Notes: a model not told the origin generated them from the letters alone. 64,000 bases of DNA from Epithemia pelagica (GCA_946965045.2 OX337242.1:2604001-2668000), one strand, 5' to 3'. Positions 1-64,000 are shown, numbered from the stretch's first letter. Translations and numbers: made by a program.

Positions 1-1545
1 AACGAGATAACCAAGCTCAAACAAGCAAACGTCTCATTCGAGCAGCCAACAGTCAAGGATTAAACAAGTTCACCATTCCGTCAAGTATAAGTTTGGATTT
101 CAAGTACCACGCAATTATGAGGAAGCTGTTGCTCTTGACAAACAACATGGCAACACAAAGTGGCAGAATGCAACAGAATTAGAATTGTCACAGATCCAGT
201 CCTACAAGACATTCAAGGATTTTGGGAAAGCCATCTTCATAAAAGGGAAAGTATCCAATGCACCTGAAGGGTATCATAAGATACGTGTACATCTTGTCTT
301 TGACGTAAAACATGATGGACAACATAAAGCAAGACTTGTCGCAGATGGACATCTCACAAAAGAACCTGTTGAGACAATCTATTCAGGTGTTGTTTCCATT
401 CGCAACATCCGCATTGCCTTATTCCTGGGTACTTTGAATGACTTGGAAATATGGGGAGCAGATATTGGAAACGCATATCTGGAAGCCTTGACAGGGGAGA
501 AAATCTTCACTGTCGCAGGACCTGAATTCAAGGAATGAGAAGGTCACATCCTGATTATATACAAGGCACTTTATGGATTGAAGTCATCAGGCGCACGCTG
601 GCATGATGTCTTATTTGATGTTTTGACAGACATGGGATTTTCACCAAGCAAAGCAGATCCGGATATCTGGATGAGGAAAGCACCTGGAGAAGACTGTTAC
701 GAATACATTGCCGTATACGTTGATGACTTAGCCATTATTTCTACTGATCCTGGGAATATCTGCAAGATCCTGAAGGAGAAATACAACTTCAAACTCAAAG
801 GAGATGGACCTATTGATTTCCACTTGGGATGTTGTTACACCAAGGATTCTGATGGAACACTAGTATCAGATCCAAGACGCTACATTGGTAAGATGATGGA
901 CACTTTCGAACAAATCTTCAAGGAGAAACCCAAGAAAGCCAAAACACCTCTTATTGGTGGAGACCATCCTGAATTGGATGATTCTGAGCTCCTTGATGAA
1001 GAAGGTACTAGTCATTTCCAAACTCTGATTAGACAACTCCAATGGGTGATCACTATTGGTTGTTTCGACGTCTTCACCGCTACAATGACGCTGTCACGCT
1101 TTCGTGCTGCTCGGAGGAAAGGACATCTTGATAGAGCCAAGCGTATCTATGGATACCTTACACATCTCCCAGAAGGCGCAATCAGATTTAGGATTGGAGA
1201 GCCTGATTATTCAAGTCTTCCTACCCAAGAATTTGATTGGACTTGCACTGTCTATTCGAATGCAAGTGAACGTATTCCTGAAGACTGCCCAACACCTCTT
1301 GGTCGCTATGTTACCACAACTCATTATGTTGACGCCAATGTCATGCATGACATAGTCACTGGTAAATCCGTAACTGCTGTTCCACATTTGTTGAACGGAA
1401 CACCTATTGACTGGTACAGCAAGAGACAGAGCACGGTGGAAACTGCTACCTATGGATCCGAGTTTGTGGCTACAAGGACAGCAATAGATCAGATAACAGA
1501 ATAACGACATTCTCTCCGCTACCTTGGAGTACCTATCCGAGAGCG
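1..1545 (+). pseudogene. Ty1/copia (CoDi-like) reverse transcriptase-RNase H fragment, truncated in RNase H
   Basis: ORFs 185-538 and 578-1504 are in frame across a TGA at 536-538. Motifs VHLVFDVK..HKARLVADG, YVDDL, YVDA and WYSKRQSTVETATYGSEF are present. It is closely similar to the pol at 46.4-47.3 kb. Copia homology stops at about 1543 (YLGVPIRE). No own 3' LTR is seen. Confidence 0.93.
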
Positions 1546-1653
1546 AAGGGGCGGAGGAGGTGCTTCGCATTGCCTAACTGGTCCAATTGTGAGACCATGA
1601 GGAGAAATTTCTCGACCTCATCCATCCATCACGCATCCAGCGATCGATCCAAC

Positions 1654-2435
1654 TGTTAGAATTCTCACCGTCTATGGTGGTTAGATTCTACATCTCATCG
1701 ATTCCCCATGTCACATAGCCCTGTGCTATCGCATCATGCCACCTAGCTTCGAGCTATGTTCCCTAGCTTTGCGCTATATCGACCTATATTTCTTCGCAAA
1801 TCATGAAAAGTGAGAATAGATTGACAAACTCACTCTCAAGACTAAACTGGGTCGTGCGTATTACAACGGACGCAAATTTGGCCGTTGCTCGGACATTATA
1901 CTAGCGCCCTAAGCGTACGCGCCCGAAATCATCGAGCGCGCCCAAGCGACATCCGAGCGCCGTCGGCATCTATCCGACCCAACGGTCTAAGTATCCCAAG
2001 CACGACACACGATCACGCGAGACCATATTTCCATTCCCACAATCTCCAAATTGTCAACAAGCTGCGCGCCATGAAAACAATGATGCCAATCCAAAGCAAG
2101 AGCTGTTGACCCTGTATATGTTATCCGTCCACATATACATGTCATATACATCACATGAATCAACTCCAACTATTCCAAACCTGTTGCCGCCAAGAACCTA
2201 TGACACACGACCCTTGGCAGGACCGAACATTTCACGTAGACCTATCGTAGTAATCAACACACAATCTAACAATATCACCATTTATCACATCCTCTTTTGT
2301 GTCCCGACTATCCTGTTGATAGACTACGACTTGCTTTCCTCTATACCCGTGGAGAGGTTTGTATCGGTTGGTGACTACCTGATTGTCTGCTCGACCGAGC
2401 ATCAACGCCACTGCAACTCCAAGAGAATTGTAATA
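1654..2435 (+). mobile_element. Solo LTR related to the LTRs at 40700/47368
   Basis: Starts TGTTAGAATTCTCACCG (compare TGTTAGGATTCTCACCG) and shares internal blocks (CACGATCACGCGAGACCATAT, AAAGCAAGAGCTGTTG, GTATCGGTTGGTGA). It ends GAGAATTGTAATA and is flanked by the 5-bp repeat CCAAC (1649-1653 / 2436-2440). Confidence 0.85.
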
Positions 2436-2816
2436 CCAACGCAGAGATGCGTTGGACATTCATCCAAAGAGGCTAAGTATAAACCATGGTTGCATCGAAA
2501 CGTAGTACAGAGTACATAACATCCGAATAAGGAGGACGGTCGGTTGGATGAAATCGAGATACGGAATCGGGGCCGAAAAATAACCGCAGCACCAACGTGC
2601 CACCTAAAGTGCAAAAAACCTCGCGGTGCGCACAAGATCGAAGTAGACGCTCGAGCGGTTAAGAGTCGGCCACTCGTCAGTGGATATTCGCTCCTGGACA
2701 CTCTTGGGAGGTGCTCTTTGCGCGCCGGGTTGGAAAACACTTTTCGCATTCTTCGGTTCGTGTTCTTACAGCGAAGTACTTCAAAGCAGGGTGACCGCCT
2801 CTAATTATACCTCGCG

Positions 2817-2992
2817 TTTTAGAGTGACTCTAAAAGTATATAAAATAAATATACCTACGATTTCAAACTCTAAAAATATTTTAGAGTGCTATCCCGTAAC
2901 CCTAATGGAGCCCAATAGGGTGAAAGCCTTCACCCTAGAGGAGCTCAAACAGCATCAATGACAAGAATGACAGTGAAATGCACGGTTTCACT
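2817..2992. repeat. Cluster of four short inverted repeats
   Basis: TTTTAGAGT-g-ACTCTAAAA (2817-2835), ACTCTAAAA-ata-TTTTAGAGT (about 2867-2887), TAGGGTGAA-agcc-TTCACCCTA (2916-2937) and AGTGAAA-tgcacgg-TTTCACT (about 2972-2992). Confidence 0.8.
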
Positions 2993-3304
2993 CAATAAGG
3001 CTCTGACAACAAAACAATACGAGCATTAGGTGCTCGGTTTTTCCGCTAGCACGCGTCATTTCCACCCAAAGACCAGTCCGGCGCTTAATCACATCACCCG
3101 GCGCGTCTAAGTAGCCCAAAATGTCATTTGTCTTTGCATGTTACATCCAATAAATAAACTGTCACACCACCACTCGCGTTTCTTCTCTGGCACTCACCTC
3201 CTCGGACCTTCATCCATTGCTCCCTCCAAGGCGACAATGAAACCTCGGACGAAGTGAACAAGATTGACCAGCATTCATTCTGATCGACACCATCAGATTT
3301 CTCT

Positions 3305-4825
3305 TTGTTTCTACCTAGCATGCCTCCCTACGAAAAAACAGTATTCCCTAATCAAGACCCTCACTACGATCGGTCTCTCCGAGACTTTCTTCGGATCGGT
3401 TCATTTGTTTGCATAAAGGATGGATCATCGACTCACATTGCCCGGATCGAATGTCGTCAAACTGAAGTCTCGTCGGAGGATTCATCTTACGAAACTACTA
3501 TCCGTCTCCGTTTGTTTCATCCTCTTTTCAAACGCAATAAACCCGATGGCAAGAAATCGAAAACGCCGAAACACAACTTTGCCCCAATTCTATCCGGAAC
3601 GGGCAGTAGTCAAACTGAGCTGTACGAGTCTGCTGATCTCCGTTGGTTTTGTTCGAATCACCATGAATCACCGAAATCTCTATTTCCTGCCTTTTGCTTC
3701 ACACTGAAGGAAATGGCTCAACCAAAGAACGCATGGGCAGCGGGCCTCTTCAACGTCTACATTTGTCGATTTTGGGAAGATGTGGATTATGACAATAGTG
3801 GAAAGACACGTACCCTCCGTCCTCTACCATCGGAGAAGGCGTTTGGCTTTCCAAACGACCACCCAGATTTCAAGAAAGGCCGAACCTTCATAGTACCTCA
3901 AAGATGTCTGCACGAATCCATTTGGAATGGACTACATGGGTTGAAACGTGCTCTGAACAAACTCCTGAACAAACGGAGCGGACAAGCGTCCGACAAGGAA
4001 GTGACATCATTGAATATTGGCCATATCCCTATGGAAGCGGTACAATACATATCTCTTGTTGCCAATTATCTCTGTTCTGTTCCTTCTCACCCAGTTATGC
4101 TTTCGGAATCATTCTTTCACCTAGATCAGAGCCTACGTCGTTCCAAAATCAAAATTACCTTTAACGCAGGCGTAATTCGATTCAAAACAGAACGCGAACT
4201 CGAGAACTTACGTTTGATCCTTGGTCCTGGATCGACGTATGGATTCACTGAACGCCGCCCAACTTTGCAGGACGGTCCACAAGGTTTACTACTCAAACGA
4301 GGTCATAACCTCAATGTCGTTGCTGGTACTGCTCCTCAAGGACAGGCGAATGAGGAACGGCCATTCAAACGGCGTTCCTACGAGAACAGGGTAGACTTCA
4401 CGTTTTCTCCTTACAATGTCCGCTTGACTGTGGGTTACCAACGTTATGTGTACCACCTAAAGCAAGATGGAGAGCTCAGAACCACTCCACCATGCCCAAA
4501 CCTCAAGCGCATGTTGGAAGGTGATGTCCTTTACGATTCTACATCCGATGATGACAGGAAGTCTTCTGAAGACGAGGATGACAACCACGTTGACGAGTAT
4601 CAGCAGGCACTCGTTCAAATCAAGATTGGTGCACAGTACTTGCATAATGGAGACTCGGTGATGGAAGTTGAATCTGTATCAGTCCCCACCGATGGTCCAG
4701 CCAGCTTTACTTGTCGCTGTGTGGCTGGTTCCCGATTCTTGTACAAGGAAACCTCTGAAAAGCAACTGTCGATCGTCCGTGAGGATATCATCAAACTCCT
4801 ACAGGACATTAAGTCCTTTGCCTGA
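3305..4825 (+). CDS. Hypothetical 506-aa protein, probably transposon-associated; N-terminal region resembles a BAH domain
   Basis: Long uninterrupted ORF convergent with the RAG1/Transib-like gene. The pattern LRIGSFVCIK..HIARI..IRLRLF..TELYES..YICRF recalls BAH domains (inference). Confidence 0.6.
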   Translation: MFLPSMPPYEKTVFPNQDPHYDRSLRDFLRIGSFVCIKDGSSTHIARIECRQTEVSSEDSSYETTIRLRLFHPLFKRNKPDGKKSKTPKHNFAPILSGTGSSQTELYESADLRWFCSNHHESPKSLFPAFCFTLKEMAQPKNAWAAGLFNVYICRFWEDVDYDNSGKTRTLRPLPSEKAFGFPNDHPDFKKGRTFIVPQRCLHESIWNGLHGLKRALNKLLNKRSGQASDKEVTSLNIGHIPMEAVQYISLVANYLCSVPSHPVMLSESFFHLDQSLRRSKIKITFNAGVIRFKTERELENLRLILGPGSTYGFTERRPTLQDGPQGLLLKRGHNLNVVAGTAPQGQANEERPFKRRSYENRVDFTFSPYNVRLTVGYQRYVYHLKQDGELRTTPPCPNLKRMLEGDVLYDSTSDDDRKSSEDEDDNHVDEYQQALVQIKIGAQYLHNGDSVMEVESVSVPTDGPASFTCRCVAGSRFLYKETSEKQLSIVREDIIKLLQDIKSFA

Positions 4826-4971
4826 TGACCAGACTTTGCTTCCTTATATTACCACGAGAACCATTGTTGTGTGTCGTTCGTTCATGTAGAGAACAGAACA
4901 ACCGAACAAGCTTTGACCACAACACAAACACTCTAGCCATTTATCTCTTATTAGCACTATGCTTCTTTACT

Positions 4972-7900
4972 TTACGATCCTTGAATGTCTACGTCACTAT
5001 CATCCTCCTCGTCGTCTTCATATGCGTCTTCACCAAAGCAGTCATCCACCAAAGATTCCGGTCCATGTATCAATACTCCTGCTGTAGTAGGAGAGTCGCC
5101 AGGGTCATAAAATTCCCAATTCTCTAACTCTGCCGCGTCTTCCAGGATTTGCCTGTATTCGTCATCTTCTTCCGTCGCTGGTGGTTGACTTGCAGATTGG
5201 TTGGGTGCACTGTTATTCTCATTCGTTTCAGTTTGTGCAGGTTGTCCTTCAGGCGCGTTCATACCACTATTAGTGCCATCGTTACTTGCGGCTCCAGTTG
5301 TCTGTTGTTGTAGACCAGCTGTGGTTGCCTGTTCTTGTTCGCTATTTGTAGTCATTGGACTGCTGGCTGGTCTACAGCACTCGATTTTTCCACCATTCTT
5401 ACGAACCCATTGGTTAGATCTTGTAATATCCTCTTCGGTCGTGAGCTTGTTCCCTTTTTGTATGGCCTCCCACGAATATCCACAAAGGAGAATCATCCGC
5501 CTCTGGAGCCATCTTGCCATAGGTTCGAGCCTGGACTGCCGACCCCTCCCTTGATTTATACTCCCACCGCGTTGAGTTCGGTGGAAGTAAAATGTCTTGA
5601 AGAGGCTGTTAAATGCTGTAATGCAGATGAGACCATGATCCAGTCTAAAACAAGGCGCGACTGTCATTAGCAACTTACCCTCCCATCCTTGCTGGGCATG
5701 TGATGATAGGTTCTTCCAATGACGAAGATATTCATACACATGCCCACTCCCAATAAGGTGTGCGTAGTTGGTCACACCATGTTCACCGGTGAGTTCCACC
5801 CAAACTGAAAAAAAGGCATCAGCGTGGCGTTGATGCGTATCCATTTCATTCTCTGTCAAGTCTCTATGTATCTTAAGAATCTCCATTGACTCCCGATAGC
5901 TTTTCACACAGGCTGACCATTGTGCCTTCTCTGCGACTGTTGGAACACTCACCGTAATAAGCTTGTAAAACAAGGGCATAAGTCTGCGGATACGTACATT
6001 GTCCATGGTAATAGGCTTTATTTCTTTTTGGATTCATCGTAGGGGACCTTCCAATGGGTTGGGAGGTCCACAGTACCCAGAATCTGAAGGGACATAATCC
6101 GGTTCACTGTTCGGATGAACTCCAAGCATCGTTCACCTTCATTACTGTCATCTGGAATCCACGGCAAATCCGAATTGATCGCATTACTCAGCCCCTTCTT
6201 CAACAGCATTGTAAGAATCTTCAGGCCCATACGGTTTTCCATATGCAAGATACAAGGGACAGTATCAAGCAGGTAGACCATGGCCGTCGATTGAATAGAT
6301 CCTTTGTAGTTTTGTAGTACCTGGTCTGCCTGGTAGTATTGCCATTCCCTAATATGAGATTTCTTCAATCGCAATTGGCGTTCTTCCAATACTCCCGTGA
6401 CGTCCAGCTTCCGTACCACGAGGTTGTTGGTTAGAGATCTGGCATACTCCTGCCGCTGTGTTGCAGACGCAAGTGACAGATCGAAATGGATACATTCAAT
6501 ATCCTTCTTTTGCTGGACAGAGGGCACAGTTCTTGGATTTACTTTCATTGTTAACTTGGAATCAGCCCATATTTTGGTCAGGTTCTTTCGGATCTCCGAC
6601 ATTATTTTTGCGAATAACTTAACCTCCTCATCAAGATGCGACAGGTGTTCCGACGTACACATCTTATGGTGGTAACACACCCAATCTGGTTTCTCCTGAT
6701 GTCCTAGCTTCTTGCATAATAAGCATGATTTCACTTTGTCTTCCTCCGCGGACAAATGTAGTTCACCACTTTTGACTGTGCATTTGGAGCACGGAAAAGT
6801 AGCTTGCTGGGCCGCACCTCCCCTCCCTAGGAGTTTCCACTCGCACGACATATCGCAGTTCGTGCATATTTGGAGTGGCCAAACTCCAAATTTGGTGGGG
6901 AGTACAGTGAGGGCGCCTTCTCTTATTTCTTGAATCATGTTGTGGAAAACAGACCTTACCAATCCCTTGCTTTCGGGACGGCAGACACATACAATTGGCC
7001 ACACACTATTCCGCGATTGAGCGAGACTGTTCGATTCATCGTTAAACTTCAAGCCCCCCAGCGTGTGGCTGAGGTTCTTGGTAAACAGGAGGGCACCGTC
7101 CAAACTTTGGGATAATCGAATGGGTCTCCATCTGGCGTCGCTGTATAAACATCCCCCCGCAACCAAAATCCCAGACATAACGTCAGATGCACGGAAGGAG
7201 AAACCCTCCGACCCGTCCTCCTTGTTGCGCATAAGTTTGTAGGGAAAGATTAGCTGCCCGAACTGCTCGATCTTTGTAGCACATTCTTGCATGGCCGATG
7301 TACTGGGTAGCAGCGTCCAAACGCGGGGTACATCATTGGATTCGACTGAACGTAAAAGTTTGATTCCACTAAAATTTAGCCGGCCACCAGTGAGATCCAT
7401 TTTCTTCAATATATTGTACGGCGTAAACACAAAATTGCGCACGTAGTTTCGAAAGACAGCATAAGAGTTCTCAAACAGTAAGCCACTATGCACTGTTTTG
7501 TCCAAGCACAATTGGGCAACGTCCCGGAAAAAAAGGCCTGCTGCCCGGCTTGTTGGTTCCATATTCTTTGTTCTTGATTCCAAGACATGTCGAATATGTT
7601 CAACAAGCTTCTTGCGATGTTTTGGATAGTAACAAGACTTGGGGAGGTTGGCAACAGACTGGTCGAGGTGTTTTCCTTTCCAGTATCGCAAGTTGTCGCT
7701 CGATATCTTGAGTTTGGCTTTGCATTCTTCGAGTTCAATTTTCAATTGATTAATAGAAACAGTAAGTTCCTTTATTCTACTACGATATGATGAATCTGTC
7801 TCACATGCTGCCTCAACATTGTGTTGAATGGAACTTGAGGGAAGCGTAGAATCTACAGGAGATTCCATGCTCGGGGGGTTTGGCACTGGGGTCTGGGGAG

Positions 7901-8831
7901 CCTGTTGAGACTCAAATGGTGGCAAGTCGTCTAAGTCATCTTCTGGGTCATCGTCCGGTCATGGAGGGAACGAATCTAGACTTTCATCATCTGGAATGTC
8001 TGGTATGTCTGGATAATCAAGAAAAGAGGGCTCGGGAAGAGGACTCTTTTCTCCACTTGGTGTCGCTTGTTCTGGATGGGTAGGTGATGTCGTTTCATTA
8101 TTGGCTTGGGGAAGTCTGGTTTCCGAAAGATTCTCTAACTCATCTTCGAGATTGCTTGCCGCTTCTGCCATTTGAATGGCCTGATAATCGCGGTCTTCGG
8201 GTTGGTTATTGTTCGACGACGACAATAAAATATCGTCTAACTTCGTGGCTTGGTTCTCCTTTTGGCGACGAACTATTTTCGGACAAGGAGAAATGAATTG
8301 GGGTCGTTGGCTAATGGGTACACAGAAAAGACTTGATGGCGGAGGATCAGGTTGGTATTTGGATTTGGGGTCGATTTGGGTTGGTTCCCAGTAGTCGGTA
8401 TGTTCTGCAGTACAGGTGTACCGTCCATTCTCCGCCTTCCTGTTGATGTAACAGTTGGGGCGGGACGCTTCCTCGTCATCGCCTTTCTTACAACGACTAC
8501 AGAAGAAAAAGCCGGGGAATTTCTTGTATCGGTTGCGTCCGTAGACAGAGCAAGGTACTTTGCCCAAATCGCTGCAATCTAACAATATCTTGGCAATCCT
8601 CTTCCTTTCGACAGTGTTGTCTTCGCAGGTCACTTGGGATGCATCCCTTCGTTGTCGAGTAATCAGATTCGGTGAAGCAACAAGACGAATATTTTCTTCC
8701 GCCATTTTGGTGACTGCAATCTGCTCCTCTGTCTTGGCTTTATTGGCAATTCTTCTTGATTTCCTTGTAGGCTCATGATCCGTCTTGTTGCCGTCGCCTT
8801 GAACGCGCTTTTGGGGTTTGCGGCGGGGCAT
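4972..8831 (-). pseudogene. RAG1/Transib-like DDE transposase, about 1260 aa when reconstructed; one stop, one frameshift, one intron
   Basis: ORFs 7959-8831 and 6018-7925 are in frame across one TGA. A 1-nt frameshift in an A-run near 6020 joins 4972-6006. A GTAAGT..TACAG intron (5678-5616) restores QQGWEAFN. Motifs SQSLDG, CDMS..G..PCSKC, DTVPCILHME and VTNYAHLIGSGH..QQGWEAFNSLF parallel RAG1 ESCDG, YDEK..CTLC, ETVPSIDALHCD and ITNYFHKTLAH..EGNESGNKLF. Confidence 0.75.
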
Positions 8832-9553
8832 GGTGGGATCAATCAGCAGATGGAGGTGGGGATGACCGACCGCTTGTATTGTTCATCCGTCAAGTAGATA
8901 TGGAGATCGATTGTCGATAAGGGAAGAGGTACCCTGTTCAAAGCTCATCATCAAACACCCTATCTCTCAAATCTATTTATAAGCTCATGAGATCAAGAAT
9001 ATCGTGAAATGCGCGAGATATGATCTCTCTAGGTAGTATATGACGTGGAATTAAGTAATTCTGTAACAAGTAACAAGAACAAAGAACAGACAACAACACC
9101 ACGAACCACGACCCTGGGTCAATCGCCACCGACATGTCGCTCCTGTGTCTCTACTACCCCAAGAAGGCACCCAAAGTTGAAATCCCAGACGCAGACCCTA
9201 CCTAGGAGTACCTAGTCAAAACACTGACTACCCATAACGTAACAATTCAACAAACAACAACCAAACCGCGATGACCCATCCTCCATTCATGCGTTTCTTC
9301 TTTCCTAGGAGTAGCTACGAAGCGAACGACTTACCTACCTAGGCGTAAAAAGGTATGTAATGGGAACCCAATGTTGCAGATTGTACTGTATTGTGACGAT
9401 GGTGGTGGATACAATCCTTCCTTGGTTCCTTACTATTTACAGTGTTCGTCGCTGAACCAGAAATCTAACATACAATGGTCGTGTGTGCAGGTTGCTCCAT
9501 TCGATTGGCTCTCTCTATATAGAACGTGTCGTATTAGGCGGTACCAGTCGGAC

Positions 9554-10586
9554 TTACTTGGGTACGGAATCGACAAATTGGGCTTGTTGAATAAAGGACA
9601 ATTTGGGAAATTGGCTTTGCAAATAGGCATTGCCTTGCAATTGAATTCGTCCTTGATTGGGTCCTTGTCCCGACGGAGCCCCTTCGCCATACCCGGCATA
9701 CATTTGGTCGACCACTTCTTCCATTCCATCTACGACAACACCAATGGGTGTAAATCCCTGTCGATCCAAAAAGGCATTGTCTCGTGTATTGACAAAGATT
9801 TGGGTCGTTCGTGTATTGGGACCGGCCGTGGCAAAGACCAAGGTTCCCCGACGATTGCTGGCTGCGGCTACTGGTAGGTCATCTTTGAGATTCTTGGATC
9901 GCCACGTGGCTTGAATGGAAGGGTCTCCCTGAATGCCAAATTGGACCACAAAACCAGGCAACACACGAAAGACACGACAATCCTTCCAAAATCCAATCGA
10001 GGTCAATTCCTGTAGTAGCAGGGAAAAAGAAAAACGACAAATTGGAATGGATAAATGAGAAACAATGTGACGAGCGCCAACTCGTGTCCCAGAAGGAGCG
10101 GCTTCGTATTCTCAAGCCTACCTCAAATCGTTCGACTCCTCGGGGAGCCCATTCGGGTTTTAATTGGACGGTAAAACTTCCCGTGGCACCGGGTACACCA
10201 TTTAAATTGTCGACTTGAAAGGTGACAAGTTTGCCCCCTTCCGAATTGGTGGTGGTTGTGGGTTCGGCCTGAACGACGCGACGACTGCTGGCCGCAGTTG
10301 TGGCCATGCCACCACCGACCAAAAAGACTTGTCGAAACCATCGCAAGGCATCGCGACGACGAGCGGCAGCCGATAAACTTGTTGTTGTTTTCGTTGAGGA
10401 GGAGGGACTATTTCTTGTGGATGTCGTCCTGAGAGACGGCACGGTAAGATGAGGAGCAAAGGCTGTGCAAGTACCAACGAGGAGCAAGAGGCTGACAACC
10501 ATCGTCCTCCAAGGTACAGCGGACCGATCGTTTCGTCGACGACGACACTGTAGTTGAGGTTGTGGAGTAGATTGGGAACGAAACAT
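9554..10586 (-). CDS. Cyclophilin-type peptidyl-prolyl cis-trans isomerase, probably plastid-targeted; 2 exons
   Basis: Motifs FRVLPGFVVQFG, N.RGTLVFATAGPNTRTTQIFVN and FTPIG. A GT-AG intron at 10121-10010 joins RFE|ELT in frame. A signal peptide ending CTA-FAP follows the ATG at 10502; an alternative ATG lies at 10586. Confidence 0.93.
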
Positions 10587-11542
10587 GGTGAATGGGAGAA
10601 GGAGGGAACAAGTTATTGTTTAGCAAGAAGGACTGGAACCAAAAGAGTGAGAACGGCAAAGCGTTTGCGGTTCACACACGGCTCTTGTTGGTGTTGGCAG
10701 ACAACGTGGAGGAGAATCTCGCCAAAGGTATCTTGTTGTGTTGTTTCTGGAGTATGACAACACAAGAGATTGATGCGTCCAAAGTGACTCAGCGGAAGCA
10801 CAACGTGTCTTGATGGGATGATTGGGGTCTGTTGTTGGTTGTGGTTCTCGCTGCTGTTGCTCTTGGCACAAAGCTGCATACAACGGTTCAGAGTGACAAA
10901 CGAACGGGAGCCTGATTTGCGGGTTTGGGAGTATACACGTACTTGTACTACGTCTGTAGAACGGCCGATAGTTTTTGTGTGGGTAGGATGCGCTCGACCG
11001 ACTCGTCTGTTACACTCCAGCGCGTCAAACCAGTCATCACATTGTTCTTCAAAAACGTTCATTCCATGTTCTTTCTCTGGAGTGTAACTGCGTTTCCCCC
11101 AAGACCAAATAATGTCTTTCACCCACGGGACTGAGATGTACGGGTTTCATTCTCCGAAACCACGACCAAACACAGCGTCTTCCCCCCCCCCGCAGGCGTT
11201 CTTGTTTCGTGAGCTCACTTTTTGGATTTTGTGACACAACACAGCCTGTCTATTACTTCTGCTTGTTGTCTTGTCCCTTCCATGGTCCGCCCACCAAAAA
11301 TAATAGAGCTCCTCGCAACAGCAGGATCACAAAGTGGGCGGCAAAAGATATACCAGCTCTAAACTATCCGTGGAATTTTTGTGCTCATCTACATTGTTCA
11401 ATCTATCCGACCCTAACAACCGGCCTCCATTGCACAGGAGACATGTCTATCTACAAACTCACAACTGCACTCCGTTGGACGGCGAGGTGTGAAATCGAAT
11501 AACAATTTGATAGCGCAAGTACAAGAATAGCATACTAGTAGC

Positions 11543-14500
11543 CTAACTTGAGTTTTCCGTGGTGGTAAATGTTATTTCCCGGGATGCGAGGTCAACTTCG
11601 TCCGGTCCATGCCACACGTGTTCATTGCCGTCGGTCCTCATTTCAACGTCGTGCGCGTATATGTCATTCCTTTCTTCCTCCCCTCCAGCCCATTCGCAAT
11701 CGTTTGGGGTGTCTCCCTCCGATACTACCACTGTGGGACTCCTGGCGACGTTGGTGCTATCCGCGCCGCCATTAGCGCTGCTTGGTACATGAATCTGATC
11801 CTCCAATGGCTCGGATGATTCCTCCTGGATGGTTTCCGTCACAATGCTACTTTTGACAGTATTTATCGATGACGTTGGCATGGAAGAGGAGGAGAGACGT
11901 GCTGCCATGCCAGTACCGTTGACTTGTTCGTCCGGTGGAGTCCCGGTATCACCACCATCCCCATGAGACTCTGCATCACGACCACCCCCGTCTCCGGCAT
12001 TGCCTCATATTTGAGTTGAACTTGCCGTAGACTCGCGGTTCTTCAGAATAGACGAAAAGGACTGGTTGTCAAAGCCTCCACCTCCCGAGGTCATTGTAAG
12101 GGAAGAAATTTCCCGATCGAGTGCCCGGCTTCCTGTATTGACCTTTCCATTCAATGGTTGACTTGAGGAACCCATAGATGGCTCGTCTCGGAGAGTTTCA
12201 GTCGTTGCAGAACGACCAATATCGAAAGTGGACATTGTCGTGGTCGAAGACGCCTCGACTGCTTTCTTCAAGTCGCCTTCCGACATGCTTCGACGTTTGC
12301 CCTCCAACGATGACGTTGCTATTGTGGTGGTAATTTCCATGGGCCGTGACGACGATCCATTGGAGGAAAACGGTTTGACCTAAAATCCTAAACTCCTTCC
12401 CCCCTCAAATAGGATTTTAGGACAAACCGTGTTGACCCCCATTTTAACCTAAACTTATTCGTAGTCTGACCTTCGTAGGAGCTAGCACCTCTATGTAGGT
12501 TCCGAATGAAGTCAAGATTCCCACGAGAATTTGTCAATGCGATCTCATTTTTCCCGAACAATGCCAACGGAAGATCAAACCAAGCGAAGAAGATCAAGGA
12601 TATGATCGCGGCACAGGAATTGTCCACTGCGGCTGTATTGTAGTCCCAGCTGCAGAGACTTCCAGTGCTGCAATGCAGTGCATTGAAACAATGGGAGACA
12701 AGCTTGATGTCGTTCTCCAAACCATCCAGTTCTATAGAAAACATGCTAGAGTAGAACTAATGAAGATTCGGTCTGTTGCTAGTCATGTACTTCTTCCTTA
12801 TCATCATTTTCCTCTACTTCTTGTTCTTCATCAAATTGTTCATCATCAGAGCGGCTTGTTGCATCAGGTTTTCGCTCGACATGTCAGCTGAGCTACACCG
12901 CCAACCAAGCCGCAGTAGACCACGGATCCAAAACTTGTCGTCAACCCTGACATCACAAGGGCATTTACACTTGTTGCTGTAGTGGCAGTGGCAGAAGAAT
13001 TTGTTGTAGGAGATGAGAGCACAGAGGGATAATAGGGTGGCCGTAGCAAAGTATTATTGCTGTGTCGTTGTGTGGCGGAATTTGTGCTATTGGAAGTGAT
13101 CTGGGTCTGTACCCAGGCACGGTTGCCATTGAGATGGCTGTTGCAGAGCCCAGTGTAAGACACCACCACTGGTCTCGTGATAGTCTCTGTTGCCCACTTG
13201 CCTCCCACAAGAGCAGCCAGAAAACATAGCCACGAGCATACGGATGAATTTGTCATGGCGATAGTTTGCCAAGGCACCCAAGAAACAAGACCATGGTTTG
13301 GACCACGAGGATCGCCGACAAAACTCGAACAAAAGAAGCTCTGCGCAAGGATTGACTGAGCCATGTTGGCAAAGCTTGGAAGTACGCCGTAACCGCATTG
13401 TGGAAGTCTATGACACCACCGGCAGTCGACAGTGACGGCGCACTGAGCTTCATGGGTAGTCAAACGGAAGGTTGGCTTGGTTGGTTGTTGGTTCGAAGGA
13501 TGCTCTCCCTCTATGGTTGTTGTTGTTCCGACGAAAATTCAGTCCTTTGCGCAGCCAAGGCGACATCAGTATGGAATATACCAAACCAGTGCCACCAGTC
13601 CTGGAGAACAAAATTTCGTTTGTTCGGATCAATGAACTTTTCTTCTGTTAAAGTGGCAAGGATTCTGTGAACAACAAGCGAAACCAAGGTGGATTGGGTG
13701 AGTTTTGACGCGACAAGCAGAGAATCACAATCCACAAATGAACTGATTCACTTCCCAAAACATGCACTGCATGAATCACACCGACAACAGCAGCAACTGT
13801 AGAACCCGAAAGTGCTAAGCTGTCATATTGATGGATGACAGCGTGGCAAGAGGAAGATTCGGAAGTCGACATGGCGAAATTTGTGGGCCGTTGGATGGAG
13901 ATTTTGGTTCCAAATCGTTTAGGATTCGTTTAGGTCTTTCGACTGCTTCCAGAAGATGACCGATCGAAACTCCTAAACAAGAGGCCTTTCACGCCTAAAC
14001 TGGAGGCCAAATGCGTCTGAACGTCGTACGATTTGGAGCGATCTGATTGGCTAAGAATAGGATTTTTAGGATTTTAGGTCAAACCGTTTTCCTCCATTCA
14101 CATGTCCTTCACTACCCAAACTATGGTTGCTGCTATGACAACTGATATTGTGCTGCCGAACAAAGACCTCTAATCCGCGCGTGTGAACATTGCGGAATGG
14201 AGTATTGTTGGTGCTCACCGAAAGATTGTCATCGCCATCTTCGTCTTCGTCTTCCACAAGCTCCGGAGCAATGAGCTCAATAACGGCCGCTGCGAGGTAG
14301 AACCAATGGGCCACGACCAAGACCCCAGGAACAATGGCCAATGCCAATCCATGGTAGTTGTAAAAGTGATCCATGTACGAAAACACACTCCATTCAAAAT
14401 AGACCTCCAAGGAAATTTGAATCACAGCGTAAAGATTGGTGTTGGCGTAGGCCACCAAGGGGAACCAATGCTGCATAAGTGGAACTGTTGCCGTTGTCAA

Positions 14501-16507
14501 GATGTAACGATCGACACCAAAAACTCCACCAAGTTGCATCGCCACATACCATACCACGATTGTATGATGCATAATGGTGCCAAGTCCGTTTAAGATATCG
14601 GCGGTGCGAAGTAGCCGAGAAGCCTTGACATCAAAGAATCCATCATAGAAATACATGATAGTTTCTGGAAATCCAAATTTCCACAACCCAAAGACAACAA
14701 AGGTCAGGGCCAAGAAGTTTCGTTGCGATGCTAGACCGACGGCAGTAGTGACAACGAGAGGGAATAAAAGCTGTACATAGCGCAACCACAATTCTCGTTC
14801 CGGTGACCATGTGCGCAAATACAACAAGCATACAAACAATTCCGATCCCAATCCGGCGAGAACTCCAGTGACCCACAAAAACATGGAGTAGTACAGACGA
14901 AATCCTTGGTTCCCCAAATTCGAAATGGGAAAGGAATCAATATTCAAATTCCATGCTGTACGGTGACACTGTTCTCCACACCAATCGTACAGCCGTCGTT
15001 CCACATAGTCTCTGGAAGGACTGGAAAGCTCAACGACTTCTGTATTGATTACACCCAAGGTTTGCGCCTCGTCGAAACGATCGGCAAGGGGATATGGACC
15101 GTTGTCATTTTGCGCTATATAATCCTGAAGCTCATTCACATCCACAGAACTGGAAGAACTGGAAGTTCCAGAACTCCCGTCGGAAGCATCCATCTCTGGT
15201 ACCAGCATCCGATTCAAACTTGTGGCCAAAATATGATTTTGGAGCCACAACGGATAGTTGAATACTGCAGTCGATGGCACTGCTGTTGCGGAGGGACATG
15301 TCACGGAGGGAACCAATACTTGCGGTAGTTGGTACAAGGGTTCGGATCCAATGAGATGTGCCAATTGCCATGTGGTGTACGCATTGGTCCAGGACTGGGA
15401 ATTTCCTTGTTTCGAGGTTGCCGTGGCCAAGGCCAGACCGACTCGTCCATTCTCCGAAAAGCCATGAGTCACATCCCGTTCAAAGGAATGAAGCCCATTC
15501 AAGGTAAACAACGTGGCCATTGTGGTACTTGCATCGGATTCTGCTGCGGCATCCACGAGGCTTTGAAGCGTCAAACCGGCTCGATGATATGCCTCTACGG
15601 CATCTTCCCGTCCCTTGTTGCGATACTGCAGAACGGCTGGCCATTGATCTTGTTGCAAGATTCCCAAAACCTCTTGGAGCGCTTCACCGTCCAAACTCAG
15701 TCCACGAGACAACAAGGTATTCACAACAATGGCAACGTGCACAATCTATCGCACATAATTTGCCGCACTCTCTTGTTGGAACAAGTCCTTCCAATTGTGG
15801 GTAGCGTCTTGTAAGAAACAGGCCATTTCGGAGAGACCTACGACACTGCTCCAACAGGCTTACGTCGAGTCATAGACGTCTTGCAAGGGTTGCGGTTCGT
15901 GCAGAAATTCGGCCAAGTGTTGGCGAATGTGGACACTGTTCCGCAACCCCATGTGATGCAACACCAGATCCATGTCGGCCGGGTTGGAAGTTGGTACAAC
16001 TTGTTGCAGATTTGATAGAAAACTGGAAATGCAGGACGACGAAGGTGTGGTTGTTGTGTCATTACTTGTTTGGGCCAATGGTCGATCCAAGGGACTTGGA
16101 AGCGACCCACTGTTGCAGGCAAACAAAGTACCATCGATACTACTACACGTAGCATCCTTTGGTGGTTGCTGAGCAGTTTTGGTTGTGACGAGAAGGTCGT
16201 TTCCCTCAAACTGATAAAACCATTTTTGCGCCACTGGAATGATGCGAGATGCCACTTGTTGTGGATACTGCTGTTGCAAGAGTTGTTGGTTTTAAAAGGA
16301 ATCATCAAATCGTTTCCAGGTATTCCAACTGGGATTGTTCCGACCAATCATTTCAATCACCAGGGCCACACTGCCATAGGAAACGAGCAAGGTCATGGCA
16401 ATCAAGACAATCATCCCATAGAGAATCTTCTATTTGGCCTTTTCCAAAATATCACTAATGGTCAATTTGGCTTCCACGCCTTCAAAAATATCATGTGTGT
16501 GAACCAT
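11543..16507 (-). pseudogene. Multi-pass membrane protein gene with five in-frame stops, split by a TIR element
   Basis: One reading frame runs from ATG 16507 through stops at 16430, 16292, 15860 and 15746 into ORF 14066-15742 (many hydrophobic helices, HH motif). Removing 12362-14095 plus one ATT rejoins HVNG|SSSRPMEITT. There is a further stop at 12005, and the frame ends at 11543. Confidence 0.8.
12362..14095. mobile_element. Non-autonomous TIR element, 1734 bp, 3-bp TSD ATT (possibly PIF/Harbinger-related)
   Basis: Perfect 31-bp TIR GGAGGAAAACGGTTTGACCTAAAATCCTAAA (12362-12392 / 14065-14095). ATT sits at 12359-12361 and 14096-14098. No transposase is recognisable inside. Confidence 0.88.
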
Positions 16508-18642
16508 GATGACGACCTTGGACGACGCACAATAAGAAGCACTGGATGAGGATGAGTTGGATTCGGAGAGCCAAAGAGTCAGAGAACTGGCAGTAGAGAG
16601 ACAATAAAGAAAGGTGGAAATGTTCGTTTCGAGATGTACACTTCTTCTCTTGATTCTCCTGCGCGACCTTTTGCTTCAGATTCTCTGGAACAACCACAAC
16701 AAAGGTGTCAGCACATGTGTGTCTTTGGATATTTCTGTGGTTCTGGTGAATCTTTGTCTCGGGCAATCTCAACAGAACATGTGGTACGAGTATGCTTGAA
16801 TAGACCAATCGTCGAATGTGTTCGCCACTTCGTCGCGACACGAACGGGATGGGCACACGCGTGTCGTGATAGAGCGGTTTCGGCAGTGGTTATCTTCAGC
16901 GAATCTCCGCATTCAACGGACCTCGGACCAAACTCGTTGGTAGCGAGAAGAGACATCATCTCCTCCTTTCGGCATATCGTCCCTTTGAAAAATCGCCACC
17001 CTGAGTACCACCACCATCATGGATTCACTTCCTTCGGCTGCTCCTGTGGTGGCTCCATCTGCTGCTGTTGGTACTGCTGCTGCTGCTGCGACCGGGTTTG
17101 GACAGAATGACATGGTCGGGCAATTTCAAATGGCCGCTCCAACAATGTTGATTGCCATGATCCATGATTTTGCGAGCCGTCTTGGGAAAAAAATTGCATT
17201 TTTTCTCATTCGACAATTCCATTGCAACTTTGTGAGTTACTGCAAGTTTGTGCCCAGTCGGCTTGCAACTTGGCGTTTCAATGCATCGAAGTGGTCACCA
17301 GACGTGCCTTGGCGGCAACGACACAAGAAAAAAGAGGAGGAGCCAATCAATGTTTCCTCTTGGCTTCCATGAAAAAGCAAGGAGCCGAACAAGCCGACGA
17401 CAACAAAAAAAGGACGACGATGAGGATTCTCGTAATGCTATAGAAGAATGGAACGAGTTTGCTTCGCAAAAGCTGGAATCGCTGAGGACAATATTCCATC
17501 CGAGCAACGGTCCGTCCGTCACTCGAACGCCGCGTAATAGTCCGTCCGTCCAGCCAGCGATCCAACAAACTAACCAACATAGCTACCATCCCCTTACCAA
17601 CCTGCCAACCAGAAGGCCTCCGAGCTATGGTCATTTTAGACGGTTGCTCCCTCGAACGACGACTCAGCTAGATTAACCCTGGACCTGTCAACTCAGGCAA
17701 AATATGAATAGACTACATGTACACAAGAGCAATTCTCATAGAGGCATTTTGGAGAATGGCCAATTTTATGAAGATTCCAAGATCAATATAAAATGTCGGC
17801 TAACGTGTTTCAATGGCTACGACGTTTCGCAGGAGCAGTCACAAAACGCACTTCGAACACTATTGGTACACGTCACGGCTTGGTGGGTCAAACTACCAAT
17901 CCCAGCAAGGGTTCCATCGATGTCCACATCGTTATTGTCACATGCCCGGACCTGTTGCATGACAATATTCGAATTTCCATTGTCTACGGTAGTTCAACAC
18001 CAAACTCACCATTACGGAGAGCCTCGATACCAACGAAAAGTCCGTTGGAAATATTCTCCAATTCAAATCCCATAAAGCCATTATCATTTCCTTGTACGTT
18101 GGAGACAAATAGATTAGAAATACTAGCAGCAAACGACGCTTCAAAACCGTTGCCGAACCAATTGTCGTTGAACTTGGAATCCAAAACTGTGATATCTGAA
18201 AATGTTGACTGGGACTTGAACTTCAGACCATCCACTACGTTGTGAGTGGAGGTAATATTGTTGAGTACTACGTTGCTTGAAGAATCCAACAACAGCCCAG
18301 TGCCAAACCCAGTCACTTGACAGTTTTGCAAAATCAAATTGTCACCATTCAGGAGGATCCCTTGTCGTTTCGTAAAAGGTTCCGAGACGTTTGTACCGTT
18401 AATCGTGTGTCCCTTGCAGTCCAACGTTACGCGAGAGGCGGAAATAGAAATTGCTGCCTGGTTGCTGGGACTGCATGACATATCCCCGTCAAGGATGATG
18501 AACGAGTCATCAAAGCCATTGGCACTGCTCAGATCGATTGGGCAGTCACTGCTTGTAATGGTCGTCACTGTTGGGTCGGACTCACCCAATGGGTTTTCCA
18601 AGTCTCGTGTTTTCTGATGACCCTTGGAAACAGATGCAGAGA

Positions 18643-18879
18643 TGTCACAAAGTGGGGCGTACTGTTCATCAGTGGGGTTGACGGGCAGTCTTGTAGCGCG
18701 CGTGTCGGCATGGGAAAGTAGATAGATTCAAATTCCCACTGTCACCATAATTTCCAAATCTGTTGTTTTGATCTTCCTTTTCGTCGTTAGCCGCATCATC
18801 GAACCAAGTTGACCATATTGGAGCATCAACTCTCCGCTGCGTACGACTTTGAGCAACAGCAACATCGTCTGTTGCGACA
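18643..18879 (+). repeat. 5' LTR (237 bp)
   Basis: TGTCACAAAG...GTTGCGACA, repeated at 23807-24043. Confidence 0.97.
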
Positions 18880-18892
18880 GGTTATGAGCCCA
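18880..18892 (+). promoter_or_regulatory. Primer-binding site, half-tRNAiMet type
   Basis: GGTTATGAGCCCA directly follows the LTR. It is complementary to the tRNAiMet anticodon stem-loop (TGGGCTCATAACC), like the Drosophila copia PBS GGTTATGGGCCCA. Confidence 0.8.
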
Positions 18893-18994
18893 AGTAAAGG
18901 GTTGTAAGCTTGCTTTTGTTACCGAACGAGAGCTGGAGAAGAAGAAGACTTCGCGTACCATCGACGAAACGAAACGGACACGGCGCTGAACACC

Positions 18995-19448
18995 ATGGCA
19001 TCGGGAGGAGGAGCAACACCACCGACGCCTCGCGTACGTACTCCGGCACCACCTCCTCGGCCCAACCTTGGCGGATTGACTGGGATCCATCCATGGACTG
19101 GAGGCCGACCAACTGATGTGACGTTCCATCTGTGGGTCACCGGACCATTTGAAGAAGGATTGCCCCAAAGCCAACAACGACGATGGCAAAGGCAAGTCAA
19201 AAGCACCAAAAGCTCCTTGGAAATCCAAACCACCAGGTGATGGAGAGCCTGAAACGAAAAATGTGAACGGAACAACGTGGCATTGGTGTGCCATTTGTGG
19301 ATTCTGGCGACTATCGCACGGAACGGCGACGCATGATAACGATTATGCGAAGAAAGCGAATCAAACTGGCGGTACGAAACCGGCCGCATCGCTTGCATCT
19401 CTAAAATATTGTGGAGCTGCAACTATTCTAGACGAAGACGACGAATGA
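18995..19448 (+). pseudogene. Internally deleted gag remnant
   Basis: An N-terminal PNLGGL..WTGGRP segment is fused near 19120 to a frameshifted zinc knuckle (SICGSPDHLKKDC) and a WHWCAICGFWRLSH motif. The capsid region is absent. Confidence 0.65.
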
Positions 19449-19460
19449 CTCATCGGGCGG

Positions 19461-22400
19461 ATGCTCATCGCTATGTATTCTTATTTGGTGATGATGAATC
19501 CGTTGCCCATTCTCTTCGCTTTTATTCGCTTGTTCCTCTCTCTTTGGCGCACCGTCTTGCCACAACAAAAACCTCGCCGTTCAACCACTCGCAAAACTCG
19601 TCGCTGCTTTCGCTTCTCGCCGATCTTGGTATTGCCTGGTCTGTTCTGTTGCTATTCGGGTGTGATGATGAGCACACATTCCTTTGTTTTGGGAATTGAT
19701 GCACCGCTCACCAAGTTTCCATCGCTTGCCTTTGCAAGTCGCGTCTACCATCGACGCTTGTTTGGGCAACCCAATAGCAAAATCACCCTTGCTTACAAGT
19801 ATCATCGACGAACCTTCTACCTTCCACCACGATGGCGTAGACGACGGAGACGCAAGCGTCGTGACCTTGACGACGCAAGCCCAGCAGACGACGATCCTCC
19901 CCCTTCTCCGTTTCCAAAACCTCCTGATCCTGACCCGTTTGAGGAATTGTCTTTCTCCTTTCTGTTTCACACGGCCGTCCCTCATCAAGCACAGGCAAAC
20001 ACCGCCGAGCCGTCAACAGAGGGAGAACCGTTGGCTTGGAACTTTCTTTCGGAATCCTCCGCTTCAACTTTTTCGGTCACGATCGATTCTGGTGCAACGA
20101 TCACCATCACCCCATTTCGAGACGATTTTGTTGAATACTCTGCCAAAACTGGTTCAGTGCTGCAAGGATTGGCTAAAGGCCTCCCAATAGATGGAACCGG
20201 AATCGTCCGCTGGAGAATGCAACTTGACGACGGGAGCTACACCGAAATGGAAGCACCGGCTTACCATGTCTCCACCGCTCGTTGCCGATTATTTTCTCCG
20301 CAAAGCTACTTGCAACACAAAGAAGCCACGTCCGACGAGAACGTGCTTGAAAGTTTTGTGATCCGTGGTTCGACTCTCCGGTTCGAAACCGCAGACGGCA
20401 AAGTTGCAAGCATCTCATACCATCCAGAAAACAACCTTCCTACGTGCACTATGGCGAATGTTCAACCTTCTCCGTTGGTGAATCAAGCATGTGTCACCCA
20501 CACACAAAATCCAAACCTGACGACCGCACAAAAAGAACTTATGAAATGGCACTATCGGTTGTGCCATCATGGTTTGGCGGCTATTCAACGTCTCATGCAA
20601 TCTGGAGCCCTTGGTCCGTCCTCTCTCATCAAGGCTGCATCCAAGTGTGAATTGCCCAAGTGCGCCAGCTGTCAATTCGGCAAAGCAAAACGGCGTCCGA
20701 CTGATACCTCCACGAAAACAATTGTCCGCGAGAGGGAGTATGGCTTGAAGAAAGACCAGTTGTTCCCTGGTCAACGCGTTTCCATGGATCATTTTGTTGT
20801 CAAGCAAAAGGGCCGCCTCTATTCGTCTCGAGGCCAGTCTCACGAGGACAGCATGTACTCTGGTGGGTGTATCTTTGTCGACCACGCCACCGGGGACATC
20901 CATATTGAACACTTGGTCAATTTCACCGCCACCGAAACCATCGCCGCCAAACAGCGTTACGAAAAGCGCATGTTCGATTTCGGTTACCGTACAAGCGTAC
21001 CAGTCAGATAACGGAATCTTCGCGTCGAAAGCCTTTGTCAACGAAATTGAATCCGGCTTGCAGAACATAAAGTTCAGTGGTGTCGGTGCCCATCATCAAA
21101 ATGGGATTGCCGAACGAGGAATCGGAACCATCCTTTCAAAGGCACGCACTATTTTGCTTCATGCAGCCATTCGATGGCCAGACGCTGCCGATATCAGTCT
21201 GTGGCCGATGGCGGTCGATTACGTGGTATTCCAGCATAACCACATGCCGCGAACCAGCACCGGCATGATGTCTCCCATGGAAATGATTATGAAATCAAAA
21301 GTTGGCAGACAAGTTCTCGAGGACATGCATGTATGGGGATGCCCCTGTTACGTCTTGGATCCAACGCTCCAAGATGGACACAAGCTCCCAAAATGGAAGC
21401 CAAGGTCACATCGTGGAATCTTCCTTGGTTTTTCCAAACGACACTCGTCCAGGGTCCCACTAGTCCTCAACACGAAAACGGGACACATTTCACCGCAATT
21501 CCACGTCGTCTTTGACGACTGGTTTACGAGCGTAATTGGAGCCAGTCCTGATCGTCCGTTTGATCAAAGCGAGTGGACACAACTGTTTGCGGATTCCCGT
21601 TACCACTACGCCTTCGATGAGGATGATCCGGTTACCTTGGCAGATGAATGGGTAGACCAGCATGAAGACCATGTAGATCGGTCATCTCAAATCCGCAACA
21701 CTCAACAACGAGTCCGCTTTGCCGGTCAAAACGATCCTCCTGAACCAGATACAACGGCTCAACAGAGGGAGCAGGACCAGCCTGCAACAAACGATCCACC
21801 GTCCGAACCAAATCCGCCTCAACAACAAGAAGAACCACCATTACAACCTGTCGAAGAAGAAGAACCTCCAGCCGCTGAAGAACCTCTTCCTTCACAACAA
21901 CAACAACAACAGCCGCAACCAGAACCTGAGGAACCGTCACCGTCGCTCCGTCGTTCCGGACGAACAAGAAAAGCACCATTACGATGGGGATATGATGGCA
22001 CACAAGGTGCAGGCTATCGAGCCTTGGCGAGTTTCGCAGCTTTTGTGACCAACGCAATGACGGGCACAGCCTATCAGGCGTACCTTGACTCGGATACCGA
22101 CTCCGACACCTTTGGATTTCGCGATCCGATCGTGTTTCAAGCTTCAACCAAAAAGAACAATCCAGATCTGCCGTCCTACTACGAGGCAATGACTGGAAAT
22201 GACCGTGAGGGCTACGTAGCTGCCATGGGAAATGAAGTGAAAGAGCTGGAAGACAAGGGAACCTGGGTCATGACACTCCGATCCGAGATGGAAAAGCGTG
22301 GCGGCAAAGCCTTGCCTTCCACTTGGGCATTTCGGAGAAAGCGCTATCCAGACGGTTCAGTGCGAAAACTAAAAGCACGGCTGTGTGTTAGAGGTGACAA

Positions 22401-23757
22401 GCAAACCTACGGCTTGGATTACTTCGAAACCTATGCACCTGTTGTCCAATGGATAACAATTCGGCTTGTGTTGTTGATGGTTCTTGTGTACAACTGGGAA
22501 ACGGTGCAAACCGACTACACCAATGCATTTGCCCAAGCCTTCCTCACAGAGGATGTCTATATGGAGCTACCAAAGGATTTTGCACCAGACACTGAGGACG
22601 GAGAGGAGTATGTCTTGCATCTCAAGAAGAGTCTCTACGGCTTGAAGCAAGCACCCCTTTCGTGGTATGACCACCTTAAGGGTCATTTAGAACAACGTGG
22701 ATTCAAGCAGAGCGCATTTGATCCTTGTCTCTTCTACGAACCAACCAAACGAATCCTATGCCTCGTTTACATTGATGATGTAATTTGGGCTGGACCAGAC
22801 AAAGCACGCATTATGAAAGTGTTGGAATCATTGAAAGACGATTTAGAGATGACAGTTGAAGGTGACGTATCGGCGTACCTCGGAATTGACTTCGAACGTC
22901 TCAACAACGGGCAAATCAAGTTGAAGCAATACGGGCTTATCGATAAAGTATTGAACGCGACCGGGCTGCAAGATTGTAACCCAGACAAGACTCCAGCGAG
23001 TCAAAAGCCGCTTGGTAAAGACCAAGACGGAGAGGACTACGCAGAACAGTGGAGCTACGCGTCAGTGGTCGGTATGTTGCTGTATTTGGCGTCCAACTCA
23101 CGCCCAGAGATTGCCTACGCAGTGCACCAGTGTGCTAGATTCACACACAACCCCAAGGCATCACATGCCAAAGCAGTCAAACGCATCTGCCAATATTTGA
23201 AGGGAACAAGAGATCAAGGGATGATCCTAACTCCCTCAAAGGATTGCCTGTCAGTTGATTGTTATGTGGATGCTGATTTCGCGGGGCAGTGGAACAGTGA
23301 GGATCCACAGGATCCGCTTTGCGTGAAGTCAAGGACCGGCTATGTTTTGATGGTTGGTGATTGTCCAGTCCATTGGGTGTCTAAATTGCAGACAGAAATT
23401 GCCGTATCTACCATGGAGGCCGAGTACATCGCCCTCAGCCTTGCCATGAGAGACCTCATTCCACTACGGGGTTTAGTGGATGAAATCAAAACCATGTTCA
23501 ACATTGATGAGCTCCCTTGCAGAGCATACTCAAAAGTATTTGAGGACAACAACGGAACCATCTTGTTGGCCACATCACCACGAATGACTCCTCGCTCCAA
23601 ACATATCGCAGTCAAGTACCATTTCTTCAAAGAGCATGTGTACAATGGCAACATCCGCTTGGTCAAAGTCGCATCGGACGAACAAGTGGCGGATTGTTTG
23701 ACAAAAGGACTGGATAAGACTCTATTTCAACGAGCGAGAAAGATGTTGGCCGGATAG
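19461..23757 (+). pseudogene. Copia pol (protease, integrase, RT, RNase H) with one frameshift
   Basis: Motifs IDSGAT, WHYRLCH..CASC, SMDHF, QSDNG, NGIAER, KARLCVRGD, YIDDV and YVDADFAG. A frameshift near 20984 (FG|VTVQAYQSDNG) splits ORFs 19461-21011 and 20794-23757. Confidence 0.95.
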
Positions 23758-23806
23758 TAATCATGCTAAACTATAAGCTTACGCGGCTACTACGTCTGAG
23801 AGGGAG

Positions 23807-24043
23807 TGTCACAAAGTGGGGCGTACTGTTCATCAGTGGGGTTGACGGGCAGTCTTGTAGCGCGCGTGTCGGCATGGGAAAGTAGATAGATTCAAATTCC
23901 CACTGTCACCATAATTTCCAAATCTGTTGTTTTGATCTTCCTTTTCGTCGTTAGCCGCATCATCGAACCAAGTTGACCATATTGGAGCATCAACTCTCCG
24001 CTGCGTACGACTTTGAGCAACAGCAACATCGTCTGTTGCGACA
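23807..24043 (+). repeat. 3' LTR (237 bp)
   Basis: Direct repeat of 18643-18879, preceded by the PPT. Confidence 0.97.
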
Positions 24044-24456
24044 AGAGACAGCTAACAAAGCGAAAGAAAGAGAGATCATCTTGAACAACATGTTGGACTT
24101 TCGGGCTTCGTTAAAACAAGGGGATTGTGACCTTTTTTTGTGAGAAAAAGGACATCAGACCACAGAGATAGGGATGTTGAATGCGTAGCAAAGATGCGAT
24201 TTGTTTCGTGAAATTGACGTGACGAAAATGCGACCGATGCAGATGCGATGTCGGCGCGGTTCATCGCCTGCATAGACATACAATACTTCGCGGATCGCAC
24301 TCGCTCGCGAAATGTGTCGCAACAAATAATTGTTCAAAACAAAAACACGTCTAGAATTGTCACGGGTGCGAGAATCAATGAGCCAAACACTTCCCCTTTC
24401 TCATAAAATCAATAACCGATCGAATTCCAAAGCAGCAAAGCAAGCATCAAAGCAAC

Positions 24457-25363
24457 ATGTATCATACCAGCCACTATCTCTCCACGATCTTGTTGACTTT
24501 GACACTTTGTGGCACACATGGTTTTCTCAAGGGGTCGTGGAAAAACAACAACATCCAGACAAGACGACAGCTTGCTTCCGACTCGTCGTGTTCCGGAGGC
24601 GACGATTCCGTCAAAGTCCTCGACAGCAGTGACTGTGGAATCAATCTTAGCAGTGCCAACAACTACGACGACTCCTTGATTGTTCTTGATGGAAATATGG
24701 AATGCGGCAACCTTGCCGAAGATCAAGCGGTCATTACGATTTCGGCCTCACGTGTGACCCTTGATTGCCAGAACAATAATATCCTAATTACTGAACCTTC
24801 TGCCCTACGCCGGAAAACTCATGGAATCAGAATCACAGGGAACAATGTGATTGTGCAAAATTGTGATGTGTCTAGATTTGGCCACGTAGTCATTTTGGGT
24901 GAGAAAGATGCAACAAATTCGTTCAGCAACATTCTCCTTCAAAAAATCAAGTCCCATGATAACTTCTTTGATGTTCTCACGACGCTTTCGACTGGGTCTC
25001 GAGTGACTGTTGTCAATTCTCAATTCAACAACAATGGAGCTGAAGGATTTGATGTTGATAAGAGCTCTGTAACCATCACAGATCTCGTTGTCATATCTGT
25101 ACAAGCGAACGAAAATGGTGACGACGGCTTTGAGGTATCCAACGTTGTGAATGGAATGTTTGTGGGCATTGAAGCCAACAACAACAAGGATGATGGAATG
25201 GACTTTTCGACGAATGATGGCACCGTGCTGGTTCATGATTCAAGGTTTTGTAACAATGATGATGACGATATATTCGGATCTAGTGTCCTTCCATCAGTCC
25301 GTCCAGTGTACGGATGAGAAAGTGGCAGGTATCACAGGAGTTTGTAACTGCCCATGTGTCTGA
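24457..25363 (+). CDS. Secreted right-handed beta-helix protein, probable C-terminal frameshift
   Basis: Signal peptide, ISASRVTLDC and Asn/Gly-rich repeats. The ORF stops at 25317, but removing one copy of GTCC (25297-25304) gives PSVQCT..GVCNCPCV* at 25363, matching the paralog's Cys tail. Confidence 0.8.
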
Positions 25364-25564
25364 CCATCAAAATAAGAATGAAAACCGAAATTAGACAAGA
25401 AGCTTGACTCTAGCAATGATTTCTTATGAAATTTCTACGCAAGGACCAAGCCAGCTACCTACTAGTTTTCCATTGCTAACTGCTAACCGTAGGAAAGCAC
25501 CAGGATCAATGATAGAGTCTACTTTAAAATAACTACGACAATGCAAACACAAATAGAGCTGTGC

Positions 25565-26371
25565 CTACGCCAAATGCCATGGACATGACAAGGGACAAAT
25601 CTGTGGATTGAGATGACAATCCGCCGGACTAGGTGTCCAGGTTCTCTTCACCCGGACTAAAGACTGCCTCAAATTCGCCACGAGTAAAAGAAGCATCCGA
25701 GCCACTTTTCTCACGAATATGGTCTGCCAATTCCGGACTGACGACCTGGGCACCTCCGTAGAACCGGTTGAGAAACTCAATGATGTTGTCCGCCGAAACA
25801 CATCCATCTTGTGTAGATGTACCATCATCGGCAGAGGAAGTACAAGCCACAACGTCATCAAAAAGGAATTCTCTTGTTTCACGAGGGAGTGAAAGACTAT
25901 TCATTTTCCAGACGGTAATGATTCCGTCACCGTCCGTGTCAATCAAGGCGATCGCGTTTGAGCCACCTTGTCAATGTTTTACTTCACTGGGTCACTGTCG
26001 TCTGCTGCATCACCCCCCACAAGTCAATACAATAAGGAAGAGTATAGAGATTGGAGCTTGTCTGCAGATAAGTCCGTACGGTCTTCTAGATGGGGAGCAA
26101 TCGTTTGAACCTCGGACTGAATCAATATGGAGCTCGTCGAGGTTCCTGTATCAATCCTGTTGTTCGGAAGAAGGAAGCCTTTATTGTTGCTGCTGTTGAC
26201 GGTGCTGGTTCCACCAGGTGACTCTGGGGTCGTCAACAACAAGCGTCGATTGACATTGCGAAGTTCCTTGAAAATACAAACAATGTCTGGGAAGCATATA
26301 TCGACAATGCCAAAGGCATCTTCACCCTCTCCCAGTGATTGTGGAGTTGGACAAATAAGTTGGACGAACAA
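25565..26371 (-). pseudogene. Degenerate gene with an EF-hand-like loop
   Basis: The DTDGDGIIT motif lies in ORF 25629-25946. Neighbouring ORF pieces are separated by stops and frameshifts. Boundaries are uncertain. Confidence 0.4.
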
Positions 26372-27157
26372 GGTGTCATCTCCCGCAGCAGGAATTTGAA
26401 AATTGCCGCAATCACAAACAAAAAGATGCGAAGAAGAAAGGTAATGGTGATTTGAAGACTTCGAACCTCCGTCGATGCTGCAGACAGCGTTTCAGACAAG
26501 GTTGTTGTCGTTGTGTGCGCCAAAGAGCTCATGCCGCTGCTCATCAGCTTTCGAACAATAATATGGTTTCGCCGAGGGATCCAATGCTAGTATCCATAAA
26601 GAGTGGGTTTTGTTGTGGTATGCCAGTTGCCAATCACCGATGTAGCGGATACAGGGTTGTTGTTTGTTGGCTGTTCTTTTGGTTGTTGCAGGAAACCACA
26701 AACGCCCAGTTATTTAGGAACGCTGCCTTCTTGTTTGGCTGCTGGAGTTCATTCTTTCGAAACCGACCCCGTCCATCCATTATAAACGGTTCAAAGACTC
26801 GCCAAACCCATTGTCATCGATCCCACCCGGCGAACGGCAATTCGCCATCGACAGTGTCACAACCACGAAATCTTCCCGGTTCATAGTCGCCTTTCGATCG
26901 CTTATCAGGATCTTGAAGCGACAGTCGCCCGAATCGCGTCCTATTGCAACTCAGACGACTGCAAATGCGCGAGCTCACAGACAGTCAGTCGCGTACTCCC
27001 GGGCGACCAAAGGACAGATTCCTAATCCTAGAACGATTGCGTTTGTGAATTAGAAAGATTTGGAGTGCATGAACGGCACTTCCGTTTTAGACGAGATTAT
27101 TTCAAGAACTTGGCATTCATAGGAAACGCAACAACGCTTCAACGCACTACGACATGA

Positions 27158-29368
27158 CTAGTAATGGTTGTGCGGACGCATGTTTCCAAAGTTGCGATGC
27201 CAGTCCTTGCGCCATTTCTTGTTTTTCTTGCTGAGTTGTAGGTACTTGCAGACTGAGTTACACTTGTGAGTGTTGAAAAAGAGTTGTATTCCCTCCTTGC
27301 CCTTGTCAGTGCGACCAAATACCATGACTCGTCCCTTTTTGGAAGCGTAGTGAATAGCAGGGTCGCTAAGCTCAAACCGTGGAGGAACCGTATCGGTGTT
27401 ATAAATGCCTTGAAGGTCGCAGACCATCACTTTTTTATTCGTATGCAAATACGTAAAGTGAGTAAAGGCTTGAAGATATTTTGAAGGATCATCCTCTGTG
27501 CGTGTCGTGGACGCGTTCATGGGCTCAATATAATGGGAAGCTCCTGCCCTGTTACTATCTTGAAAGAAATGCCCGTCGCCTTCTTCATCGTCACTATCTT
27601 CATCGTCGGACTCCTCTTCTTCCTCCTCCTCTCCAATGGCACCTAATGAGAGAGCACCAATTCCATGCTGAATTTTGGCCAATTCCATGTCCACATCCAT
27701 TGGGGCAGCAACCCCGTTCACAGAACCGGCGTTGTCATTCCATTTCTTCCATTGGAATTTGTCCGTATCCAGCATTTTCTCAACCAGAACACCGCGTTCG
27801 CCATTTGGCCATTGGTTGTCCCTAAGTAATAAGACGGAACAGGGCAAAAAGGTTATGAGGGGCGTTGTGTATCGGTTGTATTCAGGTAGTGCACGAAGAC
27901 GGACGTTAAACTCTTGAGCCAAATGATTAGCGAGATCCTGTGTTTCACAAAAGCCCTTATGGAATGCAACGTTTTCTTCAGTGCGTTCCACCAACTTGGT
28001 CTCCTTCGCCACCATGGCGCCCAGTACAAAGTTGGTTGAGGATGCGGAATTCACGAGTCGACAACGAAATGCAAGACGCTCGGCTCCCCGTCCACAATGC
28101 CCCGATTGGATTGCAAGATAGGGTGGAGGATTTCTTCGGTAGGAAATAGCCTCATTTTTGTTTTCATCCCTCAAGCATCCAAAAGGGAGTCCAGGGTAGT
28201 GAGCAAAGTCACGATGCACAGGATTATATTGAAAATGGTCGACAATAGGAAAGTAACGCCAGAACGATTTCTCGGTGGGATCGTTTTCCGATACAACATT
28301 ACGAATCGTTCGTCTCGAAGTACCTCCACCGCCCATGCGTGCTGCGGCCGCATCTTCCATCAGCGCGGTGCGTGTGAGGGTAGAACTTGCAATGAGACTG
28401 GATGCGGTATTTCGAATTTGATTAGCCATTTTATCGCAGTAGAAAAAATTGGCCTTGGCGTCTCCCAGGGCAACGTTGACCGCATGTGCCATGGACTCAA
28501 GGGTCGAGAAATCAGAAAGACGGCTGCCAAAACCAACCAATTGGACATTGAGTTGCTTGCCAAATCGTGTGGCAATAGTCTCCATCCGGTCCATGAGCTT
28601 CCGCTTCATTGCCTCGGGTGTGTACCCGTGGGACCTGGCGTCGGTAGGAGCACCATCGGAAAGAAAATACAAATTGAGGGCACACGTTTCGTGATTGCCC
28701 ATGGCCAACAAGTTTTCGGCTTGGTCCAATGCCGGCATGTAATTGCTGTTGCTTCCTTGCAAGTCACTCCTTTTGGCTCGCTCCCGCTCTTCATACGTGC
28801 GGCTGTCGCGACGAGCCAACAACTTGTTGTAAAGGACCCAGCTCACGGGTTCGCGAGTAAGGACCACAGTCGCCGTTTGACTAAATTCCACCAATGAAAA
28901 GAGGTCTCGATTATTGGCCGTTCCATTGAACATTTGTTCGGCAATAAACTCGAGAGCAGTCATGGTGTACGCGGCAGTTTGACGACAGCGATACAGATCA
29001 ATGTCGTGTATGGCCATGGATCCACTATTATCCACAACCAAGACTGTGTGCGTGGAGGACATTTCAGGTTTGTGAAGCAAGACGTGTCTGGCCTTTTCAT
29101 GGTCTTGTCGCTGCGCCAGGTCAAGTGGAGCCTCTGCCAAAGGGGCTGGATACGACGTGATTTCACAGCGTTGTGTCGCATCCGTAATAAAGACGATACC
29201 ATCGTACTCAATCTTCCACCGGTCTCCCCATGTTCGTGTCCGGGTTCCATGTTTCAAGGCCTTTTGCAGATCGCGCATGGAAATGTCTCGCTGCTGACGA
29301 CGCATTTGACCATGTTCCGAAGATAGAACGGTGATCAAACTCGTTTGCTTTTCCGACAGACCAAACAT
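27158..29368 (-). CDS. vWA-domain plus alpha-kinase (MHCK/eEF2K-type) protein
   Basis: Intact 736-aa ORF. vWA motifs VVDNSGSM, FLSDG and LVGFG. Alpha-kinase motifs VAKE, VEKML, QAFTHFTY, VCDLQG, LSDPAIH, G.TDKG and FFNTHKCNSVC. The N-terminal RRQQRDI..ALKHG segment is DUF4258-like. Confidence 0.93.
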   Translation of the reverse strand: MFGLSEKQTSLITVLSSEHGQMRRQQRDISMRDLQKALKHGTRTRTWGDRWKIEYDGIVFITDATQRCEITSYPAPLAEAPLDLAQRQDHEKARHVLLHKPEMSSTHTVLVVDNSGSMAIHDIDLYRCRQTAAYTMTALEFIAEQMFNGTANNRDLFSLVEFSQTATVVLTREPVSWVLYNKLLARRDSRTYEERERAKRSDLQGSNSNYMPALDQAENLLAMGNHETCALNLYFLSDGAPTDARSHGYTPEAMKRKLMDRMETIATRFGKQLNVQLVGFGSRLSDFSTLESMAHAVNVALGDAKANFFYCDKMANQIRNTASSLIASSTLTRTALMEDAAAARMGGGGTSRRTIRNVVSENDPTEKSFWRYFPIVDHFQYNPVHRDFAHYPGLPFGCLRDENKNEAISYRRNPPPYLAIQSGHCGRGAERLAFRCRLVNSASSTNFVLGAMVAKETKLVERTEENVAFHKGFCETQDLANHLAQEFNVRLRALPEYNRYTTPLITFLPCSVLLLRDNQWPNGERGVLVEKMLDTDKFQWKKWNDNAGSVNGVAAPMDVDMELAKIQHGIGALSLGAIGEEEEEEESDDEDSDDEEGDGHFFQDSNRAGASHYIEPMNASTTRTEDDPSKYLQAFTHFTYLHTNKKVMVCDLQGIYNTDTVPPRFELSDPAIHYASKKGRVMVFGRTDKGKEGIQLFFNTHKCNSVCKYLQLSKKNKKWRKDWHRNFGNMRPHNHY

Positions 29369-29725
29369 GATTCGTGATGGTTGCGATGATTTGATTGATT
29401 GCCTTACGGATATTGTGCCACCATGGCATACTCAAGCTTCCAGTTGCCATATCCTTTTTATGAAACGGACCAATTAAACATCTTGATAAAAATGCCTTCG
29501 AGTCCTGGCAGAGAACAAAATATCTTGTTGTCGACCAATGATAATGCAAGATGAATTCCAAGAAGGCCCCTTGTAGTCATCGTTTACGTCGCCATACCGA
29601 AGCACACAAGAGAAGGAACGACCAAAGACTGTTAGACAAAAACCGAAAAAGCTACCTCCCCAAAGTTCATGCTACCTCATAGGAAAACGCGTTGCGAAAT
29701 TCAGGTCCACCAAGAGACAACGTAC

Positions 29726-30157
29726 CGAGTTTTCAAAATCACTCGTCTCTTCATTGCGTAGAAACAAATAGGTTGCCGTCGTCACTCCCGCAGCAACGAC
29801 GATCATGGCCAACAAGACGACACCTCGCCACAAACGAACAGTCTGGGTTTCTTGTTGAATATAGTGTTCAATTTCCTTGACTTCATCTCTTTGTTGACTG
29901 ACGGCAGGAGGATCCGAAGATGAAATGGAGGGGGCACCTCGATCTGTCGAATCGGGCATCCAATCTTCATCATCATCATCGTAGTCGTTGTTTGCTGACT
30001 TGGAGTTCAATGCCTCTACTCCTTTTTCGGCCTCCTCCATCGTCTTGGTTCCCTGATTCGCAGGATGTTGCTCCTGGAGTCGATTTGTAGACTCCTTGAT
30101 GTTGTCCTCTTGCAAGACCTCGACTGGTGACGACTTCCGATGAATCTTTTTCTTCAT
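29726..30157 (-). pseudogene. First-exon fragment resembling diatom receptor-type adenylate/guanylate cyclases
   Basis: RDEVKEI..QETQTVRLWR, a TM helix and YLFLRNEE..FENS, then a GTACGT donor. The acceptor CTAACAG is near 29629, but no cyclase-like sequence follows. Confidence 0.5.
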
Positions 30158-31925
30158 GGTGAAGGAATTTGGAACAATTTCTCGACGGCGATGCGGCTGT
30201 CTAAAGAGAGCGAAAATAGATCTTGTTTTCGAAAGTGAGCAGAGAGGTATCCCAAAAAACCGAACCAGTGCGGCTGCGGAACCAAAGGCCCAACTTCATT
30301 TCTCCGAATGCAGTTGGGCCCAGCAAAAATTCGGCTGGAAGTTTGAAAATGACTTAAGCCTATACTTGAACCTGACGAATGAGAGAAGCCTGTTCAGCAT
30401 CTACTATGTCCTTTTCCCCCAACGGGAAGGTTCGGATTTCGGATTGGGAACATTCTACTCGTAACTTGTTATGACTAATTAGCCCAAAGCAGGATCTATT
30501 ATCAACAGTATCCATGCCCTCCGCAAAAATAAAAGTGTTCATGCCCGGGAAAGTAATGCAAGCCCTGCCAATCCGATTGTTCTTGGTCGCTCCAGGGACT
30601 GATAGGGATTCCCTGCACGGTTCTATGTTCCCGAAAGCAGGAACAGATTTCTGAATAAAGGGCTTACTTCAGACGTTTAAATAAAAGTCTAGGTCGTCAA
30701 GATAATTGTCCTGGTAGGGAAAAAATTATTTAAGATTGCTGATAGGACCTATGTCACCCTGGAAGTGACAGAAGTTAATGTTGTCCTACCAGAATTCAAG
30801 ACAAATCAAAAAGGATTTCTTGACCTCGCATTTCACGATTTAACAGATCTATGCTAGGAGATCTAGGATGCGCGAGAAGAAGGAATCGAGCTTAGTAGCG
30901 AAGAAGCAACCGTTGCACTAGCGAACTGGTGTCGTCAATCGTCGTCTACTCATCGAATGTTGTATCTGGACGATTGTGTTCGAGGCAAAGGACATTGTGT
31001 AGAAGATTCGGGGCTTTTAAGACCTTGCGATCGTTTGTGGATGGAGAGTGCTGCAACTTTAGGTCCCACATATTTTTTAGATCAAAAGTTTCCGAGACCG
31101 AAACAAGGTACCAACATTACGGGCGGATTTGGAGATATCGCCTACACGAGGAGTGTGCTAATGGAAAGGTTCATGCTACCATGACCCGCGACTAGCAAAG
31201 CGGCAGCGGGCAGGTGATTTTCATTCACAAGGTCACTCTTGTCGAGAACCCTTTTGTCCAAACAGTCATTTCTTTGACCGCATGAATAAGGTTTCTTGTT
31301 CCAGATTCTCAAGCCCTAAACACGACAATTATTGTCAATGGCTCATGAAACTTGAGACCAATAGTAATATTTCACTCTACCAAAGCTTGTCAAGGACATC
31401 AAGTCTCTCAACGAGCAAGCACACATACAGCGACCAGCACCAACCAAGGCCTAGAGTCATCCATGTGACAGCTCAAAACACTGCTCTGTACGGTAGCCTG
31501 CCTTGAACTGACAGATACAGAGAGTAATTTCACTGCATGTTCTTCTTTCGGTCCATTTCCGCTGGCAGAGAGTAGGGGTAGGAGTACCGTGGCATTCTTT
31601 CCCACTGAACGAAACAATAGGAAGGATTGATAGCATGGATAGCAGAGCATCCTTTTTTGTGCTACCCATAGACGACCAAAGAAAAAGAAAGGATGCATAC
31701 TAGGATTGATGGGTTTTTTGGTGATCATGGCAGTCCCTGTCGTGATTGATTTTTGCAGTCTCGATTACTTTGCCGCCTTACTAGGTAGTAGAATGCCAAC
31801 CTTGGTAGATTTGCAGTCATGTGTTGAGCAGTTTCAATGCAATGCAATGCAATGCAATGCAGTGAAGGCGTTCATTTTCATCTTCTCGTTGCAAAAGCGA
31901 ACATTTGAAGGAGGCTTACGAGGCG

Positions 31926-34075
31926 AATCCTCTTAGAGCCGCCTCCAAGTTTAGCTACTCCTATATAGGTAGACACCGATGAGGTAGCAACATGCTACCG
32001 TTTTGATTCCCAGTCATACGATGTGATCCATGGGGGCTGGGCCCAAAATAGAATGATACTGGACAAAACAGAATACAACACCAATCCGCACGGTTCATAA
32101 TAATATAATTTCATATCAGTCACGTCGTGGGGGCATCGGTAGACACCTATTGACTAGCGAAAGAAATTCAAAACTGACCATTATTTTGCCACAATCTAGG
32201 ATCAACAATCAACAATGAGGATCAAGTTGTAGTACTCCGGCATTCGGAAACCAAGAATGGATTGTCGGGACTCTCGACTCTCGACGGCAAGTGACACCCC
32301 ACATGGATATGCGCCGAGTTTGGTAGTCTCTAGTCTCTCTGCTTGTAGCGAAAGTCGATGGAGTTCAGACCCATACAGAAAGTGATTGGATCATTGCCGT
32401 GAGAGTTGCCGAGTGCAACGAAGGATTTGATGCGAAACGTACAAGGTACAGAGTTTGTGAACAACGTGACTGGTCTTGTAGAGATGATATGGGCTCTATT
32501 GGAATACAGCCAGTAACGAAGGATGATTGAAAACATGAATGGAAAACTTCCGGAATTCAAGGTAGGCCTATCTTGGATTCCAAGAACCGCGACTGATATT
32601 GAGCGAAATTTGGGCGAGTAGCTAAGCCCAGAGGAAAGCCTAGCTTAAGGTCTCACTAATACGATTTTCACTCCGTAACCTTGTTTGTAATTTGGTTTAT
32701 CAGACCCAATCGATCTAATCACTGAGATGCTACACTCACCATGGCCTGGGAAGGTCGCGAAATATCTAGATCATTCGCTTTGAGAATGACTGCCCAAGGT
32801 TGGATACCTGTTCTCCCTTTTCTCTGCTAATATCTCGCCTGCAACGGGGCCTGAGATTGAGAAATGTGGTGTGTGGTCGGCTTGTGCGCACACACCGGGC
32901 AATGGCGGACGCGCCGTTCATCCTGCCGTTGAAGGATGCTAGCTATACGGACACGTTCATTTACTTAATGACGTGCGCCGTCCTAGCGAACATGTGAGCT
33001 AATCCTCTTAGAGCCGCCTCCAAGTTTAGCTACTCCTATATAGGTAGACACCGATGAGGTAGCAACATGCTACCGTTTCGATTCCCAGTCATACGATGTG
33101 ATCCATGGGGGCTGGGCCCAAAATAGAATGATACTGGACAAAACAGAATACAACACCAATCCGCACGGTTCATAATAATATAATTTCATATCAGTCACGT
33201 CGTGGGGGCATCGGTAGACACCTATTGACTAGCGAAAGAAATTCAAAACTGACCATTATTTCGCCACAATCTAGGATCAACAATCAACAATGAGGATCAA
33301 GTTGTAGTACTCCGGCATTCGGAAACCAAGAATGGATTGTCGGGACTCTCGACTCTCGACGGCAAGTGACACCCCACATGGATATGCGCCGAGTTTGGTA
33401 GTCTCTAGTCTCTCTGCTTGTAGCGAAAGTCGATGGAGTTCAGACCCATACAGAAAGTGATTGGATCATTGCCGTGAGAGTTGCCGAGTGCAACGAAGGA
33501 TTTGATGCGAAACGTACAAGGTACAGAGTTTGTGAACAACGTGACTGGTCTTGTAGAGATGATATGGGCTCTATTGGAATACAGCCAGTAACGAAGGATG
33601 ATTGAAAACATGAATGGAAAACTTCCGGAATTCAAGGTAGGCCTATCTTGGATTCCAAGAACCGCGACTGATATTGAGCGAAATTTGGGCGAGTAGCTAA
33701 GCCCAGAGGAAAGCATAGCTTAAGGTCTCACTAATACGATTTTCACTCCGTAACCTTGTTTGTAATTTGGTTTATCAGACCCAATCGATCTAATCACTGA
33801 GATGCTACACTCACCATGGCCTGGGAAGGTTGCGAAATATCTAGTTCATTCGCTTTGAGAATGACTGCCCAAGGTTGGATACCTGTTCTCCCTTTTCTCT
33901 GCTAATATCTCGCCTGCAACGGGGCCTGAGATTGAGAAATGTGGTGTGTGGTCGGCTTGTGCGCACACACCGGGCAATGGCGGACGCGCCGTTCATCCTG
34001 CCGTTGAAGGATGCTAGCTATACGGACACGTTCATTTACTTAATGACGTGCGCCGTCCTAGCGAACATGCGAGCT
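31926..34075 (+). repeat. Tandem duplication of a 1075-bp unit upstream of the copia gag
   Basis: Copies at 31926-33000 and 33001-34075, with six substitutions seen by eye. Confidence 0.95.
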
Positions 34076-34198
34076 CTCACCTCCGATTCTACTTTACTGC
34101 TCGCTCGCAGGTAGAATCGAAACAATGAGGTGAAGATACGCAGTGTCATCACTTTACTCGAAAGTCCGAAAGAGTTCCAACTAAGAAGTAAACCAACC

Positions 34199-37100
34199 AT
34201 GGCCGCCGTCTCTCCTCTACAACTGCTCAACGTGTATATGGACGTGATCCTTCAAATCACTGATCCAGCAGTGCGTAATGCATTGAATGCTCAAGGATTA
34301 ACATCGGTCTATGATTTTGAAGCTTTGAGCGAAGAGGATGTCGCCGAAATTTACTCGAACGCTCGAAAGCCAGGTGGATTGATTGCCAATCCAGATCCAA
34401 CAGGTGTCCCAGCCATGATAGCCAATCCTGGCGTTCTTATTGGACACCTCGTGGAGAAGAAGTTGAAGATGCTCCGCAATTACATCGTCCATATTGGAAA
34501 GATCAACCGTACCTTTGTTGCCGTTCCTCCAACAATGAAGGACCTCACTATCCTCTATCGGTTTAAAGAAGGTTAAAAGGAATATGACAACGATATTGAG
34601 CTTCCTTCCAAACTCAGCTCAGTGGACAATATCCGTGTGGTTTTAGAAGACCTTGACAACTACCTCGAACGAAAGCAAGGCGTGACCGGAATTCCCTTGG
34701 CTGCATACACCAGAACCAATCCTGATGTCCCCAACGAGACTGACGACCCTTTAGGCTTTGGGAATCCAACAATTATAGCCAAAATGATACGTCGTGCTCC
34801 CCATCAAGGACCCACGGCAGAAACTGATATGATCACAGTTTGGGAGGTGATTCGCCATATCACTCACGATGGCCCTGGTTGGGGCTGGGTCATGTCTTTC
34901 AGCCGAAGCCGCAACGGTCGCGCTGCCTATATGGCACTCAAGGAGCACTATCTTGGAGATGCTTTTCAAGCCCGGTTGAGAGCCAAGGCCGATCAATTGT
35001 TGGGAAGTTCGTATTATGATGGATCCAAGCGGAATTTCACTTATGAACGGTACATCGAAACGCTTCAGCGCGCCTTTACCGACTTGGAGTCCACTGGAGA
35101 AACAGTCAGCGACGAACGAAAGGTTCGTATTCTAATGACAGGAGTCAACGATCCTCGACTTGAGAGTGCCAAGAATCAATTTCTGGCTACTCCTACACTG
35201 CGCGCAACTTTTGAGAGTGCCTCCAATTTCCTAGCTGAGGTCCTCGACAACAAAGTCTCCTACAGTGCCGCAAACCGAAAGCAAGCACGTATTTCATCTG
35301 TGAATTATACTCCCAATAAAGGCAAAGGGAAGAATAATAAAAACAATAAAAACACCGAAGAGAAGAAAGATCTCACTGACCGATACTATAAGCCCAACGA
35401 ATGGGCAAAGTTAACCGGCGAGGAACGACAACGCGTTCGTGATGCGCGCGATAAACGAGACAAGAGACGAGGGGTCGGTGCTGTTTCCTCAGGAAAGAAG
35501 AGGAACAACCCCAACAACGATGAGACCCCTGATATATCCGAGGAGTCATCCTCAGAAGAGAATAACAACGATACAAAAGGTATCGGCGCTGTTATGTCTC
35601 AAAGGAAAAAGAATCGTAACGTTTGACATCAGTTGATGAGCGTACATACACACATGAATGAAATTACAGTACCGTTGGTGTACTGCGAATTGGACAGTCA
35701 TGCTGACACATGTTGTCTCGGCACTGGTTGTTATGTGTTATATCAAACCGATACTGCAGATGTAAGCGGTTTTGTTGAGAGTCTGGGAAAGATCAAGGAA
35801 GCAGCAGTAATAACGGGAGTCCTAGCTTATGATGACGAGGAAAGTGGCAACACTTACTTGCTTTACTTCCATCAAGCGCTGCATCTTCCCCAAATGAAAA
35901 ACAGATGCTTTTAAACCCAAATCAAATGAGAGAAGCAGGGGTTGAGGTCAACGATGTTCCTCTCAAGTATCTCAAACCAGAGGAACGTACTCATCGTGCA
36001 CACAGTCTACTTGCACGGAACGATGAAGAAGACGAAGTAAGAATCCCCCTTGATCTTGTGGGGGTGCTTAGTCAATTCAAGACGAGGAAACCAACGAGTC
36101 AAGAAATTGAATCCATTGATCCTGCATTTTGAATCAATATGACCAACGATCGTCCGGAGTGGCAGCCGAATGACTCGACACCAGATGTCAATGAAAGGAC
36201 GCTCCGGAGATCCATATCAAACGAAACACCAACAGTTGAACGCGATAGACGAATAAATGTTCGAATGACAAAGGCAATGCGAATCAACAATCGCAAAATC
36301 ACCGTATCCGATATCACGCATAGAAGAAAGGGGACGGTAAATGCAAACGAGATTGCGAAACGATGGAACATCGGCTTGCCAAGTGCCGAACGAACTTTTG
36401 CCACGACAACTCAACTGGGAGTCAGAGACTTCACTGGAGATTCCGAAGGGGGCCGCAGGTTGAAACATACCGCTTATCAACTGCGTCATCGCCGCCTTCG
36501 CGCAGACGTGTACACGGATACACTCTTCTCGGAAACCAAGTCTCTCGATCAACATACCTGTGGGCAAATCTTTGCCACCGACTTTGGGTGGGTCCACTTT
36601 GTACCCATGAGATCCAAAGGAGATGCGCCAGAAACCTTGGCACCAATATTCGATGAATATGGCATATTCAACCATATCATTCCAGATAATGCCCCGGAGC
36701 TTACGTCACATGCCTTTCGAAAGATCGTCCACAAATACGGCAGTCGCATCAAGCCAGTGGAGGCATGGACGCCAAATCAAAACTTGGCGGAAGCGAATAT
36801 TCGAGAACTTAAACGCCTTCATCGGCGTGAGATGCGAAGAAGCAATGCACCAGCCGTCTTATGGGACCATTGTCTCATGCTTGCAGCAGAAAGACGGTCA
36901 CATACTGCATTTGCTCAGAATAATGATGGTCCACCAATTCAGCAGTTAACCGGTGATACACCCGACATCTCCCATATTGTTGAACATCAGTGGTATGACT
37001 GGGTATGGTATGCGAACCCAGGTATTGAAGGCCGTCAGCTGGGACGTTGGTTGGGTCCAAGTCGCTCAGTGGGTCAGGCAATGTGTGGAAAAGTTCTCAC

Positions 37101-39618
37101 TGCAAAGGGCAAGATCATCCATCGTACCTCAATATGGCCGATCAAGAAAGAGACACGATTGGATGATGGATTCAAGGAAGCATCAGCTGCCTATACCACG
37201 CAATTAACAGCGGCATTGGGCCATAGAATGGCCGGGATTCCTCTCGCTGAAGACGAGCACGACGAGTATGGTGATGAGACACCAACGTTTGAAGCATACG
37301 AAGATGATGAGCAGAGTGACATGCGTGTCCCAGAGGCGGACGATTATGCCCCAGACGCATACGACAAATTGATCTCTGCAAAGGTCATCCTACCTGTTGG
37401 AGACAACAATCGAAAGGGGACTGTCCGCAAGCGAAAGAGGGATGAAGATGGAAAGGTGATTGGCAGAGCATCAAACAACCCCTACATGGACACTACGCTC
37501 TATGAAGTAGAATTCGATGATGGATTGGTGCAAACCTACGCTGCCAATATCATCGCAGAGAATATCTTTGAGCAATTGGACGATGAGGGTAACGTCTACA
37601 AACTCATTGACGAAATCACTGGCCATAAGAGCGACAACTCTGCAATACCAATTAGTGATGGAGAATTCCAACTAAACGGACGAACGCACAAGAAGCGCAC
37701 AACAAAGGGATGGTGGCTCTGCGTGCAGTGGAAGAACGGTTCCACAAGCTGGGAAGCCGTAAAAGATATGAAGGAGTCATATCCTATCGAAGTAGCTGAA
37801 TATGCGGTTGCCAATCGCATCGACAAAGAACCAGCCTTTGTGTGGTGGGTGCCATTCCCCCTGCGTCGTCGGGCAAGACTAATCAAGGCAGCCACAAGCA
37901 CACGCTACATGCGCAAGTGGCAGAAACATGGCATCGAAATCCCCAAAACCGTCGAACGTGCACTCGAAATAGACCGTGAGACGGGCACGGATTATTGGCG
38001 CAAGGCATTGCAACTGGAAATATCCAAGATTTTCCCTGCGGTCAAGATTTTAGATGAAGGTGTTGGTGCTCCTGTGGGGTATCAGACCATCCCTTGTCAC
38101 ATCGTCTTCGATGTGAAGATGGACTTCACCCGCAAGGCACGCTATGTGGCTGGAGGCCACAAGACCGACGATCCAGAGACTCCCACATATGCGAGCGTGG
38201 TGAGCCGTGAAAGCGTTCGCATTGGATTCTTGTTGGCTGCTTTAAATGGGTTAGAAGTCCTTACGGCAGACATAGCCGGTGCATATCTAAACGCGCCGTG
38301 TCATGAAAAAGTCTGCACAGTCTGTGGACTCGAATTTGGTGCTGAAAATAAAGGAAGGATCGCTATCATTCAGAAGGCGCTCTACGGACTAAAAACTAGC
38401 GCCTACGCGTGGCGAGAGCATTTATCGACTACGCTTTATACAGCCCTTGGATATCGCTCCTGTCGGGCAGACCCTGACGTCTACATCCGTCCATCACAGA
38501 AGCCGAATGGGGAAAAATACTATGAAATGATATTTGTCTACACCGATGATATTCTCATCGTGTCACACAAAGCTATGGAAACGCTCACCATGTTGGATCA
38601 ACATTATTTGTTGAAGCCGGATTCCATTGGCATTCCCACAATCTACCTTGGGAATCAAGTCCAGTCGCTCGATATTAATGGCGATGCAACACAGAGATGC
38701 TGGGCCCTCAGTTCAGATAAATATGTGAAAGCTGCTATCAAGAATGTGACAGCATGGCTAGAAGAACGAGAGCGAAAGCTTAAGACACGTGCACCAAGTG
38801 TGTTACCATGCGGGTACCGTCCAGAATTGGACACATTGCCCTATTGTGATCCAGAGATGCACAACTTTTACCAACAGCAAATCGGCGTCCTGAGATGGAT
38901 AGTCGAACTTGGAAGGATTGACGTAACAGCGGAGGTCTCGATGCTAGCGGCCTTCCTTGCCGGTCCACGTGAAGGACACGTTGAGGCAATGCTGCACTTG
39001 TTTGCCTACCTCAATCTCCATGATCGCTCACGCTTAGTGTTGGACCCTTCGTATATTGAGCATGGAGAAGAACCCACGTCTGATTGGAGTGGTTTCTATC
39101 CCGAGGCAGTGGAAGACATACCACCCGACATGCCAGAACCTTTGGGCAAGGCCGTGCAAATAACCGCCTTTGTGGATTCGGACCACGCCGGTGACTTGTT
39201 GACAAGACAATCAAGGACAGGTATCCTGATATACGTGAATCGAAGTCCGATAGCTTGGTATAGTAAGAAACAAACGAGTGTGGAGACGTCTACGTTCGGC
39301 TCGGAATTCATGGCGCTCAAGGTGGGTGTGGAAATGATAAAAGGGCTACGCTACAAGTTGAGGATGATGGGTGTACCTCTGGATGGGCATGCCCATGTAC
39401 GCGTCGACAATATGTCTGTGGTCTATAACAGTTCCTTGCCAGAGTCCACCCTTCGAAAGAAGTCCAACTCGGTGGCTTATCACTATGTACGGGAAAACGT
39501 GGCGAATGGTACTTGCAAAGTTGCCTATGAGCCATCAAAAACGAATTTGGCTGATCTACTAACAAAGATCCAAACTGGACCAGAGCGTACACGCTTGGCC
39601 AAGATGATCTTATTCTGA
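34199..39618 (+). pseudogene. Ty1/copia (CoDi-like) gag-pol, defective
   Basis: gag runs from ATG 34199 with an in-frame TAA at 34574. An in-frame TGA at 35624 precedes the protease (ELDSHADT). There is a frameshift near 35905 and a TGA at 36130. The 1159-aa IN-RT-RH ORF carries YTDTL, IPDNA, NLAE, VFDVK, YTDD and DSDHAGD..WYSKKQ. Confidence 0.95.
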
Positions 39619-39928
39619 ATGGAGTAACGTTTCCCGCCTTCGGGGTCTGGGTACGTCCTGCCTCCCATATGGGAGCTCTCTACAAGCAGGTTGTGATATC
39701 ATGATAATGATGATTGAGAATGAATGAATGATGAAGGAGAATGAATGAGCACGATATGACTACACATTTGCATAGCTATCGTGAGGGGACCAAGAACCGC
39801 GACTGATATTGAGCGAAATTTGGGCGAGTAGCTAAGCCAAGAGGAAAGCATAGCTTAAGGTCTCACTAATACGATTTTCACTCCGTAACCTTGTTCGTAA
39901 TTTGATTCTGTTGCCTTCGGGGGAGAGT

Positions 39929-40081
39929 TGTTATAATGGATGATCGTGGATTAAGTTGCAATCTGTCGATTATCGATTGCGCCCATCGCTACCGTCAATC
40001 AAGATTCACGACCCAGATTCGTTCGGTACTCCTCAGCGCACATTATATGAACATACAATAGACAAAGAATAAACTACTACA
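39929..40081 (+). repeat. Probable 3' LTR of the 34-39.6 kb copia; right end uncertain (40081 or 40116)
   Basis: TGTTATAAT follows the purine tract GGGGGAGAG. AATAAA and ...CTACA occur at 40081. No second copy exists to confirm the boundary. Confidence 0.55.
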
Positions 40082-40699
40082 AGATGGGAAGTGGATCTTT
40101 GGGGACCCAAGATTCAGCCTAATAAGGCCATAACCCAGCCAGATTCTTTCCCTGTTCCCTCCTGTTGCCTCAAGAGAGCATTTATGTAAAACTGACAGTT
40201 CGCATAGATTTTCTTTTGATCATTATTATTTGGCCATAAGAAGAAAATGGCCTGATATTCGCATTTAAGCCTGAATAATCATGATAATTGGTAGCGAATT
40301 GTCCGTTCGTATACTACGTCGCGCATGGTTGGGGAAGCGAGAGTCCAACCAAAACAACGATCAGCCACAAACCAAGAAAAAAAGAGAGGCAATCATTTTG
40401 GATATCATAAAACCCAAATCCAACAAACTCACTCACTCGCTCACTTTCATTACCACAAGCCCAAGTCAAAATGTTGATGAACCAACGTTCTGCCTGCGCC
40501 ATGGCCGAAGCCATTGCCGCCAAGGAGGCCCGTCGCAAGGCCTTGCGCGAAAAGAAGCAACGCATGCTGGAAGAAGGCAGCGTCGGTGACATTACCACCT
40601 CCTCGGGATACTCGGACAGTGCCGCCAATAGCTTGTCGGTTCCCTCGCATGTCGGTGTCTCTCGCAAACCGTCCTTGACACCCTCCACTTCTTTGTCGT

Positions 40700-41457
40700 T
40701 GTTAGGATTCTCACCGAAAACTAGGTGGCGAAACCTACAACTCATCGAATGATGCTAGTATTTTATGGCATCCGATGACATTTTCCTAAAAGTGAGAAAA
40801 GAATGTCGGCATGCTCGCGGAAGTATAAATTTGGCCACGGCATGCTCGCATTGCACGCGTTATCGGCGACCGCTCGGATATTAACTATGGCCCAACACGT
40901 GCGCGCCCAAAACTATCAAGTGCGCGCCTCTACTATCCGAGTACGCGCATCCACGATTCGACCTAACGGTCTATGTAATCAAAGCACGAATCACGATCAC
41001 GCGAGACCATATCTCTGTTCCCACAAATCCAAGAATGCAAACAGCAACGCGCCCAGGACAAGACTTATACCACGACAAAGCAAGAGCTGTTGCATCCCAT
41101 ACATGTTATCCATCACCCTATACATTCAATATACACCAATGCCGGTCTACTCCAACCAGTGAGGACCTATCACACCAGATCCATGGCCGTATACAAGAGC
41201 CAGGACTTCGGCACCATCAACCACCTTAGTTAGTAATCGTCTCACAATCATTAATATCACCATTTTAACACTCATCTTAAGACTAACCTCTTATCAGTGG
41301 ACCGACTGCCCCCACCCACGGCGGACTTCGACTTGCAACTCTTCTCTGACCCGTGGAGGATTGTTGTATCGGTTGGTGATTCGATTGTCGGCTCAGCGAG
41401 CCTTTTACCTATCCTACCTATCTGTCTAACCCCTGTTGAATCGAGAGAAGTTTATCA
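40700..41457 (+). repeat. 5' LTR (758 bp)
   Basis: TGTTAGG...TTTATCA, repeated at 47368-48125. Confidence 0.96.
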
Positions 41458-41495
41458 GATTAACAGTCTCATCGTTTATTTCCGAGAAGCTTTCG

Positions 41496-42251
41496 ATGTC
41501 TCACGACGATTCCAACCTCTCTATTCGACACATCTTTCATTCCTTCCAACAAAGCGGGGAGGAACTCCATCCACCCGTGTCCCATCCGGGCGAGCCCTTG
41601 ATTGAAACTCCGAAACAGACCCCGACTCAGGCCAGTGCTCCGAATCCCTTCCAGACCCCGGACCAAGTGGTCCAGCCTCCTTCGATTCCGACTCACCCTT
41701 CGACTCCGCCTCGCCGTTTGAACCCTACTCGCACCCGACGTACGAGCCGCCTTCTTACTGCGCATATCCGACACTTCCGCGAGCCAACTGAGTCGACTAC
41801 CGACCCCGACGTGATCCGTTCCACAACCGAACGCGAGATCGATTTCCAGTCCGTCCAACCCGTGACTGACCTTGAGGACATCCAACGACTTCTCGACCTC
41901 TTGTACCAGTGCTCGAGACGCCGTTTCATTGTCCAAGCCCTGTTGGGCAACCCTGTGGAACCCATCCGTATCCGATTCATCTCCTTTGAACGTCCAACCA
42001 ACTACTTCCACACCATCTGGATCGTCAACTCGACGACGAATCCGCTACCTACCCCGACTACTCGTCTCGACGAGTACGTCTCCTTTGTTCACGAGATCCA
42101 TCTCTGCCAGGATTTCCGTGCGACTATCTACCCTCTCTTCACTCAACACGTGAACCACTTGTTGGAAGACGACGACGTTGAAGAACTAGCCACTACAGTG
42201 ACCGATTCCGCATCTCGTCTTCAGTACCGAGCCGAAAGTGACCAAGAATAA
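41496..42251 (+). CDS. Extra ORF (251 aa from ATG 41496) between the 5' LTR and gag, function unknown
   Basis: Uninterrupted ORF with a Pro/Thr-rich N-half and a globular-looking C-half. It is separate from gag-pol. Confidence 0.55.
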   Translation: MSHDDSNLSIRHIFHSFQQSGEELHPPVSHPGEPLIETPKQTPTQASAPNPFQTPDQVVQPPSIPTHPSTPPRRLNPTRTRRTSRLLTAHIRHFREPTESTTDPDVIRSTTEREIDFQSVQPVTDLEDIQRLLDLLYQCSRRRFIVQALLGNPVEPIRIRFISFERPTNYFHTIWIVNSTTNPLPTPTTRLDEYVSFVHEIHLCQDFRATIYPLFTQHVNHLLEDDDVEELATTVTDSASRLQYRAESDQE

Positions 42252-42565
42252 GTAACTTTACGTAGTTTCTACACCAAACCAGACACAAGACCGAGTTCCG
42301 CACATCCGGGTACCCTTGGTCGCACAACACGCCACACATTCCCGTCAAATCGCGAAAATTCAGCGAAAATTTGTTGAAACTCGGCGAAAATATGTCGGAA
42401 TCAACGGAAATTTCCATGAGTCGCACATCACAACACACATCCGGGTATCACATACGTGGTACATACGTGGCACACGTGGTACATCCGGGTTCACATCACA
42501 TCACACATTAAATAAACCACATCACACCGCACATTAAATAAACATCGAACCAACCAAATCACACC

Positions 42566-45500
42566 ATGGATCCTCAATCACCCAAGACACCGTTTACTCC
42601 TCCTGAGGACAAGTCAAGTCATATAACCAACCAAGATCTCTTCGACCATATAACTAAAGGCATCTTTGATTGTAATGATGAACGAGCCCAATCACTTCAA
42701 AAGTGGATGCGACATCATGGTTTTGAACATATCCTTCATGTCCTCGACCATGTTGCAACTGATCCCGAGGAGACACTCAAGGATCTCATGCAATACAAGG
42801 TTGGAAAACAAGTCAACGACCTACAGACAAGTACAAGATTACAACTCAAACTAATGGCATATTGGTTACTACAACAACGGCAACTCCAACATGGAAAACT
42901 ACCCCGTGCTACATGGATGAACCTCACGAGGGACCAATATGACGATTGGAGGATCAACACCGACTTTACCAAGTCTGGTATGAACCAAGACCCAGTTTCT
43001 CCTCTGAAATCACCTACACACTCCGTATCATCCCGATCTCCCACTACATCCTCTACAACATCTCAATCCATGTTAGATCTCTCTGCTTTCAAGAAAGGAA
43101 CCAAAAGAGATGCAACAACATTTGAATCATTCAAAGACGAACGATACTTTGATTTGTTTTGGCGTGTATTCAAATCAACTGCGAAAGCACAAGGATTGTC
43201 GAATGTTCTTGATTTCGATTACAAGGTACCCAAGGATGACGAATGCGCAGAGTTACTTTTCCGAGAACAACAAGTCTTTGTCTATTCTGTACTTGTACGT
43301 ATTATCCAAACCGACCAAGGAAGAGCATATGTTCGAGAACATGAACATGATGAAGATGCAAGAGCCGTCTTGAAGAAACTCCATGTTCTACACACTGAAT
43401 CTGATCTAGCTAAGCGAGAAGTGTTACGCCTAACAAGCTACATTTCGAATCTTCGACTGGATGACTCTTGGCGTGGTACAACTCGTCAGTTTCTCCTACA
43501 TTTTCAAGAACAGCTACGACTTCTGGATAACCTTGTACCACTGTCGGATCGTATCCATGACCATACAAGGATGACCTTCCTTATGCAAGCTGTTGAAAAG
43601 GTACCTGATTTAAGACGAGTCAAGATCTTGGATAACGTTGTCAACACAAAATCTGGAGCCAAGTCTCTCTGTTATCAATCATATTTCCGCCTGCTTCTTG
43701 ATGCTGCTTTTGACCACGACCAAGCTACCCGAACTTCTGCGTCTAACCGCCGTCGTCATGTAAAGCAACATGAATTTCAGTTGGATGAACCTTTTGAACC
43801 AGTGGAGCCCCCTGACTGCCAGATCAACAACACGAATATCCAATCCGAAAAGTCCCCAACTTCGTCGAAAATCAGCCTTCCAAGAGATGTATGGTTTAAA
43901 CTCTCTGAAGAGGATCGGCAAATCATTGTCGACTTCAATAAATCCGTCCAAGATTCCCCGACAACTCCACGCAAGGTCCAAACACATTCTCTTGACATTG
44001 ATCCTGAACCGGACCCTGATCCTGATGCCAACAACATTGGTGATACCCATCAAGATGCACCAGAACAAGATCCATTCGATACATCCTCTGATCCGGTTAC
44101 CCAGTTCGTACACCAGGCTATTGCATCGACAGATATCAATCATCCAGCATCTGACCTCAGCAACATCTTGTCAACTTCTACGACAAAGTCAAGTCCTAAA
44201 GTCAAGTTCAAGTCTTCTGCCGATCACAAGCAAAAGGTTCATATGTCACGATATCTATTCTCCCGCAAATCCACCTTTTCTGGTAATCAACTCATCGATC
44301 GAGGTGCCAATGGAGGCCTTGCAGGATCTGACATGCGTATCCTTGCCAAAACCGGACGTCATATTACCATCGTAGGTATTGACAATCATGAATTGACTGG
44401 CCTTCCAGTTGTTACCTGTGCTGCCAAGTTTGATACAAGTGATGGACCCATTATTGGTATCTTCAATGAGTATGCCCACTATGGAAAGGGTTTATCTATC
44501 CATGCCCCAGCGCAATTTGAACATTTCGGCCTATCTGTCGACGAACGATCCGTCAAGGTTGATGGCAAACAACGCATTACTACCCTTGATGGACGTGCAT
44601 TGCCCTTACGAATCAAGGATGGCCTTGCATACATTCAATCTCTGGGAATCCCTTCTGATGACGATATGGATAAATATCCGCATATTGTGTTCACTTCACC
44701 CCATATCTGGGATCCTTCTGTACTTGACCATACCCATCCAGACCCCCATCAAGACCCTGCACCGAACTGGACATCTGTGGAGACTGATGGTAGTATGGAA
44801 ACGTACCCCTATGACCAATATGGGGAGTATACCGATCGCGTTGTATGCACTTTGAATCTCCTCCTTGATCTCCCATATGATCATGGCCCCGATACACCTT
44901 CCTTCTTTTCCATCTATGCTGATCAAGATGGCAACGACCCCACACTTCATGCGTCTGTCCACAAACTCTACAAGGAACAATACGACTGGAAGAAATTTCG
45001 CCCTTTCTTTGGGTGGCAATCGGAAGACGTAATCGCCGATACGTTCAAGCATACAACTCGTCATGGACACATTTCCTTTGACCAGGGTACCTTGAAGAAA
45101 CACTTTAAGGCCCGGAATCCTATCCTTAACCTACCACGACGGCATGAACCCGTTGCCACTGACTCCATCTTCTCCGACACCCCGGCTGTTAACCATGGTG
45201 GCAAGATTGCTCAGATTTTTGTTGGTCGTGATACTTTGGTTACTGACATTTATGGTATCAAGTCTACCAAGCAATTCGTCAATACCCTCCAGGATAACAT
45301 TCGTACACGTGGTGTCATGGAGACTTTGATCAGTGATGGTGGTTCGTCACTTATTTCCCACAAGGTCAAGGATATTCTTCGCACCCTTCTGATTGGTGAA
45401 TACCGTTCCGAGCCCTATCATCAACACCAGAACAAAGCTGAGAACCGCTACCAGACCGTTAAGCGTATGACCAATGCTATCATGAATGCCTCTGGTTGCC

Positions 45501-47392
45501 CTGCTTCTGCATGGTTACTTTGTTTAGAATATGTGTGTGACCTCCTCAATCACACTTCCTCTCCCACCCACTCTGGCCGCACCCCTCTTGAGGCTCTCAC
45601 CGGTACCCCACCCGACATTACCCATCTCCTTTTCTTTCCTTTCTGGGATGAGGTCTACTATCGTGTCGACCCTTCTGAACCTACCTCCGGTTCTTACCCT
45701 TCGTCTCCCGACGAGAAGATTGGCCACTGGGTTGGTTTTGCCCACAATGTTGGTGATGCCTTTACTTGGAAGATCCTCACTGCCGACAACGTCATCATCT
45801 ACCGTTCCGCTGTCCGTCGCGTTGCCTCCACTACCCCCAACCTTCGTGTGGATATCTCTTCAGGGGAGGAGTCGCCGCATAAACCCACTGACAAGCAAGG
45901 TGACACTGTCTTTATTCGCAGCAGAAGTGAAGACCCATCCACACCTATGCCAACAATTGACTACGACGATTTAGTTGGACGCACATTCCTTTGTGACACT
46001 GAAGAGAATGGGGAGCGCCACCGAGCACGAGTAATCAAACGAGTTGTCGACCTGGAACAAGATGCAACCAAACAAGAAGATCGACTCAAATATATCTTTC
46101 GCAAGTCTAACTCCAATGTTGATGAGATGATCTCCTACAACCAGCTCATGGAATACATTGAAAGGGATAATCAAGCCAAAATAACAGGGGATAGTCTCTT
46201 CCGATTCAGAGACGTTATTGCACACCAAGGACCTTTGAACTCAAGCAACCCAGACTATAAAGGGAGTAAATATAATGTCCTTGTTGATTGGGAGACTGGG
46301 GAGACGACATACGAACCTCTATCTCTTATTGCAAATGATGACCCCATCACAGTCGCCATCTATGCCAAGAAAAATGGTTTGCTGGATCTACCTGGATGGA
46401 AACATCTCAAGCGATACGTCAAGACAAGCAAAAGACTCATTCGAGCAGCTAAACAATCCAGGATCAAACAAGTTCGTCGCTCTATCAAGTACAACTTTGG
46501 TTTCCAAGTACCTCGCACCTATGAAGAAGCAGTGGAACTAGACAAGCAATTTGGGAACACGAAATGGCAAGACGCAACAGAATTGGAACTCTCACAGATC
46601 CAATCGTATAACACTTTCAAGGACCATGGAAAAGCCAAGTTCATTAATGGGAAATTGGCCAATGCACCAGAAGGATATCATAAGATAAGAGTACATCTGG
46701 TCTTTGATGTCAAGCATGACGAAAGGCACAAGGCACGACTTGTCGCAGATGGACATCTCACCAAGGAACCCATTGAGACCATCTATTCAGGGGTTGTCTC
46801 CATTTGCAACCTTCGCATTGCCATATTTCTTGGAACCATGAACGACATGGAAATATGGGGAGCAGATAATGGGAACGCATACCTAGAAGCATTGACAGGA
46901 GAGAAGATTTTCATCATTGCAGGACCAGAGTTCAAGGAGTTAGAAGGACATATCTTGATCATCTACAAGGCATTATATGGTCTCAAATCCTCAGGTGCTC
47001 GCTGGCATGACAGACTGTTTGATGTTCTCATTGATATGGGATTTTCTCCAAGCAAGGCTGACCCTGATATTTGGATGAAGAAAGCTCCTGGAGAAGACTG
47101 TTATGAATATATCGCTGTATATGTTGATGACTTAGCTATCGTTGCCATGGACCCTGAAGCTGTCTGCAAGATCTTTACAGAAAAATACAACTTCAAACTC
47201 AAAGGAGTCGGACCTATCGAGTATCATTTGGGGTGTCGTTATACCAAAGATCCAGACGGTACACTTGTGTCTGACCCACGAAGGTACATCGAGAAGATGA
47301 TGGATAAGGAAAAATCCAGGAAAGTGATGAGGGAATTGACAATCCTCATTCGACGAATTGTGGGGAGTGTTAGGATTCTCACCGAAAACTAG
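42566..47392 (+). CDS. Copia gag-pol polyprotein (1608 aa), truncated in RT
   Basis: Gag, protease LIDRGANGG, integrase ATDSI/ISDGG/NKAENR and RT YVDDL. After RYIEKMMD the frame jumps to the pre-LTR segment and ends inside the LTR. Confidence 0.95.
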   Translation: MDPQSPKTPFTPPEDKSSHITNQDLFDHITKGIFDCNDERAQSLQKWMRHHGFEHILHVLDHVATDPEETLKDLMQYKVGKQVNDLQTSTRLQLKLMAYWLLQQRQLQHGKLPRATWMNLTRDQYDDWRINTDFTKSGMNQDPVSPLKSPTHSVSSRSPTTSSTTSQSMLDLSAFKKGTKRDATTFESFKDERYFDLFWRVFKSTAKAQGLSNVLDFDYKVPKDDECAELLFREQQVFVYSVLVRIIQTDQGRAYVREHEHDEDARAVLKKLHVLHTESDLAKREVLRLTSYISNLRLDDSWRGTTRQFLLHFQEQLRLLDNLVPLSDRIHDHTRMTFLMQAVEKVPDLRRVKILDNVVNTKSGAKSLCYQSYFRLLLDAAFDHDQATRTSASNRRRHVKQHEFQLDEPFEPVEPPDCQINNTNIQSEKSPTSSKISLPRDVWFKLSEEDRQIIVDFNKSVQDSPTTPRKVQTHSLDIDPEPDPDPDANNIGDTHQDAPEQDPFDTSSDPVTQFVHQAIASTDINHPASDLSNILSTSTTKSSPKVKFKSSADHKQKVHMSRYLFSRKSTFSGNQLIDRGANGGLAGSDMRILAKTGRHITIVGIDNHELTGLPVVTCAAKFDTSDGPIIGIFNEYAHYGKGLSIHAPAQFEHFGLSVDERSVKVDGKQRITTLDGRALPLRIKDGLAYIQSLGIPSDDDMDKYPHIVFTSPHIWDPSVLDHTHPDPHQDPAPNWTSVETDGSMETYPYDQYGEYTDRVVCTLNLLLDLPYDHGPDTPSFFSIYADQDGNDPTLHASVHKLYKEQYDWKKFRPFFGWQSEDVIADTFKHTTRHGHISFDQGTLKKHFKARNPILNLPRRHEPVATDSIFSDTPAVNHGGKIAQIFVGRDTLVTDIYGIKSTKQFVNTLQDNIRTRGVMETLISDGGSSLISHKVKDILRTLLIGEYRSEPYHQHQNKAENRYQTVKRMTNAIMNASGCPASAWLLCLEYVCDLLNHTSSPTHSGRTPLEALTGTPPDITHLLFFPFWDEVYYRVDPSEPTSGSYPSSPDEKIGHWVGFAHNVGDAFTWKILTADNVIIYRSAVRRVASTTPNLRVDISSGEESPHKPTDKQGDTVFIRSRSEDPSTPMPTIDYDDLVGRTFLCDTEENGERHRARVIKRVVDLEQDATKQEDRLKYIFRKSNSNVDEMISYNQLMEYIERDNQAKITGDSLFRFRDVIAHQGPLNSSNPDYKGSKYNVLVDWETGETTYEPLSLIANDDPITVAIYAKKNGLLDLPGWKHLKRYVKTSKRLIRAAKQSRIKQVRRSIKYNFGFQVPRTYEEAVELDKQFGNTKWQDATELELSQIQSYNTFKDHGKAKFINGKLANAPEGYHKIRVHLVFDVKHDERHKARLVADGHLTKEPIETIYSGVVSICNLRIAIFLGTMNDMEIWGADNGNAYLEALTGEKIFIIAGPEFKELEGHILIIYKALYGLKSSGARWHDRLFDVLIDMGFSPSKADPDIWMKKAPGEDCYEYIAVYVDDLAIVAMDPEAVCKIFTEKYNFKLKGVGPIEYHLGCRYTKDPDGTLVSDPRRYIEKMMDKEKSRKVMRELTILIRRIVGSVRILTEN

Positions 47393-48125
47393 GTGGCGAA
47401 ACCTACAACTCATCGAATGATGCTAGTATTTTATGGCATCCGATGGCATTTTCCTAAAAGTGAGAAAAGAATGTCGGCATGCTCGCGGAAGTATAAATTT
47501 GGCCACGGCATGCTCGCATTGCACGCGTTATCGGCGACCGCTCGGATATTAACTATGGCCCAACACGTGCGCGCCCAAAACTATCAAGTGCGCGCCTCTA
47601 CTATCCGAGTACGCGCATCCACGATTCGACCTAACGGTCTATGTAATCAAAGCACGAATCACGATCACGCGAGACCATATCTCTGTTCCCACAAATCCAA
47701 GAATGCAAACAGCAACGCGCCCAGGACAAGACTTATACCACGACAAAGCAAGAGCTGTTGCATCCCATACATGTTATCCATCACCCTATACATTCAATAT
47801 ACACCAATGCCGGTCTACTCCAACCAGTGAGGACCTATCACACCAGATCCATGGCCGTATACAAGAGCCAGGACTTCGGCACCATCAACCACCTTAGTTA
47901 GTAATCGTCTCACAATCATTAATATCACCATTTTAACACTCATCTTAAGACTAACCTCTTATCAGTGGACCGACTGCCCCCACCCACGGCGGACTTCGAC
48001 TTGCAACTCTTCTCTGACCCGTGGAGGATTGTTGTATCGGTTGGTGATTCGATTGTCGGCTCAGCGAGCCTTTTACCTATCCTACCTATCTGTCTAACCC
48101 CTGTTGAATCGAGAGAAGTTTATCA
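47368..48125 (+). repeat. 3' LTR (758 bp)
   Basis: Direct repeat of 40700-41457. Confidence 0.96.
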
Positions 48126-49197
48126 GTCGTCTTCGTTGTCGCAACAACAACAACAACAACAATCTCAATCGCAACAAACTGCTTCGGGCAGTGGCTATAT
48201 CAAGACTTTGGAAAGTCAAGTACAAACCTTGTTGACTGGGTTGGGTAAGGAACTCAAGGCCTTGGAACAACACGAGGTGGATTTAAAGGCCATTGTTGTG
48301 GTCCATACCGATCGAGCCAAGGCGCGTCATACCAGTCACAATGAAACGGGCACGCTCATTTCCTTGCGGCGAATTCATCGCACCAATCAAGAATTGCAGC
48401 AGTTGCACCAGGGAATGCACTACTTGCAAGAGGAACGAACCAAGATTCAAGCCCTTTTACAAGAATGCGAGAGCGTGAGGACCAACAATGACAAGAAGAA
48501 AAAGCTGTTGCAATCCGTCCTGCAAGTGAAACTGTCCGATCATGTCGCCAAGGTCAAGCAATTGTTGGCCGTTTCCAGTACCTCGTCCTTTTCTTCGATT
48601 GATGAAAACACTCCACCATCATCACCAGAAGCAGAACAAGACGAAGTCTCGGACGAGGAACTCTTGAAGCAGTTTGCCAGTTCCTTGCAAGAAGCAGCCG
48701 CCGAAAGAGCCGCCGCAAGTCAGTAAGGACACCTACCACCCTGCGTAGGTAGGTAGTTACGAGGTACTTGCTTTGTGGCAAGAATCCAGTCTGGGAGAAA
48801 AATGGGAGAACATTGCTGCACACAGTCACACATACACACACACAAAATTCATTACTACAAGAGATTTGACGACACCTAATTACCTCATGCATCCTATAGT
48901 TCTTGGAACCAGAGCGCACCAAGAAGGAACCAAAGACAAGGGAGTTCCTCCAACACAGCACTCGACTCTTTTTTCCCTCTTGGTGGTTGCTTTGGTCTAT
49001 TCTGGGAAAGACAACGCCATTTTATTTTAGTAGATAGTATTCTTCTTATTTTTGTGATTCTCATTCTTTTTTCTCATCGTCTCTTGCCACACCCGCAATA
49101 AAATCCTTCTCTCGTTGTGGGAAGTTTGTTCCATTCAAGATTCCTCGAAGAATCCCCACGACAACAAGGTTCGAAAGGCTTGCCATTCCTCGACACA

Positions 49198-49449
49198 GTG
49201 AATCATGGCCTTTTGAAGAACCTGGACGACAAAACAAAAACAACAGACATGAGATGATTCGTTTCTGTATTCCAAAACTTGCGCGGTCTCCGTTCCACAA
49301 CGTGCAATACACATCCAATCAACACACAACAGTATACGTACTTCTTTGAGGGCTTCCAAAACACTCATTTCCACTTCTTCGACTTGGGCGGCGCCTTCGC
49401 CTTCTCCTCCTTCTTCGGGAGCGGCCGCAGCTGGTTCTTCGTCCGCCAT
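49198..49449 (-). pseudogene. RPS12: 5' fragment of 40S ribosomal protein S12 (eS12)
   Basis: MADEE..MSVLEALKE, a 120-nt GT-AG intron (49341-49222), then VLQKAMIH. Similarity ends where DGL..GLHE is expected. Confidence 0.8.
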
Positions 49450-49576
49450 GGTGTTGTGGTTGTTGTTTTGAGTTGGAAGTGGTCGGGGTGGTGACTCTCA
49501 CTCTGCTGGCACACAATCGATGCAGCAGGGTCCTCGAATGAGACCCACGACGAGCGTGAGGACGGCAATGTTAGTA

Positions 49577-51111
49577 CGGACTCCGGGGGACAAAAAATTC
49601 CTTCACGATAGCCCGTTTTCACGTTGGTAAGACTTCCGGCCCAACGAGATTCACTACACCATACATTTTCCTAAAGTAAAATGAATTGCCCCTCATTCAC
49701 GGTTGATTCTTGTAAGGTTACACCTCGTAAAGATGAAATCCCTCACCCTCACCATGAGACGAGTATGCGCTTACCCTTCCTGTACGAATAGTAGAACAAC
49801 AATCATACTAGTGCAAAATGTACAAACCGCTTCCTAATGATAAGCCTATATTATGTTACCACCACCACTGCTGCTTGTCGTCGTTGTTATAGGTCACTCG
49901 GCCAAAACGAGGAGTTGATTGTTGCGTTTGGCGCCGTTGTCGGGTCATCGGATTGTCTCGTTCGGCCAAAACAAGGAGTTGATTGTTGCGCTTGTTGTAG
50001 ACCCGTAGAACTGAAAGACACAGAGTTAGAGAGCAGTTGACTGTTACGCTTGGTGTCATTGTCATTATCGTGGCCACGGATTGTTTCACTCGGGCGAAAC
50101 AACGAGTTGATTGTTATGATGGGGACATGCACTGCTACGCGGGGACAAAACCAGTTGGGTTACATGTACTTGGTTGTGTCTGTGGTCATGGTTGTGGGTG
50201 TCGTATCATCATCACCATCCGATGGCTCGGTCGTTGTGGTTGTTGGTTTTGTCGTCGTGATCCTCCATCATGTTCTGGTTGTGGCGACAACGGCCGAGGA
50301 AGCTGCCAAAAAGTGTAGGGAAGTCTCCCTCCATCGTTGCGCCATTTCACTGCCTTTCAGTAGTTTATTGTTGTGTTCTTAGATCCAGTACAACCTCGGG
50401 CACAGCCACCAGTCGTCCAGTCTTAGTCGTTGTTGCCGCTCATCAATGTGCCATGTGCCATACAGTTTTCCGCTCGCAAGGCTCTTCAACCACCGCCACC
50501 ACAGCTCCACGGGGTCAACACCTTCTTCTTCCTCTCAAACTGTGTTGTCGTTGTCGGAAGCAGCCGCACCATCGGCACCACCATCGTCTGTCGCAGTAGA
50601 AGCAGTCCTTCCACCCACGGATGAAGTTTGTTTTGTTTGGACAAATCAGGCGTTTGTTGCATTTGAGCCACCAACGGACGAGGCTTTCAATTGTTGTGTT
50701 CGGACCACTTAATGACGAGAAGTTGATTGTTGCGTGCGGACGTATGTTGGGTGAATTTCTGGATACATTCTATCAATTGTGGTCGTTGTCTTCTCACGGT
50801 CACTTCGTTTGTTGCGTATGCCAAAAAGGAAGACTTCAAAACCTTGCCGTAGGTCCATCAATCAAGCCAACCCATCGTCGCCCTTTTCACCCATCACGGT
50901 ACACTTGATTCTGAAGACACCGTGATGGTCGGAGGAGTACTAGGACCTTTCGTTGGAGGTACACACCGGCTTGAGTTGCCATGGTGGTGCCTTGTGCAGT
51001 ACAATGACCGTGGTGTGTTTCCTAGACCAGGCCCAGATTACTGTAGATAATAGAGTACGAGTATGAAAAGTACGGGTAACTATGGAGGAATTTTTTGTCC
51101 CCCGGAGTCCG
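49577..51111. mobile_element. Non-autonomous TIR element A (1535 bp)
   Basis: Perfect 26-bp TIR CGGACTCCGGGGGACAAAAAATTCCT, flanked by TA on both sides (49575-49576 / 51112-51113). The interior is low-complexity and non-coding. Confidence 0.85.
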
Positions 51112-51939
51112 TAGAGAGGTAAGCGGTAATCTCGGACGTCGCACAGACGCTTTGCTCCACGTTTACGTATGTCAGGAGACGCCCAAACGCCAGTATGTTC
51201 TGGGGATGGCCGACGCCCATCACGGCTGATCCGGCGTGCAAGTTGCATCCACCCACCATGATGGCGGCGCGCACCTCTCTTCTGTGGCGTGCGTGTTTCT
51301 CAAAAAACACAAGAAAGGAAGAAGCAACCATTGAATCCGCAGCGTCTTGTTTGGTTGTTGTTTTTGGTTGTGGTTTCTGGGAAGATTTCTCATTCAAACA
51401 ACAATCAAGAGACAAGGACAAACAAGACAACAGAACCAACATCCAAACTATTGATCAATAAGAACTGCTGAGCTCTCTCTCTTGTTGTTCCAAAGTCTGT
51501 TCTTCCAATTCCCATTGTTCTTCTCACAGATTGCCAAACGGAACGGTTCTCTCGAACAAAAAAAGGAAGAAGGCGTCCACAAAAAGGAGAATCTGAAAGC
51601 CTTGGTTGTCACGGAACGTTTGGAACTTTTATATCCTGTTTCGGTCCTTTCCCATTCTTCTCGGTTGGTGCAATCGAAGCGGAGAGCGGAGGTGTTGGTT
51701 CCTTCTCCCCCAAACCAAAAGAAGACAGCCAAAATAGGAAGGAATCTACCGACCTGTCGCGAAACAGTCTGGTTTGTGTGTGTTTGGAGGAAGGAAGGAA
51801 GGAATGGAATGGTCCAGGCTGCATAATACTCCAGCGGCATTACCTTCCTCCGAAATATAGAATAATCAAAACAAGAGGGAACGGCACCGAGAAACGGTGT
51901 AAAACAGGTGCGTCCATCCCATGAAACATCAATCGATAT

Positions 51940-53611
51940 GGGTAACCGTAGTGGCCCGTGCTTCACGTTTCCGATACTCGGTTGAACTTCCGGCCCTACG
52001 AGATTCACTACACCATACATTTTCGTAAAGTAAAATGAATTGCCCTCATGCTCTTGCACATTTTGTTGCGAGATTCTTCTCACCAACTGCACCCACACCA
52101 TCACCATGGTGAGGCGGCGCTAGCACAATAATCAACCCGCCTCCTCTACGAGTATGCATATAAACAGCTACTAGTACAGAACATCTATCTATCTTAGTAC
52201 ATGCTTCTCTGTGTCGTAGGTCGTACAATAGGCAATCGTTTCGGTGTTGAGTATGGTGCTGTTGCCGTGCCGTGGTCGCCGAATGTTTTGCCGTTTGGCC
52301 GAAACGAGCGGTTGATTGTTGAGTATGTCATTGTCGTCGGATGTCGCTGTCGTCGCTTGTCGTTGTCGCCGCTTGTCGTTGTTGCCGCTTGCTGTCTTGT
52401 CGCATGCCGTTGTCGTCGCTTGTCGTTGTCACCGCTTGCTGTTGTTGAAGGGCACAGTCTCGGGCAGAGGGTTCGGTGACAGCGAATAGTTGATTGTTGC
52501 GTGGGGGTTGTGGTTGTTGTTGCCGAGTGTTGTTTTTGTTGTTGTTTGTTCATTCGTTCGTTCGTTCGATCAGTGGCGGTGAGTAGTTGATTGTTGTGTT
52601 TGGATTTTTGTTGTCGCCGAGTGTTGTTGCTGTCGTTCATTCGTTCTTTCGTTCGTTCGTTCGTTCGTTCATTCGATCGATCGGCTGTGACATCGTCGCC
52701 GATTGTTTCGCCATTTGTAGTTGAGCCGCTTGTGGTTGTCGTTGTCGTCGCTTGTTACCACCAGTGGACGAGGCTTCGATTTGTTGGGTGAGGGCAACGA
52801 AAAGACGAGGAGTTGATTGTTTCGTCGCACGGTAGAAGAAGGAGGACGACCACACCATCTTGTCGCCGAGTCTTGCCGCCGAGTGTCGTTGTCGAGTGTT
52901 GTTGCCGAGTGTTGTTGTTGTTCGTTCGGTGGCAGCGAGGAGTGAGTAGTTGATTGTTGTGTTTGGGTTTTGGGTTGTTGTTGTTGTTGCCGAGTGTTGT
53001 CGACTCGCAAGGCTCTTCGACCATCGCCCATCAGCTTCACGGCATCCCCTCCTTCTTCCACTCAAATTGTGCTGTGGGAATCAGCCGCACCACCGGCACC
53101 ACCATCGTCTGTCGCAGTAGAAGCAGTCCTTCCACCCACGGTTCACGTTTGTTTTGTCTGGACAAATCAGCTTTTGTTGCGTTTGAGCCACCAACGGTCG
53201 AGGCTTTCCAATGTTGTGCTCGGTCTATTAAGTGACGAGGAGTTGATTGCTGCATGCGGACGTATGATCGGTGACTTGCTGGATGCATTCTATCGGTTGT
53301 CGTCGTCTTCTTCTCAAGGTCACTTCCTCTGTTTCGGATGCCAAATAAGGAAGACTTCAAAACCTTGCCGTCGGTCCATAAAAAAAGCCAACTCATCCCT
53401 GCCCGCCCATTCCCTCACGGTACACTTGATTCTTAGGCATCCTTGATGGTTGCAAGAGAGCTGGCACCTTTCGTTGGAGGTGCACACCGGCTTGAGTGTG
53501 TCATGGTGGTGTTACGCAGTGCAAAATGACCGTAGTGGTGTCCCTACGAAGTTAGAATCACTGTAGAAAAAACAGTGGGGGTATGAAAAGCACGGGCCAC
53601 TACGGTTACCC
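51940..53611. mobile_element. Non-autonomous TIR element B (1672 bp), internally related to A
   Basis: Perfect 24-bp TIR GGGTAACCGTAGTGGCCCGTGCTT, flanked by AT on both sides. It shares about 600 bp (53005-53600 vs 50475-51075) and about 70 bp near the left end with A. Confidence 0.85.
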
Positions 53612-53942
53612 ATGGAGCTCGTACTCCTCAGCGCACATTATATGAACATACAATAGACAAAGAATAAACTACTACAAGATGGGAAGTGGATCTTTGGGGA
53701 CCCAAGATTCCCTCCGTATCGGTGACCACCTCTAAATCGTCTGCCAGTCGTTCACCGAATTCTTCTCTGACCTGGTTTTTTTTCCTTTTGTCATACAAAT
53801 TTTTTGGTCAATTTCCTATTCTTCACGCCGGCATGGTATCTCCTTCGTCGGCATTGGCGCCTCGCCCGACTCGGAAACTGTCCAACCGCCTTTCTCCAAC
53901 TCTTTCAAATATGGCATCCAGATCCTTTCGATCAACTATAAG

Positions 53943-56501
53943 ATGACCATGACAACTGTTCCAATTGGAACAGCTCAAGATGCGCAAGCTGATGTTGATA
54001 ATGCCATCCATCGTCAGTTCAACTGGCAAGCCGAACTTTATTTCACAGACCTTGAAAACTTTGACAATCAAGCAATAGATCTGTTTCAATTCACTGATAA
54101 AAACCACTACCATTTTCGACGACAATCATCCAAATCAAAAAGTACTGAAGAACTGCCACATTTGGTTATCTTTGACAGAAAGAAATATCCTCCGAATGAT
54201 GACGGCATTAAGAGACTGTGCACAGCTCTAAAGATTGAGGGTATCAAATCAGGAACTAACCTTGTCTATCGCAGCCAAGCGCATGTTCTCTCTTGTTTCC
54301 GTTGTAGGAAACATGGTCCCCGACGTTCGAAAGTCATCCCATCTACCAACATCCCCGACCAACCAAATGGAAGCCCGATGGACAACAATGATACGGCACA
54401 GCCAGACAACATTCTATCAGACAAAACTTTCGACAATGACGGTGTCCGTCTTGGTATACGACCATACCGATACCACCGTGATCGGAGCATGAACCGTTGT
54501 GGTGGGAAATCATCTGTTCGGGGAACTTCGACAATGCGACCTGTTCATGCTGAAGAAACATGCAAAGTTGCACTGCGTCTTGGTGTGAAAGAGGGTCCTG
54601 ACGGGTACATATACCTCAAACAAGGGTGTGGACATCGACTTCATTCTTTCCACCCCAAACCACAAAAAGGTGATCTGTGTTTTGCTAAACGCCACATTTC
54701 CGACTCCACATACAAGCTCATCACCAGTGGTGCTAAAGTTTCTGTGGGCAATGGCTCTCTAAGATGCATTGTCTTAGAAAATCAAAGTGAGCTGATATCC
54801 CGTGGATCAATACAAAGAATTCGAATGGAGCCTGACTTCCTAACAAACAATGAGCAACGTGAGTCCACTGCTTCCCAGATGGTGCACTGGTTACGAAAGC
54901 ATGCAGCAGATCCAAATGTAGGATTGTGTTATTGCTTTCTCTCTTGCCGTCAAAGCAGATATCCCGGCTACCACCGACATCCCAAAGGAAGGCCTGGACA
55001 AACTGGAAGAATTCCTCTTGACAAAGTAGAGGAAAACATGGAATATGTGGATACTCTCGAGAATACCTATAGAACAGCTCAAAGTGTAGAACAATCACAA
55101 GAGCTCCCTTTGGACAACGATGCACTCAATCAGACATTGAACATGGCTCGAGAAATTCATAATGATTCATTGATTGATCTCGAAAGTCATAGAATTCTCC
55201 TGGGGGCAGGGTGGGTTGATGCTCAAGCCTTTGCCCAATTCCAAAGATTCCCCGAAGTTCTATTCATCGATTCCACCCATAAAACCAACAACGAAGCTCG
55301 TCCACTCCTCATGATTTGTGGCAGAGATCAGTCAGGGAAGGCATTTGTGGTTGCTCGAATATTTATGCCGAATGAGACCAGTGCATTTTACCGTTGGGTT
55401 TTCCTCAAGTGCCTGCCGTGTCTTCTTGGAGAAGCCAATCTAAAACGTGTGAAACTGGTAATCACTGATGGTGATGCCCAAGAGTTCGAAGCAGTTGAAG
55501 AGTCCTGCCTCCATTATCTGACGAATGCCTTCAGGGGGCGGTGTATGTACCATATTGTCCAAAAGACTTTTGAAAGAACTATCCCAAACTCAATTACATG
55601 TTCGCCACATGGTCTCTTTGTTCTCCAAGCTATTCGGACATGGATTTATACATGGGGTGACGGATCCTCATGTTCATCCGAGATACAATTTAGTCTCTCC
55701 AAAGATCTTTTGCTTAAGAAGATTGAATCGGACGAATTGTGTCATTCAATATCACCAGAGGGTCTGGCTCTCCTCGGAAAGTGGCTCGTAGAAAAAATTC
55801 TTCCAAATGAAAACACCTTTGCATTTTGGCGAAAGAGGTTCCATCGGTGTTTTGACGAGTACATGAACAATTCTGGTGAAGCCATGAATAGATCATGTAA
55901 ACATTCCGATGTTTCAACACGTCCAAATATGTCAATGGCATCATCTGCAAATGCTATGTTCACCCATTCAAGTTTGTCTGCAAAAGATCGACGCTGTGCA
56001 GCGCTTCGCCAGATGGTGGCGACTCCACTTTTCATCAAGGAAGGTTCATGTCACAACGTAGATATTCTTCAAAAATTATCCAACATGGCACGTCATATGC
56101 TTATACAGCAATATTCACAACGAAACAAGTATACTGTTCTCCGTCATTCAGAGAAAGTATGGTATATTCTCAGAAATTCTGTGTCACCATCTTCAGAATT
56201 CAAAACTAGAACAGTGGCTGGAATGGCTCCTCCCTCTTTCAAGACAGCTTGGCGTATGGAATTAAATAGTCAGGATATCTTGTGTTGCGAGTGTGGATAC
56301 AAACAGCGAAATGGAATACCGTGCCGCCATTTGTTCTGTGTTGAAGATGCATATGATTTGTCAGACATCTCAGTTCGATGGCAAATGGGGTACTCATATT
56401 ATGCATTTGTCTCTGAATATCCCTCCATTACAGAATCGTACTTACGTGGACATGACTCAGATCATGAGGGCATACGAATGAAGACTGATACATTTTATTA
56501 G
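53943..56501 (+). CDS. MULE-family DDE transposase with SWIM zinc finger (852 aa)
   Basis: PEVLFIDSTHKTN..PLL..GRD, VITDGD, RGRCMYH, MNNSGEAMN and the SWIM motif CCECGY...GIPCRH. An N-terminal C..C..HRLH region resembles a FAR1/WRKY-like DNA-binding domain. Confidence 0.92.
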   Translation: MTMTTVPIGTAQDAQADVDNAIHRQFNWQAELYFTDLENFDNQAIDLFQFTDKNHYHFRRQSSKSKSTEELPHLVIFDRKKYPPNDDGIKRLCTALKIEGIKSGTNLVYRSQAHVLSCFRCRKHGPRRSKVIPSTNIPDQPNGSPMDNNDTAQPDNILSDKTFDNDGVRLGIRPYRYHRDRSMNRCGGKSSVRGTSTMRPVHAEETCKVALRLGVKEGPDGYIYLKQGCGHRLHSFHPKPQKGDLCFAKRHISDSTYKLITSGAKVSVGNGSLRCIVLENQSELISRGSIQRIRMEPDFLTNNEQRESTASQMVHWLRKHAADPNVGLCYCFLSCRQSRYPGYHRHPKGRPGQTGRIPLDKVEENMEYVDTLENTYRTAQSVEQSQELPLDNDALNQTLNMAREIHNDSLIDLESHRILLGAGWVDAQAFAQFQRFPEVLFIDSTHKTNNEARPLLMICGRDQSGKAFVVARIFMPNETSAFYRWVFLKCLPCLLGEANLKRVKLVITDGDAQEFEAVEESCLHYLTNAFRGRCMYHIVQKTFERTIPNSITCSPHGLFVLQAIRTWIYTWGDGSSCSSEIQFSLSKDLLLKKIESDELCHSISPEGLALLGKWLVEKILPNENTFAFWRKRFHRCFDEYMNNSGEAMNRSCKHSDVSTRPNMSMASSANAMFTHSSLSAKDRRCAALRQMVATPLFIKEGSCHNVDILQKLSNMARHMLIQQYSQRNKYTVLRHSEKVWYILRNSVSPSSEFKTRTVAGMAPPSFKTAWRMELNSQDILCCECGYKQRNGIPCRHLFCVEDAYDLSDISVRWQMGYSYYAFVSEYPSITESYLRGHDSDHEGIRMKTDTFY

Positions 56502-58750
56502 TTGAGTGCTTCTTGAATAGAATCCGATAAATATTTGGTTCTGGTAGAGTGTTCAAATTTTTCATCAATACGGGCATGTTTGATTCCTTTTGATATCACA
56601 GCCTCATGCTTCATGTAAATTTCATGTCCCAATTTGAATGTCGCATCATAGGGCCATCGTACAACTAGAGGTCCAACGGTGTAAACAGACATGCCATTTT
56701 TCTTCCATAACACAACACCACTCTTTGTGGGCTCGTACACAATTTGATCGGCCCATACAAGATCAGTGAATCTTTGTGCTTCTTTGTGTTGGGCTTGAAA
56801 TATGTTGCACACAATACTCTCTGCATTTCTTCGGGAACAAAATTTTCCTGACACATCTTCAACGGCCTTTGTGAAAGAATCAAGCAGTTGTTTTGTCCCT
56901 TGTTCCCCTTTCCTCAAACCATATTCACGGCTCAAGAATTGAAAACCACATGATTCATGAGTACCTTGTATTTCGAAAGAATACCACAACGGGACACACC
57001 CAACAATGGACATTGCATTTATCAGATGATTAGTTCCCACGACACCACATGAAGGCAAACTTCCCTTCAATCCCTTTATAGTCATGTTGTATAAGTTTGC
57101 CCTTGTTTTCTTGTTTGTTGGTGCATCGTCATATCCGAATGATTGAATGCAGACAAATACCATATGCCGTATCTGTTCCTTAAACTGCTCGAAGGATGGT
57201 AGATTTGTTTCAGAACTTGTTGTAAATCGTGTCCCAGGGATTGGTTTCTTTGAATTTTTATACGAACCATATATCTCGTGAACTCTTTCCAATAGGTTGT
57301 ATCCAAATTCCAATCCGGTCTGCTTCAGCACAGGTCGCTGTAATACTTCAATAAGCGCAGCGGTAGCAAAGAACGTTGTGAAGGAACACAATGCAAAAGA
57401 CCGGAAGATGCATATGACCTCCACAAAATCAAGATGGAATTGTTTGATCATTCGCAAACTGTAGTGAATAATGGGAGACACATAGATGGACGCCTCTAAA
57501 TGACATGGATACAGACTGTAACCAATTCCGCACCAAGCACCATCACTCTTGGTTGTCGTTGCAAATGTTAATGGGCCAGTGTTTTTTCTTGCATCGTCAA
57601 TAGATTCATACCTGTGCAATAGGAATCGGAGAGACGGACCAATGTCTTCGTTCTCCCTGTGCTCTGCATCCAATATGGACTTCCTTGTAGCGGCAATTAC
57701 TGAAATTCTCAAAGAACGCACACCACATGGAACAACCTTGGAAAGAATCACAACCTCTGGAAAATTAGGATCATTGAGATCATCATCGTGAAAGCCACAT
57801 TGTCCAACTTCTGCTGAATTTACGTCTGTCGCAGCTATCCGAATGTATTCAATTACATTCTCCTTATCGATTCGCTTTGCATACCTTTCCAGTCGCTGGG
57901 TCGAACGGCCATGCCAAACATGAGGACAGTTTTGTTTGATCATTTTTGTCATTGTACAAAGTACCTTGACCATTATAGGGTCCATTGTTCCATCCAACAT
58001 CGAAGGACGTGACAGTCTGTGATTGGCCTTATCACGAGAAAAGGCACGACCACCACCAAACCCGGCATCTTGCCAGAGATGTTGTCGTGGCATATGCGTT
58101 GATCTGTCACTAACCATCCCCTCTTTCTGCAGAAGTAACAGAGAAGAAAGATCCTGCCATGGTATACCAATCTCCTCTATGATCCGTGTTTCAATAAATT
58201 GGAAGTCGGCTGAATTGGGTGGGAAAGAATCTTGCTTTGGAAAAACTGAATGGACGGGGATGATACATTCTTCTGGGAACTTGAAATCAGGTGCATTTGC
58301 AGTGAAATGCCCATGCGGAATGTGAAGTGATTTGGCCACTGTGCAGACTGTGACTTCATCCAATGGTTGGTAAATAGAAACAATGGAACTCATGTAGTCC
58401 AATCTGGCATGGAAAAAAGGACCTTCGGACATCATCTGCTTTTGTAGCGATCTGGGAACATCCTTCCACTTTTTTGATGGAATTTCAAAAAGGAATGGAA
58501 GAGCCATATTATACTTCACTGATGCTTTCTGATCCATCTTGTGCTTCTTGGAAACGTGCTTAGGCTGACGTTCTGCATCAATAATCTCACGCGATGTGGA
58601 AGTACTTATGTCTCGTGGAACCGACTGGGTCTCGACAGGAACCTTATCAACACTCGACCAACTTGTGTCTCCATCAAGTAGATCAGCAATAACACGGAGA
58701 AGACCAGATACCTTCCAACAACGACCCTCATCAACGAGTAATCGATCCAT
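56498..58750 (-). CDS. Transposon accessory protein (750 aa), function unknown
   Basis: Uninterrupted ORF inside the TIRs, convergent with the transposase and overlapping its end by 4 bp. It contains GFHDDDLND..RISVIAATRKS. Confidence 0.8.
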   Translation of the reverse strand: MDRLLVDEGRCWKVSGLLRVIADLLDGDTSWSSVDKVPVETQSVPRDISTSTSREIIDAERQPKHVSKKHKMDQKASVKYNMALPFLFEIPSKKWKDVPRSLQKQMMSEGPFFHARLDYMSSIVSIYQPLDEVTVCTVAKSLHIPHGHFTANAPDFKFPEECIIPVHSVFPKQDSFPPNSADFQFIETRIIEEIGIPWQDLSSLLLLQKEGMVSDRSTHMPRQHLWQDAGFGGGRAFSRDKANHRLSRPSMLDGTMDPIMVKVLCTMTKMIKQNCPHVWHGRSTQRLERYAKRIDKENVIEYIRIAATDVNSAEVGQCGFHDDDLNDPNFPEVVILSKVVPCGVRSLRISVIAATRKSILDAEHRENEDIGPSLRFLLHRYESIDDARKNTGPLTFATTTKSDGAWCGIGYSLYPCHLEASIYVSPIIHYSLRMIKQFHLDFVEVICIFRSFALCSFTTFFATAALIEVLQRPVLKQTGLEFGYNLLERVHEIYGSYKNSKKPIPGTRFTTSSETNLPSFEQFKEQIRHMVFVCIQSFGYDDAPTNKKTRANLYNMTIKGLKGSLPSCGVVGTNHLINAMSIVGCVPLWYSFEIQGTHESCGFQFLSREYGLRKGEQGTKQLLDSFTKAVEDVSGKFCSRRNAESIVCNIFQAQHKEAQRFTDLVWADQIVYEPTKSGVVLWKKNGMSVYTVGPLVVRWPYDATFKLGHEIYMKHEAVISKGIKHARIDEKFEHSTRTKYLSDSIQEALN

Positions 58751-58754
58751 TTCA

Positions 58755-61700
58755 GAGAGTCACTGTTCGGACCCAATATACTGTCCCAATGGACTAGTAT
58801 AGGGTCCTTTGAGATGAGGATCGAGCCAGGCCAAGCAACCAATCACCAGAAATCAAGAATCAACCTCAGTCAACCTCAGTGAATGGTGCCCACTGGTCCA
58901 GATGGCAGCTGTAACCCAAAAGAGGACAAGAAAATTTTTCAGCCGAGAGTCACTGTTCGGACCCAATTTACTGTCCCAATAGACTAGTATAGGGTCCTTT
59001 GAGATGAGGATCAAGCCAGATCAAGCAACCAATCACCAGAAATCAAGAATCAACCTCAGTCAATGGTTCCCACTGGTCCAGATGGCAGCTGTAACCCAAA
59101 AGAGGACGAGAAAATTTTTCAGCCGAGAGTCACAGTTCGGACCCAATATACTGTCCCAATAGACTAGTATAGGGTCCTTTGAGATGAGGATCAAGCCAGG
59201 TCAAGCAACCAATCACCAGAAATCAAGAATCAACCACAGTCAATGGTGCCCACTGGTCCAGATGGCAGCTGTAACCCAAAAGAGGACAAGAAAATTTTTC
59301 AGCCGAGAGTCACTGTTCGGACCCAATATACTGTCCCAATAGACTAGTATAGGGTCCTTTGAGATGAGGATCAAGCCAGATCAAGCAACCAATCACCAGA
59401 AATCAAGAATCAACCACAGTCGATGGTTCCCACTGGTCCAGATGGCAGCTGCAACCCAAAAGAGGACGAGAAAATTTTTCAGCCGAGAGTCACTGTTCGG
59501 ACCCAATATACTGTCCCAATAGACTAGTATAGGGTCCTTTGAGATGAGGATCAAGCCAGATCAAGCAACTAATCACCAGAAATCAACAATCAACCTCAGT
59601 CAATGATGCCCACTGGTCCAGATGGCAGCTGCAACCCAAAAGAGGACGAGAAAATTTTTCAGCCGAGAGTCACTATTCGGACCCAATATACTGTCCCAAT
59701 AGACTAGTATGGGGTCCTTTGAGATGAGGATCGAGCCAGGCCAAACAACCAATCACCAGAAATCAAGAATCAACCTCAGTCAATGGTGCCCACTGGTCCA
59801 CATAGCAGCTGCAACCCAGAAGAGGACGAGAAAATTTTTCAGCCAAGAATCACTGTTCGGACCCATTATACTGTCCCAATAGACTAGTAGAGGGTCCTTT
59901 GAGATGAGGATCAAGCCAGATCAAGCAACTAATCACCAGAAATCAAGAATCAACCTCAGTCAATGGTGCCCACTGGTCCAGATGGCAGCTGTAACCCAAA
60001 AGAGGACGAGAAAATTTTTCAGCCGAGAGTCACTATTCGGACCCAATTTACTGTCCCAATAGACTAGTATAGGGTCCTTTTAGATGAGGATCAAGCCAGG
60101 TCAAGCAACCAATCACCAGAAATCAAGAATCAACCACAGTCAATGGTGCCCACTGGTCCAGATGGCAGCTGCAACCCAAAAGAGGACGAGAAAATTTTTC
60201 AGCCGAGAGTCACTGTTCGGACCCAATATACTGTCCCAATAGACTAGTATAGGGTCCTTTGAGATGAGGATCAAGCCAGATCAAGCAACCAATCACCAGA
60301 AATCAAGAATCAACCACAGTCAATGGTTCCCACTGGTCCAGATGGCAGCTGCAACCCAAAAGAGGACGAGAAAATTTTTCAGCCGAGAGTCACTATTCGG
60401 ACCCAATTTACTGTCCCAATAGACTAGTATAGGGTCCTTTTAGATGAGGATCAAGCCAGGTCAAGCAACCAATCACCAGAAATCAAGAATCAACCACAGT
60501 CAATGGTGCCCACTGGTCCAGATGGCAGCTGCAACCCAAAAGAGGACGAGAAAATTTTTCAGCCGAGAGTCACTGTTCGGACCCAATATACTGTCCCAAT
60601 AGACTAGTATAGGGTCCTTTGAGATGAGGATCAAGCCAGATCAAGCAACCAATCACCAGAAATCAAGAATCAACCACAGTCGATGGTTCCCACTGGTCCA
60701 GATGGCAGCTGCAACCCAAAAGAGGACGAGAAAATTTTTCAGCCGAGAGTCACTGTTCGGACCCAATATACTGTCCCAATAGACTAGTATAGGGTCCTTT
60801 GAGATGAGGATCAAGCCAGATCAAGCAACTAATCACCAGAAATCAACAATCAACCTCAGTCAATGATGCCCACTGGTCCAGATGGCAGCTGCAACCCAAA
60901 AGAGGACGAGAAAATTTTTCAGCCGAGAGTCACTATTCGGACCCAATATACTGTCCCAATAGACTAGTATAGGGTCCTTTGAGATGAGGATCGAGCCAGG
61001 CCAAACAACCAATCACCAGAAATCAAGAATCAACCTCAGTCAATGGTGCCCACTGGTCCAGATAGCAGCTGCAACCCAGAAGAGGACGAGAAAATTTTTC
61101 AGCCAAGAATCACTGTTCGGACCCATTATACTGTCCCAATAGACTAGTATAGGGTCCTTTGAGACAAGGATCAAGCCAGGTCAAGCAACCAATCACCAGA
61201 AATCAAGAATCAACCTCAGTCAATGGTGCCCACTGGTCCAGATGGCAGCTGTAACCCAAAAGAGGACGAGAAAATTTTTCAGCCGAGAGTCACTGTTCGG
61301 ACCCAATATACTGTCCCAATAGACTAGTATAGGGTCCTTTGAGATGAGGATCAAGCCAGATCAAGCAACCAATCACCAGAAATCAAGAATCAACCACAGT
61401 CGATGGTTCCCACTGGTCCAGATGGCAGCTGCAACCCAAAAGAGGACGAGAAAATTTTTCAGCCGAGAGTCACTGTTCGGACCCAATATACTGTCCCAAT
61501 AGACTAGTATAGGGTCCTTTGAGATGAGGATCAAGCCAGATCAAGCAACTAATCACCAGAAATCAACAATCAACCTCAGTCAATGATGCCCACTGGTCCA
61601 GATAGCAGCTGCAACCCAAAAGAGGACGAGAAAATTTTTCAGCCGAGAGTCACTATTCGGACCCAATATACTGTCCCAATAGACTAGTATGGGGTCCTTT

Positions 61701-62972
61701 GAGATGAGGATCGAGCCAGGCCAAACAACCAATCACCAGAAATCAAGAATCAACCTCAGTCAATGGTGCCCACTGGTCCAGATAGCAGCTGCAACCCAGA
61801 AGAGGACGAGAAAATTTTTCAGCCAAGAATCACTGTTCGGACCCAATATACTGTCCCAATAGACTAGTATAGGGTCCTTTGAGATGAGGATCAAGCCAGA
61901 TCAAGCAACCAATCACCAGAAATCAAGAATCAACCACAGTCAATGGTTCCCACTGGTCCAGATGGCAGCTGCAACCCAAAAGAGGACGAGAAAATTTTTC
62001 AGCCGAGAGTCACTATTCGGACCCAATATACTGTCCCAATAGACTAGTATAGGGTCCTTTGAGATGAGGATCAAGCCAGGTCAAGCAACCAATCACCAGA
62101 AATCAACAATCAACCTCAGTCAATGGTGCCCACTGGTCCAGATGGCAGCTGTAACCCAAAAGAGGGCGAGAAAATTTTTCAGCCGAGAGTCACTGTTCGG
62201 ACCCAATATACTGTCCCAATAGACTAGTATAGGGTCCTTTGAGATGAGGATCAAGCCAGGTCAAGCAACCAATCACCAGAAATCAACAATCAACCTCAGT
62301 CAATGGTGCCCACTGGTCCAGATGGCAGCTGCAACCCAAAAGAGGACGAGAAAATTTTTCAGCCGAGAGTCACTGTTCGGACCCAATATACTGTCCCAAT
62401 AGACTAGTATAGGGTCCTTTGAGATGAGGATCAAGCCAGATCAAGCAACTAATCACCAGAAATCAACAATCAACCTCAGTCAATGGTGCCCACTGGTCCA
62501 GATGGCAGCTGCAACCCAAAAGAGGACGAGAAAATTTTTCAGCCGAGAGTCACTATTCGGACCCAATATACTGTCCCAATAGACTAGTATGGGGTCCTTT
62601 GAGATGAGGATCGAGCCAGGCCAAACAACCAATCACCAGAAATCAACAATCAACCTCAGTCAATGGTGCCCACTGGTCCAGATAGCAGCTGCAACCCAGA
62701 AGAGGACGAGAAAATTTTTCAGCCAAGAATCACTGTTCGGACCCAATATACTGTCCCAATAGACTAGTATAGGGTCCTTTGAGACAAGGATCAAGCCAGG
62801 TCAAGCAACCAATCACCAGAAATCAACAATCAACCTCAGTCAATGGTGCCCACTGGTCCAGATGGCAGCTGTAACCCAAAAGAGGACGAGAAAATTTTTC
62901 AGCCGAGAGTCACTATTCGGACCCAATATACTGTCCCAATAGACTAGTATAGAGTCCTTTGAGACAAGGATC
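58755..62972. repeat. Tandem array of 180-bp units (23 full plus 1 partial)
   Basis: Units start at 58755, 58945 and then every 180 bp to 62905. Identity is high, and stops occur in all six frames of the unit. Confidence 0.98.
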
Positions 62973-63761
62973 TGACAGAATCAAGCAAAAAGCAACAACC
63001 AAATGATCCTTCGAATGAGTTGCTTGTTGAAGCCAACACAAATTCAAAGTCAATGAAAAAAGAGTTGCTGGAAAGAGATTGCCCTTGCAAGTAGAGCAAT
63101 GAGTGCCTTTGAGCGTTATGCAAAGCTATTCAAATATTCGATCATTCCAAAAGACTTATCTTACAAGACTGTTTTAGCAACAAGATCGACAAAACTGTCC
63201 ATTGTCCATTGTTATGCTGCACTGCACCCATTCAATTTTTGGTGGGTGGGAAGTTTCGAGTGGCAGTTGGTGGTGAGGAAAAATGGGGACGCCAGCCAAG
63301 CCAACACTCGATGAAATTTTTCCTCTTGTGGGAAAGGAAATTTGGTGCGAAAGACAGACTTGGGGAAGGACGACTGTCAGACGATTTAGAGGTGGTCACC
63401 GATACAGAGCCAATAAGGCCATAACCCAGCCAGATTCTTTCCCTGTTCCCTCCTGTTGCCTCAAGAGAGCATTTATGTAAAACTGACAGTTCGCATAGAT
63501 TTTCTTCGGATCATTATTATTTGGCCATAAGAAGAAAATGGCCTGATATTCGCATTTAAGCCTGATTAATCATGATAATTGGTAGCGAATTGTCCGTTCG
63601 TATACTACGTCGCGCATGGTTGGGGAAGCGAGAGTCCAACCAAAACAACGATCAGCCACACACCAAGAAAAAAAGAGAGGCAATCATTTTGGATATCATA
63701 AAACCCAAATCCAACAAACTCACTCACTCGCTCACTTTCATTACCAAAAGCCCAAGTCAAA

Positions 63762-64000
63762 ATGTTGATGCACCAACGTTCTGCCTGCGCCATGGCCGAA
63801 GCCATTGCCGCCAAGGAGGCCCGTCGCAAGGCCTTGCGCGAAAAGAAGCAACGCATGCTGGAAGAAGGCAGCGTCGGTGACATTACCACCTCCTCCGGAT
63901 ACTCGGACAGTGCCGCCAATAGCTTGTCGGTTCCCTCGCATGTCGGTGTCTCTTGCAAACCGTCCTTGACACCCTCCACTTCTTCGTCGTCTTCGTCGTC
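63762..64000 (+). CDS. Uninterrupted paralog of the coiled-coil gene at 40471, running off the window
   Basis: ATG TTG ATG CAC..MAEAIAAKEARRKALREKKQR.. The frame is open across the single GTCGT (63986-63990). Confidence 0.8.
   Translation, partial: MLMHQRSACAMAEAIAAKEARRKALREKKQRMLEEGSVGDITTSSGYSDSAANSLSVPSHVGVSCKPSLTPSTSSSSSS

Follow-up and report, generated by a model that had tools for sequence, protein, structure and literature searches.

Whether a transposase gene, a convergent accessory gene and a large internal tandem array can belong to one working unit, and what the array would then do, is the question raised by the locus described here. Multi-gene Mutator-like elements (MULEs) are known, and to our knowledge the function of an extra gene is understood in one case only, that of VANC. 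The locus lies in a 64,000-nucleotide window, by which we mean the whole stretch of DNA that was analysed, and it extends from terminal inverted repeat (TIR) to TIR over positions 53712..63409 (Table 1). It is one copy of a MULE-superfamily DNA transposon and belongs to a family of young, multi-copy, large (9–10 kb) elements in a eukaryotic genome (ENA assembly ERZ21939226). A first-pass annotation had described a composite MULE consisting of a transposase, a convergent accessory gene (ORF2) and an internal array directly before the ORF2 start codon; this description is borne out by the PF10551 match in ORF1 (54.5 bits, against a cut-off of 27.6), by the coordinates of the two ORFs, and by the position and extent of the array. 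Matches to PF10551 and PF21056 recur in the 1035-aa form of the transposase and in its relatives, and the SWIM-type stretch, too weak for the Pfam cut-off in the window copy, reaches 20.9 bits in a relative of 42% identity (L010), above the cut-off of 19.6.

Table 1. Features of the element copy in the window (positions counted from the first nucleotide of the window).
Feature	Position	Strand	Remarks
Flanking CC	53710..53711	.	GG on the ORF2-sense strand; dinucleotide flanks both ends in 5/5 insertions examined
TIR, transposase side, 40 nt	53712..53751	+	identical in sibling copies L002/L005/L006
MULE transposase ORF, C-terminally truncated	53943..56501	+	852 codons, ~848 native; 1035 in complete copy L005
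MULE DDE/RNase-H-like catalytic domain, residues 439-541	55257..55565	+	PF10551 E 1.6e-14; PF21056 E 7.6e-11
SWIM-type zinc-finger-like stretch, residues 780-797	56280..56333	+	15.4 bits, below Pfam cut-off 19.6
Junction of the 1,967-bp deletion relative to copy L005	56492..56493	.	5-6 bp beyond the ORF2 stop codon
ORF2, 750 aa, accessory gene of an uncharacterised protein family	56498..58750	-	convergent with the transposase ORF
180-bp tandem array, 23.5 units	58755..62988	-	95% matches; 4 bp from the ORF2 ATG; grown by 4-5-unit block duplications
Unique subterminal region	62989..63369	-	terminal part 63150-63411 has 71% identity to diverged lineage L001
TIR, ORF2 side, 40 nt	63370..63409	-	inverted-repeat match to the transposase-side TIR
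Flanking CC	63410..63411	.	counterpart of 53710..53711

The ends of the element are sharply defined. An inverted repeat pairs 53707-53751 with 63370-63414, and its 40-nt core (53712-53751 and 63370-63409) matches at 38 of 40 positions, the value reported earlier. A scan of the window found the 28-nt core of the TIR at these two places only (expected by chance, 0). At 40 nt, the TIRs of this family are shorter than the usual MULE TIR, which is given as >100 bp (PMC6446971). Neither Rfam families nor tRNAs were found within the window. The canonical target-site duplication (TSD) of MULEs is 8–11 bp. At five independent insertions with unrelated flanks, in copies whose TIRs are identical, the footprint was GG/CTC...GAG/GG in every case (slashes at the element ends), with no longer direct repeat, and a search for a 9-bp TSD at any offset found none. 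Judged from these junctions, the flanking CC/GG would be either a 2-bp TSD or a target preference. The family thereby departs from the MULE rule, which its sister family in the same genome (L010) obeys with the 9-bp TSD TCTCTCTGT.

Both ORFs had also been called intact, which holds insofar as both are open (852 and 750 aa); the transposase, however, is truncated compared to that of L005. The complete form, represented by L005, comprises a 40-nt TIR, a 1035-aa MULE transposase with a SWIM-like stretch, a 97-bp tandem array, a convergent 750-aa ORF2, the ~180-bp array, ~380 bp of unique DNA and the second TIR, with the 97-bp array placed between the 3′ ends of the two genes. Relative to this form, the window copy is a deletion derivative that still has its two TIRs, ORF2 and the 180-bp array: the 1,967-bp deletion took the 97-bp array as a whole, along with the final ~187 codons of the transposase, and the window transposase aligns to L005 residues 1–848 before entering the complement of the ORF2 3′ end. 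The 4-bp overlap of the two window ORFs exists because the deletion fused the transposase into this complement, and the 97-bp array, a fourth part of the element, escaped the first-pass annotation because the window copy has lost it. In comparison with lineage L001, the transposase has a dN/dS of 0.14 (dS ~1.0–1.2), including the C-terminal part that the window copy is missing. Since these conserved ~187 residues are gone, movement of the window copy probably depends on a complete copy.

The same assembly contains at least four young copies, 99% identical in unique DNA and located on four contigs with unrelated flanks, together with older lineages whose transposases have 76% (L001), 55% (L011) and 42% (L010) identity to that of the window family. 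In each of the four young copies, and likewise in the 76% and 55% lineages, a transposase is combined with an ORF2 homologue and a ~180-bp array directly upstream of the latter. The survey of co-occurrence that had been proposed, carried out here within this assembly, thus found the three parts together, and absence of the array or of ORF2 from other copies, named beforehand as the refuting outcome, was not observed. We are very probably dealing with a multi-gene MULE family of conserved tripartite layout, and because this layout recurs in old relatives within the same genome it is probably functional. The family is apparently an active DNA transposon family outside plants and animals, of which the window copy itself is a slightly damaged member. 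An exact scan of JGI metagenomes for the core of the 180-bp unit returned 0 matches.

ORF2 has 164 cluster representatives in its family at E≤1e-3 and 20 at E≤1e-30, and its dN/dS of 0.21 against L001 (dS ~1.0–1.2) indicates purifying selection. The relatives fall in multi-member clusters with fragments, a pattern typical of transposon genes. One of them sits between 52-nt TIRs in a 9.4-kb element, where it runs convergently to a large ORF showing a weak MULE-type RNase-H-like match. On these sequence comparisons, ORF2 is a real transposon gene under selection, and the family to which it belongs is large and unnamed. The partner genes of its distant homologues (L003, L008 and L009) showed no relation to each other or to the window transposase in phmmer and BLASTP searches; among them, a weak RNase-H-like match was seen in L009 only.

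The protein has a variable, disordered N-terminus (aa 1–77), a conserved alpha/beta domain (aa ~78–420), a helical domain (420–660) and a small beta domain (662–707); in relatives, the variable N-terminus carries tandem peptide repeats (29 aa × ~4 in L001, 24 aa × 4 in L004). AlphaFold gave a pLDDT of 86 and a pTM of 0.82 for the whole protein and 88 and 0.86 for the N-domain. No match to ORF2 was found in Pfam, NCBIfam, the PDB or BFVD: the Pfam search was empty for ORF2 (E≤0.1) and, with the limit raised to E≤1, for 40 family members (ORF2 and 39 relatives), and the PDB fold search was empty for both the whole model and the N-domain. As modelled, the fold is confidently predicted and matches nothing solved. 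The alpha/beta domain contains H146, H321-x-D323-xx-N326 and many Arg, and the near-invariant positions of the family alignment are H321, D323, N326, R348, R356, G483, R508, G584 and P587. These conserved H/D/N/R residues look more like those of an enzyme than those of a plain DNA binder, and, taking only this residue pattern as a guide, we consider the odds that ORF2 is catalytic to be even; no fold or profile match to any enzyme was found. The H-x-D-xx-N motif recalls, as we read it, the 2OG/Fe(II) dioxygenases, including TET/JBP. Identification of ORF2 as a TET/JBP-like or other 2OG dioxygenase is retained as a tentative lead only, as it found no Pfam, fold or profile support: Tet_JBP, 2OG-FeII, JmjC and cupin matches are absent from the 40 family members, and hhalign against a host AlkB-like oxygenase gave a probability of 0.05%.

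Near the start of the accessory gene, arrays of near-equal period occupy the equivalent position in four lineages. The array has 9.4–23.5 units of 180 bp in the four young copies, 1.8 units of 182 bp in L001 (43 bp from the ATG), 7.4 units of 177 bp in L011 (directly upstream of a decayed ORF2) and 3.8 units of 175 bp in L010, where the adjoining accessory ORF is non-homologous to ORF2. Units are 93–98% identical inside arrays and not alignable between distant lineages, a comparison by which the ~180-bp arrays evolve in concert, homogeneous within a lineage. The 180-bp and 182-bp units can be aligned (z 5.6–5.9) despite saturated synonymous sites, and it is in the alignable segment that the unit varies least (rank 5 among 180 windows). 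Comparison of the 177-bp and 175-bp units with the 180-bp unit found no sequence similarity, so the homology of those arrays to the 180-bp array is based on position and period only. Because L010 combines an array with a non-homologous ORF, and because no comparable array was found beside the distant ORF2 homologues in L009, L008 and L003, the array appears to follow the MULE clade rather than ORF2. Other arrays at the loci examined have periods of 12 to 280 bp, and those inside elements include arrays of 97 bp, 87 bp (coding) and 61 bp, the 97-bp array being homologous between lineages in both period and sequence.

The content of the units offered few leads. A 9-mer of the ORF2-side TIR was found in 8 of the 14 units of the 97-bp array (estimated chance of one such match, ~0.02–0.04), and the match was not reproduced in L001 or L010. 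As the 180-bp unit also has no robust k-mer or motif in common with the TIRs, amplification of a TIR motif in the arrays was rejected. The same holds for a palindrome (GGACCCTAT...ATTGGGTCC) considered as a protein-binding site of the 180-bp unit: neither here nor in the units of other lineages does the top inverted repeat surpass what shuffles give. Single-strand folding of the unit does not exceed chance (z 0.23), the repetition apart, no short motif is conspicuous, and derivation of the unit from a duplicated ORF2 5′ coding region was discarded when no similarity was detected.

The explanation we prefer, with a probability of about 0.5, is that of a multi-gene MULE family in which the accessory gene is controlled from the ~180-bp array upstream of it. 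The element would retain the array as a platform bearing many copies of cis-elements that host factors or one of its own proteins (the transposase or the accessory protein) recognise, and this recognition would keep the accessory gene, and hence the element, expressed, while unit number drifted through unequal exchange. For ORF2, a role as an enzyme with nucleic acid or chromatin as its substrate would be more likely than one as a simple DNA-binding protein, and ORF2 would serve the propagation of the element. Considering the sequence evidence, we lean slightly towards maintenance of the array by selection, and we regard binding of the array by ORF2 itself as quite unlikely.

The arrays could instead be neutral minisatellites, in which a slippage-prone stretch was duplicated once in an ancestor and its copy number has drifted ever since; the array would then have no role, and ORF2 would work independently of it. 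Unit numbers range from 1.8 to 23.5, the elements show a general tendency to tandem repetition in their other arrays, and the units have no significant structure or motif. Further observations also speak against a control-region role: unit number differs 2.5-fold among copies that are 99% identical and is only 1.8 in L001, and the surplus units of the window copy are plain block duplications, as expected of a neutral minisatellite. Neutrality is less easily reconciled, however, with an array at the equivalent place and of near-equal period (175, 177, 180 and 182 bp) in four lineages saturated at synonymous sites, when other arrays of the same loci vary so widely in period, or with a unit of which part, the least variable segment, can still be aligned at dS >1 when the two closest lineages are compared; we consider it possible but somewhat doubtful. 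Should the array be a host target, a nucleosome-length (~175–182 bp) repeat that draws small RNAs or heterochromatin and silences the accessory gene, its length being tuned by host-element conflict, a period that is near the nucleosome repeat length and conserved while the sequence is not would be accounted for, and in plants tandem repeats are known to give rise to siRNAs and to be targeted by RdDM (PMC10398659). An element is not expected to retain a silencing target over long times, though, and with support that is circumstantial we hold this to be highly improbable.

Two further alternatives assign the array to a protein of the element. If it were a transposase-binding platform comparable to subterminal repeats, with the transposase as regulator or synapsis protein and ORF2 as an unrelated passenger or helper enzyme, it would be expected to follow the transposase clade, as L010 suggests; the TIR 9-mer in the 97-bp array and the homology of that array between lineages are consistent with this, and a MULE transposase by itself is reported to activate cognate copies sequence-specifically (preprint 10.64898/2026.08.24.746577). 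The 180-bp unit, however, has no robust k-mer in common with the TIRs, the TIR match is confined to the window family when L001 and L010 are compared, and the 97-bp array is lost from the window copy, which makes this account unlikely. The anti-silencing proposal of the first-pass annotation, in which ORF2 is a VANC-like sequence-specific protein that binds motifs in its own 180-bp array and strips silent marks from family copies, gains from the joint presence of ORF2 and array in every young copy and in the lineages of 76% and 55% identity, from arrays that, like the targets of VANC, change in unit number and evolve in concert (PMC5735166, PMC10398659), and from an ORF2 that, as VANC, combines conserved domains with a variable N-terminus bearing tandem peptide repeats in relatives. 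VANC domains are DUF1985 and DUF287 (PMC5735166), and neither these nor any other Pfam domain is present in ORF2 and 39 relatives. The array beside a non-homologous ORF in L010, the array-free distant homologues, the enzyme-like core of ORF2, the lack of a salient short motif and the truncated transposase of the window copy count against the proposal as well, and we judge it quite improbable.

Under the preferred control-region reading as under the others, ORF2 is a concrete target for structural and functional work, coming from a large unnamed transposon-associated family and having a confident model that matches nothing solved. The four lineages with conserved position and period and diverged sequence, and young copies with 9–23 units, form a natural series for the function of the array. 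Should the array and the protein prove to be coupled, sequence-specific anti-silencing would have arisen independently here; should they prove uncoupled, the element would stand as a well-documented satellite seed inside a transposon. By analogy, ORF2 might even found a new enzyme class, carried by transposons, modifying chromatin or nucleic acid and unseen in its fold; in this MULE clade it would be targeted to or regulated through a co-evolving nucleosome-length array, as an independent VANC-analogous anti-silencing system outside plants; we regard this as a very long shot.

Among known systems, MuDR of maize (mudrA/mudrB) is similar in having a MULE-domain transposase with a convergent second gene inside the TIRs, and in the coexistence of deletion derivatives with complete copies. 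It differs in its ~200-bp TIRs, against 40 nt here, in its 9-bp TSD and in its plant host, whereas the present family has large internal tandem arrays and an ORF2 for which no similarity to any named protein was found, in a comparison that covered sequences other than MURB. VANDAL21/Hiun and VANDAL6 of Arabidopsis (VANA, VANB, VANC; PMC5735166, PMC10398659) are likewise MULEs with extra genes, with non-coding tandem repeats whose unit number changes from copy to copy (9.4–23.5 units here) and whose sequences evolve in concert, and with an accessory protein made up of a conserved core and a variable, repeat-prone region. Unlike VANDAL elements, the present element, known from sequence alone, has TIRs, an accessory protein without DUF1985 and DUF287, units of 175–182 bp in place of short motif repeats, and an array that also occurs beside a non-homologous accessory ORF (L010). 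The mobile MULE of the stramenopile Phaeodactylum tricornutum (bioRxiv 10.1101/2023.01.02.522487) shares the MULE transposase with a SWIM-type stretch, a lineage-restricted accessory ORF and the coexistence of full and deleted copies; it is 3.7 kb long with ~200-bp TIRs and a 9-bp TSD, compared to 9–10 kb, 40-nt TIRs and no 9-bp TSD here, and its accessory ORF is a different one, UBR-type E3-ligase-like, with no large arrays reported. The Repbase 'MULE-Diatoms' (group 37, Dupeyron et al. 2019, PMC6446971) are also stramenopile SWIM-type MULE transposases and are entered as 'No TSD'; with one ORF, 123–124-bp TIRs and no accessory gene or arrays described, they are set apart by description only. 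Lastly, the En/Spm (CACTA) element with its TnpA belongs to another superfamily and has short subterminal motifs at both ends rather than one 180-bp array at a gene start, but it too combines an element-encoded second protein and repeated internal cis-sites into a regulatory module.

By its transposase, its terminal inverted repeats (TIRs) and its mobility, the element is a MULE. The transposase ORF (ORF1) matched the Pfam families PF10551 MULE (E 1.6e-14) and PF21056 (E 7.6e-11), with a sub-threshold match to a SWIM finger in the window copy. A single long-range inverted repeat was found in the window, and a 28-nt pattern from the TIR core has two sites there, both of them TIRs, with 0 expected by chance. 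The 180-bp array is the sole large array within the 64-kb window and ends 4 bp from the ATG of the convergent accessory ORF (ORF2). The TIR match, the two open ORFs and this spacing all bear out what the first-pass annotation had read from the sequence. The surroundings are transposon-rich, with three Copia-type ORFs; they also hold an alpha-kinase ORF of 736 aa (domain E 9e-35) that includes a VWA-like region and is probably a host gene, and GC-skewed, T-rich short tandem repeats to the left of the element (units of 16/47 bp, 4 bp and 13/26 bp).

Coordinates of the window copy, its relatives and neighbouring features
Feature	Location	Strand	Details
ORF1 (transposase)	window 53943..56501	+	852 aa; ORF listing
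ORF2	window 56498..58750	-	750 aa; ORF listing
180-bp array	window 58755..62988		23.5 copies, 95% matches, no indels; Tandem Repeats Finder
Long-range inverted repeat	window 53707-53751 paired with 63370-63414
TIR core	window 53712-53751 / 63370-63409		40 nt, 38/40 matching
GG flanks	window 53710-53711, 63410-63411; ends of L001, L002, L005, L006		AT-rich context WWGG/element/GGWW
Deletion junction	window 56492/56493		1,967 bp, relative to L005
97-bp array	L005:12305-13665, L002:12305-13180, L006:12304-13163, L001:12499-12919		4.3-14 units; absent from window
Copia-type ORFs	window 19461-23757, 36139-39618, 42566-47392		RVT_2, gag-pre-integrase, rve
Alpha-kinase/VWA-like ORF	window 27158-29368	-
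Short tandem repeats	window 52326-52442, 52633-52918
ORF with weak DDE_Tnp_1_7 match	L002:4077-6278		733 aa
In-frame repeat, ORF2 family	L001:10058-10406		87 bp = 29 aa, x 4
In-frame repeat, ORF2 family	L004:1167-1452		72 bp = 24 aa, x 4
L010 element	L010:9746-16372		6.6 kb
L010 near-perfect inverted repeat	L010:15706-15755 / 16259-16308		50 nt
L009 element	L009:537-9942		9.4 kb
L003 ORF2-homologue locus	L003:6142-13998

Two protein clusters were matched by ORF2, at 99% and 61% identity. Of the five members of the 99% cluster, one is identical to the window ORF2 and lies on contig ctg1301l of ENA assembly ERZ21939226, which is the window's own locus; the remaining members led to three further copies on other contigs (L002, L005 and L006), with 99% identity in unique DNA, the same TIRs and unrelated flanks. 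The complete form is L005 (9,283 bp), which carries a stop-free 1035-aa transposase, a 750-aa ORF2, a 97-bp array of 14.0 units between both stop codons, and a 180-bp array of 10.4 units. Compared with this reference, the window copy lacks 1,967 bp, at a junction 5-6 bp past the ORF2 stop; the deletion removed the entire 97-bp array and the final ~187 codons of the transposase, so the earlier statement that both ORFs are intact holds for ORF2 and fails for the transposase. The 4-bp overlap of the window ORFs is due to this deletion. The missing C-terminus is collinear with that of the older lineage L001, with a dN/dS of 0.14, and is real coding sequence. L002 is interrupted at codon 315 by an in-frame stop, and L006 retains only transposase residues 1-427 and a broken ORF2, which leaves L005 as the only undamaged copy among the four young ones. 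The window copy, though its TIRs are intact, is probably non-autonomous. The L002 copy has an ORF with a weak piggyBac-type match approximately 1.4 kb beyond its end.

Older lineages in the same assembly place these parts in a longer history. L001 has the same part order, with 61% amino-acid identity in ORF2 and 76% across the whole 1035-aa transposase, and its arrays comprise 1.8 units of 182 bp, 43 bp upstream of the ORF2 ATG, and 4.3 units of 97 bp between the genes. A transposase search recovered two more lineages, L011 (55% identical) and L010 (42%). L011 retains a decayed convergent ORF2 homologue (HMM positions 12-301 and 524-640) with a 177-bp x 7.4 array directly upstream. L010 has 57-nt TIRs, a 979-aa transposase and convergent ORFs (335 and 204 aa) that do not resemble ORF2 and had no Pfam or NCBIfam match; upstream of these is a 175-bp x 3.8 array. 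On the comparison of these lineages, a transposase with a convergent ORF and an upstream array is an old architecture. L010 additionally contains a 61-bp x 2.2 repeat and a near-perfect inverted repeat. At L011 we observed a guanylate-cyclase/phosphodiesterase gene pair and a nearby DDE_Tnp_4 (Harbinger-type) ORF. Such a gene pair side by side is typical of diatoms and, together with the Copia-type elements, hints at a diatom host.

The array sequences themselves have turned over. The 180-bp and 182-bp units can be aligned (score 32-34 vs 18 +/- 2.5 in shuffles), the 177-bp and 175-bp units could not be aligned with those of other lineages, and identity within arrays is 93-98%; we read this pattern as an inherited array evolving in concert. 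The 97-bp unit aligns in the same register between the window family and L001 (score 56 vs 14.9 +/- 2.4) and is, on that alignment, clearly homologous. As dS between the window family and L001 is about 1.0-1.2, any surviving non-coding similarity suggests constraint, and the part of the 180-mer that can be aligned also varies least (rank 5 among 180 windows, from 51 units). Recurring unit signatures in the window array (W_23/18/14/07, then W_22/17/13/06, then W_16/12/05) indicate growth from ~10 to 23.5 units through block duplications of 4-5 units. Occurrence of the 180-mer is confined to copies of the element, and a scan of JGI metagenomes for the unit core did not find it. Within the unit, no inverted repeat or single-strand fold better than chance was detected, nor any similarity to the ORF2 5' coding region or robust k-mer in common with the TIRs. 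One 9-mer of the ORF2-side TIR is present in 8 of 14 units of the young-family 97-bp array, a match with an estimated chance probability of a few percent that was not reproduced in other lineages.

When 1.84 billion representatives were scanned exhaustively with HMMER, 164 relatives of ORF2 passed E<=1e-3, of which 76 passed E<=1e-10 and 20 passed E<=1e-30 (residues ~84-720). Those looked up were metagenome proteins, either nameless or "hypothetical"; they often belong to 90% clusters that have several members, some of them truncated, a pattern usual for transposon genes. In alignments H321, D323, N326, R348, R356, G483, R508, G584 and P587 are near-invariant, and H146, E89, D228, E301, C318, C416, H575, E644, C648 and roughly ten arginines are well conserved, which suggests a candidate metal- or phosphate-binding active site; with modest confidence, we infer that ORF2 is an enzyme. 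AlphaFold modelled the whole protein from 150 sequences with pLDDT 86 and pTM 0.82, placing a disordered segment (28-77) before an alpha/beta domain, a helical domain and a small beta domain; the N-domain alone gave pLDDT 88 and pTM 0.86. Foldseek returned nothing at E<=0.001 from PDB (lowest E 0.06 with the whole model and 0.018 with the N-domain, TM <=0.12) or BFVD (lowest E 0.04). No sequence match to PDB chains was obtained by phmmer or profile, none to Pfam for ORF2 or 45 relatives (40 relatives checked at E<=1), and none to NCBIfam for ORF2. A comparison with one host AlkB-like oxygenase gave no support for kinship (hhalign probability 0.05%). Purifying selection acts on all three parts of ORF2 (dN/dS 0.19-0.30). 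The variable N-terminus of ORF2-family proteins carries in-frame repeats in L001 and L004; that of the window ORF2 has one degenerate repeat copy and a KKHK basic cluster.

Distant ORF2 homologues occur in other settings. One (~22-25% identity) lies in a metagenomic element, L009, with 52-nt TIRs and no recognisable target-site duplication (TSD), alongside a 355-aa ORF, a RING-finger ORF and a convergent 1132-aa ORF. The latter has a C2H2 finger and a weak ZSWIM1-3 RNase-H-like match (E 0.0028), and aligns with the window-family transposase over the MULE core at an E of only 0.82. At L003 a homologue with 31% identity adjoins a convergent 1126-aa PIF1-family helicase gene, and this locus possibly represents a Helitron-like element or another type that carries a helicase; at L008 the homologue is convergent with an 888-aa ORF without matches. 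No mutual kinship was detectable among the partner genes at these three loci, so genes of the ORF2 family are carried by elements of more than one kind. Tandem repeats are found ~210 bp upstream of the L003 homologue (127 bp x 2.9) and on both sides of the L004 homologue, besides its coding repeat. A ~180-bp array at the start codon is absent from the loci of these distant relatives, making it a feature of this MULE clade.

What the array and ORF2 do can be read in several ways. The first-pass annotation proposed that ORF2 resembles VANC and counters silencing through its own array. Part of that analogy stands, in that the arrays turn over and diverge in concert and ORF2 joins a conserved core to a variable N-terminus prone to repeats (PMC5735166; PMC10398659). 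However, ORF2 contains neither DUF1985 nor DUF287, the sole homology test at hand, and L010 keeps its array beside a different accessory ORF, so we consider this model improbable. It is plausible instead that the array serves the transposase, since a MULE transposase has been reported to act alone as a sequence-specific activator (10.64898/2026.08.24.746577). Somewhat likelier than the VANC-like model, though still doubtful, is that the arrays are neutral minisatellites: this would account for the variation in unit number but leaves the long persistence of array position and period unexplained.

The insertion footprint sets the family apart. The defining 8-11-bp TSD is missing, as all five insertions read GG/CTC...GAG/GG and no 9-bp duplication was found at them. 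Repbase lists "No TSD" for diatom MULEs (PMC6446971), and an experimentally mobile P. tricornutum MULE has a 9-bp TSD (10.1101/2023.01.02.522487). Unlike the window family, its 42%-identical sister family L010 has a canonical 9-bp TSD.

Accessory genes of MULEs include mudrB, mutB, vanB/vanC and an E3-like ORF of P. tricornutum, and with such genes already known the element does not constitute a new category. Its novelty lies in the protein family of ORF2, in the conserved array with its nucleosome-length unit and in the unusual insertion footprint.
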